A stretch of DNA of 64,000 nucleotides from Schmidtea nova (lineage: Eukaryota), in assembly GCA_044892505.1 (NCBI GenBank), contig CM097882.1, forward strand, positions 394,568,001 to 394,632,000. The letters run 5' to 3'. Made by a program: the position numbers and the translations under genes. The notes beneath the pieces were generated by a model. The model was not told where the DNA came from. It did not search any database and was given only the letters and a program-made list of their open reading frames with translations. This document shows positions 1 to 64,000 of the stretch, piece after piece (position 1 is the stretch's first letter; the number at the start of each line of letters is the position of its first letter).

Positions 1-480
1 TGAAACAACCCATATTAAGATCAGATTTTAAATGACCATTCTTTTGACACATTTGACACAATCAAAGAATGTTTAATGAAACAACCCATATTAAGATGTC
101 CAGATTTTAAATGACCATTCATATCGATGACAGAGGCTAGTAATTTCACATTAGGTGCGATACTGGGCCAAAACTTGGAAGGTGAGAACGATCACGTAAT
201 CGCTTATACCAGTTGAACGCTAAGACCGCGTGAAAATAATTATTCCACGATTGAAAAAGAAACATTAGCATTAGTATATATGATAACTACGTTCAGGCAA
301 TACTTAATGGACAGAAATTTATCGTTTTTACTGACCATAACCCATTACAATGGCTCATGAAACACAGAGACTCGGGCAGTAAGTTGATAAGATAGTCAAT
401 TGCGTTGCAGGAGTATGATTTTGAGATTAAGTATCGTACAGAAAAGTCAAATGTAAATGCAGATGCGCTGTCAAAAATTT
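1..480 (+). pseudogene. Ty3/gypsy pol fragment (RT connection/RNase H), decayed
   Basis: Manual translation gives KQPILRCPDF..TEASNFTLGAILGQ..VIAYTS*TL..ENNYSTIEKETLA..FTDHNPL..LQEYDFEIKYR..NVNADALS, with stops and a frameshift. Bases 1-41 locally duplicate 78-120. Confidence 0.9.
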
Positions 481-643
481 CAGATGAGAAGGACGTTGTT
501 CAATATGAAACAAAGTATGAAAACACTATTTTTATCTCAATTAAAACTGCAAATAATACGAGAGAGTTCATCAGTAAAATTATGATGAATTAAATCAGCA
601 ACATCAACATGCAGTCACAATAAAAAAAGAGAGTGACTGGAAT

Positions 644-2137
644 GGGCCCGGAGCCAGGAATGAATCAATAAGGGGCAATTACTGAAACTGGTGGGGCAAC
701 CCCTTAAATTTTAAATTACAAAAAAATACGGTCCTATCGACAATTGTCTTATTGTCTGCGAGTATCATCTTATATTTAGAACCCCTTGCTCATCCATATA
801 TCAAATATTGATAGATTAAAGCCAATATTGGTATATTCTACTTTAACAATACAAGAATACAAAAAACACATGCAGCATGTGTTCAACAGCAGTATAAAAG
901 CAGACTTTACAAAATCAGACGCCGACTACTCTCCTGAAACAATGGTAGAACACATTCGCAACTGACGATCTTCGATTCTTCCTTCTCATAAACTTAGAAC
1001 GCCAGGTCTAGTTTTCTGTGCACAGCCTTGCACTTTCAGTAGGGCGATATTAAACGCGTTAATATTGAGAATGTTGCTTTACATGTTACTGTAGAAGCCG
1101 GCATCAGAAGAGAGCAACAGATAAGGTGATAAAAGTGTGGGAATGCATCTCTGTAATTTGACAGGAATGAAGCAAGAACATCTAATTTTTTTGAATTGGC
1201 AATAGATGATTTGTTAATTAGCTCTTTCGCAACGACAATCTCAGCTGTCAGGGATTTGTCAGTAAATTTCTTATCACTTGCAGCTACAAGACTTTCCAAT
1301 GGTTCAATCTTTTGTTCCTGAAGGAAACTGTCCTTGTTACCAGGTAAAAGTGCATCCAGCGCTGCACTTAAATCACAGTTTGATTTGGAAAAACGTGACT
1401 GTAATTCATTAATTACTTCATCCAAAATCTCGAAAAACACTTGACAATTGCCATTTTGCATGGAATTATTTTCGTCTTCGAAATCTGCATTACTCAACGT
1501 GCTAATAATAAGGCTGCAGTTAAGTCTTTCAGGAATCTTGCGTGACCGATTTTGTAGAGATTGAGGAGTTAAGGAATGTTCTTGAAATTTTGTTAACAAA
1601 TCCTGCATTTCATGTGAAGTATACTTAGCATTAGCAGGTATCGTTTGAGAAATCTCGTTCAATTTGGGATCAATATCAAGAATGTATTCACACATTTGAA
1701 GAAATTTCTCACTATTTACATGTCCCAACGCTTCAACATTTCCACGCGAAGCCAGCTCATAACCAGCTATCCATTTTGCAATTTTAACAAGCGCACTAAA
1801 ATAATATCTGTTTCGCTCAATTCGGATAGGTCGCAATTGTTTCCCTATTGTTTTGCCTTGCTTTTCTCTCATCATATAATGTTACTCACCGTTTGCAATT
1901 TCACCCTGTTAGTCTGCTTGATTTGCTTGAGCAATAGAAGTTAGACCAGGAAAAGCAACTGAAGGCGTGGTCCGCACACGAACAGAACAAGAACAGTAAT
2001 CCAGCAATTTATTTTGTTGTTTTGACATCTGGTTTATCCAAAGCAACACGTTAACTTTTTATTTTTATTTTTGGAGGGGGCATTTTCCTTTTCAGGAGGG
2101 GCATTGCCCCCAAATGCCCCCCCGTGGCGCCGGGCCC
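644..2137 (-). mobile_element. hAT DNA transposon, internally deleted derivative
   Basis: Imperfect TIRs GGGCCCGGAGCCAGG (644) and CCGTGGCGCCGGGCCC (ends 2137) enclose a transposase remnant. No clean TSD was found. Confidence 0.75.
1036..1875 (-). CDS. hAT transposase deletion product (DUF4371-like start fused to C-terminal dimerisation region)
   Basis: The 279-aa ORF has ELASRG..N.EKFL..NAKYTSHEMQDLL at the N-terminus and FPHFYHL..LLMPASTVTCKATFS.L.RL at the C-terminus. The catalytic core between them is missing. Confidence 0.8.
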   Translation of the reverse strand: MMREKQGKTIGKQLRPIRIERNRYYFSALVKIAKWIAGYELASRGNVEALGHVNSEKFLQMCEYILDIDPKLNEISQTIPANAKYTSHEMQDLLTKFQEHSLTPQSLQNRSRKIPERLNCSLIISTLSNADFEDENNSMQNGNCQVFFEILDEVINELQSRFSKSNCDLSAALDALLPGNKDSFLQEQKIEPLESLVAASDKKFTDKSLTAEIVVAKELINKSSIANSKKLDVLASFLSNYRDAFPHFYHLICCSLLMPASTVTCKATFSILTRLISPY

Positions 2138-2139
2138 GG

Positions 2140-3591
2140 TGTAAAATGCTCTCAAAAATTATATTATTTGTAATTTTTTGTTCTATGGACAATTCTTGTA
2201 AGAATTTCCTTCCATTTTTTGATTTCCTTATCAATATTCTGTTGTTGTAAATAATCCAAAGTTGCATCATGTCTAAGTCTTATTTCTATTTCCTTCCATT
2301 GGGAAAATGATTGAATGTGCAGTAGACTCAACTCGTGTTGACTTATTTTGGGATAAAAAAACATTTTCTGTGTTAAAATTTGATTGACAAAGATCATCAA
2401 ACAGTTTACAACAAAAACAATAAATACTTTTCTTCGATGGCGAAAACACCATTCATGACCTTAACAGCTTTTCACCATTAGGCAAAATTTGAAAAAAATA
2501 GTCGCGATTAAGTTTTCTTGTTTCAACTTTAGCTTTGATAGTATTACCAAGACGTTTTACTCCTTCACTAAAATTATCATCTAAATTTTGAATTGCAAAT
2601 GGACCTTGACGTGCCAGAAATACTTTTGTATTGTCATCAATCTTGTTAGGCCATAATCCAATATCTTTCATAGAAATAGACCAAATAATTTGTGCAGCAG
2701 ACTCTTCATCAGAACTTGATGAACTTTTTACTTCTTTGCCAGTATGTAAGGTATGTCTTTCTGCTTCAACAACATTGGAAGCAGTTTTCTCGCTTTCGAG
2801 GACTAATACTTCGCCAGTACTTGAGGCAACAATATTTAAAGAACTTAAAGTTGATTCACGGCAGATGTATTTGAATAGTGATCCAGTATTCTTATTTTGT
2901 ATTTCCTCCCTTGCCTTCTTTTACTTTCTAAATAAAGCTCCACTTTTTTATTTGTTTCATCCTACGGATATGTTAAAAAAATAAATTATAGAAATAAAAC
3001 GTATAATTTGTATTTTAAATAGTATATATCTTTTTCAAAATTATGTATGCTTTTTGTAACGTTTATTAATGGAGAAATATGAATATAATTATTAAATTTA
3101 AACGATTATTTATATTACTAATTGTAATATTATTTTAAATAATAAAAAAAATTATGTACAGTTCACTTTAATAGTACATTTGATAGAGAATAAATATGTT
3201 AACATTTAGAAACAAATCAAATCTCAGGTCATATCACATGTAAACAACTAATTGAATACCGTTTTCTAGGATTCGGGTGGGAACAGTTTTCTATAAAATA
3301 CTTGGAAAACTGTCAAAGACCGCGATATTAATGTTACAATACTAATAACGATAGGTTTTATATATATTTTATATATTAATTCACAAGTAAAATACAATTC
3401 ATAAATAGTAATTAATATGAACGTAACAAAGATTGAGCAATATATATTCTATGTTTATATTTAGATAATTGAACTGATAATTCTACAGTCCAAAGTGTAT
3501 AATCTAAGTTTTAATAAATATAAAAAATGACGCCCCAAAATATGTGCCACCCGGTGCGGACCGCACCCACCGCCCCCTAGGTACGCCACTG
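2140..3591 (-). mobile_element. Truncated hAT (ZMYM1/Tip100-like) 5' part with one terminus
   Basis: Broken frames read SGA..RK..REE..K.TGSLFKY, DIGLWP and F.CCKL..KISQHE.S..H..S...W. The terminus CCCCCTAGGTACGCCACTG ends at 3591. Confidence 0.8.
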
Positions 3592-4289
3592 CGTCTTTGG
3601 AATAATTTTAATAATAATTTCAAAATTGACCATTAGATACATTTTCTCAAAATTCTTGTTTTGCGCTTCTGGTAAAAATTTAGTTGGAAATAATCTTCAT
3701 GAGATTTTTGTGGACTGAAAATTGTAAAGTTCTTCTGTGTATTTGTTTTAATAATTAGAATGTATTTAAATTAAATTAAGTGATAAGAAATTATTAAGAA
3801 AATTAATTTATTTTCTTTTATGCTGATTTAATTGTTTTCATAATTTTCTATTTTCCATCAAATAAATTTAACAATTGTAAATATTATGTAAATATTTAAT
3901 ATTTATAATTTAAAGAAATAGATTAAATTTAAAGAAATTATTTAAAAAATTAATGAATAATTCTTTACTATGGTAAAGTGATCTCTATGGACCATCTTTT
4001 GGTACTCCCTCGCTACTTATTAAAATACAGTAACGAATATATTTTTGTATTAATAACTTTTATTATTAATTATTTATTTATTTTGTATTTATTATTTAAT
4101 CTATTTATTGTTATTGTTTATTATTTAATATTTATTGCATTTTTTATTTTATTTTAATTTGTTTATTTTATTATTATTTACATATTTTTTGTTTACTTGA
4201 TGACATTTTTAGCAGGTCAAAGTCAAATTAATAGATCATAAAAGGTTTGAGATAGATCACTAAACTAAATAGATCACTAAACTTCAATG

Positions 4290-5400
4290 GAATGCTATGG
4301 GTATCTGGTCTAATGACTTTCTTTGAGGGAAGAATCCGTGGTGGGTTGACATTTGTGAACAAACATCATGTATTAACTGATGATGAAAATTTGACAGTTT
4401 TGATAAAATACTGGAATAATGCAGGAAATAAAATTTAAAATCTCTTCCATGAGGTTATAGTATAATCATTCAATTTATTTTTGGATTTTATTGGGAATCT
4501 CTAAGTCCAACTCCATTGTATAACCGTTATAGAAGATTAGACTTATAGAAGACCGACTTAGAGATTCCCAATAAAATCCAAAAATAAATTGAATGATTTC
4601 CCGATATCATCAGAGAATAAATGAATATCAAAAGTTGAGAATTTGCTACTTAATTGTTCTAAAAACAATTACTACATAATGTTGTAGATTGACATTTACT
4701 CTAAATGTGTATATGGTTAGGAGTAAAAATTGACAAATTTCATCGTGTAGTTCATTGAAAACAAGAATTCATTTTCAATAAATATGTGGAAAGAAACATC
4801 AAGTTTAAAGTAAAATCAAAAAAATTATTACAAATTTCTGGACAACAGCTTGTATGGAAAACCTGTAGACAAACTAAAAAAGATAATGAATATCCGAAAC
4901 AAAATTGGTTACATATGCATTTAAACCAATATTTCAAAAGTGTATTAAGATTGTGGATGATTTAATTTCTATATTGCTAAATAAAGATGCAATGTGTTTA
5001 TATAAGTCTAGTTATATTGGTCAAACTGAAGCTATCAGTTACAGTACATTGACTTAAAGCAATATAGAGATCAATTTTCTGTATAATTTTATTGTAACAG
5101 ACTCTTGAAGTTAAAAATTGGAAGTTAAGTGTTCCTTTTCCCAAAATAGATAATGACAATCTTATGGATACTTCGAATTATGATCCAATTCATCCTTTAT
5201 GCAACACGAAGTTAGATTCCATTTTTGGAAAATTTAAAGACGAGAGTAATGGTCATGATTATGAAAAGTGTTTAATTCTCCGACCAAAATGGTACAGTTT
5301 ATTAGGTATTACAAATACAACAAAGGCAAAGGGAGTAAAATTAAAAGATACAGTTAAAAAACACCAGTCTTATCTGGATTACTATCATGGATTATAAATA
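4290..5400 (+). pseudogene. Polinton/Maverick protein-primed family-B DNA polymerase fragment
   Basis: Motifs in order are RIRGGLTFVNKHH (~4330), LGVKIDKFHRV..KQEFIFNKYVERN (~4720), YYKFLDNSLYGK (~4840) and DTSNYDPIHPL..FGKFKDESNG..LRPKWYS..KAKGVK (5164-5397). Many stops and frameshifts. Confidence 0.88.
4464..4598. repeat. Perfect 44-bp inverted repeat with 47-bp spacer (foldback/MITE-like) inside the Polinton relic
   Basis: 4464-4507 is the exact reverse complement of 4555-4598. Confidence 0.9.
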
Positions 5401-5407
5401 CCTAAGC

Positions 5408-5817
5408 CTTAGATTCCCAACCTATTTTGGTTTAGGGCCACTTTTGTTTAGTTGGAGGGCACGAAGGGCCAAAAGGTTAAAATAACTAAAAATTACGAAG
5501 ATAAAATCTCTATGATGAGTCTATACTCTATATGAAAAAATCAAGGATACTTTTTTTACATGACACAATTTACAATAATATTTTACAATAGACAAATTCC
5601 TGATTAATAACTTTAGTTTAGTTATTAAATTGCCAGTGATAATTATTGGTGTTTAACTTTGATAAATCATAGTTTTAAACTAAATTTAGGGCAAACGTTT
5701 TCCATGGAAGGTGTAATTGTGATATATTTTTAGTGTTCTTTGTTGAGAAGCTGATGGCCACTTTTTTATGTCCGGCGGGCCACTTCTGGCCCGCGGGCCA
5801 CAGGTTGGGAACCACTG
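5408..5817. mobile_element. Non-autonomous hAT MITE
   Basis: Termini are CTTAGATTCCCAACCT and AGGTTGGGAACCACTG. Flanks ACCTAAGC and ACCTAAGG match 7/8 as a TSD. Confidence 0.75.
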
Positions 5818-6131
5818 ACCTAAGGTATCTCAATTTCTTATAGGTACTATAAACCACAAACTATATAGTTTTAAAACACTTAAAGTTGCTTTTACAAATA
5901 ATGGTAATAAAAGGTCTAGGTAGAAAATAATAAAAGTCTGACAAATTGTCTTTATATGATATCAGATGATGGTAAGTTTATTAGTTTTTATTAATTTGAT
6001 AAATCAAATGTGGAGCATTTAATAAGAACGCAAGTTACCATATTAAAAATAATAGTACTCTAACAACATTCTAGGGAAATCATAATATTGCTGATTCGTT
6101 GGTTTGGTCTTAAAACTGAGGTTATTATTGA

Positions 6132-6370
6132 TGTTAGCATTAGGGCAACCTCACCAACATAAAAAGATTCCTCCCGCTGATACCCATGACTAGTCCCTAA
6201 TTACTCATCATGTTGGTGCTGTATCTAGCGTTGTAGAGTGATGAAGCAGGTGAGCAACCTTGCGGCTACTATTCTCTCATTTATCTGCGTGTCCACCACT
6301 ACCGATAGAAGGTCTATGTGGATTTGTTTCCTTTATTCACTAATCAATTCACGTCTAGGGTTCTAGTTAA
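6132..6370. repeat. Copy 1 of a recurring ~250-bp terminus (relatives at 9818, 14951, 16610)
   Basis: Shared ordered motifs are TG(T)..TAGGG, C(T)CACC, CCCT, GTTGG and GGTGAGC. Confidence 0.55.
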
Positions 6371-6546
6371 TCATTCGTCCTCGGCCTTCCGGTTAAATTA
6401 ATTATGTGAATTTTATATTATTTACTCATGCATTTATTCTATTTTTCATGCTCATCAAATGATTAAACAGACACAAGACATTTCAATATTTTATTAACCT
6501 AATAACACCTTTGGTTGATTACTTTTAGTAATTGTCGTTCTAGCAA

Positions 6547-7053
6547 TCAACTCAACAAATCCACTTTTATGCCCATTCGTTCAGCATAAGCGCGTCTTTC
6601 TCGTCGGCGCTTCGCTCCTAACCGGTTTCTCTTTTTGGTCTTGGCGTTGACTACGGACGTTCCCGTTTTGATCTCATTAACCTCAATCGGGCTGCTTGTT
6701 GGATTATCTGTTTGAGTCTCAATATTTATGCTCCGCGACGGAACCCACCTGTCGAACGTGGTTGCTCTAATCTGGTCTTTTAGGTACTCAGAGATTAAGT
6801 TGGCTGACACCGTCTTAAGACAGCGATTCAGTTCTACTCGGGTTACTGCCAATTCAATTGCTTATTCGTCAAGGGCGCGCTGCGTACGATCCTTTCCCTT
6901 TAGGACCTCCTTAACTGCTGCAAAACAAAACCAGCTCCATCGGAGTTCCTCTAAGTCTGCTCGCTGCCGATTCACAGTCCCTTCTAGCAGACGGATACGA
7001 CAACGCATTAACTTCACCTCCTTGTCAGTGATCGATTTATTTAATGGCTCCAT
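6547..7053 (-). pseudogene. Small coiled-coil plus basic-tail ORF with one in-frame stop, TE-associated
   Basis: ORFs 7053-6862 and 6852-6547 share one frame. The N-terminus contains RCRIRLLE and the tail contains KKRNRLGAKRRRERR. Confidence 0.45.
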
Positions 7054-7099
7054 TTCCTAGAATAGAAACAATACTCATGTCCTTGCTTTTAGTAGTCGA

Positions 7100-9139
7100 C
7101 AGATTGATCGTCACTCTCATGTGTAACGGTTAAACTCATGACCAAACCAAATTTTCCTCTCATCTTGCTCATAACTTGTCATCAAATTACTCACACAGGC
7201 ATCACTCTCATTACCAGTTCTTTTATCAGGATCAGTCATTCCTAATTACTACCTTCCGTATTTTAACTCATGCAAACGCAATATACGATATACCACAAAT
7301 GTAGAGACGAAGATTTATTTTTAAATTTACTACACAGGGAATATGGTATGTTCATTTGGATCATAGGCTCCACTCTTGAGCGTATTCACTATCGCTCCAC
7401 TGGATTCCATTGGCATGATAGAAATCTGGGTTTGAGTTCCAGCATAATTGCCTTTTATATAGAAAAACTTCTTGCCATTCGACACCTGCTGCCCAAATGG
7501 TGCTTCGTTCATCCGTGGTTGGGGTTCCAGTAGGTAGATTTGTATAGGAAATCGGTTCTCCAAGTTTCTTGGTCGATCTAAAATTACGTATCCCAAACGG
7601 TGGAGTTCGGATACTGCTATCGGCATGAAATGAATTAGCCATCGTGGTTTTCCGGAGGGTTACTGCATCTCGATTAACCACCGTAACTTATCCTAAGAGG
7701 GTTGGCGGACTACTCGCAGCCAATGGAAGTCACCTTCCCATCGTAGTTTGATTCTCCATGTCGTTTGGTCCGAGAAGATTTTCGAAATATCGTGTGATCT
7801 ACGCCAATGGCGCAAATGCCTTCTTACACAGTCCTGGAGTCTGGTTCACGCTTCGTCTAACGCTTTGACGATTAAAAACGACTGGGTGCCCTCGTCCTTC
7901 CACCACGCGTCTTTATCGAGATTACGTCGAACTTTCATGTAGTTTTTCCTGGAACGAAAATAACTGCATTATCATATTTAATCAGGCTGGAATTCCGCCT
8001 TCCGACGTCATTCACCCACAACAGCATTCGTTATCAATGTTTGCATATTCACCATTCCCTGTTCATTCAAGCACACTGTATTGACTGTTATATTAGTGCC
8101 GATTCGCTCTAATCAGATCGCGGGTTCTTTTCAATCGATCGCATACATTACTCTAGACTACATTGACATTCACCACACAAATTCAGCATACAATGTAAGG
8201 GTTCGAGATGTTGTAGTCAACTAAGATCACCTTCCTGATTTTATGAGACATCATTGCACAACAATCGGTCAATCGCATCATCATTTATCATCATTCGGAG
8301 TGGATGTTCGCTTCCTTGTTGAAATCGGTCTATTACGGTGGGTTCGCTTCGATATCATCCATCATATATAGGTTATTAGTTATTACTATTATGACAGTTC
8401 AACTCCTTCGACCCACATAACTCGCTTTAACATACGACACCATGTGCACCCTAATCCTGTGCCCAGAGTTTATAGAGAAAACTACGCCGCATCCGCCATC
8501 ACCCGAAGGTGATGCGCTGAGAGGCCCTTTGGTGCCCTTCGGGTCCGGAGACCCTCCAGACGTGGTTTTAAAGATTTAAAATATATGAATCATGAGAGCT
8601 CTTATCATATCAATGAATAACAACTAACTCATACCTTTTATTTCTCTTGATACGACAAGTTACGCTTGGTACAATAGTTCACTAGAAAGATTTCAACTTT
8701 TCTCAACAACTACAATTCGTCATTTGACTGATTTTGGCTACTGCTTATATAGAAGTTTTCAGTTTGGGCCGGCCAATCAGAATTCGTCACTGTGTTATTA
8801 ATGTTTGGTATTTATTTTCTAATTATTTCTGATGTCCAGTCATTGATGGTTTTTGATTTAAATTCATTTTATTTGATATATTTTACGTGTGTCAGGTTAC
8901 CTTGACAAATTCTGGTGATGTCATGCTTGCTTCGGTTGTCTGGTTCTACTTGACTGGTTTTCAGGTTGTCATATTTTTATTATTCATTGTTATATCATTT
9001 TCTTTTTCAGGCTTCAATGATTTTCGGTTGGCCTTTCATCTATTCACTGGTATTTTATTATTATTCGCTAAATATATTATTTATTTTAGATGATATCTTG
9101 TCATTTGACTGGCCCAACAATATATTATCTTTGGTCACA
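7100..9139 (-). mobile_element. Decayed LTR-retroelement 5' end: LTR (~8443-9139), PBS and eroded gag-like region
   Basis: On the minus strand the LTR ends ...GGTGCACA and is followed immediately by TGGTGTCG (PBS-like). The candidate LTR has TGTG...CACA ends. A gag-like DKDAWWKD segment follows. No second LTR was seen. Confidence 0.5.
8745..8777 (-). promoter_or_regulatory. CCAAT plus TATA promoter inside the candidate LTR
   Basis: Minus strand reads CTGATTGG, ~22 nt, TATATAAGCAG. The same layout occurs at 15981-16015. Confidence 0.55.
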
Positions 9140-9299
9140 AAAAATATATTTTTTTAATATGCGCACACTTTCAATTTATTTTTTAAATCATGTTGCATCC
9201 TGTCGGGTATCGAAATGTGATAAAATTCTTGGTTTTGCGGATGATGACCGTCACAAAGTAATGAATTAGTCACAGACAACTTATAACAATATATGCCCC

Positions 9300-9790
9300 T
9301 CTCATACCATTTATGATTAGATTAACCAGTTCAGTGTTTTATGACGAGAAATTTAGTTGTTCTTGTGAAATATCTGATCAAAGGAGAGAGAAATGTTTGC
9401 AAATTGCGAAGGAAGAACGCCAAATCACTATCAAGGATGTCTCACAGCGGTTAAATGTGAGTAGCGGGTGTGTACATGCCATCTTGAATGAATCTGCCGT
9501 TAAAAAATTTGCATCCAAGTTCGTCGAATGTTTTCTTTTCTCTAAAATGTGTGAATATCAGAGAGAATACTATCAGATAAACCTTCTTATTTTTGATGAA
9601 CATAATGACTAATTCCTCAGAAATATCATTATTGTGGAAGAATCACCTTTATCCCTGTATATTTTTGAGTCAAAGCATTAGTCCAGTAAATGAAAATTCC
9701 ATGGAGAAACGAGTTCCAGGAAGATTAGATATGAACATGTCATAAAAGATTATTGATGTTGACAATTTTGTTGGTGTTATACGTTAAAAT
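9300..9790 (+). pseudogene. Mariner transposase fragment
   Basis: Reads RQITIKDVSQRLNVSSGCVHAIL..KKFASKFV, then FLRNIIIVEES..ESKH*SSKWK, matching the mariner HTH and the ITGDE.W..Y..ETK.QS.QW region. Confidence 0.75.
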
Positions 9791-10229
9791 ATTTCATTAA
9801 TATATTTTGTTCTAGGCTGTAGCTAGGGTACACATCAACCCAAATAAATAACTTCTGATTGTATGCCCTTGTAGATAGCCATCCAGCACGTTGGTACTAC
9901 ATACATCAGTCTAATGTAAGTTGCAGGTGAGCGCCTACTTAGCATTACTCCCAACTTACCATTCTGGCGGGTTCCTATGACCAATAGAAGGTCGTTATAA
10001 TCCCCCTTATTTAAGTCTCTCTTTCTGGGTGTATTCCTTTATTAGTAGGAAAACTAAGCGCTGATCTTCAGTCTGAGAATAAAATGTAAGCAAATATTTA
10101 ACAACGTTAAACTTTATGAATTTGAAGAACAAGAAAAAACAATTTATAATACTATACATACATTTATTTGCCTAAGGCCTGCTAACATATACAATACAAG
10201 TTGTCAGTGACTCTTGCAAGAGGGAACGT
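9626..10229 (+). repeat. Left copy of the ~604-bp direct duplication flanking the gypsy element
   Basis: Aligns end to end with 14759-15363, with about 19 differences counted by eye (~3%). Confidence 0.92.
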
Positions 10230-10318
10230 TATGAAATGTGTCAATATTAAAATAATAATATTGTTTTAATATTAACAAGTAAAAATGTTGAGCGTTGTTT
10301 TTCAATATAATTTGCATT

Positions 10319-11500
10319 ATGAGTGAACAGACTTTTACTGGCGACCACGCAAAAGTGGAAACAATTCAATCAGTTACAAGACAACAACGGAAACTCATCT
10401 TAGAGTCACTTCCGAAACAAGTACAAGATATCTTGAATTTTAATGTCAGGAAATTCAATGGAAGAAATACAGCAGAAGCAGAACTGTGGATGAAAGATAT
10501 CGAAGATTGGCTTATGATGAACGAGTTGAGTCTATTAAGCATATTTGATTTATTATTGTCAGAAGAAGCTGGTATATTATGGAATGATTATAAAATTCCA
10601 GATATTACTGATAAAGAGGCAAAAGAATGGTTCAGTGACACATTCACAAAGAAAAGGTCGATCACTGATAGAATATATGATTTAGCAAGAGTTGAACAAG
10701 AAAAACAATGAAAGATTTGCAACTTTTGAAATTAGAATAAAAAAATTACTTGATGATATCTTCGATTGTGGATTATCCAGAGAAGAAATTGTGAGAAATA
10801 TTGTTGCCAATAGGGTCCACAATGAACGGTTAAAGGAGAATTTTGTTTCTAATGCCAAAATGTCAAGAGAAGAAATGCGAACATTAGCAAAGGTATTTGA
10901 ATCAAACGATAACACGGAAAGAAACGTGCGTATTGAAGAAATTCAAGCAGTGGATAGAAGGTCATATGCAAATGCGGTTCGAGAACGAAATTCTCAGTGG
11001 GAGCATAAAAACAAACCAAAAGCAATAGTTCAAAATAACAGAGTATTTGAACCAAACCATCAGCGCAATATAACATATCAAAATAAGCTATTTAATAGTA
11101 GTAAACCTATATCAGAAGATCAGAGAGACAGAAAAACGAATGAATATGAAGAAAGAAGACAATTACCAACCGTATCGATGAAGCATATTGCAAGGAGACT
11201 TTATAATAGATGTTGTGGATTGCCAGAGTCGAAAGAAGAGAAGTTGAAACCAGGCCAGTGTTTCTGCTGCAAGAAGAGCAATCATTTACGATTTCAGTGT
11301 CCTTTGAAAGATAGATGCTTGATTTGTGGCAAAATCGGACACACGTTTAGAGACTGCCATGTGATTAAGAAGAATTTCGAAAGGAAACAACACCAAGTAT
11401 ATTGTATACACGATGAAGAACAAGATGATTCAGAAATAATTAATGAACCCCTTTTACATGATGTAGAGTATCAAAAAACCAACGCGACCCTGACGTACAC
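10319..11500 (+). pseudogene. gypsy gag (frameshift at ~10700), two CCHC knuckles
   Basis: Contains RKFNG...AELWMKDIE, CFCCKKSNHLRFQC and CLICGKIGHTFRDC. Confidence 0.88.
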
Positions 11501-11589
11501 ATTTCGTCGATGGGCTCGAGTCAATAGGACAATCAAGAAATCGAAATGGAGTTATGAAGGATGTGATGTATATGAAGGAAGATGGTAGG

Positions 11590-14500
11590 AATTAGAGTAG
11601 AATTATTCTAAATGAAGTAGAAGTTGATATGTTGTGGGATTCTGGTGCGTCAATTAGCGTAATAAGTGAAGATTATTGGAAACGTATTGGCTATCCGCCA
11701 TTGATAAGTAGCAAAATAGTTTTGAGTGGTGTATTTTCGAAAGAAAAAGAAATGCCATTAGGAAGTATAAAGGTTAATGCGAAATGGAACAAAAAGTCTA
11801 AAAATTTTGATATTGTTGTTGCGAAGAAGACATGTCCAGATTTTATAGGCGGTGTAGACACCATGAAGCAGTTCGGTCTAGAATTGAAAGAGGTAAATAA
11901 TATTGAAGCTTCGTTAACAAAATTAACATTCACAAATGAAGAGAGAAGAGATAAGGCTCTACAATATATTAAATGCGAGAATAATTCATCACTAGGTAAA
12001 ATTATTTCAGACTTTAGCGATATTTTCATGGCATCGCGATTCAATCTTGGCCATACACGTTTAATAGAACACGAAATAAAAACAACAGGACCGCCAATAT
12101 TACAGAATCCACGCAGACAACCAATGCAATTAGAAACGAAAATTGACGAATTAGTATCAAACTTATTGGAGGCAGGCGTTATTAGAAGATGCTAGAGTCC
12201 TTGGAATTCACCTTTAGTGATTGTTGGAAAGAAGGATGGTTCGATCCGCATGTGTTTGGATTTTCGATGATTGAATTCAGTAACGGAAAAATTTTCGTTT
12301 CCAATGCCCGATATGCAGTTATTACTGGATTGTTTAAGTAAATCAAAGATATTTACAGCAATTGATCTAGGACAAGCGTACTACCAAGTCGAATTGCAGA
12401 AGGATTCACAAAATAAGACATCGTTTAGTACTAAGGAAGGACAATTCTGTTTTAATCGTCTACCTTTTGGGTTATCGACGGCACCAGCAACTTTTCAAAG
12501 ATTAATGCATAAAATACTGGAAGGGGTTATTTTCAAAGGAGTTTTTGTTTATCTGGATGATATACTAGTTTACGCAGAAAATCAAATTGATCACGATAAA
12601 CTGTTGTTGGAGGTATTAACACTGATAAGAAACACAGGCTTGAGAATTAACCCGGAAAAGTGCTCGTTCAATAAGGCGGAAATCAACTTTATTGGCCATA
12701 CAGTCAGTGTTGAAGGTGTTCAGACAAATAAAAAAAAAGCGAAATTGAAAATGCAGCAGTATCAGAATGTGTATCACAACTCAGGGCGTTTTTAGGACTC
12801 ACAAACTATTACCGTCGATTTATAAAAAATTATGCAAAGATTGCAGCACCGTTATATGCAGCAACATCAGGTGGTGAAAAGAAAGTTATATGGTCAGAAG
12901 AATGTAACATTAGTTTTAATAACTTAAAGAAAGCGTTATGTGAAGCACCGATTTTAGAATTTCCGAGATCAGATCGAAAGTTTATCATTGATACAGAAGC
13001 AAGTTTCGGAGCTGTAGGAGCAGTATTAAGCCAGATTAATGAAGAAGGCAGAGAAGTCGTCATAGCATGCGCATCAATACATCTGACGACTCACGAAATG
13101 GGTTATTGTGTAACAAGAAAAGAATTATTAGCACTCTATGAGTTCATTGTATATTTCAAACAGCATTTATATGGTAAAGAATTCGTCGCAAGAACCGATC
13201 ACAAAGCTTTAACGTTCATGAAGGACACAAAGAAGCCAATTAGCCCTCAATTTCAAACTTGGATGGCTAATTTGTCGGAGTATAATTTCGAGTTACAGTA
13301 CAGAAAAGGAGAAGATCATGGAAATGCTGATGGCTTATCTAGAATAAAAAATAACTTGTGCAGTCAATGCCAAACGAAACATAATGACGCAAAAGAAAAA
13401 AAATCGAAGATAAGATACATAAATAGTTTACAAGAAAATCCAAATATTCTAGAAATTATCAGAGTTAAGCAAATGGAAGACGCAAATTTAAGAGAACTTA
13501 TAAAATATTTGAAAGATGAGATTGTCAGGTTCCAAACTTTGTGGAACAAAGTTATTGTTTCAAACATATTAAGGAACTGCAGATAAACGAAGGGTTGTTA
13601 TCAATTGAAATAGCTAACAAAATAGTTGTTATAGTTCCAGAGAATTACGCGGAAACATTGGTTAATTTTATGCATAAGGAATTATGTCATTTAGGTAGCA
13701 AGAAAACTGGAAGTTATATGCAAGATTTTTTTATTGGCCTAATATGAATCAGGATATCAAAGAGATTATCAATAAATGCAAAATTTGTGCCAAGAGGAAA
13801 ATAAAACAAGGAAGAACAAAGAAGATTTTATTACCAAGAACAGGGGAACGATTCCTTCAGCAGATCGTTGTTGACATTGCGCATATGGAAAAGACGAAAG
13901 GGAATAAGAAATATGTGATTGTAATTATAGATAGATTTAGTAAACTTGTGAGTTTAATGGCAACTTCAAAACAAGACGAAAACACAATCGTTAATGTAAT
14001 TTTGAATAACTGGATATACTGATATGAAAAGCCAGAAAGCATACTGACAGATATAGGTCGGGTTTTTGAAGGAACAATAATTCGAGAATGGATGAACAAG
14101 TTTGGAATAAAGCAAGAGTTTAGTTCACCTTACCAACATCAATCTAATGGTTTGGCAGAACGTACGATAAGAACAGTTAGAGATATGATGAGTACATCTT
14201 TGAAAAGAGAACGTAATGAGAATAACTGGGCCGAGATATTACCGAGAATTGAATTTGTCTCAATGCGACGAAACAAAGTACAACAAATTTCTCATCTTTT
14301 GAAATAGTCTACGGTAGGAAAATTAATTTGTTTTCTAGTCCAGATTATGTACAGCAAATGAAAGATGAGGTACTTCATACGACAAAATAAAATTTAGATA
14401 AAGCCGCTACTTCTATGCAAGAAAGAGACATAAACAAACGAGGAACAAGGCTCTTCAAGGTGGGAGAGAGAGTATTAGTAAGAATTGAGCCAAACAAACG

Positions 14501-14640
14501 GAAGAAAAATGGCGAACATACGAAGGACCTTTTGAAATTTTAAAATTCTTGTCACCAAGACAAGTAGCACTACAATTCCAAAACTCAGTAAAGACGAGAC
14601 GAATCGAATGGTTGAAGAGATGGAAATCAAATTAAAGAGG
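11590..14640 (+). pseudogene. gypsy pol (protease, RT, RNase H, integrase) with several stops and frameshifts
   Basis: Contains LWDSGASISVI, LPFGL..APATFQR, YLDD, TRKELLA, RTDHKAL, H-H-C-C, VDIAH and HQSNGLAERTIRT. Confidence 0.93.
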
Positions 14641-14758
14641 GGAAAGTTATGAAATGTGTCAATATTAAAATAATAATATTGTTTTAATATTAACAAGTAA
14701 AAAGGTTGAGCGTTGTTTTTAAATATAATTTCCATTATGAGTGAACATACTTTTACTC

Positions 14759-15363
14759 TCATTATTGTGGAAGAATCACCTTTATCCCTGCATATTTTTG
14801 AGTCAAAGCATTAGTCCAGTAAATGAAAATTCCATGGAAAAACGAGTTCCAGGAAGATTAGATCTGAACATGTCATCAAAGATTATTGATGTTGACAATT
14901 GTGTTGGTGTTATACGTTAAAATATTTCATTAATATATTTTGTTCTAGGCTGTAGCTAGGGTACACATCAACCCAAATAAATAACTTCTGATTGTATGCC
15001 CTTGTAGGTAGCCATCCAGCACGTTGGTACTACATACATCAGTCTAATGTAAGTTGCAGGTGAGCGCCTACTTAGCATTACTCACAACTTACCATTCTTG
15101 GCGGGTTCCTATGACCAATATAAGGTCGTTATAATCCCCCTTATTTAAATCTCTCTTTCTGGGTGTATTCCTTTATTATTAGGAAAACTAAGTGCTGATC
15201 TTCAGTCTGAGAATAAAATGTAAGCAAAAATTTAACAACGTTGAACCTTATGAATTTGAAGAACATGAAAACACAATTTATAATACTATACATACATTTA
15301 TTTGCCTAAGGCCTGCTAACATATACAATACAAATTGTCAGTGAATCTTGCAAGAGGGAACGT
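14759..15363 (+). repeat. Right copy of the ~604-bp direct duplication
   Basis: Matches 9626-10229. Confidence 0.92.
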
Positions 15364-15389
15364 AATGTTCTAGCATCACACATTGTCCG

Positions 15390-15814
15390 ATTATGGGATT
15401 TGTTCTCGCTTTTTCTTTAGCCTACGGCGTTTTCGTGCGCTCACTTGTTTGTGTTTGACTTCCTTTAACCTCATTGTATTAGACGTATCTGATTTCGAAA
15501 TTTCTGTGTTGACTGGAGTTTATGAATTTATAGTTATCAGGCGTATTTGATTTTGGAGGTGCTCTCTTGATTTATTACTTTATTGGCTCTCTTGATTTAT
15601 TACCCTTTGGCAATGCTTCATTTTCTAATTCTAAATCACGGAGTGTTTGTTTTGCGTGCATAAGGTTATCAGTTGCTTTCTTCATCGCCTGAGGTGTAAA
15701 ATAGCGGCTTTCCAATTCAAGTATTCGTTGCTTGAGACGACCCACAATCTCTTCTGTCGCTATGGTAACCGGCTGATTATTCTGTCGACTGATGATTGCT
15801 TTATTTTCTGCCAT
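15390..15814 (-). pseudogene. Small coiled-coil plus basic-tail ORF (frameshifted) downstream of a CCAAT/TATA promoter
   Basis: Reads MAENKAIISRQ..RLKQRILELE.., with ARKRRRLKK in a shifted frame. A short tandem duplication lies near the break. Confidence 0.45.
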
Positions 15815-15980
15815 TTTAAATATTGAAAGCTTTATTGTTGAATACACGCACAAACTTAAGTTAACAACGATCTTCTGATGAAATCAAATTGAAATTTAAC
15901 TACGAATCGAGTAAACAGATGACGTTTAGTTAGTCAAATAATTTACTAAACGTAAAATCCTAAAAAAATTAAGGCTGCTT

Positions 15981-16015
15981 TTTATATACTATTTTGATCA
16001 ACCAAACCAGCCAAT
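15981..16015 (-). promoter_or_regulatory. CCAAT plus TATA promoter upstream of the small ORF
   Basis: Minus strand reads CTGATTGG, ~23 nt, TATATAAAAGCAGC. Confidence 0.55.
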
Positions 16016-16609
16016 CAGGTAATTACTCCTACGTAATTGGTTAACTTAATTTAAATTCTTTGTTCAATCAAATACTAACTTTCCTTAATAATTATTTACC
16101 TGTTACTTTATTTTTTCTAATTTAATTTAAATTATTTTCTTAACATTTATTTACTTTACATTTATTCTCGTCTTTCGGGGTATCTGTCAATTATTGGTTT
16201 ATTTCATAATTCGTTGTGCTCTTACTGTTTCTATTTTTCTATTTTTCCTTTTCTTTTCCTGTTTCTTCAACATGATTTATTTTTTATTTTCTTTATAATT
16301 TTTAATTATCTTTTAATTTCTCGTATTATTTCTTTGACTTTTATGATTGTCTCAACCCAACAATTGTCTTGATATCAAAATGGTATAATGTTCAGATTTC
16401 GCTAAAAAATGTCTGTGAATAATTTGCACCTACCACAGCAACCTTGTAGACAAATCATATGAAGACGTAATTACATGGTCTACCTCTATAGTTCTTCAAA
16501 GACTTCTTCCAAGACTTCTTCCATGATCCACAAAATTTAAAAACAATGGCAATGATTGAGTAAAATTGATTTGATGGGTTTATGGGTGGTTTTTGAAATT
16601 TTAATTAGG

Positions 16610-16860
16610 TGTGCTAGGGATCCCTCACCCATAGCCTCACATAAAAAGTCTATCACACTCGCATGCCCCTAACTATTCCCTAACTAGCTAGGTTGGAACT
16701 GCATATGGGGGTGAGCTTCGTTACCGAAACTACTCTCCATTTATTTTCCTTAACTGGTTCACGCTGCCGATGGAAGTTCTTACGCTATCTCTCTCTATGT
16801 TCGGTCCTATCAACAGTTAATTAGACAATTTCACTTTTGTCTCATACTCTTACTAAATTC
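16610..16860. repeat. Divergent copy of the recurring ~250-bp terminus
   Basis: Reads TGTGCTAGGG..CTCACCC..CATAAAAAG..CCCTAA..GTTGG..GGTGAGC. Confidence 0.5.
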
Positions 16861-18548
16861 CTAACCTTGGGTGTCAACAACTGCTTTGACCGCTCCAGTA
16901 TTTAATAATTTAAAGTTTATTACGACACGAGAAATGATTCAACATGCAGTGTTTTAACTAATAAATTTATTTACATTAAATCGACATAATTTCAATTAAA
17001 AGTTCTATGTATTGGATTAATATAACGTGATTTTAATGAGTTAGGTGCTTAATTTATATGACGCTATAAATGTGACGCTGCTAAAATGCTCTATGTGCAA
17101 CTCCTCGAATCTCTCTGTCTACTCTACCAGTCCAAACTTGTTAAAATAAACATATTCAAATTCACTCACCATGGCGTAGAACTACTGAGCTCCACGGCCA
17201 CGGATTCCACCCTCATAGCATTTAGTTTTTAATGAAGTGCTTTAAACAATGATTATAAAATCATTAAAACACATTACAGTAAAATCATATTATTATAACA
17301 AATTCATATAAACAATATCGTAAAATTTATAGCAACAATTCCGAAACTGATATTTCAAATATTAATGAGTAATTATAAAAAACTTTCAATTACTCATTAT
17401 ATAAATAAATAAATAATAAAAATAAACATGATCAAAGCTGTCTGGTGGAATCTTCTCCGGAATCACTCAAATTTTTGGTTTCAGAATAAATGTTGTTCTA
17501 CGAGATTTGAAATTATGATATTTCAAAGCCTATATATACTATTTTTGATATCGGTGTGTCCACTACTGATGCGGGTTTGCTATGCAAATGCCAGCAAAAA
17601 ACTGTAGGTGTATTCGGCGGCTTTATATCGTTTCACCTACCCCAACACCAGTCGCTCGGACAATACTTGTACGCTCGTATGTTGACTCTTTCGAGACTGC
17701 ATGCACATATTTTCCAAAATACTTTTTGGTTGCTTTTTTTTAGAAACACTTTAAATTATTTTTCATTAACTACATAAGACAATTCACAGTATTTATTTTT
17801 AATATTCACCACAAATGTCTTTCATCTCTGCTGCGAAGGCAACCGACGCGTCGCGTAAATCAATACAATGCATACAAGTGCAGCTATGCGCAAAACACTT
17901 GCTAGGTTAACTAGTTTTATTGATTTAATTAAAATTTATCTAATAGATTTATCTTTGTAACTGTCTGTTTTCATCTTCTAAATATTTTTTATTAAATTTT
18001 GAATGTTGATTAATTTATTTAGTTTTCTAATTTGCCTCACATTTAATCAAATTCATTTATGATTCCACCAGCCCAACAGATTTATTCTCTTATATAACCC
18101 TCCCTAAAGTTCCGATCATGTGTCCAGCTGCTTTTATTTATTAAGACATATGAAGAAAAATTTGCTATGGGAAATTCACCAACAGGATGTAGAACTTTTC
18201 TAGAAATATCAAAGACCAACTTTCTTCAAAAATGTTTTTTGGGACTTTTTGCATCGCTGAAGGAATCGTGTGGATCACAATTGCTCTTATATTGAGAGAT
18301 AACACGTACATATCTTTATTATTCTTATATATTAATATACCGTTCATGTTGATTTCTTTTAGAATCTAGCCCGTTTGCTTATTGGACGCACCACGTATAT
18401 TTAGAGAATAATAAACATCGCCAATATGTCAACAAAATAATCGTCGAATTCATCAACAATCAGCTCATCGAATCATTGACATAGTTGAATTGTGTGTACT
18501 TTCATTGGGATTAGTATGTTGAATTAATAAATGTATATTTCTGTTGTT

Positions 18549-18612
18549 TCTTCTTCTTCTTCTTCTTCTTCTTTTTCTTCTTCTTTTTCTTCTTCTTCTT
18601 CTTATTATTATT
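18549..18612. repeat. (TTC)n then (TTA)n microsatellite
   Basis: Directly visible. Confidence 0.95.
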
Positions 18613-21600
18613 AAATGCAATTCATCTAATTTTTAAAGATACTGTATAAGCGACAATTAAAGATGATAAAATTTTTAATAAATATGTAAATAATAATAAA
18701 AAAAAGTTAAATTAAAATTAAATAATAAACAATGAAAAAATTAATTAATAAAAAATACAAAATAAATAATAAAAAGATTATTTTAAAATGAAACACTTTA
18801 ATAAACATGACAAATATTTAGTTATTGAAAAACGCCACTCAACTTACGTACTACATGATCGGCGGTTCCCAAACACTTTTTATCTCGTGAATCACTTGCC
18901 ATGTTTTTTCGGTTTTGGGTAGAGCCCCTGCTTACCTGATATTGATTTGTTGCAAATTCATCAATTTCAAATGTATTTTTGATCGCTGGTATAATGCTAC
19001 TCACTTAGAAATATTTAAAATTCTAACTGTAGTGAAGTATAGTCTGAAAAACTTAAAAAACACATAGTAAGTTCTATACATTTATTATTTAAATTTAAAT
19101 TAAAACGAACCAAATTAAAATTTACTATCTGTTACATAAGATAATTAAACAAAAAATAAACTTTAGATGTTGCATGTGTGTGTGTTGTATTAATCGAATT
19201 GAATGATAAAAATAGTTTTGAAAAATATTTTTAGAATGACTGATTGTTTTTAAACCAGTAATAAAAGATAAAGCTTTGTGATACCCAGTACAAAACCCCA
19301 ATAGCAGACTAGTTTCGAGCTTTTGGCTCTTATCAATGCTATGAAGAAGACGCAAAAATTGCACTGTATATCATAAAGCTTTACCTTTTATTACTTGTTT
19401 AAAATATAGTTTTGTTAAAATTAAATAAATAATTTTTAAAATTTTTAAAAATTAAATTATTAATAAAATTTTTTTAAATCCTTTTAAAAAATAACTTTTA
19501 AATTGATTTTTTATAAATTAAAAATTATACGTTTATTAAAATAATATTTAAATTTTAAAATTTATTATATATTATAGTTTATTTCAATAAATCGAATAAA
19601 AATAGTTTTTCTTGGATGTCTATTGCCTGAATATGACAGGGAGTCTGTCAAAATATATAGTACAGTGGCTTTTTCATTTATTTAAAATAAAAGTTAGTAA
19701 ATATAAGTAATTAAAATGATTTATTCAAAGTAAAAGTTATTAATAAAAAGATATATTAGTTACCGTTAATTAATAAGTAGTAAGAGGATGGGTAGCCTAT
19801 TATTATTGTCATTTTATTCTGATTTTCTGATTTTCATAATTTTCTATATTTTATCAAACTTTATTTGAAATGAATTTACCACTTGTAAATTTCTCCATTA
19901 CAAATTGGTAATTACATCTAATTAACTGACGATATATAGTAATGTGTCATGAGGCAGAATAAGCTCCCTTATTGAGAAAATAAATTTTTCCACGTCACTT
20001 TTGATAAGATTATCAAATGTAACTAAAATTCATTTTCAACATTCTTAATTGATGCCAACAGCCACGTCTCTTCGGAATTGCGTTCGTTTCAATAGTGCTC
20101 AATATCATCTCAAGATTAACTGGACATCTCGATAAATATGACCAACTGGATCCAAATCACGAACGATAATTCCCGAACATGTGATTCAATGGCAGCAAAC
20201 TAAGCCGATTCTCGGAGTCTTCATTCCACATCATTTCATGCCGATAAGTTCTGAGTTAGCCTTATCATTTAAATCATTCGTGAAATGCACCATCAAAACA
20301 ACTTTCAAAAGCTTCCTGGACTACTAATAAATTTAGCTGGAGCATCAATTGAAATAATTAAAANNNNNNNNNNNNNNNNNNNNNNNNNNNNNNNNNNNNN
20401 NNNNNNNNNNNNNNNNNNNNNNNNNNNNNNNNNNNNNNNNNNNNNNNNNNNNNNNNNNNNNNNNNNNNNNNNNNNNNNNNNNNNNNNNNNNNNNNNNNNN
20501 NNNNNNNNNNNNNNNNNNNNNNNNNNNNNNNNNNNNNNNNNNNNNNNNNNNNNNNNNNNNNNNNNNNNNNNNNNNNNNNNNNNNNNNNNNNNNNNNNNNN
20601 NNNNNNNNNNNNNNNNNNNNNNNNNNNNNNNNNNNNNNNNNNNNNNNNNNNNNNNNNNNNNNNNNNNNNNNNNNNNNNNNNNNNNNNNNNNNNNNNNNNN
20701 NNNNNNNNNNNNNNNNNNNNNNNNNNNNNNNNNNNNNNNNCATTTCCTAAAAACGCGCCAAAATGTACACCATGTAATTGATTCACATTTAATAATCAAA
20801 GTTGCTGATTAAAATTTCATAATTGAATCATGTTCTACCAATCTTACCATTGACGATAACAAAAGAAATTTTGGATATCATTGTTGGGCTACACAATTGG
20901 GAACTTGTTCCTTGAATAAGTTATGCCTTTCTCCTAGACTCAACTGTTCATTTATAATGAAACATTGTGACCAATAATTTTATTTTTCAACTAAAAATTT
21001 AACATCTATTTTTCATTGTGTATAAATTGGTTTTTCATTTATTTTTTTATTTAAATTGGACTCAAAAATGGCTTTAAAAATCAAATTTTTCAAAAATAAT
21101 TAAATGCCCGATTCAATTATTAATAATTACATAATACTGTTGACAAATTTTGCTAATAAATTTCCCCCGATTAGAAAGCTAGTCAGCGATGGCAGGACAC
21201 GAATCCAATTTACAAGGGAAATTATGGAAAATACGATAATATATATTATGTATATATTTGAAACTTTTCATAATACTATTTGACTTGAGAGACTCTTCAA
21301 AGCGATTATGTATCGCCAATGATGTCGTATAATAACGTACATCTTGACCAGTGATACTAATTTGAAATATCTTGCCACCGACCTTAGGAGTCTTCAATTA
21401 TTTCAATGAACACTCTACCTATATGAGAATATTCATCCCCGCTGGCCCTATGTTTTAATTATATTTGGCCTACACTAATTGAGTTTTTTGTAAAGATAGA
21501 TATTATCAATGAGAATTTGTCAAANNNNNNNNNNNNNNNNNNNNNNNNNNNNNNNNNNNNNNNNNNNNNNNNNNNNNNNNNNNNNNNNNNNNNNNNNNNN

Positions 21601-21945
21601 NNNNNNNNNNNNNNNNNNNNNNNNNNNNNNNNNNNNNNNNNNNNNNNNNNNNNNNNNNNNNNNNNNNNNNNNNNNNNNNNNNNNNNNNNNNNNNNNNNNN
21701 NNNNNNNNNNNNNNNNNNNNNNNNNNNNNNNNNNNNNNNNNNNNNNNNNNNNNNNNNNNNNNNNNNNNNNNNNNNNNNNNNNNNNNNNNNNNNNNNNNNN
21801 NNNNNNNNNNNNNNNNNNNNNNNNNNNNNNNNNNNNNNNNNNNNNNNNNNNNNNNNNNNNNNNNATTATGATTTTTATTATTATAATTATTTATTATTGT
21901 TTTTATTATTATTTACAAATGATTTAAAAATAAAATGTCTATATT

Positions 21946-24620
21946 GGTACTAGGATCAAATGTCACCGGAAAAAAATGTCGCGAACAGAATGTCGTGGTC
22001 AAAATGTCATGGTATAAATGTTGTGGATAAAATGAGCTGATAAATTCACCCTGTTTAGAAATATTTATAGATTCATACATACGATATTTATTTACGGTAT
22101 TTATCTGAATATCTATATATATTAGCTATACCTTAGGGATATCTTATGGAGGGGAGGGAAGCGAAGCAGATTGATGGAGAATGGGGCTTGTTCGCGGAGT
22201 TTGGTCCAAGTTCTGCGTTATTTTTCTAAAAATCTATTATGAATGTCAACGAAACCAATGATACACTATTCCTCAAGATTATAATTACTAGAGCACAGGA
22301 GAAGAAGCCAATAATCATTCAGGCATGACGCACCCGATAACTGATTTTTCTTCTAGCAATAAACAAATTAACTATAGAGCACAGATGAAGCCAACAATCA
22401 AGCACGCTCCCAAGAAATTGTTTTCCTTCAATCTATAAACAAATTAACTAAAGCAGAGAAGAAAGTAAATAAAATAGAGCACAGATGAAGCCAGCAATCA
22501 TTCAAGCATGCACCCAAGGAAAAGGGTTCTTTCGATTCATGAGAAATTTAATTTGAGCGTAGATGAAGAAGCCAACAATCATCCAGGACAAGAAGAAATA
22601 ATTACGGCATAATTCAGCCAACAAATAAGTCAGGCACACAATTTATTAAAAAAGGCTTACACAATTTATTAGTTTATCTTCCACTTTTTTGGTTTACTAT
22701 TTAAACTGTTTGTTTAAGCGTAACATAAGATTTGTGATTTATTTATTTAAATATTTAAATGATGTATTAGTTGAACAGATAAATATACACTTTATCATTT
22801 TATTCAATTATTTTGAAATTAAAATTTAATAACAGATCTTTAATTTTCAGTTTGAGATTATATTTATAAACTAATTTTAAGCGACCATCATGTTAGAATT
22901 TGTAACTTCCCAAAAGGGAAATAGAAAGCTAATAGTGTTAGGATATTTGTTTACAAAGAACTCTGAAAGCACTGATGGCAAGGAATACTGGCGTTGCGAG
23001 ATAAGAACATATAAGGCCCGTGTTCATACCAGAAGCTATTTCATGCTCCTTGAAATTGGTGTTCACGACCATACTGTATTTCATGGTCGAGTTACTGTTG
23101 AAGTAACATGCAGAAACATGAAACGAAGAGCTTAAACAACTGAGGAAGCAACACGGTCGATTGTGCATAATGAGCTGCTCAACATTCCGGATACAGCAGG
23201 TCATATTCTTCCTAGCAGAGCGACACTGTCACGAGATGTCTTCATCTTCAGAAGGCTGGTTCAAATGATCTTGAGGATAAAGCAGTGTATTTTCAGACGC
23301 AAAGTGGTAAACCTTATCTTCGAATTGAAACAGACGAAATGCTAATCTTTGCGGCGGATGATGATGTCAATTTCCTCTACAGTTGTGATCATTGATTTGC
23401 CGACGGAACATTCAGAGTGACTCCACCTGGATTTGATCAGCTCTATATTATTCATAGTTTCATCAGCGGTGAAGTTTTTTCCAGCAGTTTACGCTTTGTT
23501 ATCTGCGAGAACTGAAGATATTTATCAACGTTTCCTGCAAGAAATCCTGACATTGAAACCCGATCTCAATCCAGTCTCGCTTGTCGTTGATTTTGAGCTG
23601 GCTGCAATTCGAGCTTTTCACCACACATTTCAAGCAGCAACCGTTACTGGTTGCATGTTTCATTTTGGTCAATGTATCTGTAGAAAGTGCGAGATATCAA
23701 GATGAACCCAATTTTGCACTTCGTGTTAAATGTCTTGTCGCACTAGCATTTGTTCCAATCCCAGAAGTTATTCAAGCTCCATACCATATGTGACTACATG
23801 GAGGATAACTTCATCGAAGAGAAAGGAGGGAAATCACAGGACAACCAAGATTCCCATTAGAACTCTGGAACCAATATTTAAGAGTCACTCAAAACTTGAC
23901 ACGCACCAACAACAATGTAGAAGGGTGGCACAATGCTTTCAACGATGTTGTTGGCTTTGCTCACCCAACATCAAAAAAACTGGCTTGCAAACTTCAACAG
24001 GAACAACACAGCACTTAACTCCTCCGTCGGCAATTGGAATTAGGTGTTCCAGCAGGAAAGAAGAAGAAAATGTACATCCGCATCAACGAGGCACTACACA
24101 CTATGGTCTCGGACTACGTCAATCGAGATCCGGTTACATATCTGGGTGATATTGCGCGTGTACTTAATATAAACGTGTAACGTTTCGTGATATTTTTGAC
24201 TAAAGATAATTAACGTATTATTTAAAAATAATTTTTTTGTTTAAAGCAATCAAGTATTCTATTAATGTGAATCATTTAGTACATTCATTTTTTCTTTTAT
24301 AAATATTGTTGTGTCTCATTTCAATGTGAGGCTCAAATATAACAGAACTATAATATTTAATTTAATGTCCTAAATTAAATGATATATTCTTGAATATTAA
24401 GGCAGAGACTGAGATAAATTTTACCACTGCTCAAAAGGAAAGGAAAGTGACACCTCTTACCTCTATGTGAGTGTTCCCATGTCACTGCAATGGATTTGTC
24501 GACGACAATTTGTCCACCACATTTTGTCCGCGACATTTGTCCAGTAACATTTTGTCAAATTAACATTTTGTCCACGACATTTTGTCCAATTAACATTCTG
24601 CCCACGAAATTTTGTCTGGC
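21946..24620 (+). mobile_element. MULE/Mutator transposon with FLYWCH-type transposase (decayed, 22890-24180)
   Basis: Reads FVTSQKGNRKLIVLGYLF..YWRC..ARVHT..HDH, DGTFRV.P..F.QLY, FP.VYALL, VVDFELA and GCMFHFGQC. Inverted arrays of AAAATGTC/GACATTTT lie at both ends. Confidence 0.88.
22289..22600 (+). repeat. Four degenerate ~80-100-bp repeats (AGAGCACAGATGAAGCCAACAATCA) in the MULE 5' region
   Basis: Copies at ~22289, 22375, 22476 and 22553. Confidence 0.75.
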
Positions 24621-25073
24621 CATAAGCACTGGTTCTGCATCACTATTATTTTAAAATATTTTTGAACATGTATTATCTTTTAATGGCGATTGAATCAACT
24701 CGAAAACTTTCATGCAAATTTGTAGAAATTGGAAAAAGTTTTATCCAGATTTTTTAGTTTGCTCTTGGCATAGATTTTCAATTGTACTGATGATTTGATA
24801 GAATAATTCACCAGGAAGATTCCTCCTTTTGACTCTTGTAAAAATGAATCTTTGAGGTCATTTTTATAATCATCTTATTGAAAATTGTTTTAAAATCTCT
24901 AACGATGTATTATTATTTTTACTAAATCTTTCATTAAAATACTATCACTGATGAATACGGATGTTCAAGTTGAAACTAGCCTACAAGGTTTTTGGCAGTA
25001 TTTTTGAGATTTTTAATGTTCACCCTTTATGAAAGTGCTTTCTTTAAAGTGTATTCTTTATACAAGACTTTTC

Positions 25074-25111
<38 letters not shown>

Positions 25112-25411
25112 TCTACATTTGTACATATGATTTACCCCAGACAATCCCAATACTTTTTACAAGTGACTCACCAGGGCTCTACAGAAGTTCTTTAAACTTG
25201 CTAAATGTGTGTCATTAATTTTTTATTTTCCCAATATTTGGAAATTATCTGACCTTTAAAAATTTGTAAAGTGGGACACAACCTCTACAACTTCTTACCT
25301 GTGTCACTATTGTTTAACCAATTTCAATAAGAATGTCAATAAAACTAAAAAATATATGATATTATGTATTTATTAACATAGGAATCTGTTATTCTTAAAT
25401 GAAAAAAAAAA

Positions 25412-27554
25412 TTATTTGTGTACATCGGTTTCTGAAAGATTGCTCACAGTGAATCCGTTCATTGGAGATCCCAAAGGAAGTGCAAATCGTGGCACATTGG
25501 AATGGTTGGATGAAACGGTTGCCAAATGATTGGCCAAAGCAAGACTTGGAAACGGTAGCATTGGTCTGTGCATTAATTGTGGATTGTTCATCAGTGAAAA
25601 CATGTTGACTGCCGCAGGATTTGGTAAACCTATCAGATTTGGAAGTGAAAACCTTTCCGGTGGATTCATTAAATCTTGGTGCTTTTTGGTTGAGGTATTG
25701 TGATTGACATCAACTTCTTCATTTTCGATTTTTGATTCATTAATATTTTCCACTTCCTGTTTCATGGGAGTATTAGTTTGGAATCGTTCTCGCCAATTTA
25801 ATGTCGAATGGCGACCATGATTAAAACAGTTGAGAATTTCCTTTCCGCCGGTATGGACTCGAAAATGGATTTCCAAAGCAAATTTTGATTGGAAAGCCTG
25901 TCGACAAATTATGCAAATATTCGAGTCTTCCTGTTTGACAAAGCAGTTGGCATTTAAGTCTGTCAGCACATTTTTCTGAGTCGCTTTGAAAGCGTCCATC
26001 ATGGTTAGTTCGTGATTTGGGTTTAGCATATTGAATATAGTCTGGGGGTTGGCATGGAAACCAGGAAATGGTAAATTAAAATTTCCATGAGGCATCGATA
26101 TCCGAGAGTGATTGCTGCCAATTGTTGGTGATTGCAAAGTCGGCGGCATCATCATTGACCCTGGCTTGAATTGGTTTGGAACCAAAGAATTGTTGACACA
26201 AAATTGATCCGTTATGTCAGAATGTTGCTGAAAAATTTTAAAATGAAAAACAAATTTTAAATTATCCGGGACAAAGACTTACTCCTAAATGAGTTTTAAG
26301 GTTACCTTTGGTTGAAAACCTCTTTTCGCAGACCGTGCAAACGAATGGACGTTCTTCTAAATTCAAAATATTTTAAATAAAATATTTTTCAAAATAAAGA
26401 AAATTTACCCGTATGAACTCGGTAATGCATTGTGAGAGCACTTTTACAACTCAATGTCTTGTGACAGACTCCACAAACATTCGGTCCGAGTTCTTTATTG
26501 AATTTATCGGCAAGCTGCTTCCATTTGATATTTTGATTTGGGTCAACCCTCATGAACTGTTCTAAATGGTCATCTGTCGAACGGCGAGAGGGTAGATTAT
26601 TCATCATCGGTGTACTGGTTGTCATGGTAACGGGATGATTATTTTCAATTGAAAAATGATTAACTGAAGAATTCAATGAGACCAAAACGTTCTTCACGGG
26701 AGATAAAAGTTTTATTTGTTCGTTTGAACTCGATATTGACAAATCAATGGGATCAGAGTTGTTGTCTCGGTGCTGAGAGTTATCCAATCGATTTCGAAGA
26801 AAATCATCTTTTTAGTTTTAAAAAACGCCAATTAAAACAAAAAAAATAATTTTTCAAATAAAAAACAAAAAGAAAAAATCAATTGTTTGTTAATTTACGG
26901 GCTACTAAACAAGAAACGCAGTCCGGAATATGATTATGATGGATGGACATGTAAACGAGATATCTGATCAATTATCATAGATAATATGTCGGATACATAA
27001 ACATCTCATCGTATAATCTTATTATCAATATGCTAATTAGACATAACCGGCCCTCAAACTGCTTCGATCAGAAACCAAGCGTGTAATATTTCACCTTTAC
27101 AATAACTAAATTCCATAATTAGCTTACTTATTCTCGTTTGATTTATCGAAGATTTCTCATAAACACTAGACAATTCTATCCCAGAATCGAAAGTGGAAAC
27201 GTTATCCAAGCGTTCCAATTGCTCCTCTCCATCTAGATCGTCCTGGGTGACAACCAGTTCCGAGTTTTCACTGTCGACCACATCTATCGGCTCGTCGGTG
27301 GGATCTTGTCGAATGGATTTGTTCAGTTTGCAAATGATTTGCGCTGCTTGCCGGCGAATTTTGTCGATTTTCATTCTCATTATTCGGGCGTTTTTTTCCT
27401 TTTTTATCAAATTAATACTCTGTCTATGGAGACTGGCCATTGTGGATTGAATATGTCGACGGTGACGGACTAATTTTGAGTTCGAAGTCTCAGTTGAAAT
27501 TATTTTTAAGACATTTTCCAATTTCAAAAAATGTCTATTCATTGTTGGTAACAT
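25412..27554 (-). CDS. sall: Spalt/SALL-like C2H2 zinc-finger transcription factor; exons 27554-27095, 26807-26409, 26356-26283, 26227-25412 (582 aa, possibly incomplete)
   Basis: The spliced frame is continuous with GT-AG introns of 287, 52 and 55 bp. It has the double finger [52 protein letters not shown] with the SAL-box-like FSTKGNLK, and a further finger [25 protein letters not shown]. Confidence 0.85.
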
Positions 27555-30339
27555 GATCGAATGAGATTTATTCTACAACGACGAAAAAATAAATAAATAA
27601 ATGATTTATTAGAGTTTCGTTTAAAACAAAACTAGTCAATTGGGAATAGATTTGTCAGGTTTGTAAAAATAAAATTTCACAAGATGATTTATACATATTT
27701 ATATGACTTGTCATATAAATCAATATATAAATCACTGTTAATCCGTCTGTCTTAAAATTATTACGCATACATTAAATAAAACTATTTAAAAAATAAATCC
27801 CTTTTAATTAAAAAAAATAGTAAATTACCTCTAAAATTGTTTTCGCGATAATTTTGTTTCTCAGGAAATTCACAGGAAAAATATATTTCTAATAACCTAA
27901 TATTTTTTTCGAATATATTAATGTACAATAATTATAATCATAAATATAACAATAATAAAATTCCAACAGCCAATCAGATTTGTCGAATCTCGCACAACAT
28001 CATCAATAAAACTCTGATTGGTTGAGATATTTTGTCAATTAATTTTATTGCTTCGATTTTAAGTGGATGGAATTCATGTATTTATTTCTCAATGGAAACA
28101 ATAAAGATTTATTGATTTTTATTTTGTAATTGATAAACTATTTTAATTAATTCTGTAAAAAAATTTTATTGAATGTTCCCAATAAAATAATAATTGCGTA
28201 ATTTTACTCTCAATAAAACTTTATTTGATTGAGTAATTAGTTTTAAGAAAATTTATCATTAAAAAATAATAATTGACTAATGCACCACAGATCCAATATT
28301 GATTTATTAATATTATTGAAATAAGATTCCAATAACTATCGAATGGATGACATTGTGATACAATTGACTCGATCGAATGCGAATTTTACAATTGATTTGC
28401 ACAATTGATTTTCCGCCTGGTAACTAATTCAAATTGTGCTCCACAAAAAATGTGATTAAATTTCAATTTATTACACAGTGCGCATTTATTATTAGAAATC
28501 CCAGTTGTGAAATCAATTTGGTGTTAGTATCAATTTTATCATTTTTACTATTGACATTTTTTTATCACTCTGTCAAATATTCGTAACTGGCATCAAATGA
28601 TTTTCGTAGCTTTTATATTTATATTTTTTTCTTAATTTTTAGAATTTTTAGAAAAAAATTGATTTATAGAATTTTATTCATTAAGCATTATTTGGATTTT
28701 TTTTAGATTTTTTTAGAATTTAATTTTGTTTCTTACAAATGTTTTTTTTTCAATAAATAATCGTGAACGCTAAGAATAATCGGCATTTGGGGTTAGGCGA
28801 GCACCCAGATTTTTCGCTCGAGGAGCTTAAATAATAGAAATCAATAATAATAATAATAATAATATTTATATAAAATTTTTCTTTATGTTTTGCTAATTCA
28901 TTGAGTATGTCCTTTACATTGATCTCAACTTCTTTTCAGTCGTTCGACGTTTCTTTATGTCAACATTTCATTTTTTTTTGTAAATTTTTTTACGGTGTTC
29001 AAAATGTTTCCGAAATATTTTTCTGAATCAGCTCTTAATAAGTTTGATTCTTTAATAACTTGATAAAAAGCCGATAAAAGATCTGTATCATTTTTTTGAA
29101 AGATTTTGCATAGAAGAAGGATGTAAGAAAATAGTTTATCGGATAATTGTGCCGCTTATATTACACTGTCAACACCGCCGATATCGAATTGTATTATTTT
29201 GCCAACTTAATCTCGATTCATACACAACAGTGACGTGACCGGACAAAATAAAAAATATTCTCCAGATATTTGAAGGGTCTTCTTCACACCCATCCCTGGC
29301 GTGTCAGTGTGGTTCCGGTAGCGTGAAAGCAGTGCTGTAGCACTGGATTCATCACTTGCCAGTCACATTTTTAGTTAATAATTTAGATAATTTCACTCAT
29401 AAAAATTTAGTAAACATCGATTTTTTATGGGCTTGGAGAGGGCTCAAACCCATTAGCCCTCCCTCTTGGGTGCACGCCTGATTGGGGTGAATACGTAGAC
29501 ATACCTTTCCATGAAATATGAAACATAGACTTTATGTCAGGATTGACGATAAGGGTAGAGAGAATTTTATTTGCACAGCTCATGGCTTAGCAGAGTTGAT
29601 TGACCTCACCGGGTTGAACTACCTAGCGGATAACAATAATGTCAATTGTTGTTATCATTTTTTTAATAAAAAGGCAATAATTATAAAGTTTAGAGGTGTA
29701 TAAATTGTTTTTGTTACTTTTATTACTTTTTTGTGAGTTTATTCTAATAATTTATTATTCAAAAAGGATGTATCCACTTATTGTTGCAAGCAGCCCTGTA
29801 AACCCTCGGAACGTGCCTGTTTATTATAATCTCATTGAAGTCGATTCCAAAATTTAACTGATTAACCCTTCCGTTTTATGATGAATTTTTATTTGATTTC
29901 CTAGCAAAAGTAAAATAATAGTTATTTTCTTTCATCAGACAATCAAAGGAAGGGTTAAAGAAAACATTATTTTAAAAGCAAGAAACAGGATTAATTAGTG
30001 TGCAGTATACATTGTGCATTTATCTAAAATTAATTTTCAATTTCACAGGGAAACAGCATAACTCTAAAGAAGAAACATTTCGGAAAAAAATAAATAGTTT
30101 CTGATAATAAGTGGTAAAAGTCTACAAAGGTCAAACATGTACTGTGTCTGCGTGCCGTTGCGTACCTGTGATTTCAGGTGCCCAAAAAGCAAGATATCAA
30201 AATGCACTTTCTAATTTAGACATAAGCATCCGATAAATTAGAAAATTCAGTTTTACTAGAAAAAAAAATTAATTTAAAAGAATAAATTTTAAATTTAGTT
30301 TTAGTTTATTTTACAGATGTCGCAACCTTGATGGCATAC

Positions 30340-30767
30340 CAGTGGCGTCATTAGGGGTGCGGGGGTGCTTTTGATAAACTTAACATCTATGATTCTATTT
30401 CACTCCATGAAATTATTCTTACGCATTGTTTCAACCCAGCCGGCCCAGCCAGCCCAGCGCCCAGCAACAGAAATGTATTATATTATTGAAAAATAAAAAT
30501 ATCTGTGTCGATGCTTTTAAAAACTGTCAAAAACGTCCATTTTTGGACCGTCTATAAGCTACCCGGCACTCCCCGGCACTCCACTGCAACAGCTTTTTCG
30601 CACAGTTAGCTAGTTCATGTCTAACATAACCTACAATAGTGTTTGTTTTACCCACTTCATGTGCTTAAAAACGCTTTGTTTTGTCGTTGTTGGTTTTGAA
30701 GTTGCCGTTAGGGGGATGACACTATGAGTTACCGCACGGGGTGACACCAACCCTAGTGACGCCACTG
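30340..30767. mobile_element. hAT MITE
   Basis: TIRs CAGTGGCGTCATTAGGG and CCCTAGTGACGCCACTG. Flanks TGGCATAC and TGGCGTAA match 6/8. Confidence 0.85.
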
Positions 30768-31559
30768 TGGCGTAAAAGGAGCATTTTTTACATGCTTGTT
30801 TTTAATAAACAACAACTAAATACTCGGGAGGCTTGAATGAACACTTTAATTAAGTGATTAAGATTTTATTTATTAAGAAAAAAAATAATTTTTTTGAGAA
30901 AAATATATTCCTTGTTCATTCTAGTGCATCTAGTTCACAGTGCCAAGGTATACGATTTATTCTGCCCCCCCCCCATTTCTACGCCACCGTGTACGTGTTA
31001 CATTCGAACCCCTCGAAACGTCGTTGATTGATTCTGAGAAATTGAACAGTTAAGTGTGACAAATCAATTAGAATCACATATTGTGACTGAGATACATTAT
31101 ACAGTAGAGGACATATAACCTATCACCACTTGCGTTTTTAACACTTTTAGCAAATATGTCTAACCTACAGACATCTATTTATACTTGGAAGATGTAAATC
31201 TTTACATTTCAGTGAAAGAACAAACTGGAAACACAAAGCATGTAACAAATTAGCCAAAAAAGGTTATATAAGGTTGGATGCACAAAATTCGATAAGTTAA
31301 ATAATATACAGATAAGACTTACTTATCTCAGGAATAGCAAGAATATTCCATAGGAAAAGCTCAAAAGTCATTTCAACTTGCTTTATTTATTTTACATTTT
31401 CATATAAGACGTGTTCACTAAAAAGTTCTAAAAACTTCAAAACAGCACAACTTTTATATTTTATCACATAATTTGATGAGAATTGAGACAAAATAAAAAG
31501 CAGTAACTAATCTTTAAATTTCTGGTTAGATAATTGAGTTAAGTTCCTTTTCAGAGAAC

Positions 31560-31885
31560 TGAGTGATCTTTTGTTTGAAGTGAAGAAATAAATTATGAAA
31601 GTACGTGGATGGATGGAATTCTTTTGCATTTTATGGCTGTTCTAGCTGAGCTTCATTTTTGGTTGTTCACATATTCTCATACACCTTTGCTTTGAGATGA
31701 AGTGAAAAACGTTCAATGAGGCTGATCTGAGATGGACATGAAGGGTTCATGGCTTTTTGAACAAAAGGTATATTGTTTGTTCGAAGTCATTCCAAAGTGA
31801 CAGTAACATAATGACATTGAGCAAGATCTGGCCAGAAGTTGAAATTTTCCTTGGGGTAATGGTCACTGTAGTGCATCCGTCATAT
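31560..31885 (-). pseudogene. IS630/Tc1-like transposase C-terminal fragment
   Basis: Reads FWPDLAQCHY..TLE*L..NNIPFVQK.MNP..PSQI..IE.F..HLKAKVY. Confidence 0.75.
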
Positions 31886-31901
31886 ATATCTTTATATTGA
31901 C

Positions 31902-32273
31902 GGTTGCAAATCTACATCTGAATACATTTTCTTAAAGTGCTTTATTTTCTTCTATTTTGAAATGCTGCAAGTCCTTTTTTCTTTCTCTAATATAAATTCT
32001 GCTGGTTTTATTTGGTTATTTAAACTACTCTGGTTGTTTTTATATATAAGCATATTATTAATTTAATATATATGTATATATTTAATATATTAAATATATA
32101 CATATATATTAAATTAATAATATGCTTATATATAAAAACAACCATAGTTGTTTAAATAACCAAATAAAACCAGCAGAATTTAAATTAGAGAAAGAAAAAA
32201 GGACTTGCAGCATTTCAAAATAGAAGAAAATAAAGCACTTTAAGAAAATGTATTCAGATGTAGATTTGCAACC
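31902..32273. repeat. 372-bp spacerless palindrome (186-bp arms, 3 mismatches)
   Basis: Centred between 32087 and 32088. The arms were compared base by base. Confidence 0.95.
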
Positions 32274-34362
32274 TGTTACTATTGTAGCACTACAAAAACT
32301 CAGAAGTTCAATCATGGATATTAAAAAGAACACGCAATGTTACTTAAAAAATATTCTATTAGTGTTTATTTTGTATTTTATCTTTTATCCGATCAAGTCA
32401 AATACAGAACGGGGTACAGAAAGCCAGAGCCCCGCAATTGGCATCAGAAATGAAAACTACAATCCAATGTTTCAATCACATCAAAATTCTATGCCTCCTC
32501 AATCAACAATTAATCAGCAACCTGTCCACTTTGTAATCGTAGCTTCGCAATACCAATCATATTCTAAACAACATTTGCCCATTAATACTATCAGTAAGGG
32601 GCCTATACAACGAAAAGTTCAACAAATGAGTTATCAACATCGAGCAGCATCAAATGTTAATGCACAATTGCAAATCCAACAACAACATCAAGTATCTCAA
32701 CCGATTAGTCCTAGGAGTACGGATGCTTCTAATCACCAAAGTGACATATCAGGAATTAACTATATCACAGCAGCGTCAATTTCAAGCAACGAACCGAATG
32801 ATATTATGTTCTCCGATGCAAATAACATGGCAATAAGTATTATTTATTATATTTATATTGATAAAGTTTTATTTATATTTATCATAATTTTATATATATT
32901 ATTTAATAAATTTATTTATAAAATTACCCTTCCCGATTTTTCTATTCCGCCTTTCTTCCGCCTTTAACTCCAAAACACACTCATAATCCTAACCTAGATC
33001 CAACACACGATAACGATTCTTTCCTCAAAACCACACCGATACTACCAGCCTATATACTCACGCGTTTTAATAACAAAATACGGGAAATCGCCGTTACCTC
33101 CGATCTACACACCGACATTGCCACATCGCTTCGCATCGAAAGGACTTCATTCTACGTGTCGTGCAATAGTTCTTTAGTCTCCTCTTCTACCCAGCTGCAG
33201 TCTAATTCAATCTTGGACATCAACTGTCGCATCCTAGGAGGCAGTAGAATCACAACAAAGCCATCTTCCTCGTCCGGATTCCACTCCATTCTGTTTTTTC
33301 TGGGCCCGAATCGTACATCTTCTTCGTGGTTTCGGATCTTTGAAGCGCGTACGTCTTCCTCTCCAAACTCACGAGCAGATCACTTCCTCGACATTTTACC
33401 TGCTGAATTGATAGCCGAACTAGCTCCAAAATTCGCTGATGCTCTTGACGCAGGAAATCAATACGAAGCCTAAAAAATTTAATTACGACCAAATACACTT
33501 CTTCACAAGCCCAAGCTCTGAAAAAACTTTTGGCGCCACAGATTTACTCAGGCCAACAACCTAGTCTCTTTTAAAGAGAGATAGTTCGTTGAAACGATGC
33601 GTCAGTACCAGATCTTTCTAAAAATGCACCTCTATTGACCCACCAATTCCTTTCTGCACTGCCCTACTATCTACAAACTTTGCTGGCATTGGTTGACTCC
33701 GAAGATCCATATCACCTCGCGAAGATCGTTGACCGCATTCACGCATTGCGCAGATATTTACGCAACACCTCCACTACCCCCACCGTTAACGCAGCGCATA
33801 CACATCACCACCCTTTCCCTTGGACAGTTGAAAGATATCCCAACAACACTTCACCATCACATGATGCACAGAATCCCAATCACCCTACCAACAAAACGCA
33901 CACAAAACATGCAACCCAATAATAGCGTCACACTAATCTGCTTTTTCCACAGTAGATTAGACAACATGCACAGAAATGCTGCATCGGTTGAATGTCCGAA
34001 TTCCGTACACATCAGAATCCAATCATCCCAGTGTGTATTCACCATCACCTCTACAAGAACGAAGCCAGATCGTGCCTCGACGGATGCACCTGGCGCACAC
34101 GCGACGTCCACCCTTCAAAAAGCTAACCCAGTCATCGGACATTCCTGGACGCCCCGATAACTTACCACCAGTGAATCAAAATTTTCACAACAAACCACGT
34201 CCAACGCACATTCTATCATCTCCGCAAGCATACTAAAAAGAATACTAAAAAGAACAAGCAATGTTACTTAAAAATAAATATTCTATTAGTGTTTATTTTG
34301 TATTTTATTTTTTATCCGATTAAGTCAAATACAGAACAGAGTACAGAAAACCAGAGCCCCAC
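32274..34362 (+). mobile_element. Non-autonomous gypsy-type element: LTR pair and decayed gag only
   Basis: Direct repeats at ~32325-32436 and ~34248-34362, with PBS-like TGGCATCAG after the first. The gag reads WF..FEA..HFL.ILPAELI..YEA*K, FLSALP..LQTLLA..LAKIVDRI and CFFH.R. No pol is present. Confidence 0.75.
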
Positions 34363-35099
34363 AGTCACCAAGAATTGGTTGACTTTGGATATGCTAAAGT
34401 CGTGGGAGTTAAGTATATTTGGAAAAGGAATACAAAGAAGAAATACAAATACCGTTTATGCCAAATTCCAACGATTTGTTATCAAAGTGGTCCGCTCTCG
34501 ATTTTTAAAATCATTTTCAAATTTTAAAAGAGCCTGAACAATCACTAAAGTACTTGGTCTATCTCTTCAAGATTTTATAAATAAATGAAAGTTTATCAAG
34601 CATTTCTAATGTGACGGCATTTCACCTCATTTCTCATCAGCTTTATCTAATTGCCGACTCGGTCAGTAGCACCAAGATGTAGTTCAATTTCTTCTTCTAC
34701 CCTTGACGAACAAGAGCCGTTAACTGATCGTTTTCGTAAATGGATCTAATTTTGGCCCCAGAATTCTACCAAACCATTTCTGCCAGTTGATGAAATTGTT
34801 AATTAAATGGTCTGAAATACATGATGAACGCGTGTTCCATAAGTTCTTTCTCACTACAAAGGCATCCTCCTAAGGAAGGGAGAACTCACACCCATATAAA
34901 ACTTCCTGCATAAACGCCTGACCACTGACTGACTGAATCTGAGAATGTTATAAATCTTTGAAGAATACCGAACAGGATAAAAACTTTCACTGAGGACTGT
35001 GCAGAGTCACACTTCACTAAATTTAAATTATGCCTACCTCAAGCACATATAAAGATTTTTATAATCGCTTTATTTAACTTTAATATTTTTCTTCTTGTA

Positions 35100-35723
35100 T
35101 ATGATTTATTATCCTACCCATGATTATTATGTTCGAGTTTAAGTTTAATTCATTTTCCAAAAAAAGCTTTAGTAAAATCTAACCCAAAAGAATCATCAGC
35201 TAAGAGTCAGATGAAATTTTGTTTTATTATTTCGAAATTGCATGATACGTCAACAAACCAAATTGCTAAAGATACCTGTTCTGTCCCGAGAAATGCTTGA
35301 CGTAGCAATGAAGAACAGATGGAGACATATGCACCGACTGCCAAGAACAGGGGGTGCCAAAAAGAACAAGAAATATCCTTTTCTCCCAAAGAATAATTAT
35401 TTTGACGATGTTATTGACCAATTTGCATCAGTTAAAGCTAGAAGAATTAATGTGCTCTAGAAGTAGCCTAGCTACACAGTCACTCAATGCACGCATGTTT
35501 GTTTAATTTGACTTCGATTATACTTTTTCAATAATGGAAAATATCCACTATTATTAAGTTTCTAGCAATAGGCATTCGTTTCCAAGTGCTGTAAAAGAAA
35601 TTCATTTTAATTAAAAACTTTTATTCTAATAAAACTGAACTTTTTATTTTACCGGATGCTATTATAATGGAACGCATTTTTGATACCTTGTCCCTGGGTG
35701 CCGGAAATCATAGCTATATCATT
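35100..35723 (+). mobile_element. hAT 3'-end remnant
   Basis: Has the C-terminus FDDVIDQFASVKARRI and a terminus-like CCCTGGGTGCCGGAAATCATAGCTA. Confidence 0.55.
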
Positions 35724-36531
35724 GAGCAGTCAGCTTTAGAATGCATCATATATTGCTTTAGAGCAGGCTTGTCCGACCCGCAACACGCGTGCCGCATTTG
35801 ACCTAGAACTGCTGTAACTTTGGCCTAAAACACATTTGTAAACTTTATAAGTTTTTAAAATATTATTTCATATGCTACTTATTTTAAATCGACGAATTTT
35901 TCAATTAGTAACTTTCTTTGGCGATGATAGATTCATAAAATCGTTTTAAAATAATTGTGTTTATTCAAACTTATAAAATTTATAATCAAATAAAAATGCA
36001 AATAGAAATTTATAATATAAATTATTGTATTTTAATTTAACATCTATTTTCTTTTTAATTTAAACCTAGGGTTCAAAATGTCTCAAGAGAAAACTAATGC
36101 AAAAAGAAGAAATATTAACAAAGATGGAAGATTATTCAATGAAAAGTGGACAGATGACTACTTTTTTGTCGAAGCAAATAATAGTGCCCTGTGCTTGATT
36201 TGTAGTAATATTGTGCCAGTTTTCAAAGACTACAATTTAAAAAGACATTATACGATAAAGCATACTACGAAATTTAGTGTGTATCGAGGAATATGTCATA
36301 AAGATAAGATCGTGGAATTGGAAAAAAAGTCTATTATCTGAACAAAAATATTTTAAAAGCGTAAAAACTCAAACCGATTTTTTGTAAACGCTAGCTATGT
36401 GATTGCGAACTTGATAGGCTAAAAGTCAAAACCATATGTCGACGGTGAGTTTATTAAGATTTGTATAGAGAAAGCGGCAGATATAATTTGTTCTGAAAAA
36501 AAAGGATTTTTCCAAAATCAGTTTATTGCAC

Positions 36532-39500
36532 CAGGCCCAGAACCCAGCCCGATGCAACTTTCTGTTAAGCGCTTTTTATAGGAAATTATGTCATAAAAAA
36601 ATTCAAATTTCACAGTAAAGTATTATAATTTTATTATTAAAAATATTTACTGAATAATTAAACATTAATTCATAAAAAAAATAAATAGAAATCTGATATA
36701 TATATATATATATATATAAATTAGAAAACCACAATGTTTCATTTAAAATTTTATTTTTCTTGCTTTTATGGAAGCAAATTCATCCAATACATCATTAATT
36801 TTGATTTTGTCACAGATATCGTTTTCAATAGCAATCAAAGACAGGTCAACTAGTCTTTCTTGAGAAATGGTTGATCGTAAATAATTCTTATTTAGTTTAA
36901 GTCTGGAAAATGATCTTTCGCCAGCTGCTACTGAGACTGTTAGTGTTAATAATATTCTCACAGATACAACTATATTTGGAAATATATCAAATAAATCATT
37001 TGAATAAATATACTGCAATATATCTAATGGATCAAAACTATTAAGTTGAGTTATGGTGTCTTTAAATATACACAGTTCGTTACATAATTCTGAAGAACTT
37101 ATATCTATATCTTCACCATCAGTTAACACATTATGTAAATCTGTACATTTATTTCTTAGTATCTCATTATCCAAATTATAAATTTCATTAAAATTTATGA
37201 AAAATTGAAACTTTTCGGCATGACTATTCATAAGTTCAAATCTTTCGACTATTGAGTTAATTGCACTGTCAACAATTTGAAGAAAAAATGAAATTTTATA
37301 GTTTTTTTCCGGGTCTGTCGGACTTTCATCTCGACATTCGTAGTTAAACATACGTTTTTTACGCCTACGTAATGGATTTTCTTTAAATTGAGGAGCTATG
37401 TCAATATCATGTGCCAAAATTGTAGCTTTTTTAAGTATATTATTAAAATTTTCATCTAAACGAAATTCTTTAAAATAAGTTACTAAATTATTTAAACTAT
37501 TTGTTGATTCATTTAGGTTGGTACTTGAAAATTGAAACATCTTGCTCACAACATTAATCTTGCTTAAAATGTCGTACCAAATTATCAGCGAACAAACAAA
37601 TTCGTAGTCAAGCTTCAATGCCAAAGATTTAGCTTCAGATTTTGTGTTGTTGTCATTTCTGTCATTATCATGGATGGCAAGTAAAGCGTCTAAATAATCA
37701 CCAATATTGTTTTTTAATGGGCTAACAGCATCAATTCTTGATTTCCATCATGTATCCAATAAAGGTTTAAGCGTTATTTTGCTATATTGTTTTAAAACAT
37801 CCCACCGTTTTGTGGAAGCACTAAAAAAATTATATACTTTTTGTATAATGCCAAAAAAAATTATAGTTTCTGTATTAACTTTAGCAGCATTACATACTAC
37901 TAGATTCAATGTGTGAGCTGCGCATGGTACACAAATTGCTCGAGGGTTCTTATCCAAAATGCGTTTTTGAACACTCTGTGTTTACCACGCATGTTAGAGC
38001 CATTATCATAGCCCTGTCCACGTAAGTTTTTTAAATTTATATTTAAATCTTCTAACTTAGCAACTATGCTTTTAAACAAACCTTCATCAGTAGAATCAGC
38101 TATTTCTACGAAACCCAAAAAATGTTCTTCTACAGTAATTTGATTGCTTTCGTTTTTATGGACAAATCTGATAATAATAGTCATTTGTTCAGTGTGACTG
38201 ATATCAGGAGTGCAATCTAATATTATTGAAAAATATTTGGCATTTGTCACCATCTGGACAATAGCGTCGACTATTTTCTTTGAAATTAAGGATATTATTT
38301 CGTTTTGAATATTTTTTCCTAAATAATGCACTGTGTCCTTTTGAGTATTCTGAATTTTTGCGAGATGGTTTTCCATAACCATATCAAATTTAGAGAATAG
38401 TTCAACTAATTTTAAGAAATTACCATTGTTATTTTGGAAAATAATATCTGACGAGCCTCGAAGAGCTAAATTTTGTTTAGCGAGATATTTTATTATTTCA
38501 ACAATTCGTTCTAACACACCGCGCCAATGTCGTTTTTATCTTTCACATACTTTTTCAAGTTCACTATCTATTGTGCTAAACTTTTCTAATCGTTTTTTTA
38601 CATCAACCCACTTTATAAATGATGTTAAATGGGATTTAGTTACTTCATGACTACTCAGAGTTTTTGATAAATTTTGCCAATTTGAGTAACCATCTGTGGT
38701 CAAAGAACTTGTTCCACCTGCAAATAATTTGCAACATGAACAAAAAACACAATTTATAGAACATGAATATATAAGCTATGTTCGCGAAACAGTATCTTTA
38801 TTTGCTATCTTACGATAGTAATAGTTATTACTAAAACTACGACCACAATCGTCTCGAGGATATAATTTTTGTTCTATCGGTATCATCGAACCTTGCTCAA
38901 TAATAATTTCCCGAAGTTTGTCATTTATAACTTTGGGCCAAGTAGCTGGATCATTTGATTTAAATGAAATCAATACTTCATTTTCCCTCACTGTTTCACT
39001 TACTGTTCCTGAAGTTTTTTGGGGTGATAAATGTAAATTAGTTTCACATTCTGTGGTCAACGTGATAGCGATATTGTTATATCCTTCGTGTTGATGTGGT
39101 AAAGTTAAGGAAGGTGAATCAATAACTTTTTGGACTGTAAATGAATGTAATTTTTTCGGTCCATTACTGTTTGCAGAAATTTCATCCGTTTTTTTAAAGA
39201 ATTTGTTTATTTGACCTGTTAACTTCTTTTGTTCCGTATCCCTTATCGCTTTTCTTTTGCGGTACTCTGCTCCAGATAATTTTTTTCTCCATTTTTTAGT
39301 TATACTGAAAAGAATTTAAAATTAAATATAAAAATGGTGGTGAGCGTCACCTCAATTAATATTTAGGATTCTTTATTGAAAAAATAATAAACTCTAAGTA
39401 AAAATAAAAAAATCACTATAATATACTTACATTCACAAAAATTTTGTTATTCAAGAAATTACACTTTTTAAACTTTTTTATTAAATATTTCACACAACAA

Positions 39501-39799
39501 ATTTATATTTTTTTAATTCACAAAAATTGGTCTTCAATAAAAATTGAAAATATTAACAATGTCCAAACATGACTGGAACACATAAAAAACTGAAAACAAG
39601 TACTTACAATTAAAGAAAAAACCAAAAGCTTTTTTTGAAAATCTGAATTAGAAAATCGCCTACTTTTCATCTCTCATTTAAAAAAAAATTTTAATTTGAA
39701 AAAAAAATAATTTCATTTAAATTTTGGATTTTAGCGCCCTTTGTTCGTGTAGCGCCCCGATGCTTTACATCTTCTGCTTCATCGGTAAAGCCGGGCCTG
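36532..39799 (-). mobile_element. ZMYM1-like hAT inserted in the outer transposase; complete but frameshifted transposase (~39290-36743)
   Basis: CAGGCCC...GGGCCTG ends with TSD ATTGCAC(C). Removing it restores SKISLLHQTLVRRI. Motifs include LSGAEYRKRK, FCSCCKLF, LALRG, LDCTPDISH, GQGYDNG, CAAHTLNL and GERSFSRLK. Confidence 0.93.
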
Positions 39800-39970
39800 A
39801 TTGCACCAAACCTTAGTCAGGCGAATTGATGAAATAGGAAATTCTATAAAAAAAGTTTGGAGAATAGATCTACTAATTTTAAATTTTATGATTTGGCGGT
39901 TGATGAAAGTACTGATGCTATTGATACAGCTCAATTGGGAATTTTTATTAGAGGTATTGATGATGAATAT

Positions 39971-40784
39971 TGTAAAAATCCAGGACGAGCGAGGCAATTA
40001 ATTAATTTTGTTATCCGTTTGTGAAAAGTTGGTTGTGGAGGGATATGTGTTGTTTTATGGATGTTAAGATTCTATTTAAGTGAATGTTTGCTTTAGACTC
40101 TAAAGTTTAGAGGAATTGTAGAGCCCGAGAGAATCAAATAAAATATCGTTTGGAGACACTCGGGGTGTGTGCTTATATAATTGTGTGTATGTGTGAGATT
40201 GTGTGTTGATCTAATATGTGGATTAACAATAACAAAATAAAACAAAAACAAGTATAAATAATAGCAATTTTTATTAAGATTAAAAATTTCAATAAGTCTA
40301 CTCACAAACTCGACGATATCTTATTTGACTGTCTTAACAATTCGCAACTGGATAAAAACTTCAATAAGTCTACCCACAGATTCGACGATATTTTGGTTTT
40401 CTTTTTTTCTTAAATCTATGCGTAATTAAAATTTTGTGGAATCTTCTTTCGGCGTAAAATAGCTTGATTATAACTTATAAAGTTTATCAATTTTCAAATT
40501 TCTTCTTATTTAGTTTTTTAATTGTCATAGGTTATTCTACATAGGTTACTCCTTAGTAATTAATTTTTTAATCTAACATTCAATTTCTGTTATTGATTTT
40601 TTTCTTATTTTATTTTGAATTTTTTCTTATTATTATTTTCAAGTGATAATAAATATAATTAACATAGGGGGGTTATCCGGTCTCTGCAATGACACACACC
40701 ATAATCAGAGCGGTAACAATAATCGTACTAACAACAATAAAGATAATAACAAAAAAACAATGATAAAATTATACAGCATTCACA
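39971..40784. mobile_element. Solo LTR (814 bp)
   Basis: TGT...ACA termini with a 5-bp TSD AATAT. Removing it restores the outer transposase frame GIDDEY-NITKEMASL. Confidence 0.88.
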
Positions 40785-42005
40785 AATATAATATCACTAA
40801 AGAAATGGCTTCTTTACGGCCATTAAAAAGACACAACTAAATTTTTTACGAAGCAGTGAAAAATAAGTTGAAGCAATTTTCTTTGTCCCTTGGGATCATA
40901 TTTGGTATAGCTACTGAAAGTGCCCCGGTGATGAAATGTAAAACAAACGGACTTGTTAAATTAATAGAAAACGATGTAATTGTTTCCAAAAATTTACCAA
41001 GGATGAAATGTCACTGTATAGTACACCAAGAAAGTTTATGCGTACAAGCTTTACAGATGGATAGTGTAATGCGGGTTACCATAAAATGTGTAAACTTTAT
41101 AAAGGCTAAGGGTTTGAATCATTGCCAATTCCAGGAATTTCTTAAAAATATGGACGCTAATTATGGGGATATTATTAACTTTTCAGAAGTCGAGGTAAAA
41201 TGATAACAAGATCTTATGATTTACGAAATGAAATAAAGTTATATTTGGAATCAGAAACCAAATTTGTGTCAGAGCTTGGTTATAAAAACTGGCTCACAGA
41301 TTTGGAATTTTTAGTAGATTTAACCTCTCATTTAAATGATTTAAACATGCGTCTTCAAGGTAAAAATCCATTTATCAGTGAAATGTTTCAAAATATTACA
41401 GCGTTTGAAAAAAAACTGAATCTGTAGCAATCTCAAATTAAGACAAACAATTTTATGCATTTTAAAACGTTGGATCAGCACCGCCCTGTAAACAACGAGA
41501 AATATTCAGCCTTGCTTGATGATTTGATACGCGAATTTGAAAGCAGATTTCAAGTTTTCCGAAAAAATGAGCAAATTTCATTATATTTGCGACTCCATTT
41601 TCAGCCGACATAAACATTACACCTACTAATTTTCAAATGTAGTGCAGAGTTACAAGCTGATATTCAACTTAGAGAAAGATTTAATAATGTTCTTTCACTG
41701 GACTTCTATAAGAAATATCTTTCTAGAGAAAAATATCATTTACTTCACAATCATGCCTAATTTATGTCATCTCTATTTGGAAGTACCTATATTTGTGAGC
41801 AACTTTTTTCAAGAATGAAGCATCTTGATAAGCATCTTGAAAACTCACTGGAGAATTGCAATTAGTTTCATCGAATTAAATATCGAAGCATTAGTCTCTC
41901 AAAATCCAAATCAGACTTCTCACTAATTTCATGTTGTCGTCTTGTTTTTAACTTGTATATATTCATAAATAAATAAAGTTTAAACAAACGTTGACATTGT
42001 TTTTA

Positions 42006-42190
42006 TATTAATATCAATAATTTACATAAGACTAGATAAAAAAAATTTTTAAACAAGTACACCATATTTCGACACAGCCTTTATCAATTGTGTATATAAA
42101 TACACACTTGATAAAGGCTGTGCTGAAATATTGTGTACTTGCTTAAAAAAATTTTGATCTATAGTCTTATGATAATTATTGATATTAATA
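42006..42190. repeat. ~185-bp imperfect palindrome (hairpin MITE-like)
   Basis: Arms such as CAAGTACACCATATTTCGACACAGCCTTTATCAA and TTGATAAAGGCTGTGCTGAAATATTGTGTACTTG surround a tiny loop. Confidence 0.85.
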
Positions 42191-42257
42191 TTAAAAAAAG
42201 ATCAAAAGTGAAACAAAAAGATAATTATGATATTGTTTTTTTGGTAATGAACTAGTT

Positions 42258-44598
42258 GGTTCTAAGAAAAAATGGTACGGACAAAATAGTACGGACAAAA
42301 TGGTATACGGACAAAATAGTACGAACAAAATGGTACGGACAAAATATTACGGACAAAATGGTACGGATAAAATGGTAGTAGGATAAAATTAAATAATGGA
42401 TAAAGTAGTATAGCTTTGAGTCTATTTAAATATAACAACAAGTTTTATTTTTCAGTTATAAGAGCTGTAATGGGTAATTACTCTAATACATAATTATATA
42501 ATACATAGTATATTACTTGTAAGATGTATTTATATAAACTATTCATATTTATAGCATTTACATTTATTATTTGAATGTTGTGGTATATTGAAATTGTTCG
42601 AAATATTATTAATATTTAAATTAATTCTCCATATATGAATTAAGAAAATACGTTGTTTAAATAAAATATATTATTCACGTCTTTGAATTTGTTGATGTAT
42701 AAAACTAAAACGAATCCTAACATTACTGATAAGAGAAACTTAGCAAGTAAGTAGGTTAGGTTGCATTTAATTATCATAAATGTCATACGCATTCACATGA
42801 TTGTAATAAAAATTCAATACAAAAATTTAGACTAGTAAAAGAAAAATATATGAAAGACAATAAATTAGTTAGAGTTATAAAAAATTAATGTCAGAAATCT
42901 AAGACTTATGGTTTATTCAGTTATAAGTATTCGTATATTCTTATGAACTGTTGCAAAAGTCACTGTTAGACAACATCTATATTGAACACTCGTGCAATAT
43001 CTCCCAGATATGTAATCGAATCTCGGTTGTTTAAATCGGTGACCATGGTGTGAAGTGCTTCATTGATGCAAATGAATTCTTCTTATTTCCAGTTGTTGTT
43101 CCTAGCTCCAGTTGACAGCTATGAAATTGAGTGCTGTGCTGCTCCTGTTGTAGTTTTCGTGCTAATTTTGTAACGGATGGATTAGCAAAGTCAATGACGT
43201 TGTTGAAAGTATTTTGCCAGCCTTCTAATGCATTGTTGCTGCGAGGCAGGTCGTCGTTGAATATTGATTCCACAGTCGAATTGCAAATTTTGACTAACCT
43301 CTTCTTCCTCGTCTTTACCTGCCGATGAAATTTTCCTCCATATAATTGCAAATTGCCTCAATTTCTTGATACATAAAATCCGCAGTTAGAGTTTCAAAAA
43401 CTTGTATTACTTCATCTGCAGGAATAAATGCAAGATCAAAAAGACGTACGGATAGTAATGTGTAGACTACAGAAAAAACTTCTCTATTGCGAAAACCGTG
43501 TATTGTATATAATTGTTCAAATCCATTTTGGACTACTCGAAATGTTCCATCAGCAAACTAATGTTAGCACCTGGAAAGGAAATCTAAATCAACGTCTGCT
43601 GCAAAGAAGATTAGGTTATTTCATTTGACACGGATGAATGGACGGTTGCTCTTTGTCAGAAAATAAAACATACTATCCTGTTGATTATTTTTTCCAGCCA
43701 GTTGCTGGAGTCTTGGTGCAGCTCGTGATAAAGTCGGAAGATTTGGAATTAGATGAGCTGATGCAAATGGGACGTTCATCAACTCATTCTGAACAATCGA
43801 ACGCATTGCTTCTTTACTTGCTTTGGCTCTCCTTTTCATGTTGCGACTAGCCCTTTCAACATTGACTTGTCCATGAGTTACTGTGTGATTGTGAACTCCA
43901 ACTTCAAGAACAATCGCATCTACCTGTGTATGAAGTCGTGCCTTATACGTTCTTCTTTCACAACGCCACAGCTCCTTGCCATCACTGCCATCGGTGTTCT
44001 TGCTAAACAAATAACCTTGAACTATCAGCTTTCAAGTTCCTTTTTGAAATATAACAAATTCTAATAATGCTAAAAATTAAATAAATTATAAAAATAATAA
44101 ATCTAATAGTAAATATTAATAATTAATAAGCTTCAAAGTTATTAATTTATAAAAGTTCGAAAGTTGCAATCGAGTTAATTATTTAAGTTATATTTAAAAC
44201 AATGCATTTTCATTTGAATCTTTTAGTTTAGAATCTTTAGATCGAAAATCATATAAACAAATTTTAGCACGGGTAAAAATAAAATAAATTAATAATAAAT
44301 CTAATAGTAAATATTATTAGTTAATACACTTCAAAGTTAATAATTAATAAAACTTCGAAAGTTTCTATTGAGTTAATTATCTTAGAGTATTTAAGTTATA
44401 TTTAATAAAATGTATTTTCATTTGAATCTTTTAATTTAGAGCAAAGGTTAGGTCATATATTAATATATTTTAAAAATGTACCATTTGTCAATATACCATT
44501 TTGTCCGAACCATTTCGTTCATACCATTTTTCTCCGTACCATTTTGTCCGTACCATTTTGTTAGTTCCATTTTGTCCTATACTATTTTACCGGCCACC
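42258..44598 (-). mobile_element. Second FLYWCH-MULE (transposase ~44066-42966, decayed)
   Basis: GGT...ACC ends with TSD AACTAGTT (42250-42257, 44599-44606) and terminal arrays of AAAATGGTACGGAC. The protein is collinear with the 22890-24180 copy. Confidence 0.9.
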
Positions 44599-44691
44599 AA
44601 CTAGTTAGGATGTTTTACATGTGGCCCAAACAGATTCGTTTTTTAAATATGGCCCAGGAAGTCTAAGAGGTTGGACATCCCTGCTTTAGAG

Positions 44692-44730
<39 letters not shown>

Positions 44731-45541
44731 GCATCGAGACTATTTTTCCCTGACGGATATTTATCTATTGAACCAGGGTTTATTGTCCTATACAGAATTA
44801 TATTATTCACTTTTGATAGTCATCAAATCTTTAAATTTATTTTGAATCCTCTTTCCGTAATAATAATTCAAAATATTACTTTTTATTGAAAGTCTTAAAT
44901 TGATTTGCATCCGCCCAAAGAACTTGCGAATACTGATTGTATACAGCTTACAGGAGTTCTCTATAAAGCGCAAAATATTTGCCTCTAAATACAAAATAAT
45001 ATTCTTTAATTGATAGAAAATCATTTCCCAAAGTAGACCCTTTCGAAAGTAGATTCTTACATATTTGATTAAATTTTATCTAAAGTGTATCTTGTTTTGA
45101 TTCTTCTTTGCTGAAAATATATCTAGACCAATATCTTGTTTGAGTGATTATTCAAAAGGTGGTCAAACAACCAAAATATAGAATTTTTAGTAATAAAGTA
45201 AAAATTTTACAGATGACAAAAAAGCCTCACCTTATGTTGGATCCCTATTGTGGCAAAAGCCTTTAAAATGTTGAATTTTATCATATTCAGGCTATGAGGA
45301 CAATTTGTACTGAACCAATTATCAATAAATGACTGACCAAGTACAATAATCAAATAATTTCAGTGTCATTTGTATTTTATCGTTTAATTTTAAATTTAAA
45401 TATGTTTGATTGCAATAAATTACAAACAAAAAAAGTTTTTTTTCCACTAATACTGGGTCCCACTACTTGATATACTGCATCATTTCTAAATTCCGTTTAA
45501 ATTTAATTACTTAATCAATTTGTTTATATTTGTTAAATAAA

Positions 45542-46254
45542 ATGTTGAGTAATATCAATTATAAAAGAAGATGTTCAGTCGATGAGATGAAATTTCAAAT
45601 TGGGAAACCACAACAAATAATTGATAGAAGTGGAAAATACCGAATTTTATTTTTCAAAACTGGAAAATTTCGGATAATGGGTCTAAACCAGTGCTTTTCA
45701 AAGTGGTGGTCCGTGGACCGTTGCCGATCCACGAGTCCATAGTGACCGGTCCGCAGAACATTTTTGTAAATTTTATTTTATTTTTAAGCTTTAAAATATT
45801 TACACTAGCACAAATAAGGTTATCCATCATTTCGGCCCAGTTTTCTTTTAATCCACTTTTTAAACATTAAAAGGAAAATAGAAATTAAAAATGTTATGTT
45901 TTCATTATTATTACATGCCGGTCCGTAGCAGGATAGGAAAAAAATTACCGGTCCGCGACACAAAAAAGTTTGAGAAGCACTGGTCTAAACAAATACTTCA
46001 AAAAGAAGATTTAGAAATTCAATTAATTACTTTGACTTTTGATATTGGTGAATTTATTAATTTATTTGATTTACAATGTAAAGTCAAATGCGTTTTTGAA
46101 TCTGAAATATTTTCTGTGTTACGAACTCAAAAATATGATCCATTATGTGTCACCATTTTTATCTAGTGGTAAAGTTGTGATACTTGGAATAAAAACTTTG
46201 AAATACAAAGAATTTCTAGAAAAAATTGAAATAAAACATTTTATTAAACAATAA
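45542..46254 (+). pseudogene. Divergent intronless TATA-binding-protein (TBP)-fold gene, broken by a MITE and two frameshifts
   Basis: The reconstruction reads MLSNINY..ILFFKTGKFRIMG / IQLITLTFDIGEFINLFDL..VFESEIFSVLR..PLCVTIF(S)SGKVVILGIK. This parallels TBP LQNIVS..LIFSSGKMVCTG / IQNMVGSCDV..IRLEGL..YEPELFPGL..LIFVSGKVVLTGAK. Confidence 0.72.
45689..45982. mobile_element. hAT MITE inserted in the TBP-like gene
   Basis: CAGTGCTTTTCAAA...TTTGAGAAGCACTG with a perfect TSD GTCTAAAC. Confidence 0.93.
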
Positions 46255-46332
46255 ATTTTTATTTTTTTTAATTTTATTATGAAAAAGTCTATTTTGTACT
46301 AAATATATGAATCAATACATACTATTATGAAT

Positions 46333-46396
46333 ATGGGTAATCCGGACACTATTTTTGTGTTCAATCCGGACAATTTTGAATGTCCGGATTACCCAT
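46333..46396. repeat. 16-bp perfect inverted repeat ATGGGTAATCCGGACA
   Basis: Arms at 46333-46348 and 46381-46396. Confidence 0.85.
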
Positions 46397-46703
46397 TTTC
46401 ACTATGTATATATTAACATATAGTATTGTGTAATAAATATATGAATCAATACACGATTTTTAACAAAAAATGTATCTCAATATTATATCATAAAAATATA
46501 GAATTTCAATAATCTTATGCAACTTTTTGTATTTTTATGTGAAAGTTACCAAATAAAAATGGATAATTATGCAATTTTTGAAAAAAAAATTAAATTTACG
46601 TAATTTTATTGTTGAAATTATGTCACTTTTTAAAAAACTTTCGCAGGGAGGGGGCTCATTAAATAATGTAAAAGGTCACTGAGATATTTGGATTGATCTA
46701 GAT

Positions 46704-47068
46704 CAGGGGTTGCGAACCTTTCCATTGCAAAGAGCCAAATATTAAATTTTGATCCAGTTTAAAATATTAAAGAGCCACATGAAAAATACCATGGTATATA
46801 TCTCATTCAAAATGCATATAGTATAACTTATATGTCATAACAAGTAAAACAAAATAAATTGCAGTTTTAATTAAATATTAATTAGAAAAGTAAACAATTT
46901 TAAAGAATATCTTTGAAAATTAAATGTGAACATTATAAATGAACCTATTTAGGCAAAAGTATCTTCCAAAAGCCACACTATGAAATTATAACAGCAAATT
47001 ACCCAAGAGCTACATGAAAAAGCTTAAAGAGCCGTATGCGGCTCGCCAGACGCATGTTCCCGACCCTG
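46704..47068. mobile_element. hAT MITE
   Basis: Termini CAGGGGTTGCGAAC and GTTCCCGACCCTG, with internal AAGAGCC(G/A)CA subterminal motifs. Confidence 0.75.
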
Positions 47069-47499
47069 ATATATTTAGCTAGCATTCCTCTACTCCCACT
47101 GTATACATTACCAACTCAGTCATCGGGAGAATGATTGTGGGTATACTTGTGGGGAAGAAAGATAAAAGTTCATGCTGGAAGTTGTTTTTGAAAAAGAGGA
47201 AAAGAGATGAATAACCTTAAAAACACAGTTAGCACATCAGTTGGTGATTTTTAGATTGAATGGGAATTTCTAGATTGAAGTACTCACGTCTGTGCGAGTT
47301 AGTTTTTTCGATTTGTTGCTGAAATTTAATTTTGGTATTTTGAATTGAAATATTTTATGAGAATTAATTTAGTTGTTTTGTCAGATCTCTTTGAGTTATT
47401 TTAGAATTTGGAATTTTGGTTTTTTTTTGGAAAGTTGTTTAAAACTTTTGAATTTGGTGAGTGATTTTCTTGTTTATTGTTGATCGACAATTTTAATCA

Positions 47500-48785
47500 A
47501 CCTTTGTGAAAATTGAAAAGGAAAAGATGACAAAATTGATGACAATGTTGCATTTGATTCTGGAAATCGTGTAACAATGAAAAGCGATATTCTTATGATG
47601 TGTTATGGTTCAATAGGAAACGATTTATCAAATGAAACCGATATCGGGAAGGATTGTGACAGTAATTCGTTAGATTTCAACGTTGAGTATATGAAAAAAG
47701 CCACCGCAAGTTTCATTCGCAGATGCCATGGGAATTCTTTCAATTCAAATGAATGTCTTCGTTATCGTCTTGATTTAAATATGACAATCGTGTTAATACT
47801 TTCGCGTGTCTCTGGCGATAATCCACCTGAAGATCGCTTCAAAATCTAAGTGGAAATTTCCGTAGAATATTGACAAAAGAAGATTTACTGCAATTGCTAT
47901 TTTCTCACCATCAGTTTATATAGTTCTGTATATACAGTTGTGGCCTTAAGTGATTCGTTCTCATCTTGATGAAGAAGCATTATCTGCAACCATTTACATT
48001 GTTTGGATGGACTCATGTGACACTGCTAATAACAGTCACTTCTTCACATTTTATGATGAACTGTTTATTCTATGGAATTATGTCGTGTGCAGTTACAGTT
48101 TCTATGAATCTATTATTATGTATGTTTAGGTTTTTCGTCGGGAGAACTCCGCTAATTTAAATTTCTACATTGGTCTTTGCTAATCTTTTCTCTCAGGCCT
48201 TGATCAACTGCCCTGGATCTAACATCAGTAATGATAAACTTTTAAATGTGAAGGTAAAAGGTAAAGAAAAATATAAATAATTTACACAAACATTACAGAA
48301 GATGAACTTTCGGGACAAAATTGGTTCAAAATAATTGTTCTGTTAAATAAATCTGATCTTGATAGTGAAGAAACAGAAATTTTGGAATTAGTTGGCAGAT
48401 ACGATCACTTATTCAAAGATAGAAATGAAACTTGCGAATACTTGTGCATCAGTATGGTGATTTCAGATTTATAATCTTTTAAAATTTCAAGTTTAGGTTG
48501 ATGAGGACATTTGACAACGGAGCCTGGTTTATACTCAACGATGAATTATTTATCATGTTGACTCGTTTATCGGATCTGTGTGCAAACTTCCAGTCATCAA
48601 GTGCAGAATGTAATCGCAGTTTTAACCTTATGAAGTCAGTCAAGGTCAAATCTCAGAACTGTCTGGAAATGGAAAACTGTGACACTGATAAAGACACAGT
48701 GATAAAGTTTTGTCAAGGATCTAAATTAGAAATCAATCTCGACAAAGTTTATCAGATAGTCGTTTCCAAAGAATATTCAGCAGCA
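47500..48785 (+). pseudogene. Heavily decayed hAT-type transposase
   Basis: The C-terminal LCANFQSSSAECNRSFNLMKSVKVKSQNCL resembles the hAT dimerisation motif SxAxxERxFSxMxxxKxxxRNxL. Upstream frames are broken. Confidence 0.6.
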
Positions 48786-49253
48786 NNNNNNNNNNNNNNN
48801 NNNNNNNNNNNNNNNNNNNNNNNNNNNNNNNNNNNNNNNNNNNNNNNNNNNNNNNNNNNNNNNNNNNNNNNNNNNNNNNNNNNNNNNNNNNNNNNNNNNN
48901 NNNNNNNNNNNNNNNNNNNNNNNNNNNNNNNCCAAGATAGTTCTGGTAAAATCTTGTAATCTAATTTGACTCACTTCCACATATTCGATTGACTTGAAAT
49001 TACATACATGCATAGTACTAATAATAATGAAAAAATTATATTTTATTTTGAGTTAATAATAAAAAAGTTACAAAAATATTGTATAATTGTAAGATTCTAC
49101 TTTTAAAGATAATTAACATTCTTACAGCATAAAATTTCAATTTAAAGTGACATAAATTAAATTATACCATTTAATAAAGATAATAACAAACTATTTTTAG
49201 CCTCAAAAATAAAACATTATTTTATATTAATTAAAAATAATATAAAGAAATAA

Positions 49254-49291
<38 letters not shown>

Positions 49292-49753
49292 GGTATTATG
49301 ATCAGTACAAAATGNNNNNNNNNNNNNNNNNNNNNNNNNNNNNNNNNNNNNNNNNNNNNNNNNNNNNNNNNNNNNNNNNNNNNNNNNNNNNNNNNNNNNN
49401 NNNNNNNNNNNNNNNNNNNNNNNNNNNNNNNNNNNNNNNNNNNNNNNNNNNNNNNNNNNNNNNNNNNNNNNNNNNNNNNNNNNNNNNNNNNNNNNNNNNN
49501 NNNNNNNNNNNNNNNNNNNNNNNNNNNNNNNNTTTTATTTTCTCTTCTTCGCGCCTGTGTGCGCAGTGGTTAATTTTGAAAGAATGATAATTTTGGTTAT
49601 CACGTCTGTGTGCGTGGTCGTATGTTTGTTTATCGCGTCTGTGTGCGCGTGGGTAATTTGGTTGTTGTTTTTGTGAAATTGATTTTAATTTTTATTTAGA
49701 TTTGGTTTTTAATTGAATTTCAAAAAAATCTAGGTGTTTAAATAATCAGTAAC

Positions 49754-50533
49754 ATGTTGGTTTTTCAAAAGGGAGTTTCGCTCAAATTAATGGTGACATG
49801 GTCTGAAAGTCAACTTTGTGATTTGGAGGAATTTGGCATTGAGAATGAGGTTCCAGTTGATTATAATTCCTTTATTTGTGTTAGTGATGAAAATACGTCA
49901 ACGGATAACGAGAAAGAAGAGGCGTCGGAAGATTATTCAAACATAGACGAATCAGGCAATGATATTAATAATTACGAAAATGACGATCTCAAGCAGCCTT
50001 GTGGAGATAATTCAACACAAGAGCAGGTTTTTAAGAGTTTAAAGGAAATAATAACTAAAACCAGTAAATCGCTTAAAAGAAAACTTGATGACGTCGATGG
50101 AAACGATAAAGATGTGAAACGAACGAAACTCGATGAAGACAAAACCGAATGTAAGTGTTTTAGAGTTATCCTGAGAAAAGATGCCCTGTATGTGCTGGCG
50201 AGTGAGATGAGGCCATTTGATATCGATGAGAGGAATTACAAAAGAAAACTTTTATTGGCAATTCTGTTACAAGGAGCGTCGAAGAGCGAAGGAGAAAATT
50301 GTTACTCGCTGGAATTAATTGGATTAATCAAATATTCTTGTCAGAGTTCCACGGCGGAATCAGAGAGCTGGTTGTCGATTAAATCCGATCTTTCTCATAT
50401 ATCGAGTGATCACATAATCAATATTTCTGGCGAATCAACTGACAACAAGTCCTTAGAAACAATCTCTATCATATATCATGTAATAAATCTTCTGATTTCG
50501 GTCATTTCGGTCAACAAAGAATTGTCAAACTAA
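49754..50533 (+). CDS. 259-aa ORF in the 5' LTR (acidic N-half, bipartite NLS-like KRK-x10-KRTK)
   Basis: The ORF is intact and its translation is identical to the 3' LTR copy. The frame continues past the TAA to 50821. Confidence 0.6.
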   Translation: MLVFQKGVSLKLMVTWSESQLCDLEEFGIENEVPVDYNSFICVSDENTSTDNEKEEASEDYSNIDESGNDINNYENDDLKQPCGDNSTQEQVFKSLKEIITKTSKSLKRKLDDVDGNDKDVKRTKLDEDKTECKCFRVILRKDALYVLASEMRPFDIDERNYKRKLLLAILLQGASKSEGENCYSLELIGLIKYSCQSSTAESESWLSIKSDLSHISSDHIINISGESTDNKSLETISIIYHVINLLISVISVNKELSN

Positions 50534-50914
50534 CATTCTTGGTTTGTGCCATTTTTGGACATATTCCGGCGATTGACGGCACAAATATTGACTTACTGTG
50601 CATTACACGGGTTGAATGGAATTATCAATGCTGTTTATTTAGTTACGGAAACTAATAAAGATTGTTCTTTGGTCGTTCAATTGATGATTTTACATGGTAG
50701 CAGAGCGTGGTTCCCACCGGGGGGCCACGCACACTCTGGAAATCTGTTAGTATACATTTTTATTAAAGATTCTATTATGTTTTTTGTCAATTTTTATAAA
50801 TGGGTTAAATTTGTAATTTGAGTATGGACCAACATTCCCTCCCAAGCGCGTTTTGAATGGGAAGTGAGGTTAGGGGATAAGAGGCGAAAGTTGAAGGTGA
50901 TTAATGAAAGGTAA

Positions 50915-53900
50915 GTGAAAGTTGGAATGGCTTGGCCACCGGATATTGTGAAAGACGGCTGCTATGGGCCCCAGCATTCTTTTAAATTCCGGGATAACAT
51001 TGGTAGGGAAGGTGCTCTTAAGAGGTATATGCATATGGTTCGACAAGCGAGACAGGAAAGGCAAATAATTTTAAAAGCTTTAACGGGAAAACCCATCACT
51101 TTAGAAGTCGCATGCAGCGATACAATTGAAGGCGTGAAAGCTAAAAATAAACAAATATCATTTAATGAATCAAATAGACAAAGAGGAAAAATGGTGTCAC
51201 CTGCTTATGAAGCAACATGTATAGAAAAAGATAATTCGGTAGTTAAAGGTGAAAAGGTTAGTAGGGGCATTGGCTATGACAACGAAGATTTTTTAATGAA
51301 TATCGGCCGGAAAATGTTGCAACAAGATAAAAGTTTGAAAGGCTTAGAACCTTTTGTAGGAATAAGGGGAGATAAAGGTAATTATAAAAAGTTCTATAAT
51401 CAAATTATTAAAAATATTAAATTGGGTAATCATGAAGACAGGGTGAATATGAATAAAATAGGGGAATTATTGAGTTTTTATTCAATAGCAAGTGGTGATG
51501 AAAGGACAAGTTTAAAGGATAATAGTTCGCGAGTGAAAGAAAAGGAAACGGAGTCCACTTTACATTTTGTTTTGCGATTGAGACGTGGAATACAGATTTT
51601 TGTTAAGACTCTAACAGGTAAAACCGTAACACTGGAAGTTGAACCGAGGGACTCTATTGAGAAAGTAAAAGCAAGGATCCAAGAGAAAGAGGGAATCCCG
51701 CCTGATCAACAGAGATTGATATTTGCAGGTAAACAATTGGTAGGCGAAAGAATCCTGTCAGATTACCACATTCTAAAGGGGTCTACTATTCATCTGGCAC
51801 TGAGATTGTGTGGAGGGAATGATGAAGAGGAGGAATTAGAGGAAGGATTGAGAAAGAAGAGGAGTGTCAAATATAGATTGACGAAATTAAGAAACAGATG
51901 GATGAATGATATGTTGGCAGAAGATGCAACACATGTCCTTGATGAATATCAGGAAGCTATGGAAAGTGCCATAGAGAGTTTTGAAAGATTGGTGGATATT
52001 AGTAAAAGATTAGGAAGGTCAGATACAACATCGGGGCTAGAAGCGGATTTACAAGAGATAGAAAATAAGAACGAGAAGGTGGAAGAGTTGATTTCGTCAA
52101 AGGCCAATCAGTCAGTTAGGTCGGATGACAGTAATACAATTAAAGAGGTAAATGGAAACGAAACGAAGAAAAGACTAGAAAAGATGCAGAAGATACGGAT
52201 CCAGATATTTGATGGACACCAGAAAGAATATGAAAGTTGGAAAGCTGCTTTCCATACTTGTGTTGATAGTGCCCATGGAGATGATGATGAAAAGATGTTA
52301 CACCTTCGATCCTATCTGAAAGGTGAACCGCTAAGGTTGATCGAAAATTTAGGATTTTCTGCAACGGGTTACAAAATGGCAAAGGAAAAGCTTGATAAAA
52401 GATATGGCGGGGAAAAACGAAATTACTTAGCTGCTCTGGAAGATATCGACAGGTTCCGACCCGTTCGGGAGAATGAAATGCTGGAAATAGAGGCATTTGT
52501 TGGACTATTGGAAACGCTAGAAGTTAGAATTATTAATAATAGACGAGAGGGCGAAATGAACAATAGTTACTTATTGAAGAGATGCCTGCAAAAGCTACCC
52601 AGTTCGCTGCTATACAAGTGGAAGAAAGATTTTAAGGAGGGAAAGGTAACCGAATGTATCCAAGATTTGAGAAATTGGTTACAAGATGAAGTCGAGCTGT
52701 TAAGATCAACAAGAGAAACCCTTTATGGAGTCGGTGATGGCAATAGAAGAAACGATTGGAAGAGGCAGGATGGACCGTCAAGAGAACTTGGGAATCTAAG
52801 GCAAGGGAACCGGACACTTGTTGGGCAAGTAGCAGATTGGAAGGAAGACAAGACAAACATACCAAGAGACGGATTGTTGAGCACAAAGTTGAAGTGTTGG
52901 AAATGCAAGGAAAATCATTACTTGGATCAATGCAGAGAATTCAAAGAAATGAACCCCGCAATGCGACGTAAAGCAGTAGGAGACTGGAAGTTATGCTTTA
53001 ATTGTTTAAAGTCTAATCATGTAGCGTCGGAATGTCGAAAGGCTTCATTCTGTACTAGAGAGGGGTGTAAGCTGAAACACAGTAACCTACTGCATGTGGA
53101 TCAGTCAGAGTCCAAAAGGAAGGAAAACACATTGATGTCGGCTACTAAAGATGAATTATTAAAAAAGGAGCGAAAATACCTAAGCTTGAGGACCATACCG
53201 ATCTACCTTGAGCATGGAGCGAAGAAAATTAAAGTAAATGCGCTGTTAGACGATGCAAGCTCCATTAGCTACATAAGTCAGAGTATTGCAGACGAGTTGG
53301 GTCTAAAGGGGAAAGAGGAAATAGTTCCTGTGAGCGTCATCGGAGGTCATATTCAAAATATGACAACAAGAATAGTCACGATGACGTTGATAAGTTACGA
53401 TCAGAAGATGAGGAAAAAGTTTACAGCTGCAGCGGTGAAGAGTGTAACCGGGGAAATGCGAGTGATAAATTGGGCAAAGGAAAAATGGAAATGGGAACAT
53501 CTAAAGGATATACGGTTTCCAATGCTTGATGAACGACAAGTGGTGCAAGTTCTTATTGGAGCTGATTATTTAGGTTTGCAAAGAGCGCTGAAGGAAGTGG
53601 ATGGAAAGATGGACGAACCAATCGCTAGATTAATTCCGCTTGGTTGGACCTGTGTAGGTGGAAATACGTTGGGCGTGTCATTGACCCACCAAACCAATTT
53701 TGTTCAAACGTATTTATCCAAGGACGAGGAGTTAGTTGGACAGGTAAAGTTGTTCTGGGAAATCGAGAACTTAAAGGAGAACCCGGTGCTCTTGACCAAA
53801 AGGGATCGTGAAGTTATTAAAATTACGGAAGAAAAGATGGTTAACAGAGGAATGTTTTATCAAGTGAGTTTACCGTGGAAATCTGGAAAAGAAGAGTTAT

Positions 53901-56900
53901 CAAATAATACACAAATGGCAATGAAACGCCTAGAAAGTTTAAAGCAAAAATTAGATAAAAATCAAGAGCTGAAGAAGGAATATGAAAGAATTTTGAAGGA
54001 TCATGAAAGTAAGGATTACATTAGGAGGTTAAGTGAACAAGAAAAGGTGGGAACGAAGTGGATGTTACCTCATTTTCCCATTGTAAGAAAGGAAAAAGAA
54101 ACGTCGAAGGTCCGAATTGTATTTGATGCTGCAGCAAAATGTAATGGAAAGTGTTTGAATGATGTTTTGGAAACGGGACCGAAATTGCAAAATGATCTTT
54201 TCGAAATTTTTTTAAGATTCAGACGGTTTAAGGTAGCCATAGTAAGCGATATCGCCGAAATGTATCTACAAATAAGAATAGCAGAAGAAGACAGACCTTA
54301 CTTACGATTTTTGTGGAAAGAGGGTGAGAAGATTGTGCAATTTGAATTTTCAAGACTAGTTTTCGGGTTGAATACGTCCCCGTTTCTTGCACAATATGTA
54401 ACCCAACAACACGCGAGAAGATATGAAAAAAGTTACGCAAGAGCGGCGGAGACCATAATAAAATCTACATACATGGATGACAGCATTGACTCAGTAGAGA
54501 CGGAGGAAGAAGCGCTAATTCTTAAAGAGGATCTGAAGTTACTGTGGGCAGAAGCAGGAATGAGGGCAAGAAAGTGGATGTCAAACTCGATTAAAGTAAT
54601 GGAAACAATTCCGATCGAAGAACAAGCCAAGTCGTTAACAATAGAAGAAAATAGAACAGTCACGATGAAGACATTGGGGATGTACTGGCTTGCAACGGAC
54701 GATTTATTGAGATTTGAAGGACGAACGGCAGACAATGTGAAAATCACGAAAAGAATGTTATTAAGTTGGATAGCACGTATCTTTGACCCTTTGGGAATGC
54801 TTAGTGCATTCACAATTGTTGGCAAATGCCTAATGCAAGAAGCGTGGATGATGGGAAGCAAGTGGGATGATGTTTTACCCCCAGAATTACAAAAAAGAGC
54901 GAGATGTTGGATGGAAGAATGTGAATTATTGAATCGAGTAATGATTCCAAGGAGATTATTGGGGAAGCAAAGCAACCCGTGGCGCTTACATGTATTTGTT
55001 GATGCGTCTAGTACTGCCTATGCAGCGGTTTGTTACCTTAGGGAAGAAGAGAGCGCCAAGGTTAAAATGAAATTTGTTGCGGCACGAGCAAAAGTAGCTC
55101 CAGTTAAAGTAATCACCATTCCACGATTGGAATTGATGGGCGCCTGTTTGGGTCTAAAGTTAGCTAAGAAGGTTGGAAAGGCGTTACAATATGAATTGAA
55201 AAATGTCATGTTTTGGACTGATAGTCAAGATACCTTGCACTGGATTCGTCATCATTCAAGACTATGGAAAACATTTGTTGCCAACCGAGTGAGTACCATT
55301 CAGAACGAGACAGATGCTGAACAATGGCGTTACGTTCCTACCAAGAGCAACCCAGCAGATATAGCTACTCGGGGAATGTCGGCATCAGATCATATGGGAG
55401 ATAATATGTGGTGGGAAGGACCACCTTTTTTAAAACACTTTGAAAGAAATTGGCCAAAAACGAAATTAGATATACAGGTAAATGAAAATAGAGAAAGAAA
55501 GCAAGCGACATTTGTCATAAATTTAGAAGAAGAGCAACCTGGAAAATATCAAGTAAACTGTTGGCAACCTGAAACCTATTCATCGTGGAAAAGATTGCTC
55601 AGAGTAAGAGCATGGGTGCATAGATTCGCAAATAATTGTCGAAACAAAAAGGAACTCCGAAGTGGGGAGTTAACAACCGACGAAATCAAAAAGATTGAAG
55701 CGATAGTAATTCGAGAGGAGCAAAATGAGATCTTTAAGGATGAGATACGAGAGTTAAAAGACGGAAGACCATTGTATAAAAAGAGCAAAATACTGAGTTT
55801 GAATCCAATGCTCGATGAAGAAGGATTACTCAGGAGTAACAGTCGAATCATAAATGCAGAGTTCATGACATTAGAAGCAAGATACCCGATAATATTAAGT
55901 GCAAAACGATGGGTGACTAGACTGATAATAAGAAAATATCATCAAGACAGAGATCACTGCGCCGGAACAAATCATTTATTAAGCGATCTGCAGGAAAGGT
56001 TTTGGATAACGCAACCTAAAAGAGAAATCAAGAAGGTGGAATTTGAATGCCTAATCTGTAAAAAGAGACGAGCTTCTGGACAGTCCCAGAAGATGGCTCC
56101 ACTACCTGCATTTCGATTGACGGAACCATTTAGACCATTTGGAAAAGTGGGGGTTGATTTTGCGGGCCCATTCTTAACAATCCAGGGCCGAGGAAAAGCG
56201 AGGCTAAAGAGATATGTGTGTTTGTTTACATGTTTACAAACTAGAGCAGTGCATCTGGAATTAGTGTACGGGCTAACAACGGATTCATTCATACAAGCTT
56301 TAATAAGATTCATTGGGCGACGAGGAAAACCAGGGTTGATGTTATCAGACAACGGTACTAATTTCGTTGGAGCAACGGGGGAATTGAAAGATGTGATAAT
56401 CGATGGTTATAAGATAACGAAGGAGTTGACAGCTCGGGAGATAAGATGGGTGTTTAATCCGCCAGCCGGGCCACATTTCGGAGGGGTTTATGAAGCGTTA
56501 ATAAAATCGATGAAAAGAGCTATGTCAGCAATAGTTGGCAATGCAGATATTACAGATGAAGAGATGCTGACAGTAGTAGCACGGATTGAAGGATTTTTAA
56601 ATGCCAGACCGTTGACGACAAAGGGGGATGATGAAAAAGGACTTGAAGTACTGACACCTAACCATTTTTTAAAGCCCAGATGGTCAGAAATCGAGACTAA
56701 TGAAATAGAAACTAATAAGAAAACTAATATTTAGCGGCGATGGAAAAGGACGGTAGAGTTAACCAATCAAGTATGGAATAGATGGAAAAGAGAACTTGTG
56801 CCGATATGGATAAGCAGAGCCAAGTGGAGATCAGATCAAGAAGAGTTAACAGCAGGTCAGTTAGTGTGGATTTTAGATAAAGAAAGCGAAAGTGTTGGAG

Positions 56901-57082
56901 AATGGCCATTGGGGAAGATTACAGAGTTAATGATGGGAAGCGATGGACGGACACGGGTAGTAAAGATGTGGAGTAAAGGGAAAGAGGTGATTCGCCCAAT
57001 ATCTCAGCTTTGCCCCTTGGAAGTAGAAGCAGAGAAGCAAGAAAATTTTAAAGAAAAAAAGGGGTTGGCAGAAAAGGAGTAA
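50915..57082 (+). CDS. BEL/Pao Gag-Pol polyprotein with ubiquitin/Hsp90-derived leader; one in-frame TAG at 56732-56734
   Basis: Has a DUF1759-like gag ([16 protein letters not shown]), three Cys-His knuckles, protease ALLDDAS, RT YMDD, RNase H LHVFVDAS, integrase H-H-C-C, GVDFAGP, SDNGTNF and GGVYE. The C-terminal domain continues in frame to 57082. Confidence 0.95.
51263..51541 (+). other. Captured Hsp90 middle-domain fragment in the polyprotein leader
   Basis: [42 protein letters not shown] aligns ungapped with cytosolic Hsp90 [49 protein letters not shown] (about 36/57 by manual alignment to the remembered human sequence). It is preceded by [17 protein letters not shown], versus SEDLPLNISREMLQQSK. 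Confidence 0.9.
51590..51817 (+). other. Complete ubiquitin unit fused to Gag; partial ubiquitin pieces at 51059-51145 and 51551-51589
   Basis: [34 protein letters not shown] matches canonical ubiquitin at 59/76 positions by manual count. Confidence 0.97.
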
Positions 57083-57357
57083 ACAAGGAGAGTTGACGAG
57101 GAGTCAAAAGGGGGGAATGTTCGTCTGTGTGTGCATTTTTATTTTCTCTTCTTCGCGCCTGTGTGCGCAGTGGTTAATTTTGAAAGAATGATAATTTTGG
57201 TTATCACGTCTGTGTGCGTGGTCGTATGTTTGTTTATCGCGTCTGTGTGCGCGTGGGTAATTTGGTTGTTGTTTTTGTGAAATTGATTTTAATTTTTATT
57301 TAGATTTGGTTTTTAATTGAATTTCAAAAAAATCTAGGTGTTTAAATAATCAGTAAC

Positions 57358-58137
57358 ATGTTGGTTTTTCAAAAGGGAGTTTCGCTCAAATTAATGGTGA
57401 CATGGTCTGAAAGTCAACTTTGTGATTTGGAGGAATTTGGCATTGAGAATGAGGTTCCAGTTGATTATAATTCCTTTATTTGTGTTAGTGATGAAAATAC
57501 GTCAACGGATAACGAGAAAGAAGAGGCGTCGGAAGATTATTCAAACATAGACGAATCAGGCAATGATATTAATAATTACGAAAATGACGATCTCAAGCAG
57601 CCTTGTGGAGATAATTCAACACAAGAGCAGGTTTTTAAGAGTTTAAAGGAAATAATAACTAAAACCAGTAAATCGCTTAAAAGAAAACTTGATGACGTCG
57701 ATGGAAACGATAAAGATGTGAAACGAACGAAACTCGATGAAGACAAAACCGAATGTAAGTGTTTTAGAGTTATCCTGAGAAAAGATGCCCTGTATGTGCT
57801 GGCGAGTGAGATGAGGCCATTTGATATCGATGAGAGGAATTACAAAAGAAAACTTTTATTGGCAATTCTGTTACAAGGAGCGTCGAAGAGCGAAGGAGAA
57901 AATTGTTACTCGCTGGAATTAATTGGATTAATCAAATATTCTTGTCAGAGTTCCACGGCGGAATCAGAGAGCTGGTTGTCGATTAAATCCGATCTTTCTC
58001 ATATATCGAGTGATCACATAATCAATATTTCTGGCGAATCAACTGACAACAAGTCCTTAGAAACAATCTCTATCATATATCATGTAATAAATCTTCTGAT
58101 TTCGGTCATTTCGGTCAACAAAGAATTGTCAAACTAA
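57358..58137 (+). CDS. 259-aa ORF in the 3' LTR
   Basis: Translation is identical to 49754-50533. Confidence 0.6.
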   Translation: MLVFQKGVSLKLMVTWSESQLCDLEEFGIENEVPVDYNSFICVSDENTSTDNEKEEASEDYSNIDESGNDINNYENDDLKQPCGDNSTQEQVFKSLKEIITKTSKSLKRKLDDVDGNDKDVKRTKLDEDKTECKCFRVILRKDALYVLASEMRPFDIDERNYKRKLLLAILLQGASKSEGENCYSLELIGLIKYSCQSSTAESESWLSIKSDLSHISSDHIINISGESTDNKSLETISIIYHVINLLISVISVNKELSN

Positions 58138-60529
58138 CATTCTTGGTTTGTGCCATTTTTGGACATATTCCGGCGATTGACGGCACAAATATTGACTTAC
58201 TGTGCATTACACGGGTTGAATGGAATTATCAATGCTGTTTATTTAGTTACGGAAACTAATAAAGATTTTTCTTTGGTCNNNNNNNNNNNNNNNNNNNNNN
58301 NNNNNNNNNNNNNNNNNNNNNNNNNNNNNNNNNNNNNNNNNNNNNNNNNNNNNNNNNNNNNNNNNNNNNNNNNNNNNNNNNNNNNNNNNNNNNNNNNNNN
58401 NNNNNNNNNNNNNNNNNNNNNNNNNNNNNNNNNNNNNNNNNNNNNNNNNNNNNNNNNNNNNNNNNNNNNNNNNNNNNNNNNNNNNNNNNNNNNNNNNNNN
58501 NNNNNNNNNNNNNNNNNNNNNNNNNNNNNNNNNNNNNNNNNNNNNNNNNNNNNNNNNNNNNNNNNNNNNNNNNNNNNNNNNNNNNNNNNNNNNNNNNNNN
58601 NNNNNNNNNNNNNNNNNNNNNNNNNNNNNNNNNNNNNNNNNNNNNNNNNNNNNNNNNNNNNNNNNNNNNNNNNNNNNNNNNNNNNNNNNNNNNNNNNNNN
58701 NNNAAAATAAGCCATGCAGCAAAATGTTCACTTAGTAAAAATTTCTAGCAAAAACTTTTGTTGTTATTTAATAATTATTTAATTATTAATTATTGCTACT
58801 GAGGAGAAACCTCCATTTTATATTATTATTCATATAAGCTTAAATTGAATTTTTTAATTGAGAAAAGTTGAAAAAATTCAAAGTCTAAAATTCATAAAAA
58901 AGTCTAAAAATCAATATGCCAAAACTAGACAAGATATTGTGTTTCTTTTCCATTTAAAAGTTAATAACGTTAATAATTGTTATTTTACGATACCGTATAT
59001 GAAGCATTAAAATGAAATTCCAGAACTTTTATTCTAATATCTTTCTGTTATACAATCTGAGGTGTTTTAATATCGTTATTCGAGTCTAGCACTTTGTCAA
59101 ATATCCGATGGCAGCCTCCAGTCAGTGTATCATTGACTGTAAACGTTACACAAAAGTGGATGATTTGAATTTTGTTATGTATCGAAATCGAGGTGGTATA
59201 TCGCATAACATGCATTTATTATTATAATTAGACGCTTTTAAATCGTAATAATGGTAGCGAAAATATTCGAACTTTCTTGTCGACCAAACGAAACGACAAT
59301 TGTCTCATTTGAATAATATTATAATGAAGAATATGTTATAATTTAATTTGCTTTTATAATTAGAATAAATAATTGAATGATACTGAACGAGTCCTTTACT
59401 TGGGTTTGACTGTTTTGTTAATTAATTGTTTTAATTTGTTGCGGAGTTATACAGTTACTATTCTGACATTGTTTATGAAAATCTTGTCGTTGCAATTCCA
59501 AACATTTCTATTGTAATCCAGGCAGTGGTGGTTCTTTATTGATAGGTGTACCCGAACCCTCGAGTCTAGGGGACATGATTACAAATGCTAGGACTCACTT
59601 GGCAGCTGGACAATTTGAATGAATGAAATACGTTACAAAATGATTTGAGAAAGCTCAAATAAATATTAAGAATAGGTTTGTATAAGAAATAAAATTCAAT
59701 TTAAAATTTAAAATTTAAATTTTTTTTAACCAAGAAAATGTTACATTTTATATTTAATATATATTTTAATTTCTTTTTAATATTTATCGCCGCGCCGTCT
59801 AAGTTGCCAATTCCACGATTCTCACGGCAGTTGGAGGACGTTTTCATTGAGTCGTCGATCACTTTCAGGACAGGTTGGAAATCTGGATTAATTTAGAATA
59901 ATTTATTTATGCTTTTAACATTTGATAATCAAAATATGATTAATACAAATTTGATTAATACAATTGAAGAAAAAACACAGATAATTTAAAAGCGGATGGA
60001 CTGAAAATTTGCATTTATAGCAAATTCGATAGGTCTTCTAACATGTTTGATTTGTAATGACATTGTCTAATAATAAAAAATTAAACATTTGTTGGGGTAT
60101 GCCTGAACCGACACAAAATAAAATACATGTTCAAATCAATAAAAACATAAAAATCTAAAAAGTAATAATTAAAATACAATAATTAAAAAACAATTTTGAA
60201 AATTAAAAATAAAGATTTAGCGTTTGAAACTGAAATGGGTGGATGCCAAATGATCAGGCGTATTCAAAATCTAAAAAGAGTCCACAGAAAGAAATAATTG
60301 TAAGATTAACAAATTAATTAAGAGTTAATTGGCCAATGGGAAACCCGAGCCAATGGGAAACCCGATCAGTGTGAAAAACCCGGACGATCAAGAAGATAAT
60401 TTAATCAACTCAAAGAAAATTGATTTTATGGAAAACCTCAGAACCCGATTGATGGTAAAGTAATTATCTGAGGAAAATAATCTATTTCTAAATTTGAAAT
60501 GAAGTAGATAGTAGGGAAGACCCAGGTAA

Positions 60530-60589
60530 AATAATTAATTCGGAATTTGATATATATTCGAATATATATCAAATTCCGAATTAATTATT
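60530..60589. repeat. Perfect 60-bp palindrome
   Basis: AATAATTAATTCGGAATTTGATATATATTC is followed directly by its reverse complement. Confidence 0.95.
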
Positions 60590-60688
60590 GTTGCCGGGAA
60601 AATATTAAAGAAAATTATTTTGAATTTTAATTTTAAACGTATAATCAATTAATAAAACAAAATCAATTTAGAATAATTATGATAATAA

Positions 60689-60935
60689 AATTAATTATTT
60701 TTATTTTAATAAAAAACTAATCGATTTTAAATATTTGGTAATAAATTTAACACAAAAAATATTTGTTATTAAAAATTTAAATTAAGCAAAACAAAAAATA
60801 AAATAAAATAAAAAATTAATTATTTTTATTTATTAAAAAACTAATAAATTTTAAATAATTGGTAATAAATTTAACACAAAAAATAATTGTTATTAAAAAT
60901 TTAAATTAACCAAAACAAAAAATAAAATAAAATGA
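60689..60935 (+). repeat. Two-copy ~125-bp AT-rich tandem duplication
   Basis: TTGGTAATAAATTTAACACAAAAAATA..TGTTATTAAAAATTTAAATTAA occurs twice. Confidence 0.8.
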
Positions 60936-61442
60936 AATGAAAAGATAAGATTTGATAAATAAATTTTATTCACATATATTTGTTTCTATAATTTTTTCCA
61001 AACAGGTTTGACAACATCATTAAGAATAATTTTCATTACTTCTTGTTTAAACATCTTTTTGTTCGAAGATTCAAGAATAAAATATTAAAAAATAATCATT
61101 CAAAATTAATTAAACTTACTTTTAAGTTGATACATTTTTAATGAAATCTGTAATTTTTAATCAATTTATATATATATATATATATATGTTTTCATAATTT
61201 AATTGACCAATCAGATTTCGTTTAACATAATTTGCCCTTTGTGAATAAATTGATTATTTTTTCTTATATCAACTTTTATAAATTTCATAATGAACATTCG
61301 AAACAGATTTAATGTTGCAAAATTATTACGTGTTAATAATAAAAATAATAAAAATATTAATATTAATAATTCACTGAAAATATTTAAAATGAAAAATTAA
61401 TAAATATTTTGGTAAAATTCATTATTAACAATTATATTCAGT

Positions 61443-61642
61443 ATCAGAACCTTTCTAGCGGAACCTTTGGTAGCAGAACCTCTTTTGTGATGGTTTTTAC
61501 CTGTAAAAGATTCATATTGTATATTCACTTATATACTATTATTGATACATTTTCATTAAATTTATCACGTAGCAGAACCTTTCTAGCAGAACCTTTGGTA
61601 ACAGAACCTCTTTTGTGATGGTTTTTACCTGTAAAAGATTCA
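61443..61642 (+). repeat. Two-copy repeat (period ~128 bp) with internal AGAACCT triplet
   Basis: AGAACCTTTCTAGC.GAACCTTTGGTA.CAGAACCTCTTTTGTGATGGTTTTTACCTGTAAAAGATTCA occurs twice. Confidence 0.85.
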
Positions 61643-62339
61643 AATTATATTTTCATGATTGCAGTTTATGTGAAACCCGATAAAATACACATGTTTGAAC
61701 CAATTGGATTTTATTATCCATCGCTATTGATGAAAAACATATCGTCAATGTTGATGTGAATTGGAAATAATAGAATCTGATACTAGAATCCAATAACAAA
61801 AACATTTGGTAGTACTGTTTAGCATGGTTAATAAAAATGTTTAATAAATAAATATTTGTATTGAAATTTTGAATTAATTTTTATTAATTTTTAGAATTAT
61901 TTGAATATTTATTTATTTATTCTTTTAAATTATCGGAGTGAAGAATTTAATTGGACATGTAATAAGAAGTATCAAAAAATATTTCATTAGTTGCTTACTT
62001 ATCATTTTAATATGTTTACCTAGTTAACAGAGTTTTTATAATGATTTTTAAATTAATTATACATGTTAGTTATCAAGTGAAGAAATAGATGAACAACGAT
62101 TTCAATAGAGCTTTGTATTAAAAGTCATTTGCATTTTAAATATATTCAAAATTTTAATAACTTTAATTAATAAAAAATTTCATTTTAACTATGTAGATAT
62201 TAGTATACCTTTTTGAAAACTGATAATCAACTAAAGATTAATTAAATTATTCAAAGTAATAAATTTAATTTTATGACACGATATTTAGAATCAGATAGTT
62301 TTAAATATCATATCTAGTTAATGCGAAGAGTTAATTGTT

Positions 62340-63550
62340 ACGTGGAACAATTTCCTTAGAGTGAAGATTTATTTGTTTAATATATAGAGTCAGTTGGTAT
62401 CCGATTAGTTGATTTAACTAGTAGATTGTGGATAGAATCAATTGATATTTAATAATTAACTAGTCTGTTGTTGATTTATGAATAGTTAGTTGGTTAATGA
62501 GAAGAGTTAGTTGGGAAGTAAGGAATTGGTTAGTTAGTTAGTTAGTTGGTTAATGTAGTTGGTTGGTTGGTACAAGAATAATGAATAGAACTAGTTGGTT
62601 AGTAAGAGATTAGTATGTATAGCTAGTTAGTTGGTTAGTGTATTTGGTTGGTTAGTATAGATAAAGTTAGTTGGTTAATGTATAGAACTAGTTGGTTAGT
62701 AAGGAATTGATTGCTGGTTAGTTAGTTAGTTAGTTGGTTACTTGGTTAATGTGAAGAGATAGTTGGTTGATGTATAGAACTAGTTGGTTAGTAATGATTT
62801 GATTGCTGGTTAGTTAGTTAGTTAGTTACTTGGTTAATGTGAAGAGTTAGTTGGTTAATGTATAGAACTAGTTGGTTAGTAATGATTTGATTGCTGGTTA
62901 GTTAGTTAGTTAGTTACTTGGTTAATGTGAAGAGTTAGTTGGTTGATGTATAGAACTAGTTGGTTAGTAATGAATTGATTGCTGGTTAGTTAGTTAGTTA
63001 GTTGGTTACTTGGTTAATGTGAAGAGATAGTTGGTTGATGTATAGAACTAGTTGGTTAGTAATGATTTGATTGCTGGTTAGTTAGTTAGTTAGTTACTTG
63101 GTTAATGTGAAGAGTTAGTTGGTTAATGTATAGAACTAGTTGGTTAGTAATGATTTGATTGCTGGTTAGTTAGTTAGTTAGTTACTTGGTTAATGTGAAG
63201 AGTTAGTTGGTTAATGTATAGAACTAGTTGGTTAGTAAGGTATTGATTGCTGGTTAGTATGTATAGTTAGTTAGTTGGTTAGTATAGATAAAGTTAGTAA
63301 GTAAGGAATTGTACTATTTGTTAACTAAGGGGATTGGTTTATTTGATATATAGGCAATAGGAAGTGATTGACACATGGAACAATTTCCTAGTTGGTTAAT
63401 ATATAGAGTCAGTTGGTAACTTGTAAGTAACTAATCGATTGTTGATTTGTGGATAGAGTCAGTTGGCATTTGATCAGTTACTAGTCAGTGGTTGATTTGT
63501 ATGTGTAATGAGATTATTAGTTATTTGATCGGTTTATTGCTGGTACTTAG
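62340..63550 (+). repeat. C-poor (GTTA/GTTG) minisatellite with 88/92-bp units (core 62680-63240)
   Basis: Unit starts at 62680, 62772, 62860, 62948, 63040, 63128 and 63216. Related flanks TGGAACAATTTCCT..ATATAGAGTCAGTTGGTA lie on both sides. Confidence 0.92.
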
Positions 63551-64000
63551 NNNNNNNNNNNNNNNNNNNNNNNNNNNNNNNNNNNNNNNNNNNNNNNNNN
63601 NNNNNNNNNNNNNNNNNNNNNNNNNNNNNNNNNNNNNNNNNNNNNNNNNNNNNNNNNNNNNNNNNNNNNNNNNNNNNNNNNNNNNNNNNNNNNNNNNNNN
63701 NNNNNNNNNNNNNNNNNNNNNNNNNNNNNNNNNNNNNNNNNNNNNNNNNNNNNNNNNNNNNNNNNNNNNNNNNNNNNNNNNNNAATTATTACGTTTATTT
63801 TTAAAAATTTATGTCATTAATTGATATTTTTTAACTTAGTATACAAAATTGTAAAAACTCTTGTTTAATAACTATTTTTATTCTAAATAAATTCAATATT
63901 TACATGTGTTTTATTTACTACATTTGATCATTTCCTTAAAAAACATCATATTGAAAAAACAATTAGATTTGTATTTATTAGTTAAAAATTTTACTTATGA

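Follow-up and report, generated by a model that had tools for sequence, protein, structure and literature searches.

How did a fragment of Hsp90 come to lie in frame between pieces of ubiquitin at the 5' end of a retrotransposon, and is it of any use to the element there? This question is raised by a 64,000-nucleotide stretch of Schmidtea nova DNA (contig CM097882.1, positions 394,568,001 to 394,632,000, forward strand), which is called the window herein. The fragment is probably passenger cargo. It was likely template-switched from hsp90 mRNA and is part of a variable in-frame leader of a Bel/Pao element, the Gag of which is likely freed by a predicted deubiquitinase cut.

Architecture of the element and its copies

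The window copy is an LTR retrotransposon of 8.8 kb that belongs to Bel/Pao by its Pfam families. Its features are compiled in Table 1. With an offset of 7604 nt between them, the LTRs agree at 1140 of 1141 comparable bases; hence, the insertion is young. Bel/Pao elements are characterized by a single Gag-Pol frame, the order protease-RT-RNase H-integrase, and Pao-type families. The window element exhibits all three, as judged by Pfam and motifs, in addition to paired LTRs with TG...CA ends (two window LTR ends being placed from the offset), a primer-binding site (PBS), and a polypurine tract (PPT). The PBS, presumably of the initiator tRNA-Met type, lies upstream of the leader in 83 of the 99 copies of family A, meaning the family of the window copy after six tandem-array siblings were dropped. 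Landmarks of Gag-Pol are DUF1759, zinc knuckles (52895, 52994), the protease (53243), the RT motif YMDD (54470), a Peptidase_A17 region, the integrase (55919-56494), and DUF5641. Herein, Pfam recovered DUF1759, RVT_1, DUF5641, and Peptidase_A17 (E 3e-47), with the Asp protease and Integrase_H2C2 below cut-off. A single frame extends from position 49742, within the 5' LTR, across the PBS and the ubiquitin to the end of Gag-Pol at 57082, broken in the window copy by three stops. The in-LTR reading frame of the window gave no Pfam hit over cut-off, and its PAC1 assignment is drawn from the siblings L105 and L025.

Table 1. Features of the window copy, in the order of their positions in the window
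Feature	Position	Strand	Basis and remarks
5' LTR	49514..50694	+	~1181 nt; ends ...TTACA; start reads N, placed by the 7604-nt offset to the 3' LTR
In-LTR reading frame, in the Gag-Pol frame	49742..50694	+	263 aa of cargo; stop 50531-50533 (both LTRs); short PAC1/PSMG1-like remnant
Primer-binding site (PBS)	50695..50712	+	Sequence; translated in frame as HGSRAWF
Leader, in the Gag-Pol frame	50713..51061	+	In-frame stop 50912-50914 in the window copy
Ubiquitin N-piece, residues 2-24	51062..51130	+	Host polyubiquitin unit 1; remnant of a second ubiquitin capture after deletion
Segment X	51131..51256	+	Degenerate out-of-order Hsp90 piece, host residues ~528-569
Hsp90 middle-domain fragment	51278..51550	+	Host residues 375-474 with 9-aa deletion; 99-aa slice
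Hsp90/polyubiquitin junction	51545..51553	+	9 identical in-frame bases (QKE) in the host genes; diverged in the window copy
Ubiquitin tail, residues 64-76	51551..51589	+	Polyubiquitin unit 2; decaying pseudo-site ending RRG
Complete ubiquitin fused to Gag	51590..51817	+	PF00240, E 1.4e-30; ends LRLCGG; predicted deubiquitinase cut after 51817
Bel/Pao Gag-Pol	51818..57082	+	Pfam and motifs; in-frame stop 56732-56734
Polypurine tract (PPT)	57106..57117	+	Sequence
3' LTR	57118..58298	+	Starts TG; repeats the cargo frame; end reads N, placed by the offset

The genome comprises 1.25 Gb, with three chromosome-scale contigs. A first look for the leader segment returned 892 candidates, which are not to be equated with copy numbers; 150 were scored, and all of these are at least 81% identical. 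The Hsp90-bearing segment is free of stops in 147 of the 150. An assembly artefact is ruled out by the 150 scored copies, which lie on three contigs. Target-site duplications of 5 bp were found in the siblings L113, L118, and L129; the ends of the window copy read N. The LTR pairs are 99.2-100% identical in 14 of the 15 siblings measured, and the remaining one shows 98.6% over a partial alignment. AAT/ATT-type repeats flank nine of the 15 paired-LTR siblings (L109, L111, L114, L118, L124, L125, L132, L134, and L140), which suggests a target preference.

Abundant derivatives (L108-L124) are devoid of RT and integrase and consist of a single open frame of ~1200-1870 aa with a long charged segment at its end. 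They are likely non-autonomous and often occur in tandem arrays. Elsewhere in the window, a degraded second LTR element lies at 9626-15367, with repeats ~5.1 kb apart (96-98% identity) and pieces of protease, RT, RNase H, and integrase. The minus strand carries hAT transposase remnants (Dimer_Tnp_hAT, DUF4371) and a FLYWCH zinc-finger piece at 1039-1881, 36746-38535, and 43624-44031. In addition, 31902-32273 and 62362-63480 hold a 186-nt inverted repeat without spacer (98% complementary) and a satellite with a period of 88 nt.

Origin of the Hsp90 and ubiquitin pieces

The segment 51146-51550 (135 aa) matches PF00183 with E 1.3e-16 and residues 386-488 of human Hsp90-alpha with E 3e-21, with 36 of 57 identities in the best ungapped block. 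This bears out the original prediction of an in-frame Hsp90 middle-domain piece, which shares its reading frame with Gag-Pol and with the ubiquitin-like pieces that flank it. Its upstream deletion, put at ~10 aa, measures 9 aa in the alignment. The match is confined to profile positions 184-282 of 518; it includes neither an intact Hsp90 domain nor the C-terminal MEEVD. The donor is the host hsp90 gene L062/L063, not the paralog L061, with nucleotide identities of 77% to the window and 87-92% to older copies. This donor gene is doubled (G000:C2, 39.47 and 39.69 Mb), and the two copies are inverted and 99.9% identical over 3.6 kb.

Segment X had been proposed as a second, out-of-order Hsp90 piece. 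When aligned freely and locally to host Hsp90, it does not reach significance (shuffle p 0.19-0.42). In copy L102, Hsp90 residues 486-527 stand directly before segment X and fix an ungapped register. In this register, X matches host residues 528-569 at 57 of 126 nt (shuffled mean 44, p 0.007), and its BLOSUM score was reached in 0 of 5000 shuffles, which upholds the proposal. In L091 (4860-5414), segment X is joined to Hsp90 375-512 without a ubiquitin junction. This copy branches outside all ubiquitin-joined copies, and its arrangement is a possible intermediate.

The junction between the Hsp90 fragment and the ubiquitin tail sits where codons 473-475 of host hsp90 and codons 62-64 of polyubiquitin unit 2 share nine identical in-frame nucleotides, the kind of junction microhomology that had been proposed as a check. 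In-frame 9-mer matches are rare, with 18, some of them overlapping, among 692 x 228 codon pairs. The junction fits microsimilarity-driven template switching (cf. PMC5131818). The donor has no intron in codons 1-667; a single coding intron is found close to the 3' end. Intron loss is therefore uninformative for the window fragment, for which we infer an mRNA origin.

Other captures do span introns. FKBP6 cargo is missing 7/7 spanned GT-AG introns and begins 16 nt before the host start codon, and RNA polymerase subunit cargo is missing 4/4 introns and begins 10 nt before it. The copy L094 contains a separate hsp90 capture that begins within the 5' UTR, reaches the same QKE codon, and is devoid of the ~51-nt GT-AG intron before the start codon. 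This spliced hsp90 (L094:4045-5500; G000:C53, about 31045-32500) ends at codon 475, is 94% identical in nucleotides, lies between LTR-start sequences, and is joined at the QKE codon in frame to the 3' segment of the element. The capture is recent, with the assembly caveat that L094 is a single copy on a small unplaced contig. The junction microhomology, the spliced sibling cargo and hsp90 capture, and the second Hsp90 piece agree with a mosaic leader built by serial template switching onto host mRNAs, as initially proposed. The further label of stress mRNAs suits Hsp90 and ubiquitin and is too narrow for cargo that includes the RNA polymerase large subunit, an ABC transporter, and an FHA protein.

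The two ubiquitin pieces that flank the Hsp90 mosaic stem from different units of host polyubiquitin. The N-piece is 84% identical in nucleotides to unit 1 of L076 compared with 72% to units 2 and 3, and the tail is 90% identical to unit 2 (39/39 in copies L088 and L096). The Gag-proximal ubiquitin is not assignable to one host unit, being a mosaic that is unit 2-like in old copies and partly unit 3-like in young ones. Upstream of the N-piece, no match to a host 5' UTR was found. A more complete arrangement is seen in L102. Its first ubiquitin is nearly complete (Pfam 1-68) and precedes, in this order, a spacer, Hsp90 486-527, segment X, and Hsp90 375-473. The window junction is derivable from this form by a deletion between two similar short stretches.

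A census of 150 loci yielded 105 copies with the Hsp90-tail-ubiquitin anchor. Their leaders contain the N-piece (49 copies), an upstream segment "Y" (47), a longer Hsp90 of residues 287-475 (three), neither (five), or the L102 form (one). For the segment upstream of X in Y-type leaders no donor was found, as the genome search gave 150 full-length hits that are apparently element copies and the Atlas no usable hit. A tree was built from 46 of the copies with two host genes as the outgroup. Herein, the Y and long leader types branch earliest and possess the Hsp90-tail junction without the N-piece, and 22 of 22 N-piece copies fall into a nested clade (100/98). The leader type switches ~10 times on the tree, as expected with recombinational leader swapping.

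These data bear on the geometry first proposed, namely one Hsp90 mosaic inserted mid-unit into a captured di-ubiquitin. The window pieces do read in order as Ub 2-29 and Ub 64-76, and the N-piece is common, not counting its longer form in L102. This single insertion is nevertheless highly improbable and already contradicted, by flanks from different host units, by the longer precursor retained in L102, by the earliest-branching copies, and by a sister family (family B) that has the tail behind different cargo.

Exchangeable cargo, selection, and the ubiquitin spacer

The Gag of family B is ~39% identical to that of family A and is preceded by the same tail-plus-ubiquitin. Its leader combines residues 235-439 of mitochondrial Hsp70 (PF00012; 94% nucleotide identity to host L148) with part of a glutathione reductase (E 9e-14). 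The Hsp90 leader also occurs in a third Gag lineage (22-29% identical). Within the LTRs, in-frame host fragments differ between otherwise close copies. They comprise FKBP6/Shutdown-like, TCP-1/CCT, PAC1, proteasome alpha, HECT, ANAPC2-like, and NEDD8 E1 subunit pieces, and further ABC transporter, FHA, and RNA polymerase large subunit pieces; 16 of 36 LTR cargo stretches gave no hit in the Pfam search. The FKBP6/Shutdown-like cargo (best PDB hit human FKBP6, E 1.4e-15; a shutdown-like homolog) is the commonest, occurring in 27 of 83 family-A copies. It co-occurs with the Hsp90 piece and can contain both PPIase and TPR regions. The corresponding host gene lies at G000:C1, about 69.284-69.291 Mb. 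In L111-L124 and L201, both LTRs contain a spliced FKBP6/Shutdown-like piece that is almost full-length and includes its own start codon.

Selection was assessed in the 99 family-A copies and in 34 of 40 family-B loci. These copies are related to one another and were taken from the top hits; the counts are therefore interdependent, and the p values err on the optimistic side. For variants shared by at least two copies, the omega of Hsp90 is 0.88 (93 distinct copies, p 0.54) compared with 0.25 for Gag 1-94 (Fisher p 4e-6). The other family-A values are 0.61 for ubiquitin, 0.54 for FKBP6 (nominal p 0.045), 1.55 for PAC1, and 0.59 for CCT; those of family B are 0.88 for mitochondrial Hsp70, 0.65 for the reductase, 0.20 for ubiquitin (p 1e-4), and 0.21 for Gag. 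A subset of 82 copies gave 0.66 for Hsp90 (p 0.07), 0.97 for X, 0.54 for ubiquitin, and 0.15-0.25 for Gag. Because single-copy variants give 0.45-1.0 for most segments (FKBP6 0.61), a segment omega near 0.6 is not clearly constrained. The ubiquitin of family A is weakly constrained, with p 0.03 and 0.08 for its omega of 0.54 and 0.61.

Compared with the host gene, the window Hsp90 fragment exhibits 33 non-synonymous and seven synonymous differences, with an omega of 0.98 and dN and dS each ~0.17. The 375-473 piece gave 0.54-1.38 in 16/16 copies tested, and the host hsp90 branch is very short on the tree. No purifying selection on Hsp90 residues was detected (omega ~0.9-1, apart from the one subset), and the suggestion of neutral cargo fits these values. 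Older Hsp90 pieces in other copies (287-374 and 486-525) have an omega of 0.20-0.27 against the host at high dS, which could be past constraint. Across six cargo segments, stops make up 0/383 shared vs 16/499 single-copy variants (p 1.3e-4). For Hsp90 alone, this deficit is marginal (0/158 vs 5/158, p 0.06). Since the Hsp90 residues are near neutral and stops are absent among shared cargo variants, selection acts on the frame, including its LTR part, but not on the Hsp90 residues.

A complete ubiquitin ending in Gly-Gly stands directly before Gag. Both motifs are readable in 92 of 99 family-A copies; of these, 86 have GG at the end of the Gag-proximal ubiquitin, and 40 have it at the end of the upstream tail. 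In family B (29 of 34 copies), RGG ends the Gag-proximal ubiquitin in 27 and the tail in one. The simplest reading, by analogy, is a predicted deubiquitinase cleavage at the ubiquitin-Gag junction as in pestivirus insertions, where the inserted ubiquitin is cut by host hydrolases (PMC8310069) and mosaic inserts with ubiquitin have been reviewed (PMC13517609). In 66 of the 92 family-A copies, the window copy included, the ending is CGG instead of RGG, with Cys at position 74. Given the role of Arg74, a CGG ending may impair deubiquitinase cleavage.

In other species, searches for a ubiquitin-Gag fusion were swamped by polyubiquitins (among the best 120 of 2622 and the best 150 of 39288 matches). 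In a Gag-only search, none of the 15 homologs carries PF00240, which is weak evidence. The closest outside Bel/Pao polyprotein (P0125, an ENA record; 37% over Gag) carries an LxLKGG-like stretch at its start, immediately preceding Gag, which points to a possible ubiquitin-like fusion elsewhere.

Explanations for the cargo and its relation to known systems

The observations can be combined into a mechanism as follows. Host mRNAs would be co-packaged in the particle, and during reverse transcription the template would switch between hsp90 and polyubiquitin at the 9-nt microhomology. Translation would start in the LTR and read through the PBS and the cargo to Gag-Pol. Host deubiquitinases may then cut after the fused ubiquitin and free Gag. 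Because the N terminus of Gag would be the same after this cut regardless of the upstream sequence, the element would tolerate any capture that is in frame and amplify it along with itself. Passenger cargo is supported by a frame that is kept open while the Hsp90 residues drift and by the Gly-Gly retained at the Gag junction. The prevalent Cys74 and the weakly constrained family-A ubiquitin count against the cleavage; the lower Hsp90 omega of the 82-copy subset, the marginal stop deficit of Hsp90 alone, and the low omega of the older Hsp90 pieces count against drift.

An unlikely alternative is that the cargo acts as RNA against silencing. Host sequence in the 5' end and the LTRs would camouflage the element from piRNAs or turn small RNAs on host hsp90 and FKBP6/Shutdown, and cargo turnover would be selected without any need for protein conservation. 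Neutral protein evolution is compatible with this, the FKBP6/Shutdown-like piece is the commonest LTR cargo alongside the Hsp90 piece, and Shutdown is described to work with Hsp90 in piRNA biogenesis (PMC3463805). The drift of the Hsp90 piece from the host nucleotides, however, erodes both mimicry and targeting, family B amplifies carrying mitochondrial Hsp70 instead, unrelated genes are among the cargo, and the FKBP6 count comes from a biased sample of one recent burst. Quite improbable is a protein decoy, whereby a released leader of Hsp90, FKBP6, and other proteostasis fragments with a C-terminal ubiquitin disturbs the chaperone and ubiquitin pathways of the host. Many cargoes do belong to proteostasis (CCT, PAC1, proteasome alpha subunit, HECT, ANAPC2-like, and NEDD8 E1 subunit), and the FKBP6 piece combines a nominally significant shared omega with PPIase and TPR regions. 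This omega is not distinct from the method background set by its single-copy variants, though, and the decoy, also raised in the original prediction, is opposed by an Hsp90 omega of ~1 and the 9-aa deletion in 66 of 99 copies. In addition, the 99-aa slice is devoid of the MEEVD that TPR domains bind (PMC3463805), and neither mitochondrial Hsp70 nor PAC1 is constrained in omega. A broader proposal, which is rather doubtful, sees a Bel/Pao clade running a hypervariable host-derived 5' cassette as a strategy by means of the ubiquitin spacer. Captured mRNA 5' ends would provide start codons and hide the LTR from piRNAs, and the pieces of Hsp90 and FKBP6/Shutdown, partners in PIWI loading, would blunt silencing in the most successful lineage.

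The passenger cargo has parallels in LTR-mediated retroposition as described by Tan et al. 2016 (PMC5131818), which likewise yields partial host mRNAs, multi-gene chimeras, sense orientation, and further amplification rounds. The junction microsimilarity has a median of 6 bp there and is 9 nt in the window family. The retrocopies of that study lie between discontinuous LTR-element flanks at few sites. In the window family, by contrast, at least 150 scored copies have the cargo in the LTRs and the leader, in frame through the PBS and with a ubiquitin spacer, and the elements retain Gag or, in some cases, all of Gag-Pol. Cytopathic pestiviruses (BVDV Osloss, CP1, and CP Rit; PMC8310069, PMC13517609) similarly carry host ubiquitin, often with upstream host fragments, immediately ahead of a product of the polyprotein. 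The pestivirus insertions occur sporadically in an RNA virus, and their cleavage has been shown, whereas the ubiquitin of the window family is a fixed trait of several retrotransposon lineages with cleavage predicted. The giant Burro/GYPSM1 elements of planarians (PMC6431247) also contain host-like ubiquitination and apoptosis domains in frame in an LTR-element polyprotein. They are of the Gypsy type with stable, intact domains, as opposed to a Bel/Pao type with recent, fragmentary, and swappable cargo and with donors in the same genome. Pao-type Pfam families, domain order, LTRs, PBS, and PPT agree with the survey of BEL/Pao elements (PMC3118150), in the main text of which the word ubiquitin has no occurrence. 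An extra domain in LTR elements is also described for the orchid AlkB (PMC9289625). The capture mechanism and extra domains in LTR elements are thus already known, and the Hsp90 piece alone is ordinary cargo; the surrounding system is more interesting. A literature search, the coverage of which did not extend to Repbase reports, most subscription journals, and supplements, did not find this combination of ubiquitin fused to Gag and mosaics of host mRNA in the LTR and leader described.

Capture of mRNA by LTR elements is known, usually in the form of rare, non-autonomous retrocopies. Herein, Gag appears to be made independent of the preceding sequence by the ubiquitin spacer, with the result that captures remain in frame and reach many copies in young lineages. 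If true, this would be natural ubiquitin-fusion processing in a retrotransposon, parallel to that of pestiviruses. The copies constitute an extensive, dated archive of the mRNAs that enter retrotransposon particles and of the sites at which reverse transcriptase changes template. They allow a direct test of whether elements gain from silencing-pathway sequence. For the genome, they inflate the gene counts of Hsp90, Hsp70, ubiquitin, and FKBP6 and confound read mapping and RNAi design, and they are a steady source of host-gene chimeras.

Follow-up and report, generated by a model that had tools for sequence, protein, structure and literature searches.

A clade of BEL/Pao retrotransposons with Gag-Pol encoded behind a captured ubiquitin, a putative cut site for host deubiquitinases

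Structure and age of the element

The window, that is, the whole stretch of 64,000 nt that was analysed, contains an LTR retrotransposon of the BEL/Pao type, an assignment with which the LTRs, the primer binding site (PBS), the polypurine tract (PPT) and the domain order all fit; the element and all features described below lie on the plus strand. The 5' LTR extends over positions 49514-50694, its start being placed from the 3' copy and positions 49514-49532 falling inside an unfilled run of N, and the 3' LTR over positions 57118-58298, the last 20 bases of which are also inside an unfilled N run. The two LTRs form a direct repeat with an offset of 7604 and are identical in 1142 of the 1143 comparable positions (49533-50675 against 57137-58279), and the N runs (49315-49532 and 58279-58703) cover the outer LTR ends and the flanks. 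The 5' LTR ends in ACA and is adjoined by the PBS (50695-50712), which begins with TGG; this 18-mer is also found after the LTR of the relative L001, and L005 shares the first 12 of its bases. The PPT (57106-57117) is a purine run adjoining the TG that opens the 3' LTR. An open reading frame in the LTR matches no Pfam family and does not resemble the frame located just downstream of the L001 LTR, and exact look-ups of this frame and of the polyprotein returned no record.

A single leader-ubiquitin-gag-pol gene (50927-57082) begins at the first ATG and ends with pol; it is interrupted by one in-frame stop, which is located in pol. The domain order is leader, ubiquitin, DUF1759 Gag, two zinc knuckles, aspartic protease, reverse transcriptase, Peptidase_A17 region, integrase and DUF5641, as established from Pfam matches on pieces of the frame (PF00240, DUF1759, aspartyl protease, RVT_1, Peptidase_A17 (Pao) and Integrase_H2C2, with DUF5641 ending pol). 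Gag (51818-53035) contains a conserved N-terminal motif, DUF1759 (52208-52639) and the zinc knuckles (52895-52933 and 52994-53035), and the Pol domains (53231-56074) comprise the protease (53231-53389), the reverse transcriptase (54230-54565), the Peptidase_A17 region (54746-55225) and the integrase zinc domain (55919-56074). All homologues found carry PF05380, and the element has no env gene. It is a very recent and nearly intact BEL/Pao insertion, of which no second copy is present in the window.

Ubiquitin units and their origin

Ubiquitin (Ub) is represented upstream of Gag by an N-terminal fragment (51059-51154; approximately Ub positions 1-31, the best ungapped register being at offset 0 against the canonical unit), by a C-tail remnant (51548-51589; Ub positions 63-76), which ends in RRG with Arg instead of Gly in position 75, and by a full unit of 76 residues (51590-51817), which ends in LRLCGG and is joined directly to Gag. 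N25G and Q31K, both present in the N-terminal fragment, recur in the Ub of P0139, which is the closest relative. As canonical reference we used the commonest unit among the polyubiquitins returned by the searches. The full unit is identical to it in 59 of 76 positions, and the 17 changes include K29R, V70A and R74C; Leu8, Ile44, His68, the lysines in positions 6, 11, 27, 33, 48 and 63 and the terminal GG are kept, exactly as stated in the original prediction. The unit scores 105 bits with Pfam PF00240 (E 1.7e-30; curated cut-off 25.4), the match covering positions 1-71 of the 72 in the profile, and ubiquitin chains in the PDB match the unit at E of approximately 1e-32. A single-sequence AlphaFold2 model had a mean pLDDT of 34, which is too low to use, but the 78% identity to solved ubiquitin suggests that the unit would adopt the β-grasp fold.

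The proposal that the head-to-tail junction of tail and unit reflects capture from a polyubiquitin mRNA was upheld. Residues 208-297 of the frame align without gaps, over 90 residues, to residues 63-152 of linear di- and polyubiquitin chains in the PDB, and the distant element P0207 holds the same polyubiquitin remnant in a form of six residues. On this alignment evidence the Ub unit was captured from a host polyubiquitin transcript, the template being recognizable as polyubiquitin because tail and unit align contiguously across the boundary between two Ub units.

The region between the Ub remnants was originally described as an insert, which is indeed present, but its identity had been missed: it is a piece of the HSP90 middle domain (51263-51547). 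The piece scores 59.7 bits with Pfam PF00183 (E 3.4e-16; cut-off 24.4), the match being limited to positions 184-282 of the 518 in the profile, and in a phmmer search against the PDB it matches residues 386-488 of human HSP90-alpha (E of approximately 1e-21) with a gap of approximately nine residues. Identity to human HSP90 is approximately 50%. Only about 95 middle-domain residues are present, and both the N-terminal ATPase domain and the C-terminal dimerisation domain are absent; judged by its domains, the piece is a fragment and not a chaperone gene.

The Ub-Gag joint in related elements

The element in the window is labelled Q, and all of its relatives come from metagenome contigs. The joint recurs in ten other lineages, on independent contigs of different assemblies: in each of them a Ub or Ub-like unit ends exactly at the homologous Gag N-terminus, so that the bearers of the joint are Q, P0121, P0122/P0289, P0123, P0139, P0140, P0160, P0185, P0197, P0207 and P0227; the junction itself was aligned across nine elements. 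Close relatives that lack Ub (P0124, P0143, P0150, P0178, P0188, P0189 and P0226) start with a Met located only a few residues upstream of this Gag motif. In a Pol tree based on 865 columns, the four full-length Ub-bearing elements cluster in 200 of 200 bootstraps, with 23 Ub-less BEL/Pao elements outside. This tree was used in place of a neighbour-joining tree built from the short core of Gag, which was dropped owing to the unstable placement of Q. As read from these contigs, Gag-Pol in this subclade is always encoded directly behind a Ub unit.

The bearers are only 53-58% identical in Pol and 26-57% in Gag. Considering that the joint is common to elements that are so diverged, and whose Ub units are saturated at synonymous sites (see below), it is old rather than young, and its recurrence across the clade indicates that it is probably a built-in cut signal for host enzymes. 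The N runs on both sides of the element might suggest an assembly chimera, in which a host polyubiquitin/HSP90 locus had been joined to a retrotransposon. However, the leader lies between PBS and Gag, in one frame and within a matched LTR pair, and the same joint occurs in at least ten independent contigs, which makes such an artefact scarcely credible.

What precedes Ub varies. The leader between PBS and Ub differs from element to element and may hold in-frame pieces of host cDNA: HSP90 pieces, kinesin-14 together with Sec24 (Sec24C/D), or nothing apart from 16 residues. An HSP90 middle-domain piece is found in two distant lineages, and the pieces of Q and P0207 show a weak collinear overlap match, which is no more than suggestive given that 62 of 2000 shuffles reach it and which would agree with common as well as with independent capture. 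The question raised with the original prediction, whether the leader occurs in one copy only, therefore has a divided answer, in that the Ub-Gag joint recurs in ten lineages, whereas the HSP90-containing leader of Q was not found again as such among the relatives. A protein search with the leader was uninformative, the results being swamped by giant polyubiquitins, a search from P0139 returned the self-match only, and a scan with the Gag alignment gave no match in JGI metagenome contigs or in viral contigs. Six other BEL/Pao Gags have long extensions at the N-terminus, which contain no recognizable domain and no ubiquitin.

Selective constraint on the Ub units

Across the clade, Leu73 and Gly76 are kept in 11 of 11 units and Gly75 in 10 of 11, the tail of P0139 being EG instead of GG; positions 72 and 74 are mostly Arg or Lys, with Cys in position 74 of Q and Tyr in that of P0207. 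Ile61 and Thr66 are kept in 9 of 9 units, the core hydrophobic positions are also kept, Lys48 is retained in 7 of 8, and Lys11 and Lys27 are either kept or changed to Arg. The surface formed by positions 44, 68 and 70, on the other hand, drifts: residues identical to those of Ub are found in 2 of 8 units for Ile44, 4 of 9 for His68 and 1 of 11 for Val70, and Asn60 is kept in 0 of 9. M1I, E64G and L67I are derived states shared by several members. The residue next to GG is Asn in Q and Asn, Met, Gln, Gly or Ser in the ten relatives, and is never Pro. This pattern fits what would be expected of a folded ubiquitin with a cleavable tail, and the natural variants of the clade, which are 29-80% identical to ubiquitin, may reveal which residues a ubiquitin used for cleavage only has to keep.

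Synonymous sites between the Ub units are saturated (pS 0.76-0.92), and pN is approximately 0.2 among Q, L005 and L006. Conservation of the protein sequence over saturated synonymous sites implies that Ub has to be translated, but if units have been captured repeatedly, the low pN could stem in part from selection on the host Ub genes.

Leader frame, start codon and hairpin

The open frame comprises approximately 1,900 codons and opens at the first ATG (50927). The layout originally proposed, with an N-terminal Ub fragment, an insert, a Ub C-tail, a full Ub and Gag-Pol in one frame, was confirmed from this ATG together with the Pfam matches, as was the absence of stops from the leader: the 221 codons ahead of the full unit contain none, the other two frames having 22 and 31, and not one of 5000 shuffles of this stretch was free of stops. 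In four elements the leader is open far beyond chance, including a stretch of 218 codons in L001 with a GC content of 25%. In Q the Ub unit contains no Met and Gag does not begin with one; upstream, the nearest Met belongs to the HSP90 piece, and downstream, the first one belongs to the conserved N-terminal motif of Gag, and Gag in this element must therefore be read through Ub. A perfect donor-like site, GGTAAGT, is located at 50910-50916.

Just after the ATG, the leader contains a conserved hairpin (50955-50978), with an invariant 10-nt loop that includes the palindrome GGGCCC and a variable closing stem. An island of 16 nt belonging to it is identical in L003 and L004, where the flanks are unalignable, and L001 has the same loop 15 nt ahead of its Ub-like unit. 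Six of the seven stem pairs are changed on both sides, and the observed covariation was reached by 0 of 500 shuffles. The RNA biology of BEL/Pao elements is hardly known, and this hairpin with its palindromic loop is a candidate for their dimerisation signal. Exact matches to the 16-nt island at 65 loci were rejected as relatives; they are mostly GC-rich (median GC 0.56), and because none of them encodes a relative they are regarded as chance matches. Two of them, L044 and L060, on human-gut metagenome contigs, were left out of the analysis.

The position of the hairpin makes the region resemble an untranslated leader as well, of the kind in which retroviruses typically carry such structures, and a later Met may be the true start. 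The leader might then not be translated at all, Gag being produced either from spliced RNA or by initiation downstream of Ub, at an internal or a non-AUG codon, with the long frame incidental. The donor-like site, five short upstream ATGs between the PBS and ATG 50927, and the Met next to GG in three relatives are in line with this. In Q, however, no AUG from which Gag could start follows the HSP90 piece until the conserved Gag motif is reached, the frames of the HSP90 piece, both Ub remnants, the Ub unit and Gag coincide over a stretch free of stops in that frame alone, and the conservation of the Ub protein calls for translation; we give this possibility little probability. The start codon, the translation of the leader and the cleavage after GG are inferred.

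It could also be argued that leader and Ub are neutral products of template switching from abundant stress mRNAs (polyubiquitin and HSP90), which have stayed open through youth. The near-identity of the LTRs and the drift of the HSP90 piece, deletion included, would agree with this, and reverse transcription is known to give rise to captured fragments as a by-product (PMC6431247). For Ub, such a reading is already disfavoured by the age of the joint, by the conservation of GG and of the fold core, by the absence of a start codon of its own from Gag in most members, and by frames that are open over hundreds of AT-rich codons. As an account of the whole arrangement we consider it very improbable.

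Proposed function of the captured ubiquitin

What function could Ub perform in this position? Our preferred explanation, held with moderate confidence, is that the window contains a recent insertion of a BEL/Pao clade whose Gag-Pol is encoded behind a captured Ub that serves as a cut site for host deubiquitinases. Ribosomes would start upstream of Ub and produce leader, Ub and Gag-Pol as a single chain; host deubiquitinases would then cleave after GG, by which Gag-Pol would be freed with a proper N-terminus and the leader-Ub piece discarded. The cleavage of linear Ub fusions such as UBA52, RPS27A and polyubiquitin by host deubiquitinases is established, and the features of a substrate are present here, namely GG at the joint, a residue other than proline next to it and tail residues that are conserved in the relatives. 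Considering that the upstream tail reads RRG, only the Ub-Gag junction would be cut in Q, leaving a leader-HSP90-Ub protein of approximately 297 residues. With Ub as the cut site, Gag output would be independent of what the leader contains, and we propose that host fragments pile up in the leader because the cut site makes its content tolerable. Some observations speak against this explanation: Cys or Tyr in position 74 of Q and P0207 could weaken recognition by some deubiquitinases, the closest relative, P0139, ends in EG, and the Met directly after GG in three members could also allow Gag to start there.

Alternatively, Ub might stay uncut as an N-terminal Ub-like domain of Gag, acting either as a degron (ubiquitin-fusion-degradation) or as a handle for ESCRT or proteasome receptors, and thus tuning the level or trafficking of Gag. 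The same substitutions in position 74, the EG tail of P0139 and the retention of Lys48, and of Lys11 and Lys27 as Lys or Arg, are compatible with such a role, and engineered Gag-Ub fusions can substitute for retroviral late domains. However, built-in Ub-like domains normally lack a GG end, which is nearly invariant here; the patch of positions 44, 68 and 70, which is read by most Ub receptors, is the least conserved surface; an element without env has no obvious need for budding; and particle assembly would have to tolerate a long and variable leader on the N-terminus of Gag. An uncut Ub therefore appears unlikely, although it deserves some weight.

A more speculative reading, and a decidedly unlikely one, is that the clade is a capture-and-express vehicle, in which cDNA acquired between PBS and Ub is translated and split off as cargo-Ub with a free GG, and some of this cargo may be retained for its effects. 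The HSP90 middle domain, the cargo-binding core of Sec24 and the piece of the kinesin-14 motor might in that case interfere with the chaperone and transport machinery of the host; alternatively, their retention might depend on conjugation, by way of the Ub end, to proteins of the host.

It is assumed that LTR retrotransposons and retroviruses process their polyproteins with a protease of their own and begin Gag at their own start codon. If Ub is a cut site, this clade seems to leave the first cut to the ubiquitin system of the host, in an arrangement kept through deep divergence. This would explain how host gene fragments can be carried in frame without loss of function, and it offers a connection, open to direct test, between the processing of ubiquitin and the expression of retroelements.

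Comparison with known systems

The BEL/Pao elements have been grouped into the superfamilies Pao, BEL, Tas, Sinbad, Suzu and Flow (PMC3118150). The element in the window shares with them the LTRs, PBS and PPT, a Gag with DUF1759 and zinc knuckles, the order protease, reverse transcriptase, RNase H and integrase, Peptidase_A17 and DUF5641, but differs in having an in-frame Ub on the N-terminus of Gag and host cDNA fragments in the leader. That metazoan survey does not mention ubiquitin once, and in the literature searched no description of a ubiquitin-Gag retrotransposon was found, in agreement with the original statement that no BEL/Pao family of this layout was known. Transducing retroviruses and LTR elements also carry intron-free host coding fragments between their LTRs and in frame with Gag; the classical ones, however, are usually defective and have lost replication genes (PMC6431247), whereas the present element has a complete gag and pol, and its cargo is located upstream of a putative cut site.

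Among host genes, the natural fusions UBA52 (Ub-eL40) and RPS27A (Ub-eS31) and polyubiquitin, to which the PDB searches returned matches, have the same type of GG joint, from which Ub is removed by deubiquitinases during or after translation. These are housekeeping genes, whereas here the partner is the Gag-Pol of a retroelement and Ub has an N-terminal extension. DDI1 and DDI2 are host proteins in which an integral Ub-like domain, which binds the proteasome, is followed by a retropepsin-like protease. They resemble the present arrangement in placing a ubiquitin fold N-terminal to protein parts derived from retroelements, but they are encoded by host genes, their Ub-like domain lacks a cleavable GG joint, and they gave no match in any of the searches made here.

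Cytopathogenic pestiviruses acquire independent and often mosaic Ub insertions directly before NS3 (PMC13517609). As in BVDV strains such as Osloss, host Ub RNA was acquired through recombination, in the form of one or two units (partial and complete), and Ub always stands directly before a protein that needs a free N-terminus, the cut being made by a host ubiquitin-specific protease in the viruses (PMC13517609) and, as we propose, by host deubiquitinases in the element. The insertions in pestiviruses are sporadic and independent, and belong to RNA-virus variants that do not persist (PMC13517609), whereas in the present case Ub is inherited throughout a clade and is located at the start of the polyprotein. 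If the proposed role is correct, these elements would represent the first heritable retroelement counterpart of the sporadic ubiquitin inserts of pestiviruses.

Structure of the element and its surroundings

Judged by all the criteria that could be tested, the element in this window, called Q below, is a BEL/Pao LTR retrotransposon. Its open reading frame of about 1,900 codons lies on the forward strand and opens at the first ATG (50927), and its pieces match, in order, the Pfam families ubiquitin (E 1.7e-30), HSP90, DUF1759, aspartyl protease, RVT_1, Peptidase_A17 and Integrase_H2C2, with DUF5641 forming the end of pol. The gene (50927-57082) has a single break, one in-frame stop in pol that is absent from the relatives, and DUF5641 (E 2e-21) is still encoded past it. 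The two LTRs, of about 1.18 kb each and offset by 7604, are identical at 1142 of 1143 comparable positions. The primer-binding site starts with TGG at 50695, directly 3' of the 5' LTR end (...ACA), and the polypurine tract (57106-57117) precedes the TG that opens the 3' LTR. Runs of N (49315-49532 and 58279-58703) hide the outer ends of both LTRs, the flanks, the insertion site and any target-site duplication. Both LTRs contain one and the same open frame of 259 codons (49754-50533 and 57358-58137), which matched no Pfam family and no record in the protein collection and has no kinship to the ORF adjoining the LTR of the related contig L001.

No second copy of Q or solo LTR was found within the 64-kb window, which is AT-rich and crowded with remains of other transposons. 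Protease, RT and RNase H domains follow one another in broken frames in the remains of an LTR retrotransposon of a different type (10295-13586), whose RT shares only about 27% identity with that of Q. There are also two hAT-type transposase remnants (regions 1036-1875 and 36743-38517), one with DUF4371, and, downstream of Q, a 124-nt unit in two tandem copies (60687-60934, 89% identity).

The mosaic leader

The original prediction had read a single frame consisting of an N-terminal ubiquitin (Ub) fragment, an insert, a Ub C-terminal tail, a full Ub unit and Gag-Pol, and the ORF, the Pfam matches and the alignment with polyubiquitin confirm this layout. The frame opens with 44 residues of unknown origin, followed in turn by Ub 1-31, some 40 further residues whose origin is likewise unknown, an HSP90 piece, Ub 63-76, Ub 1-76 and Gag. 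The N-terminal fragment (51059-51154, forward strand) matches Ub positions of about 1-31, and the upstream tail ends in RRG. The head-to-tail junction holds as well: ORF residues 208-297 align without gaps with residues 63-152 of linear polyubiquitin, and a tail continued directly by a full unit is the hallmark of a polyubiquitin template. The insert is present, but its identity had been missed: it contains a middle-domain fragment of cytosolic HSP90 (51263-51547, forward strand; Pfam HSP90, E 3.4e-16), roughly half identical to human HSP90-alpha 386-488 (E about 1e-21) and interrupted by a gap of some nine residues. The HSP90/Ub boundary, around a shared Lys-Glu, looks like a template switch at microhomology.

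The full unit (51590-51817, forward strand) is identical at 59 of 76 positions to the canonical one, taken as the commonest unit among the polyubiquitins returned by the searches; 17 positions are changed (among them K29R, V70A and R74C), ten of these within the last 26 residues. Retention of L8, I44, H68, six lysines and the terminal GG was borne out, as was the absence of stops from the leader: none occurs in the 221 codons that precede the full unit, where the other frames have 22 and 31, and not one of 5000 shuffles was free of stops.

Related elements and their leaders

A Gag search matched Q to 18 BEL/Pao polyproteins, and the closest three (P0121, P0122 and P0123; 34-38% identity) all have a Ub-like end immediately before the homologous Gag start. 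Ub-like units, complete or partial, are present on the contigs of these three (L001-L004). That of L002 contains one in-frame stop, the element being clipped by the contig end, and that of L003 has one frameshift, with one more break in pol; L004 (P0289, 2,000 residues) and L001 (P0123, 2,576 residues) encode unbroken polyproteins. A wider Gag-only scan of 1.8 billion representatives returned 9,380 matches, and among the best 150, which were examined, any protein extending upstream of the Gag start has a Ub ending at the junction (P0139, P0140, P0160, P0185, P0197, P0207 and P0227 are Ub-bearing). The Gag of P0139 is 57% identical to that of Q. In the Ub-less relatives P0124, P0143, P0150, P0178, P0188, P0189 and P0226, the protein starts with a Met, a few residues ahead of the same basic motif of Gag. 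A Pol tree (865 columns) set the four full-length Ub-bearing elements against 23 without detectable Ub, and the four were grouped in 200 of 200 bootstraps. Given this clade and the Ub-Gag joint in other elements, the main condition named as refuting the prediction, a leader private to this copy, does not hold for the joint. Q, L001 and the related contig L005 have a primer-binding site in common, and L001 has LTRs of its own. All relatives are metagenome contigs, and the joint recurs among them; an assembly artefact is extremely improbable. One Ub-tail-bearing relative, P0160 (ENA contig, 4.4 kb), has a Gag with CCCH-type zinc fingers and ends C-terminally in a CFAP58 coiled-coil piece, possibly another captured host fragment.

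The sequence upstream of Ub differs from element to element. It measures 16 residues in P0139 (Met first) and in P0227 (a frame without Met that may continue beyond the contig end), 77 in P0197 (called frame without initial Met), 149 in P0207 (among them HSP90-alpha 487-554 and a Ub tail remnant of six residues), 158 in L004 and 724 in L001, where it comprises a kinesin-14 (Ncd-like) neck/motor piece, a Sec24C/D trunk with beta-sandwich (E 1e-109) and an AT-rich stretch. The kinesin-14 and Sec24C/D pieces (L001:2094-3653) are in frame with the Ub-like unit and Gag. The whole L001 leader is about 3.4 kb long, and its 1.2 kb from primer-binding site to main frame (L001:881-2093) hold extra open frames, 315 and 50 codons long, whose origin is unknown. 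The leader might be a neutral passenger, which we consider very unlikely: the leaders of relatives are open far above chance expectation, and 218 codons of the L001 leader, at 25% GC, contain no stop against 36 and 27 in the alternative frames. Q and P0207, two distant lineages, have neighbouring, possibly overlapping HSP90 parts beside a polyubiquitin junction; their HSP90-to-Ub joints are unlike, so a single old capture is indistinguishable from several that drew on the same, abundant stress transcripts.

Start codon and conserved hairpin

Five short ATGs lie upstream of 50927, and a perfect splice-donor-like GGTAAGT (50910-50916) stands 11 nt ahead of the ATG that opens the long frame. A 16-nt island (Q 50959-50974) is identical in L003 and L004 between unalignable flanks, and L001 has an identical 10-nt core 15 nt ahead of its Ub-like unit. 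Minimum-energy folds of three elements place one constant 10-nt loop, which contains the palindrome GGGCCC, on stems of unlike sequence (Q 50955-50978, L004:452-477, L003:115-140, L001:4233-4258), upstream of the (old) Ub in all three. Both sides of the stem are changed in six of seven pairs, and the observed covariation was reached by none of 500 shuffles; folding energies are unremarkable. The hairpin looks like a kissing-loop dimerisation signal; for this BEL/Pao clade it is a candidate signal of dimerisation or packaging. Its presence suggests that the first 30-odd codons of the Q frame may in fact be leader RNA. That the leader as a whole is untranslated or spliced out is distinctly unlikely: in Q neither the Ub unit nor the start of Gag has a Met, the nearest ones lying upstream in the HSP90 piece and downstream in the conserved Gag motif, so that, barring a non-AUG start, at least part of HSP90, the tail and Ub would have to be co-translated with Gag.

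Constraint on ubiquitin and its proposed role

Identity of the Ub units to canonical Ub reaches 80% in P0197 and 78% in Q and is lowest, at 29%, in P0123. L73 and G76 (11 of 11 each) and I61 and T66 (9 of 9 each) are invariant, G75 is present in 10 of 11, and core hydrophobic positions are retained or conservatively replaced. Other positions drift, being identical in 2 of 8 (I44), 4 of 9 (H68), 1 of 11 (V70) and 0 of 9 units (N60). M1I, E64G and L67I recur in several Ub-bearing members, which speaks for a common descent of the unit, or at least of its C-terminal part. Two derived states are common to the N-terminal fragment of Q and the P0139 Ub; on one reading, an older Ub of the family may have been split and in part replaced with sequence from a host polyubiquitin transcript. 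Comparison between units finds synonymous sites saturated (pS 0.76-0.92) and a pN of about 0.2 among those of Q, L005 and the related contig L006, which fits purifying selection on the units, part of which could have acted in host genes if units were re-captured.

These comparisons establish the architecture, age and constraint pattern of the Ub-Gag fusion. As to its working, we propose that host deubiquitinases would cleave after GG and release Gag-Pol; the RRG joint of Q should resist cutting, so the leader-Ub by-product would have about 297 residues. Across elements, the position following GG is occupied by N, M, Q, G or S, never by P. Alternatively, an uncleaved Ub-like domain might serve as a degron or handle, which is unlikely. 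An invariant tail and a kept fold beside a drifting receptor surface fit a Ub used for cleavage only better than one that receptors read as a Ub-like signal. After such cleavage the first Gag residue would be Asn in Q and Gln in L004. Asn and Gln N-termini are destabilising in the N-degron pathway; a destabilising residue after GG is not general across the Ub-bearing clade.

Comparison with known systems

A survey of BEL/Pao elements leaves ubiquitin unmentioned (PMC3118150), and no description of a Ub-Gag retrotransposon was found in the literature searched, which lay outside subscription journals and Repbase notes. The host Ub fusion genes UBA52 and RPS27A have the same mode of working as that proposed for Q. 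The closest functional parallel to this proposed role is the Ub insert of cytopathogenic pestiviruses, whose inserts are independent and often mosaic, comprise one or two units and are invariably found immediately ahead of NS3 (PMC13517609). Whereas those inserts are sporadic, the Ub of Q is inherited by a clade.
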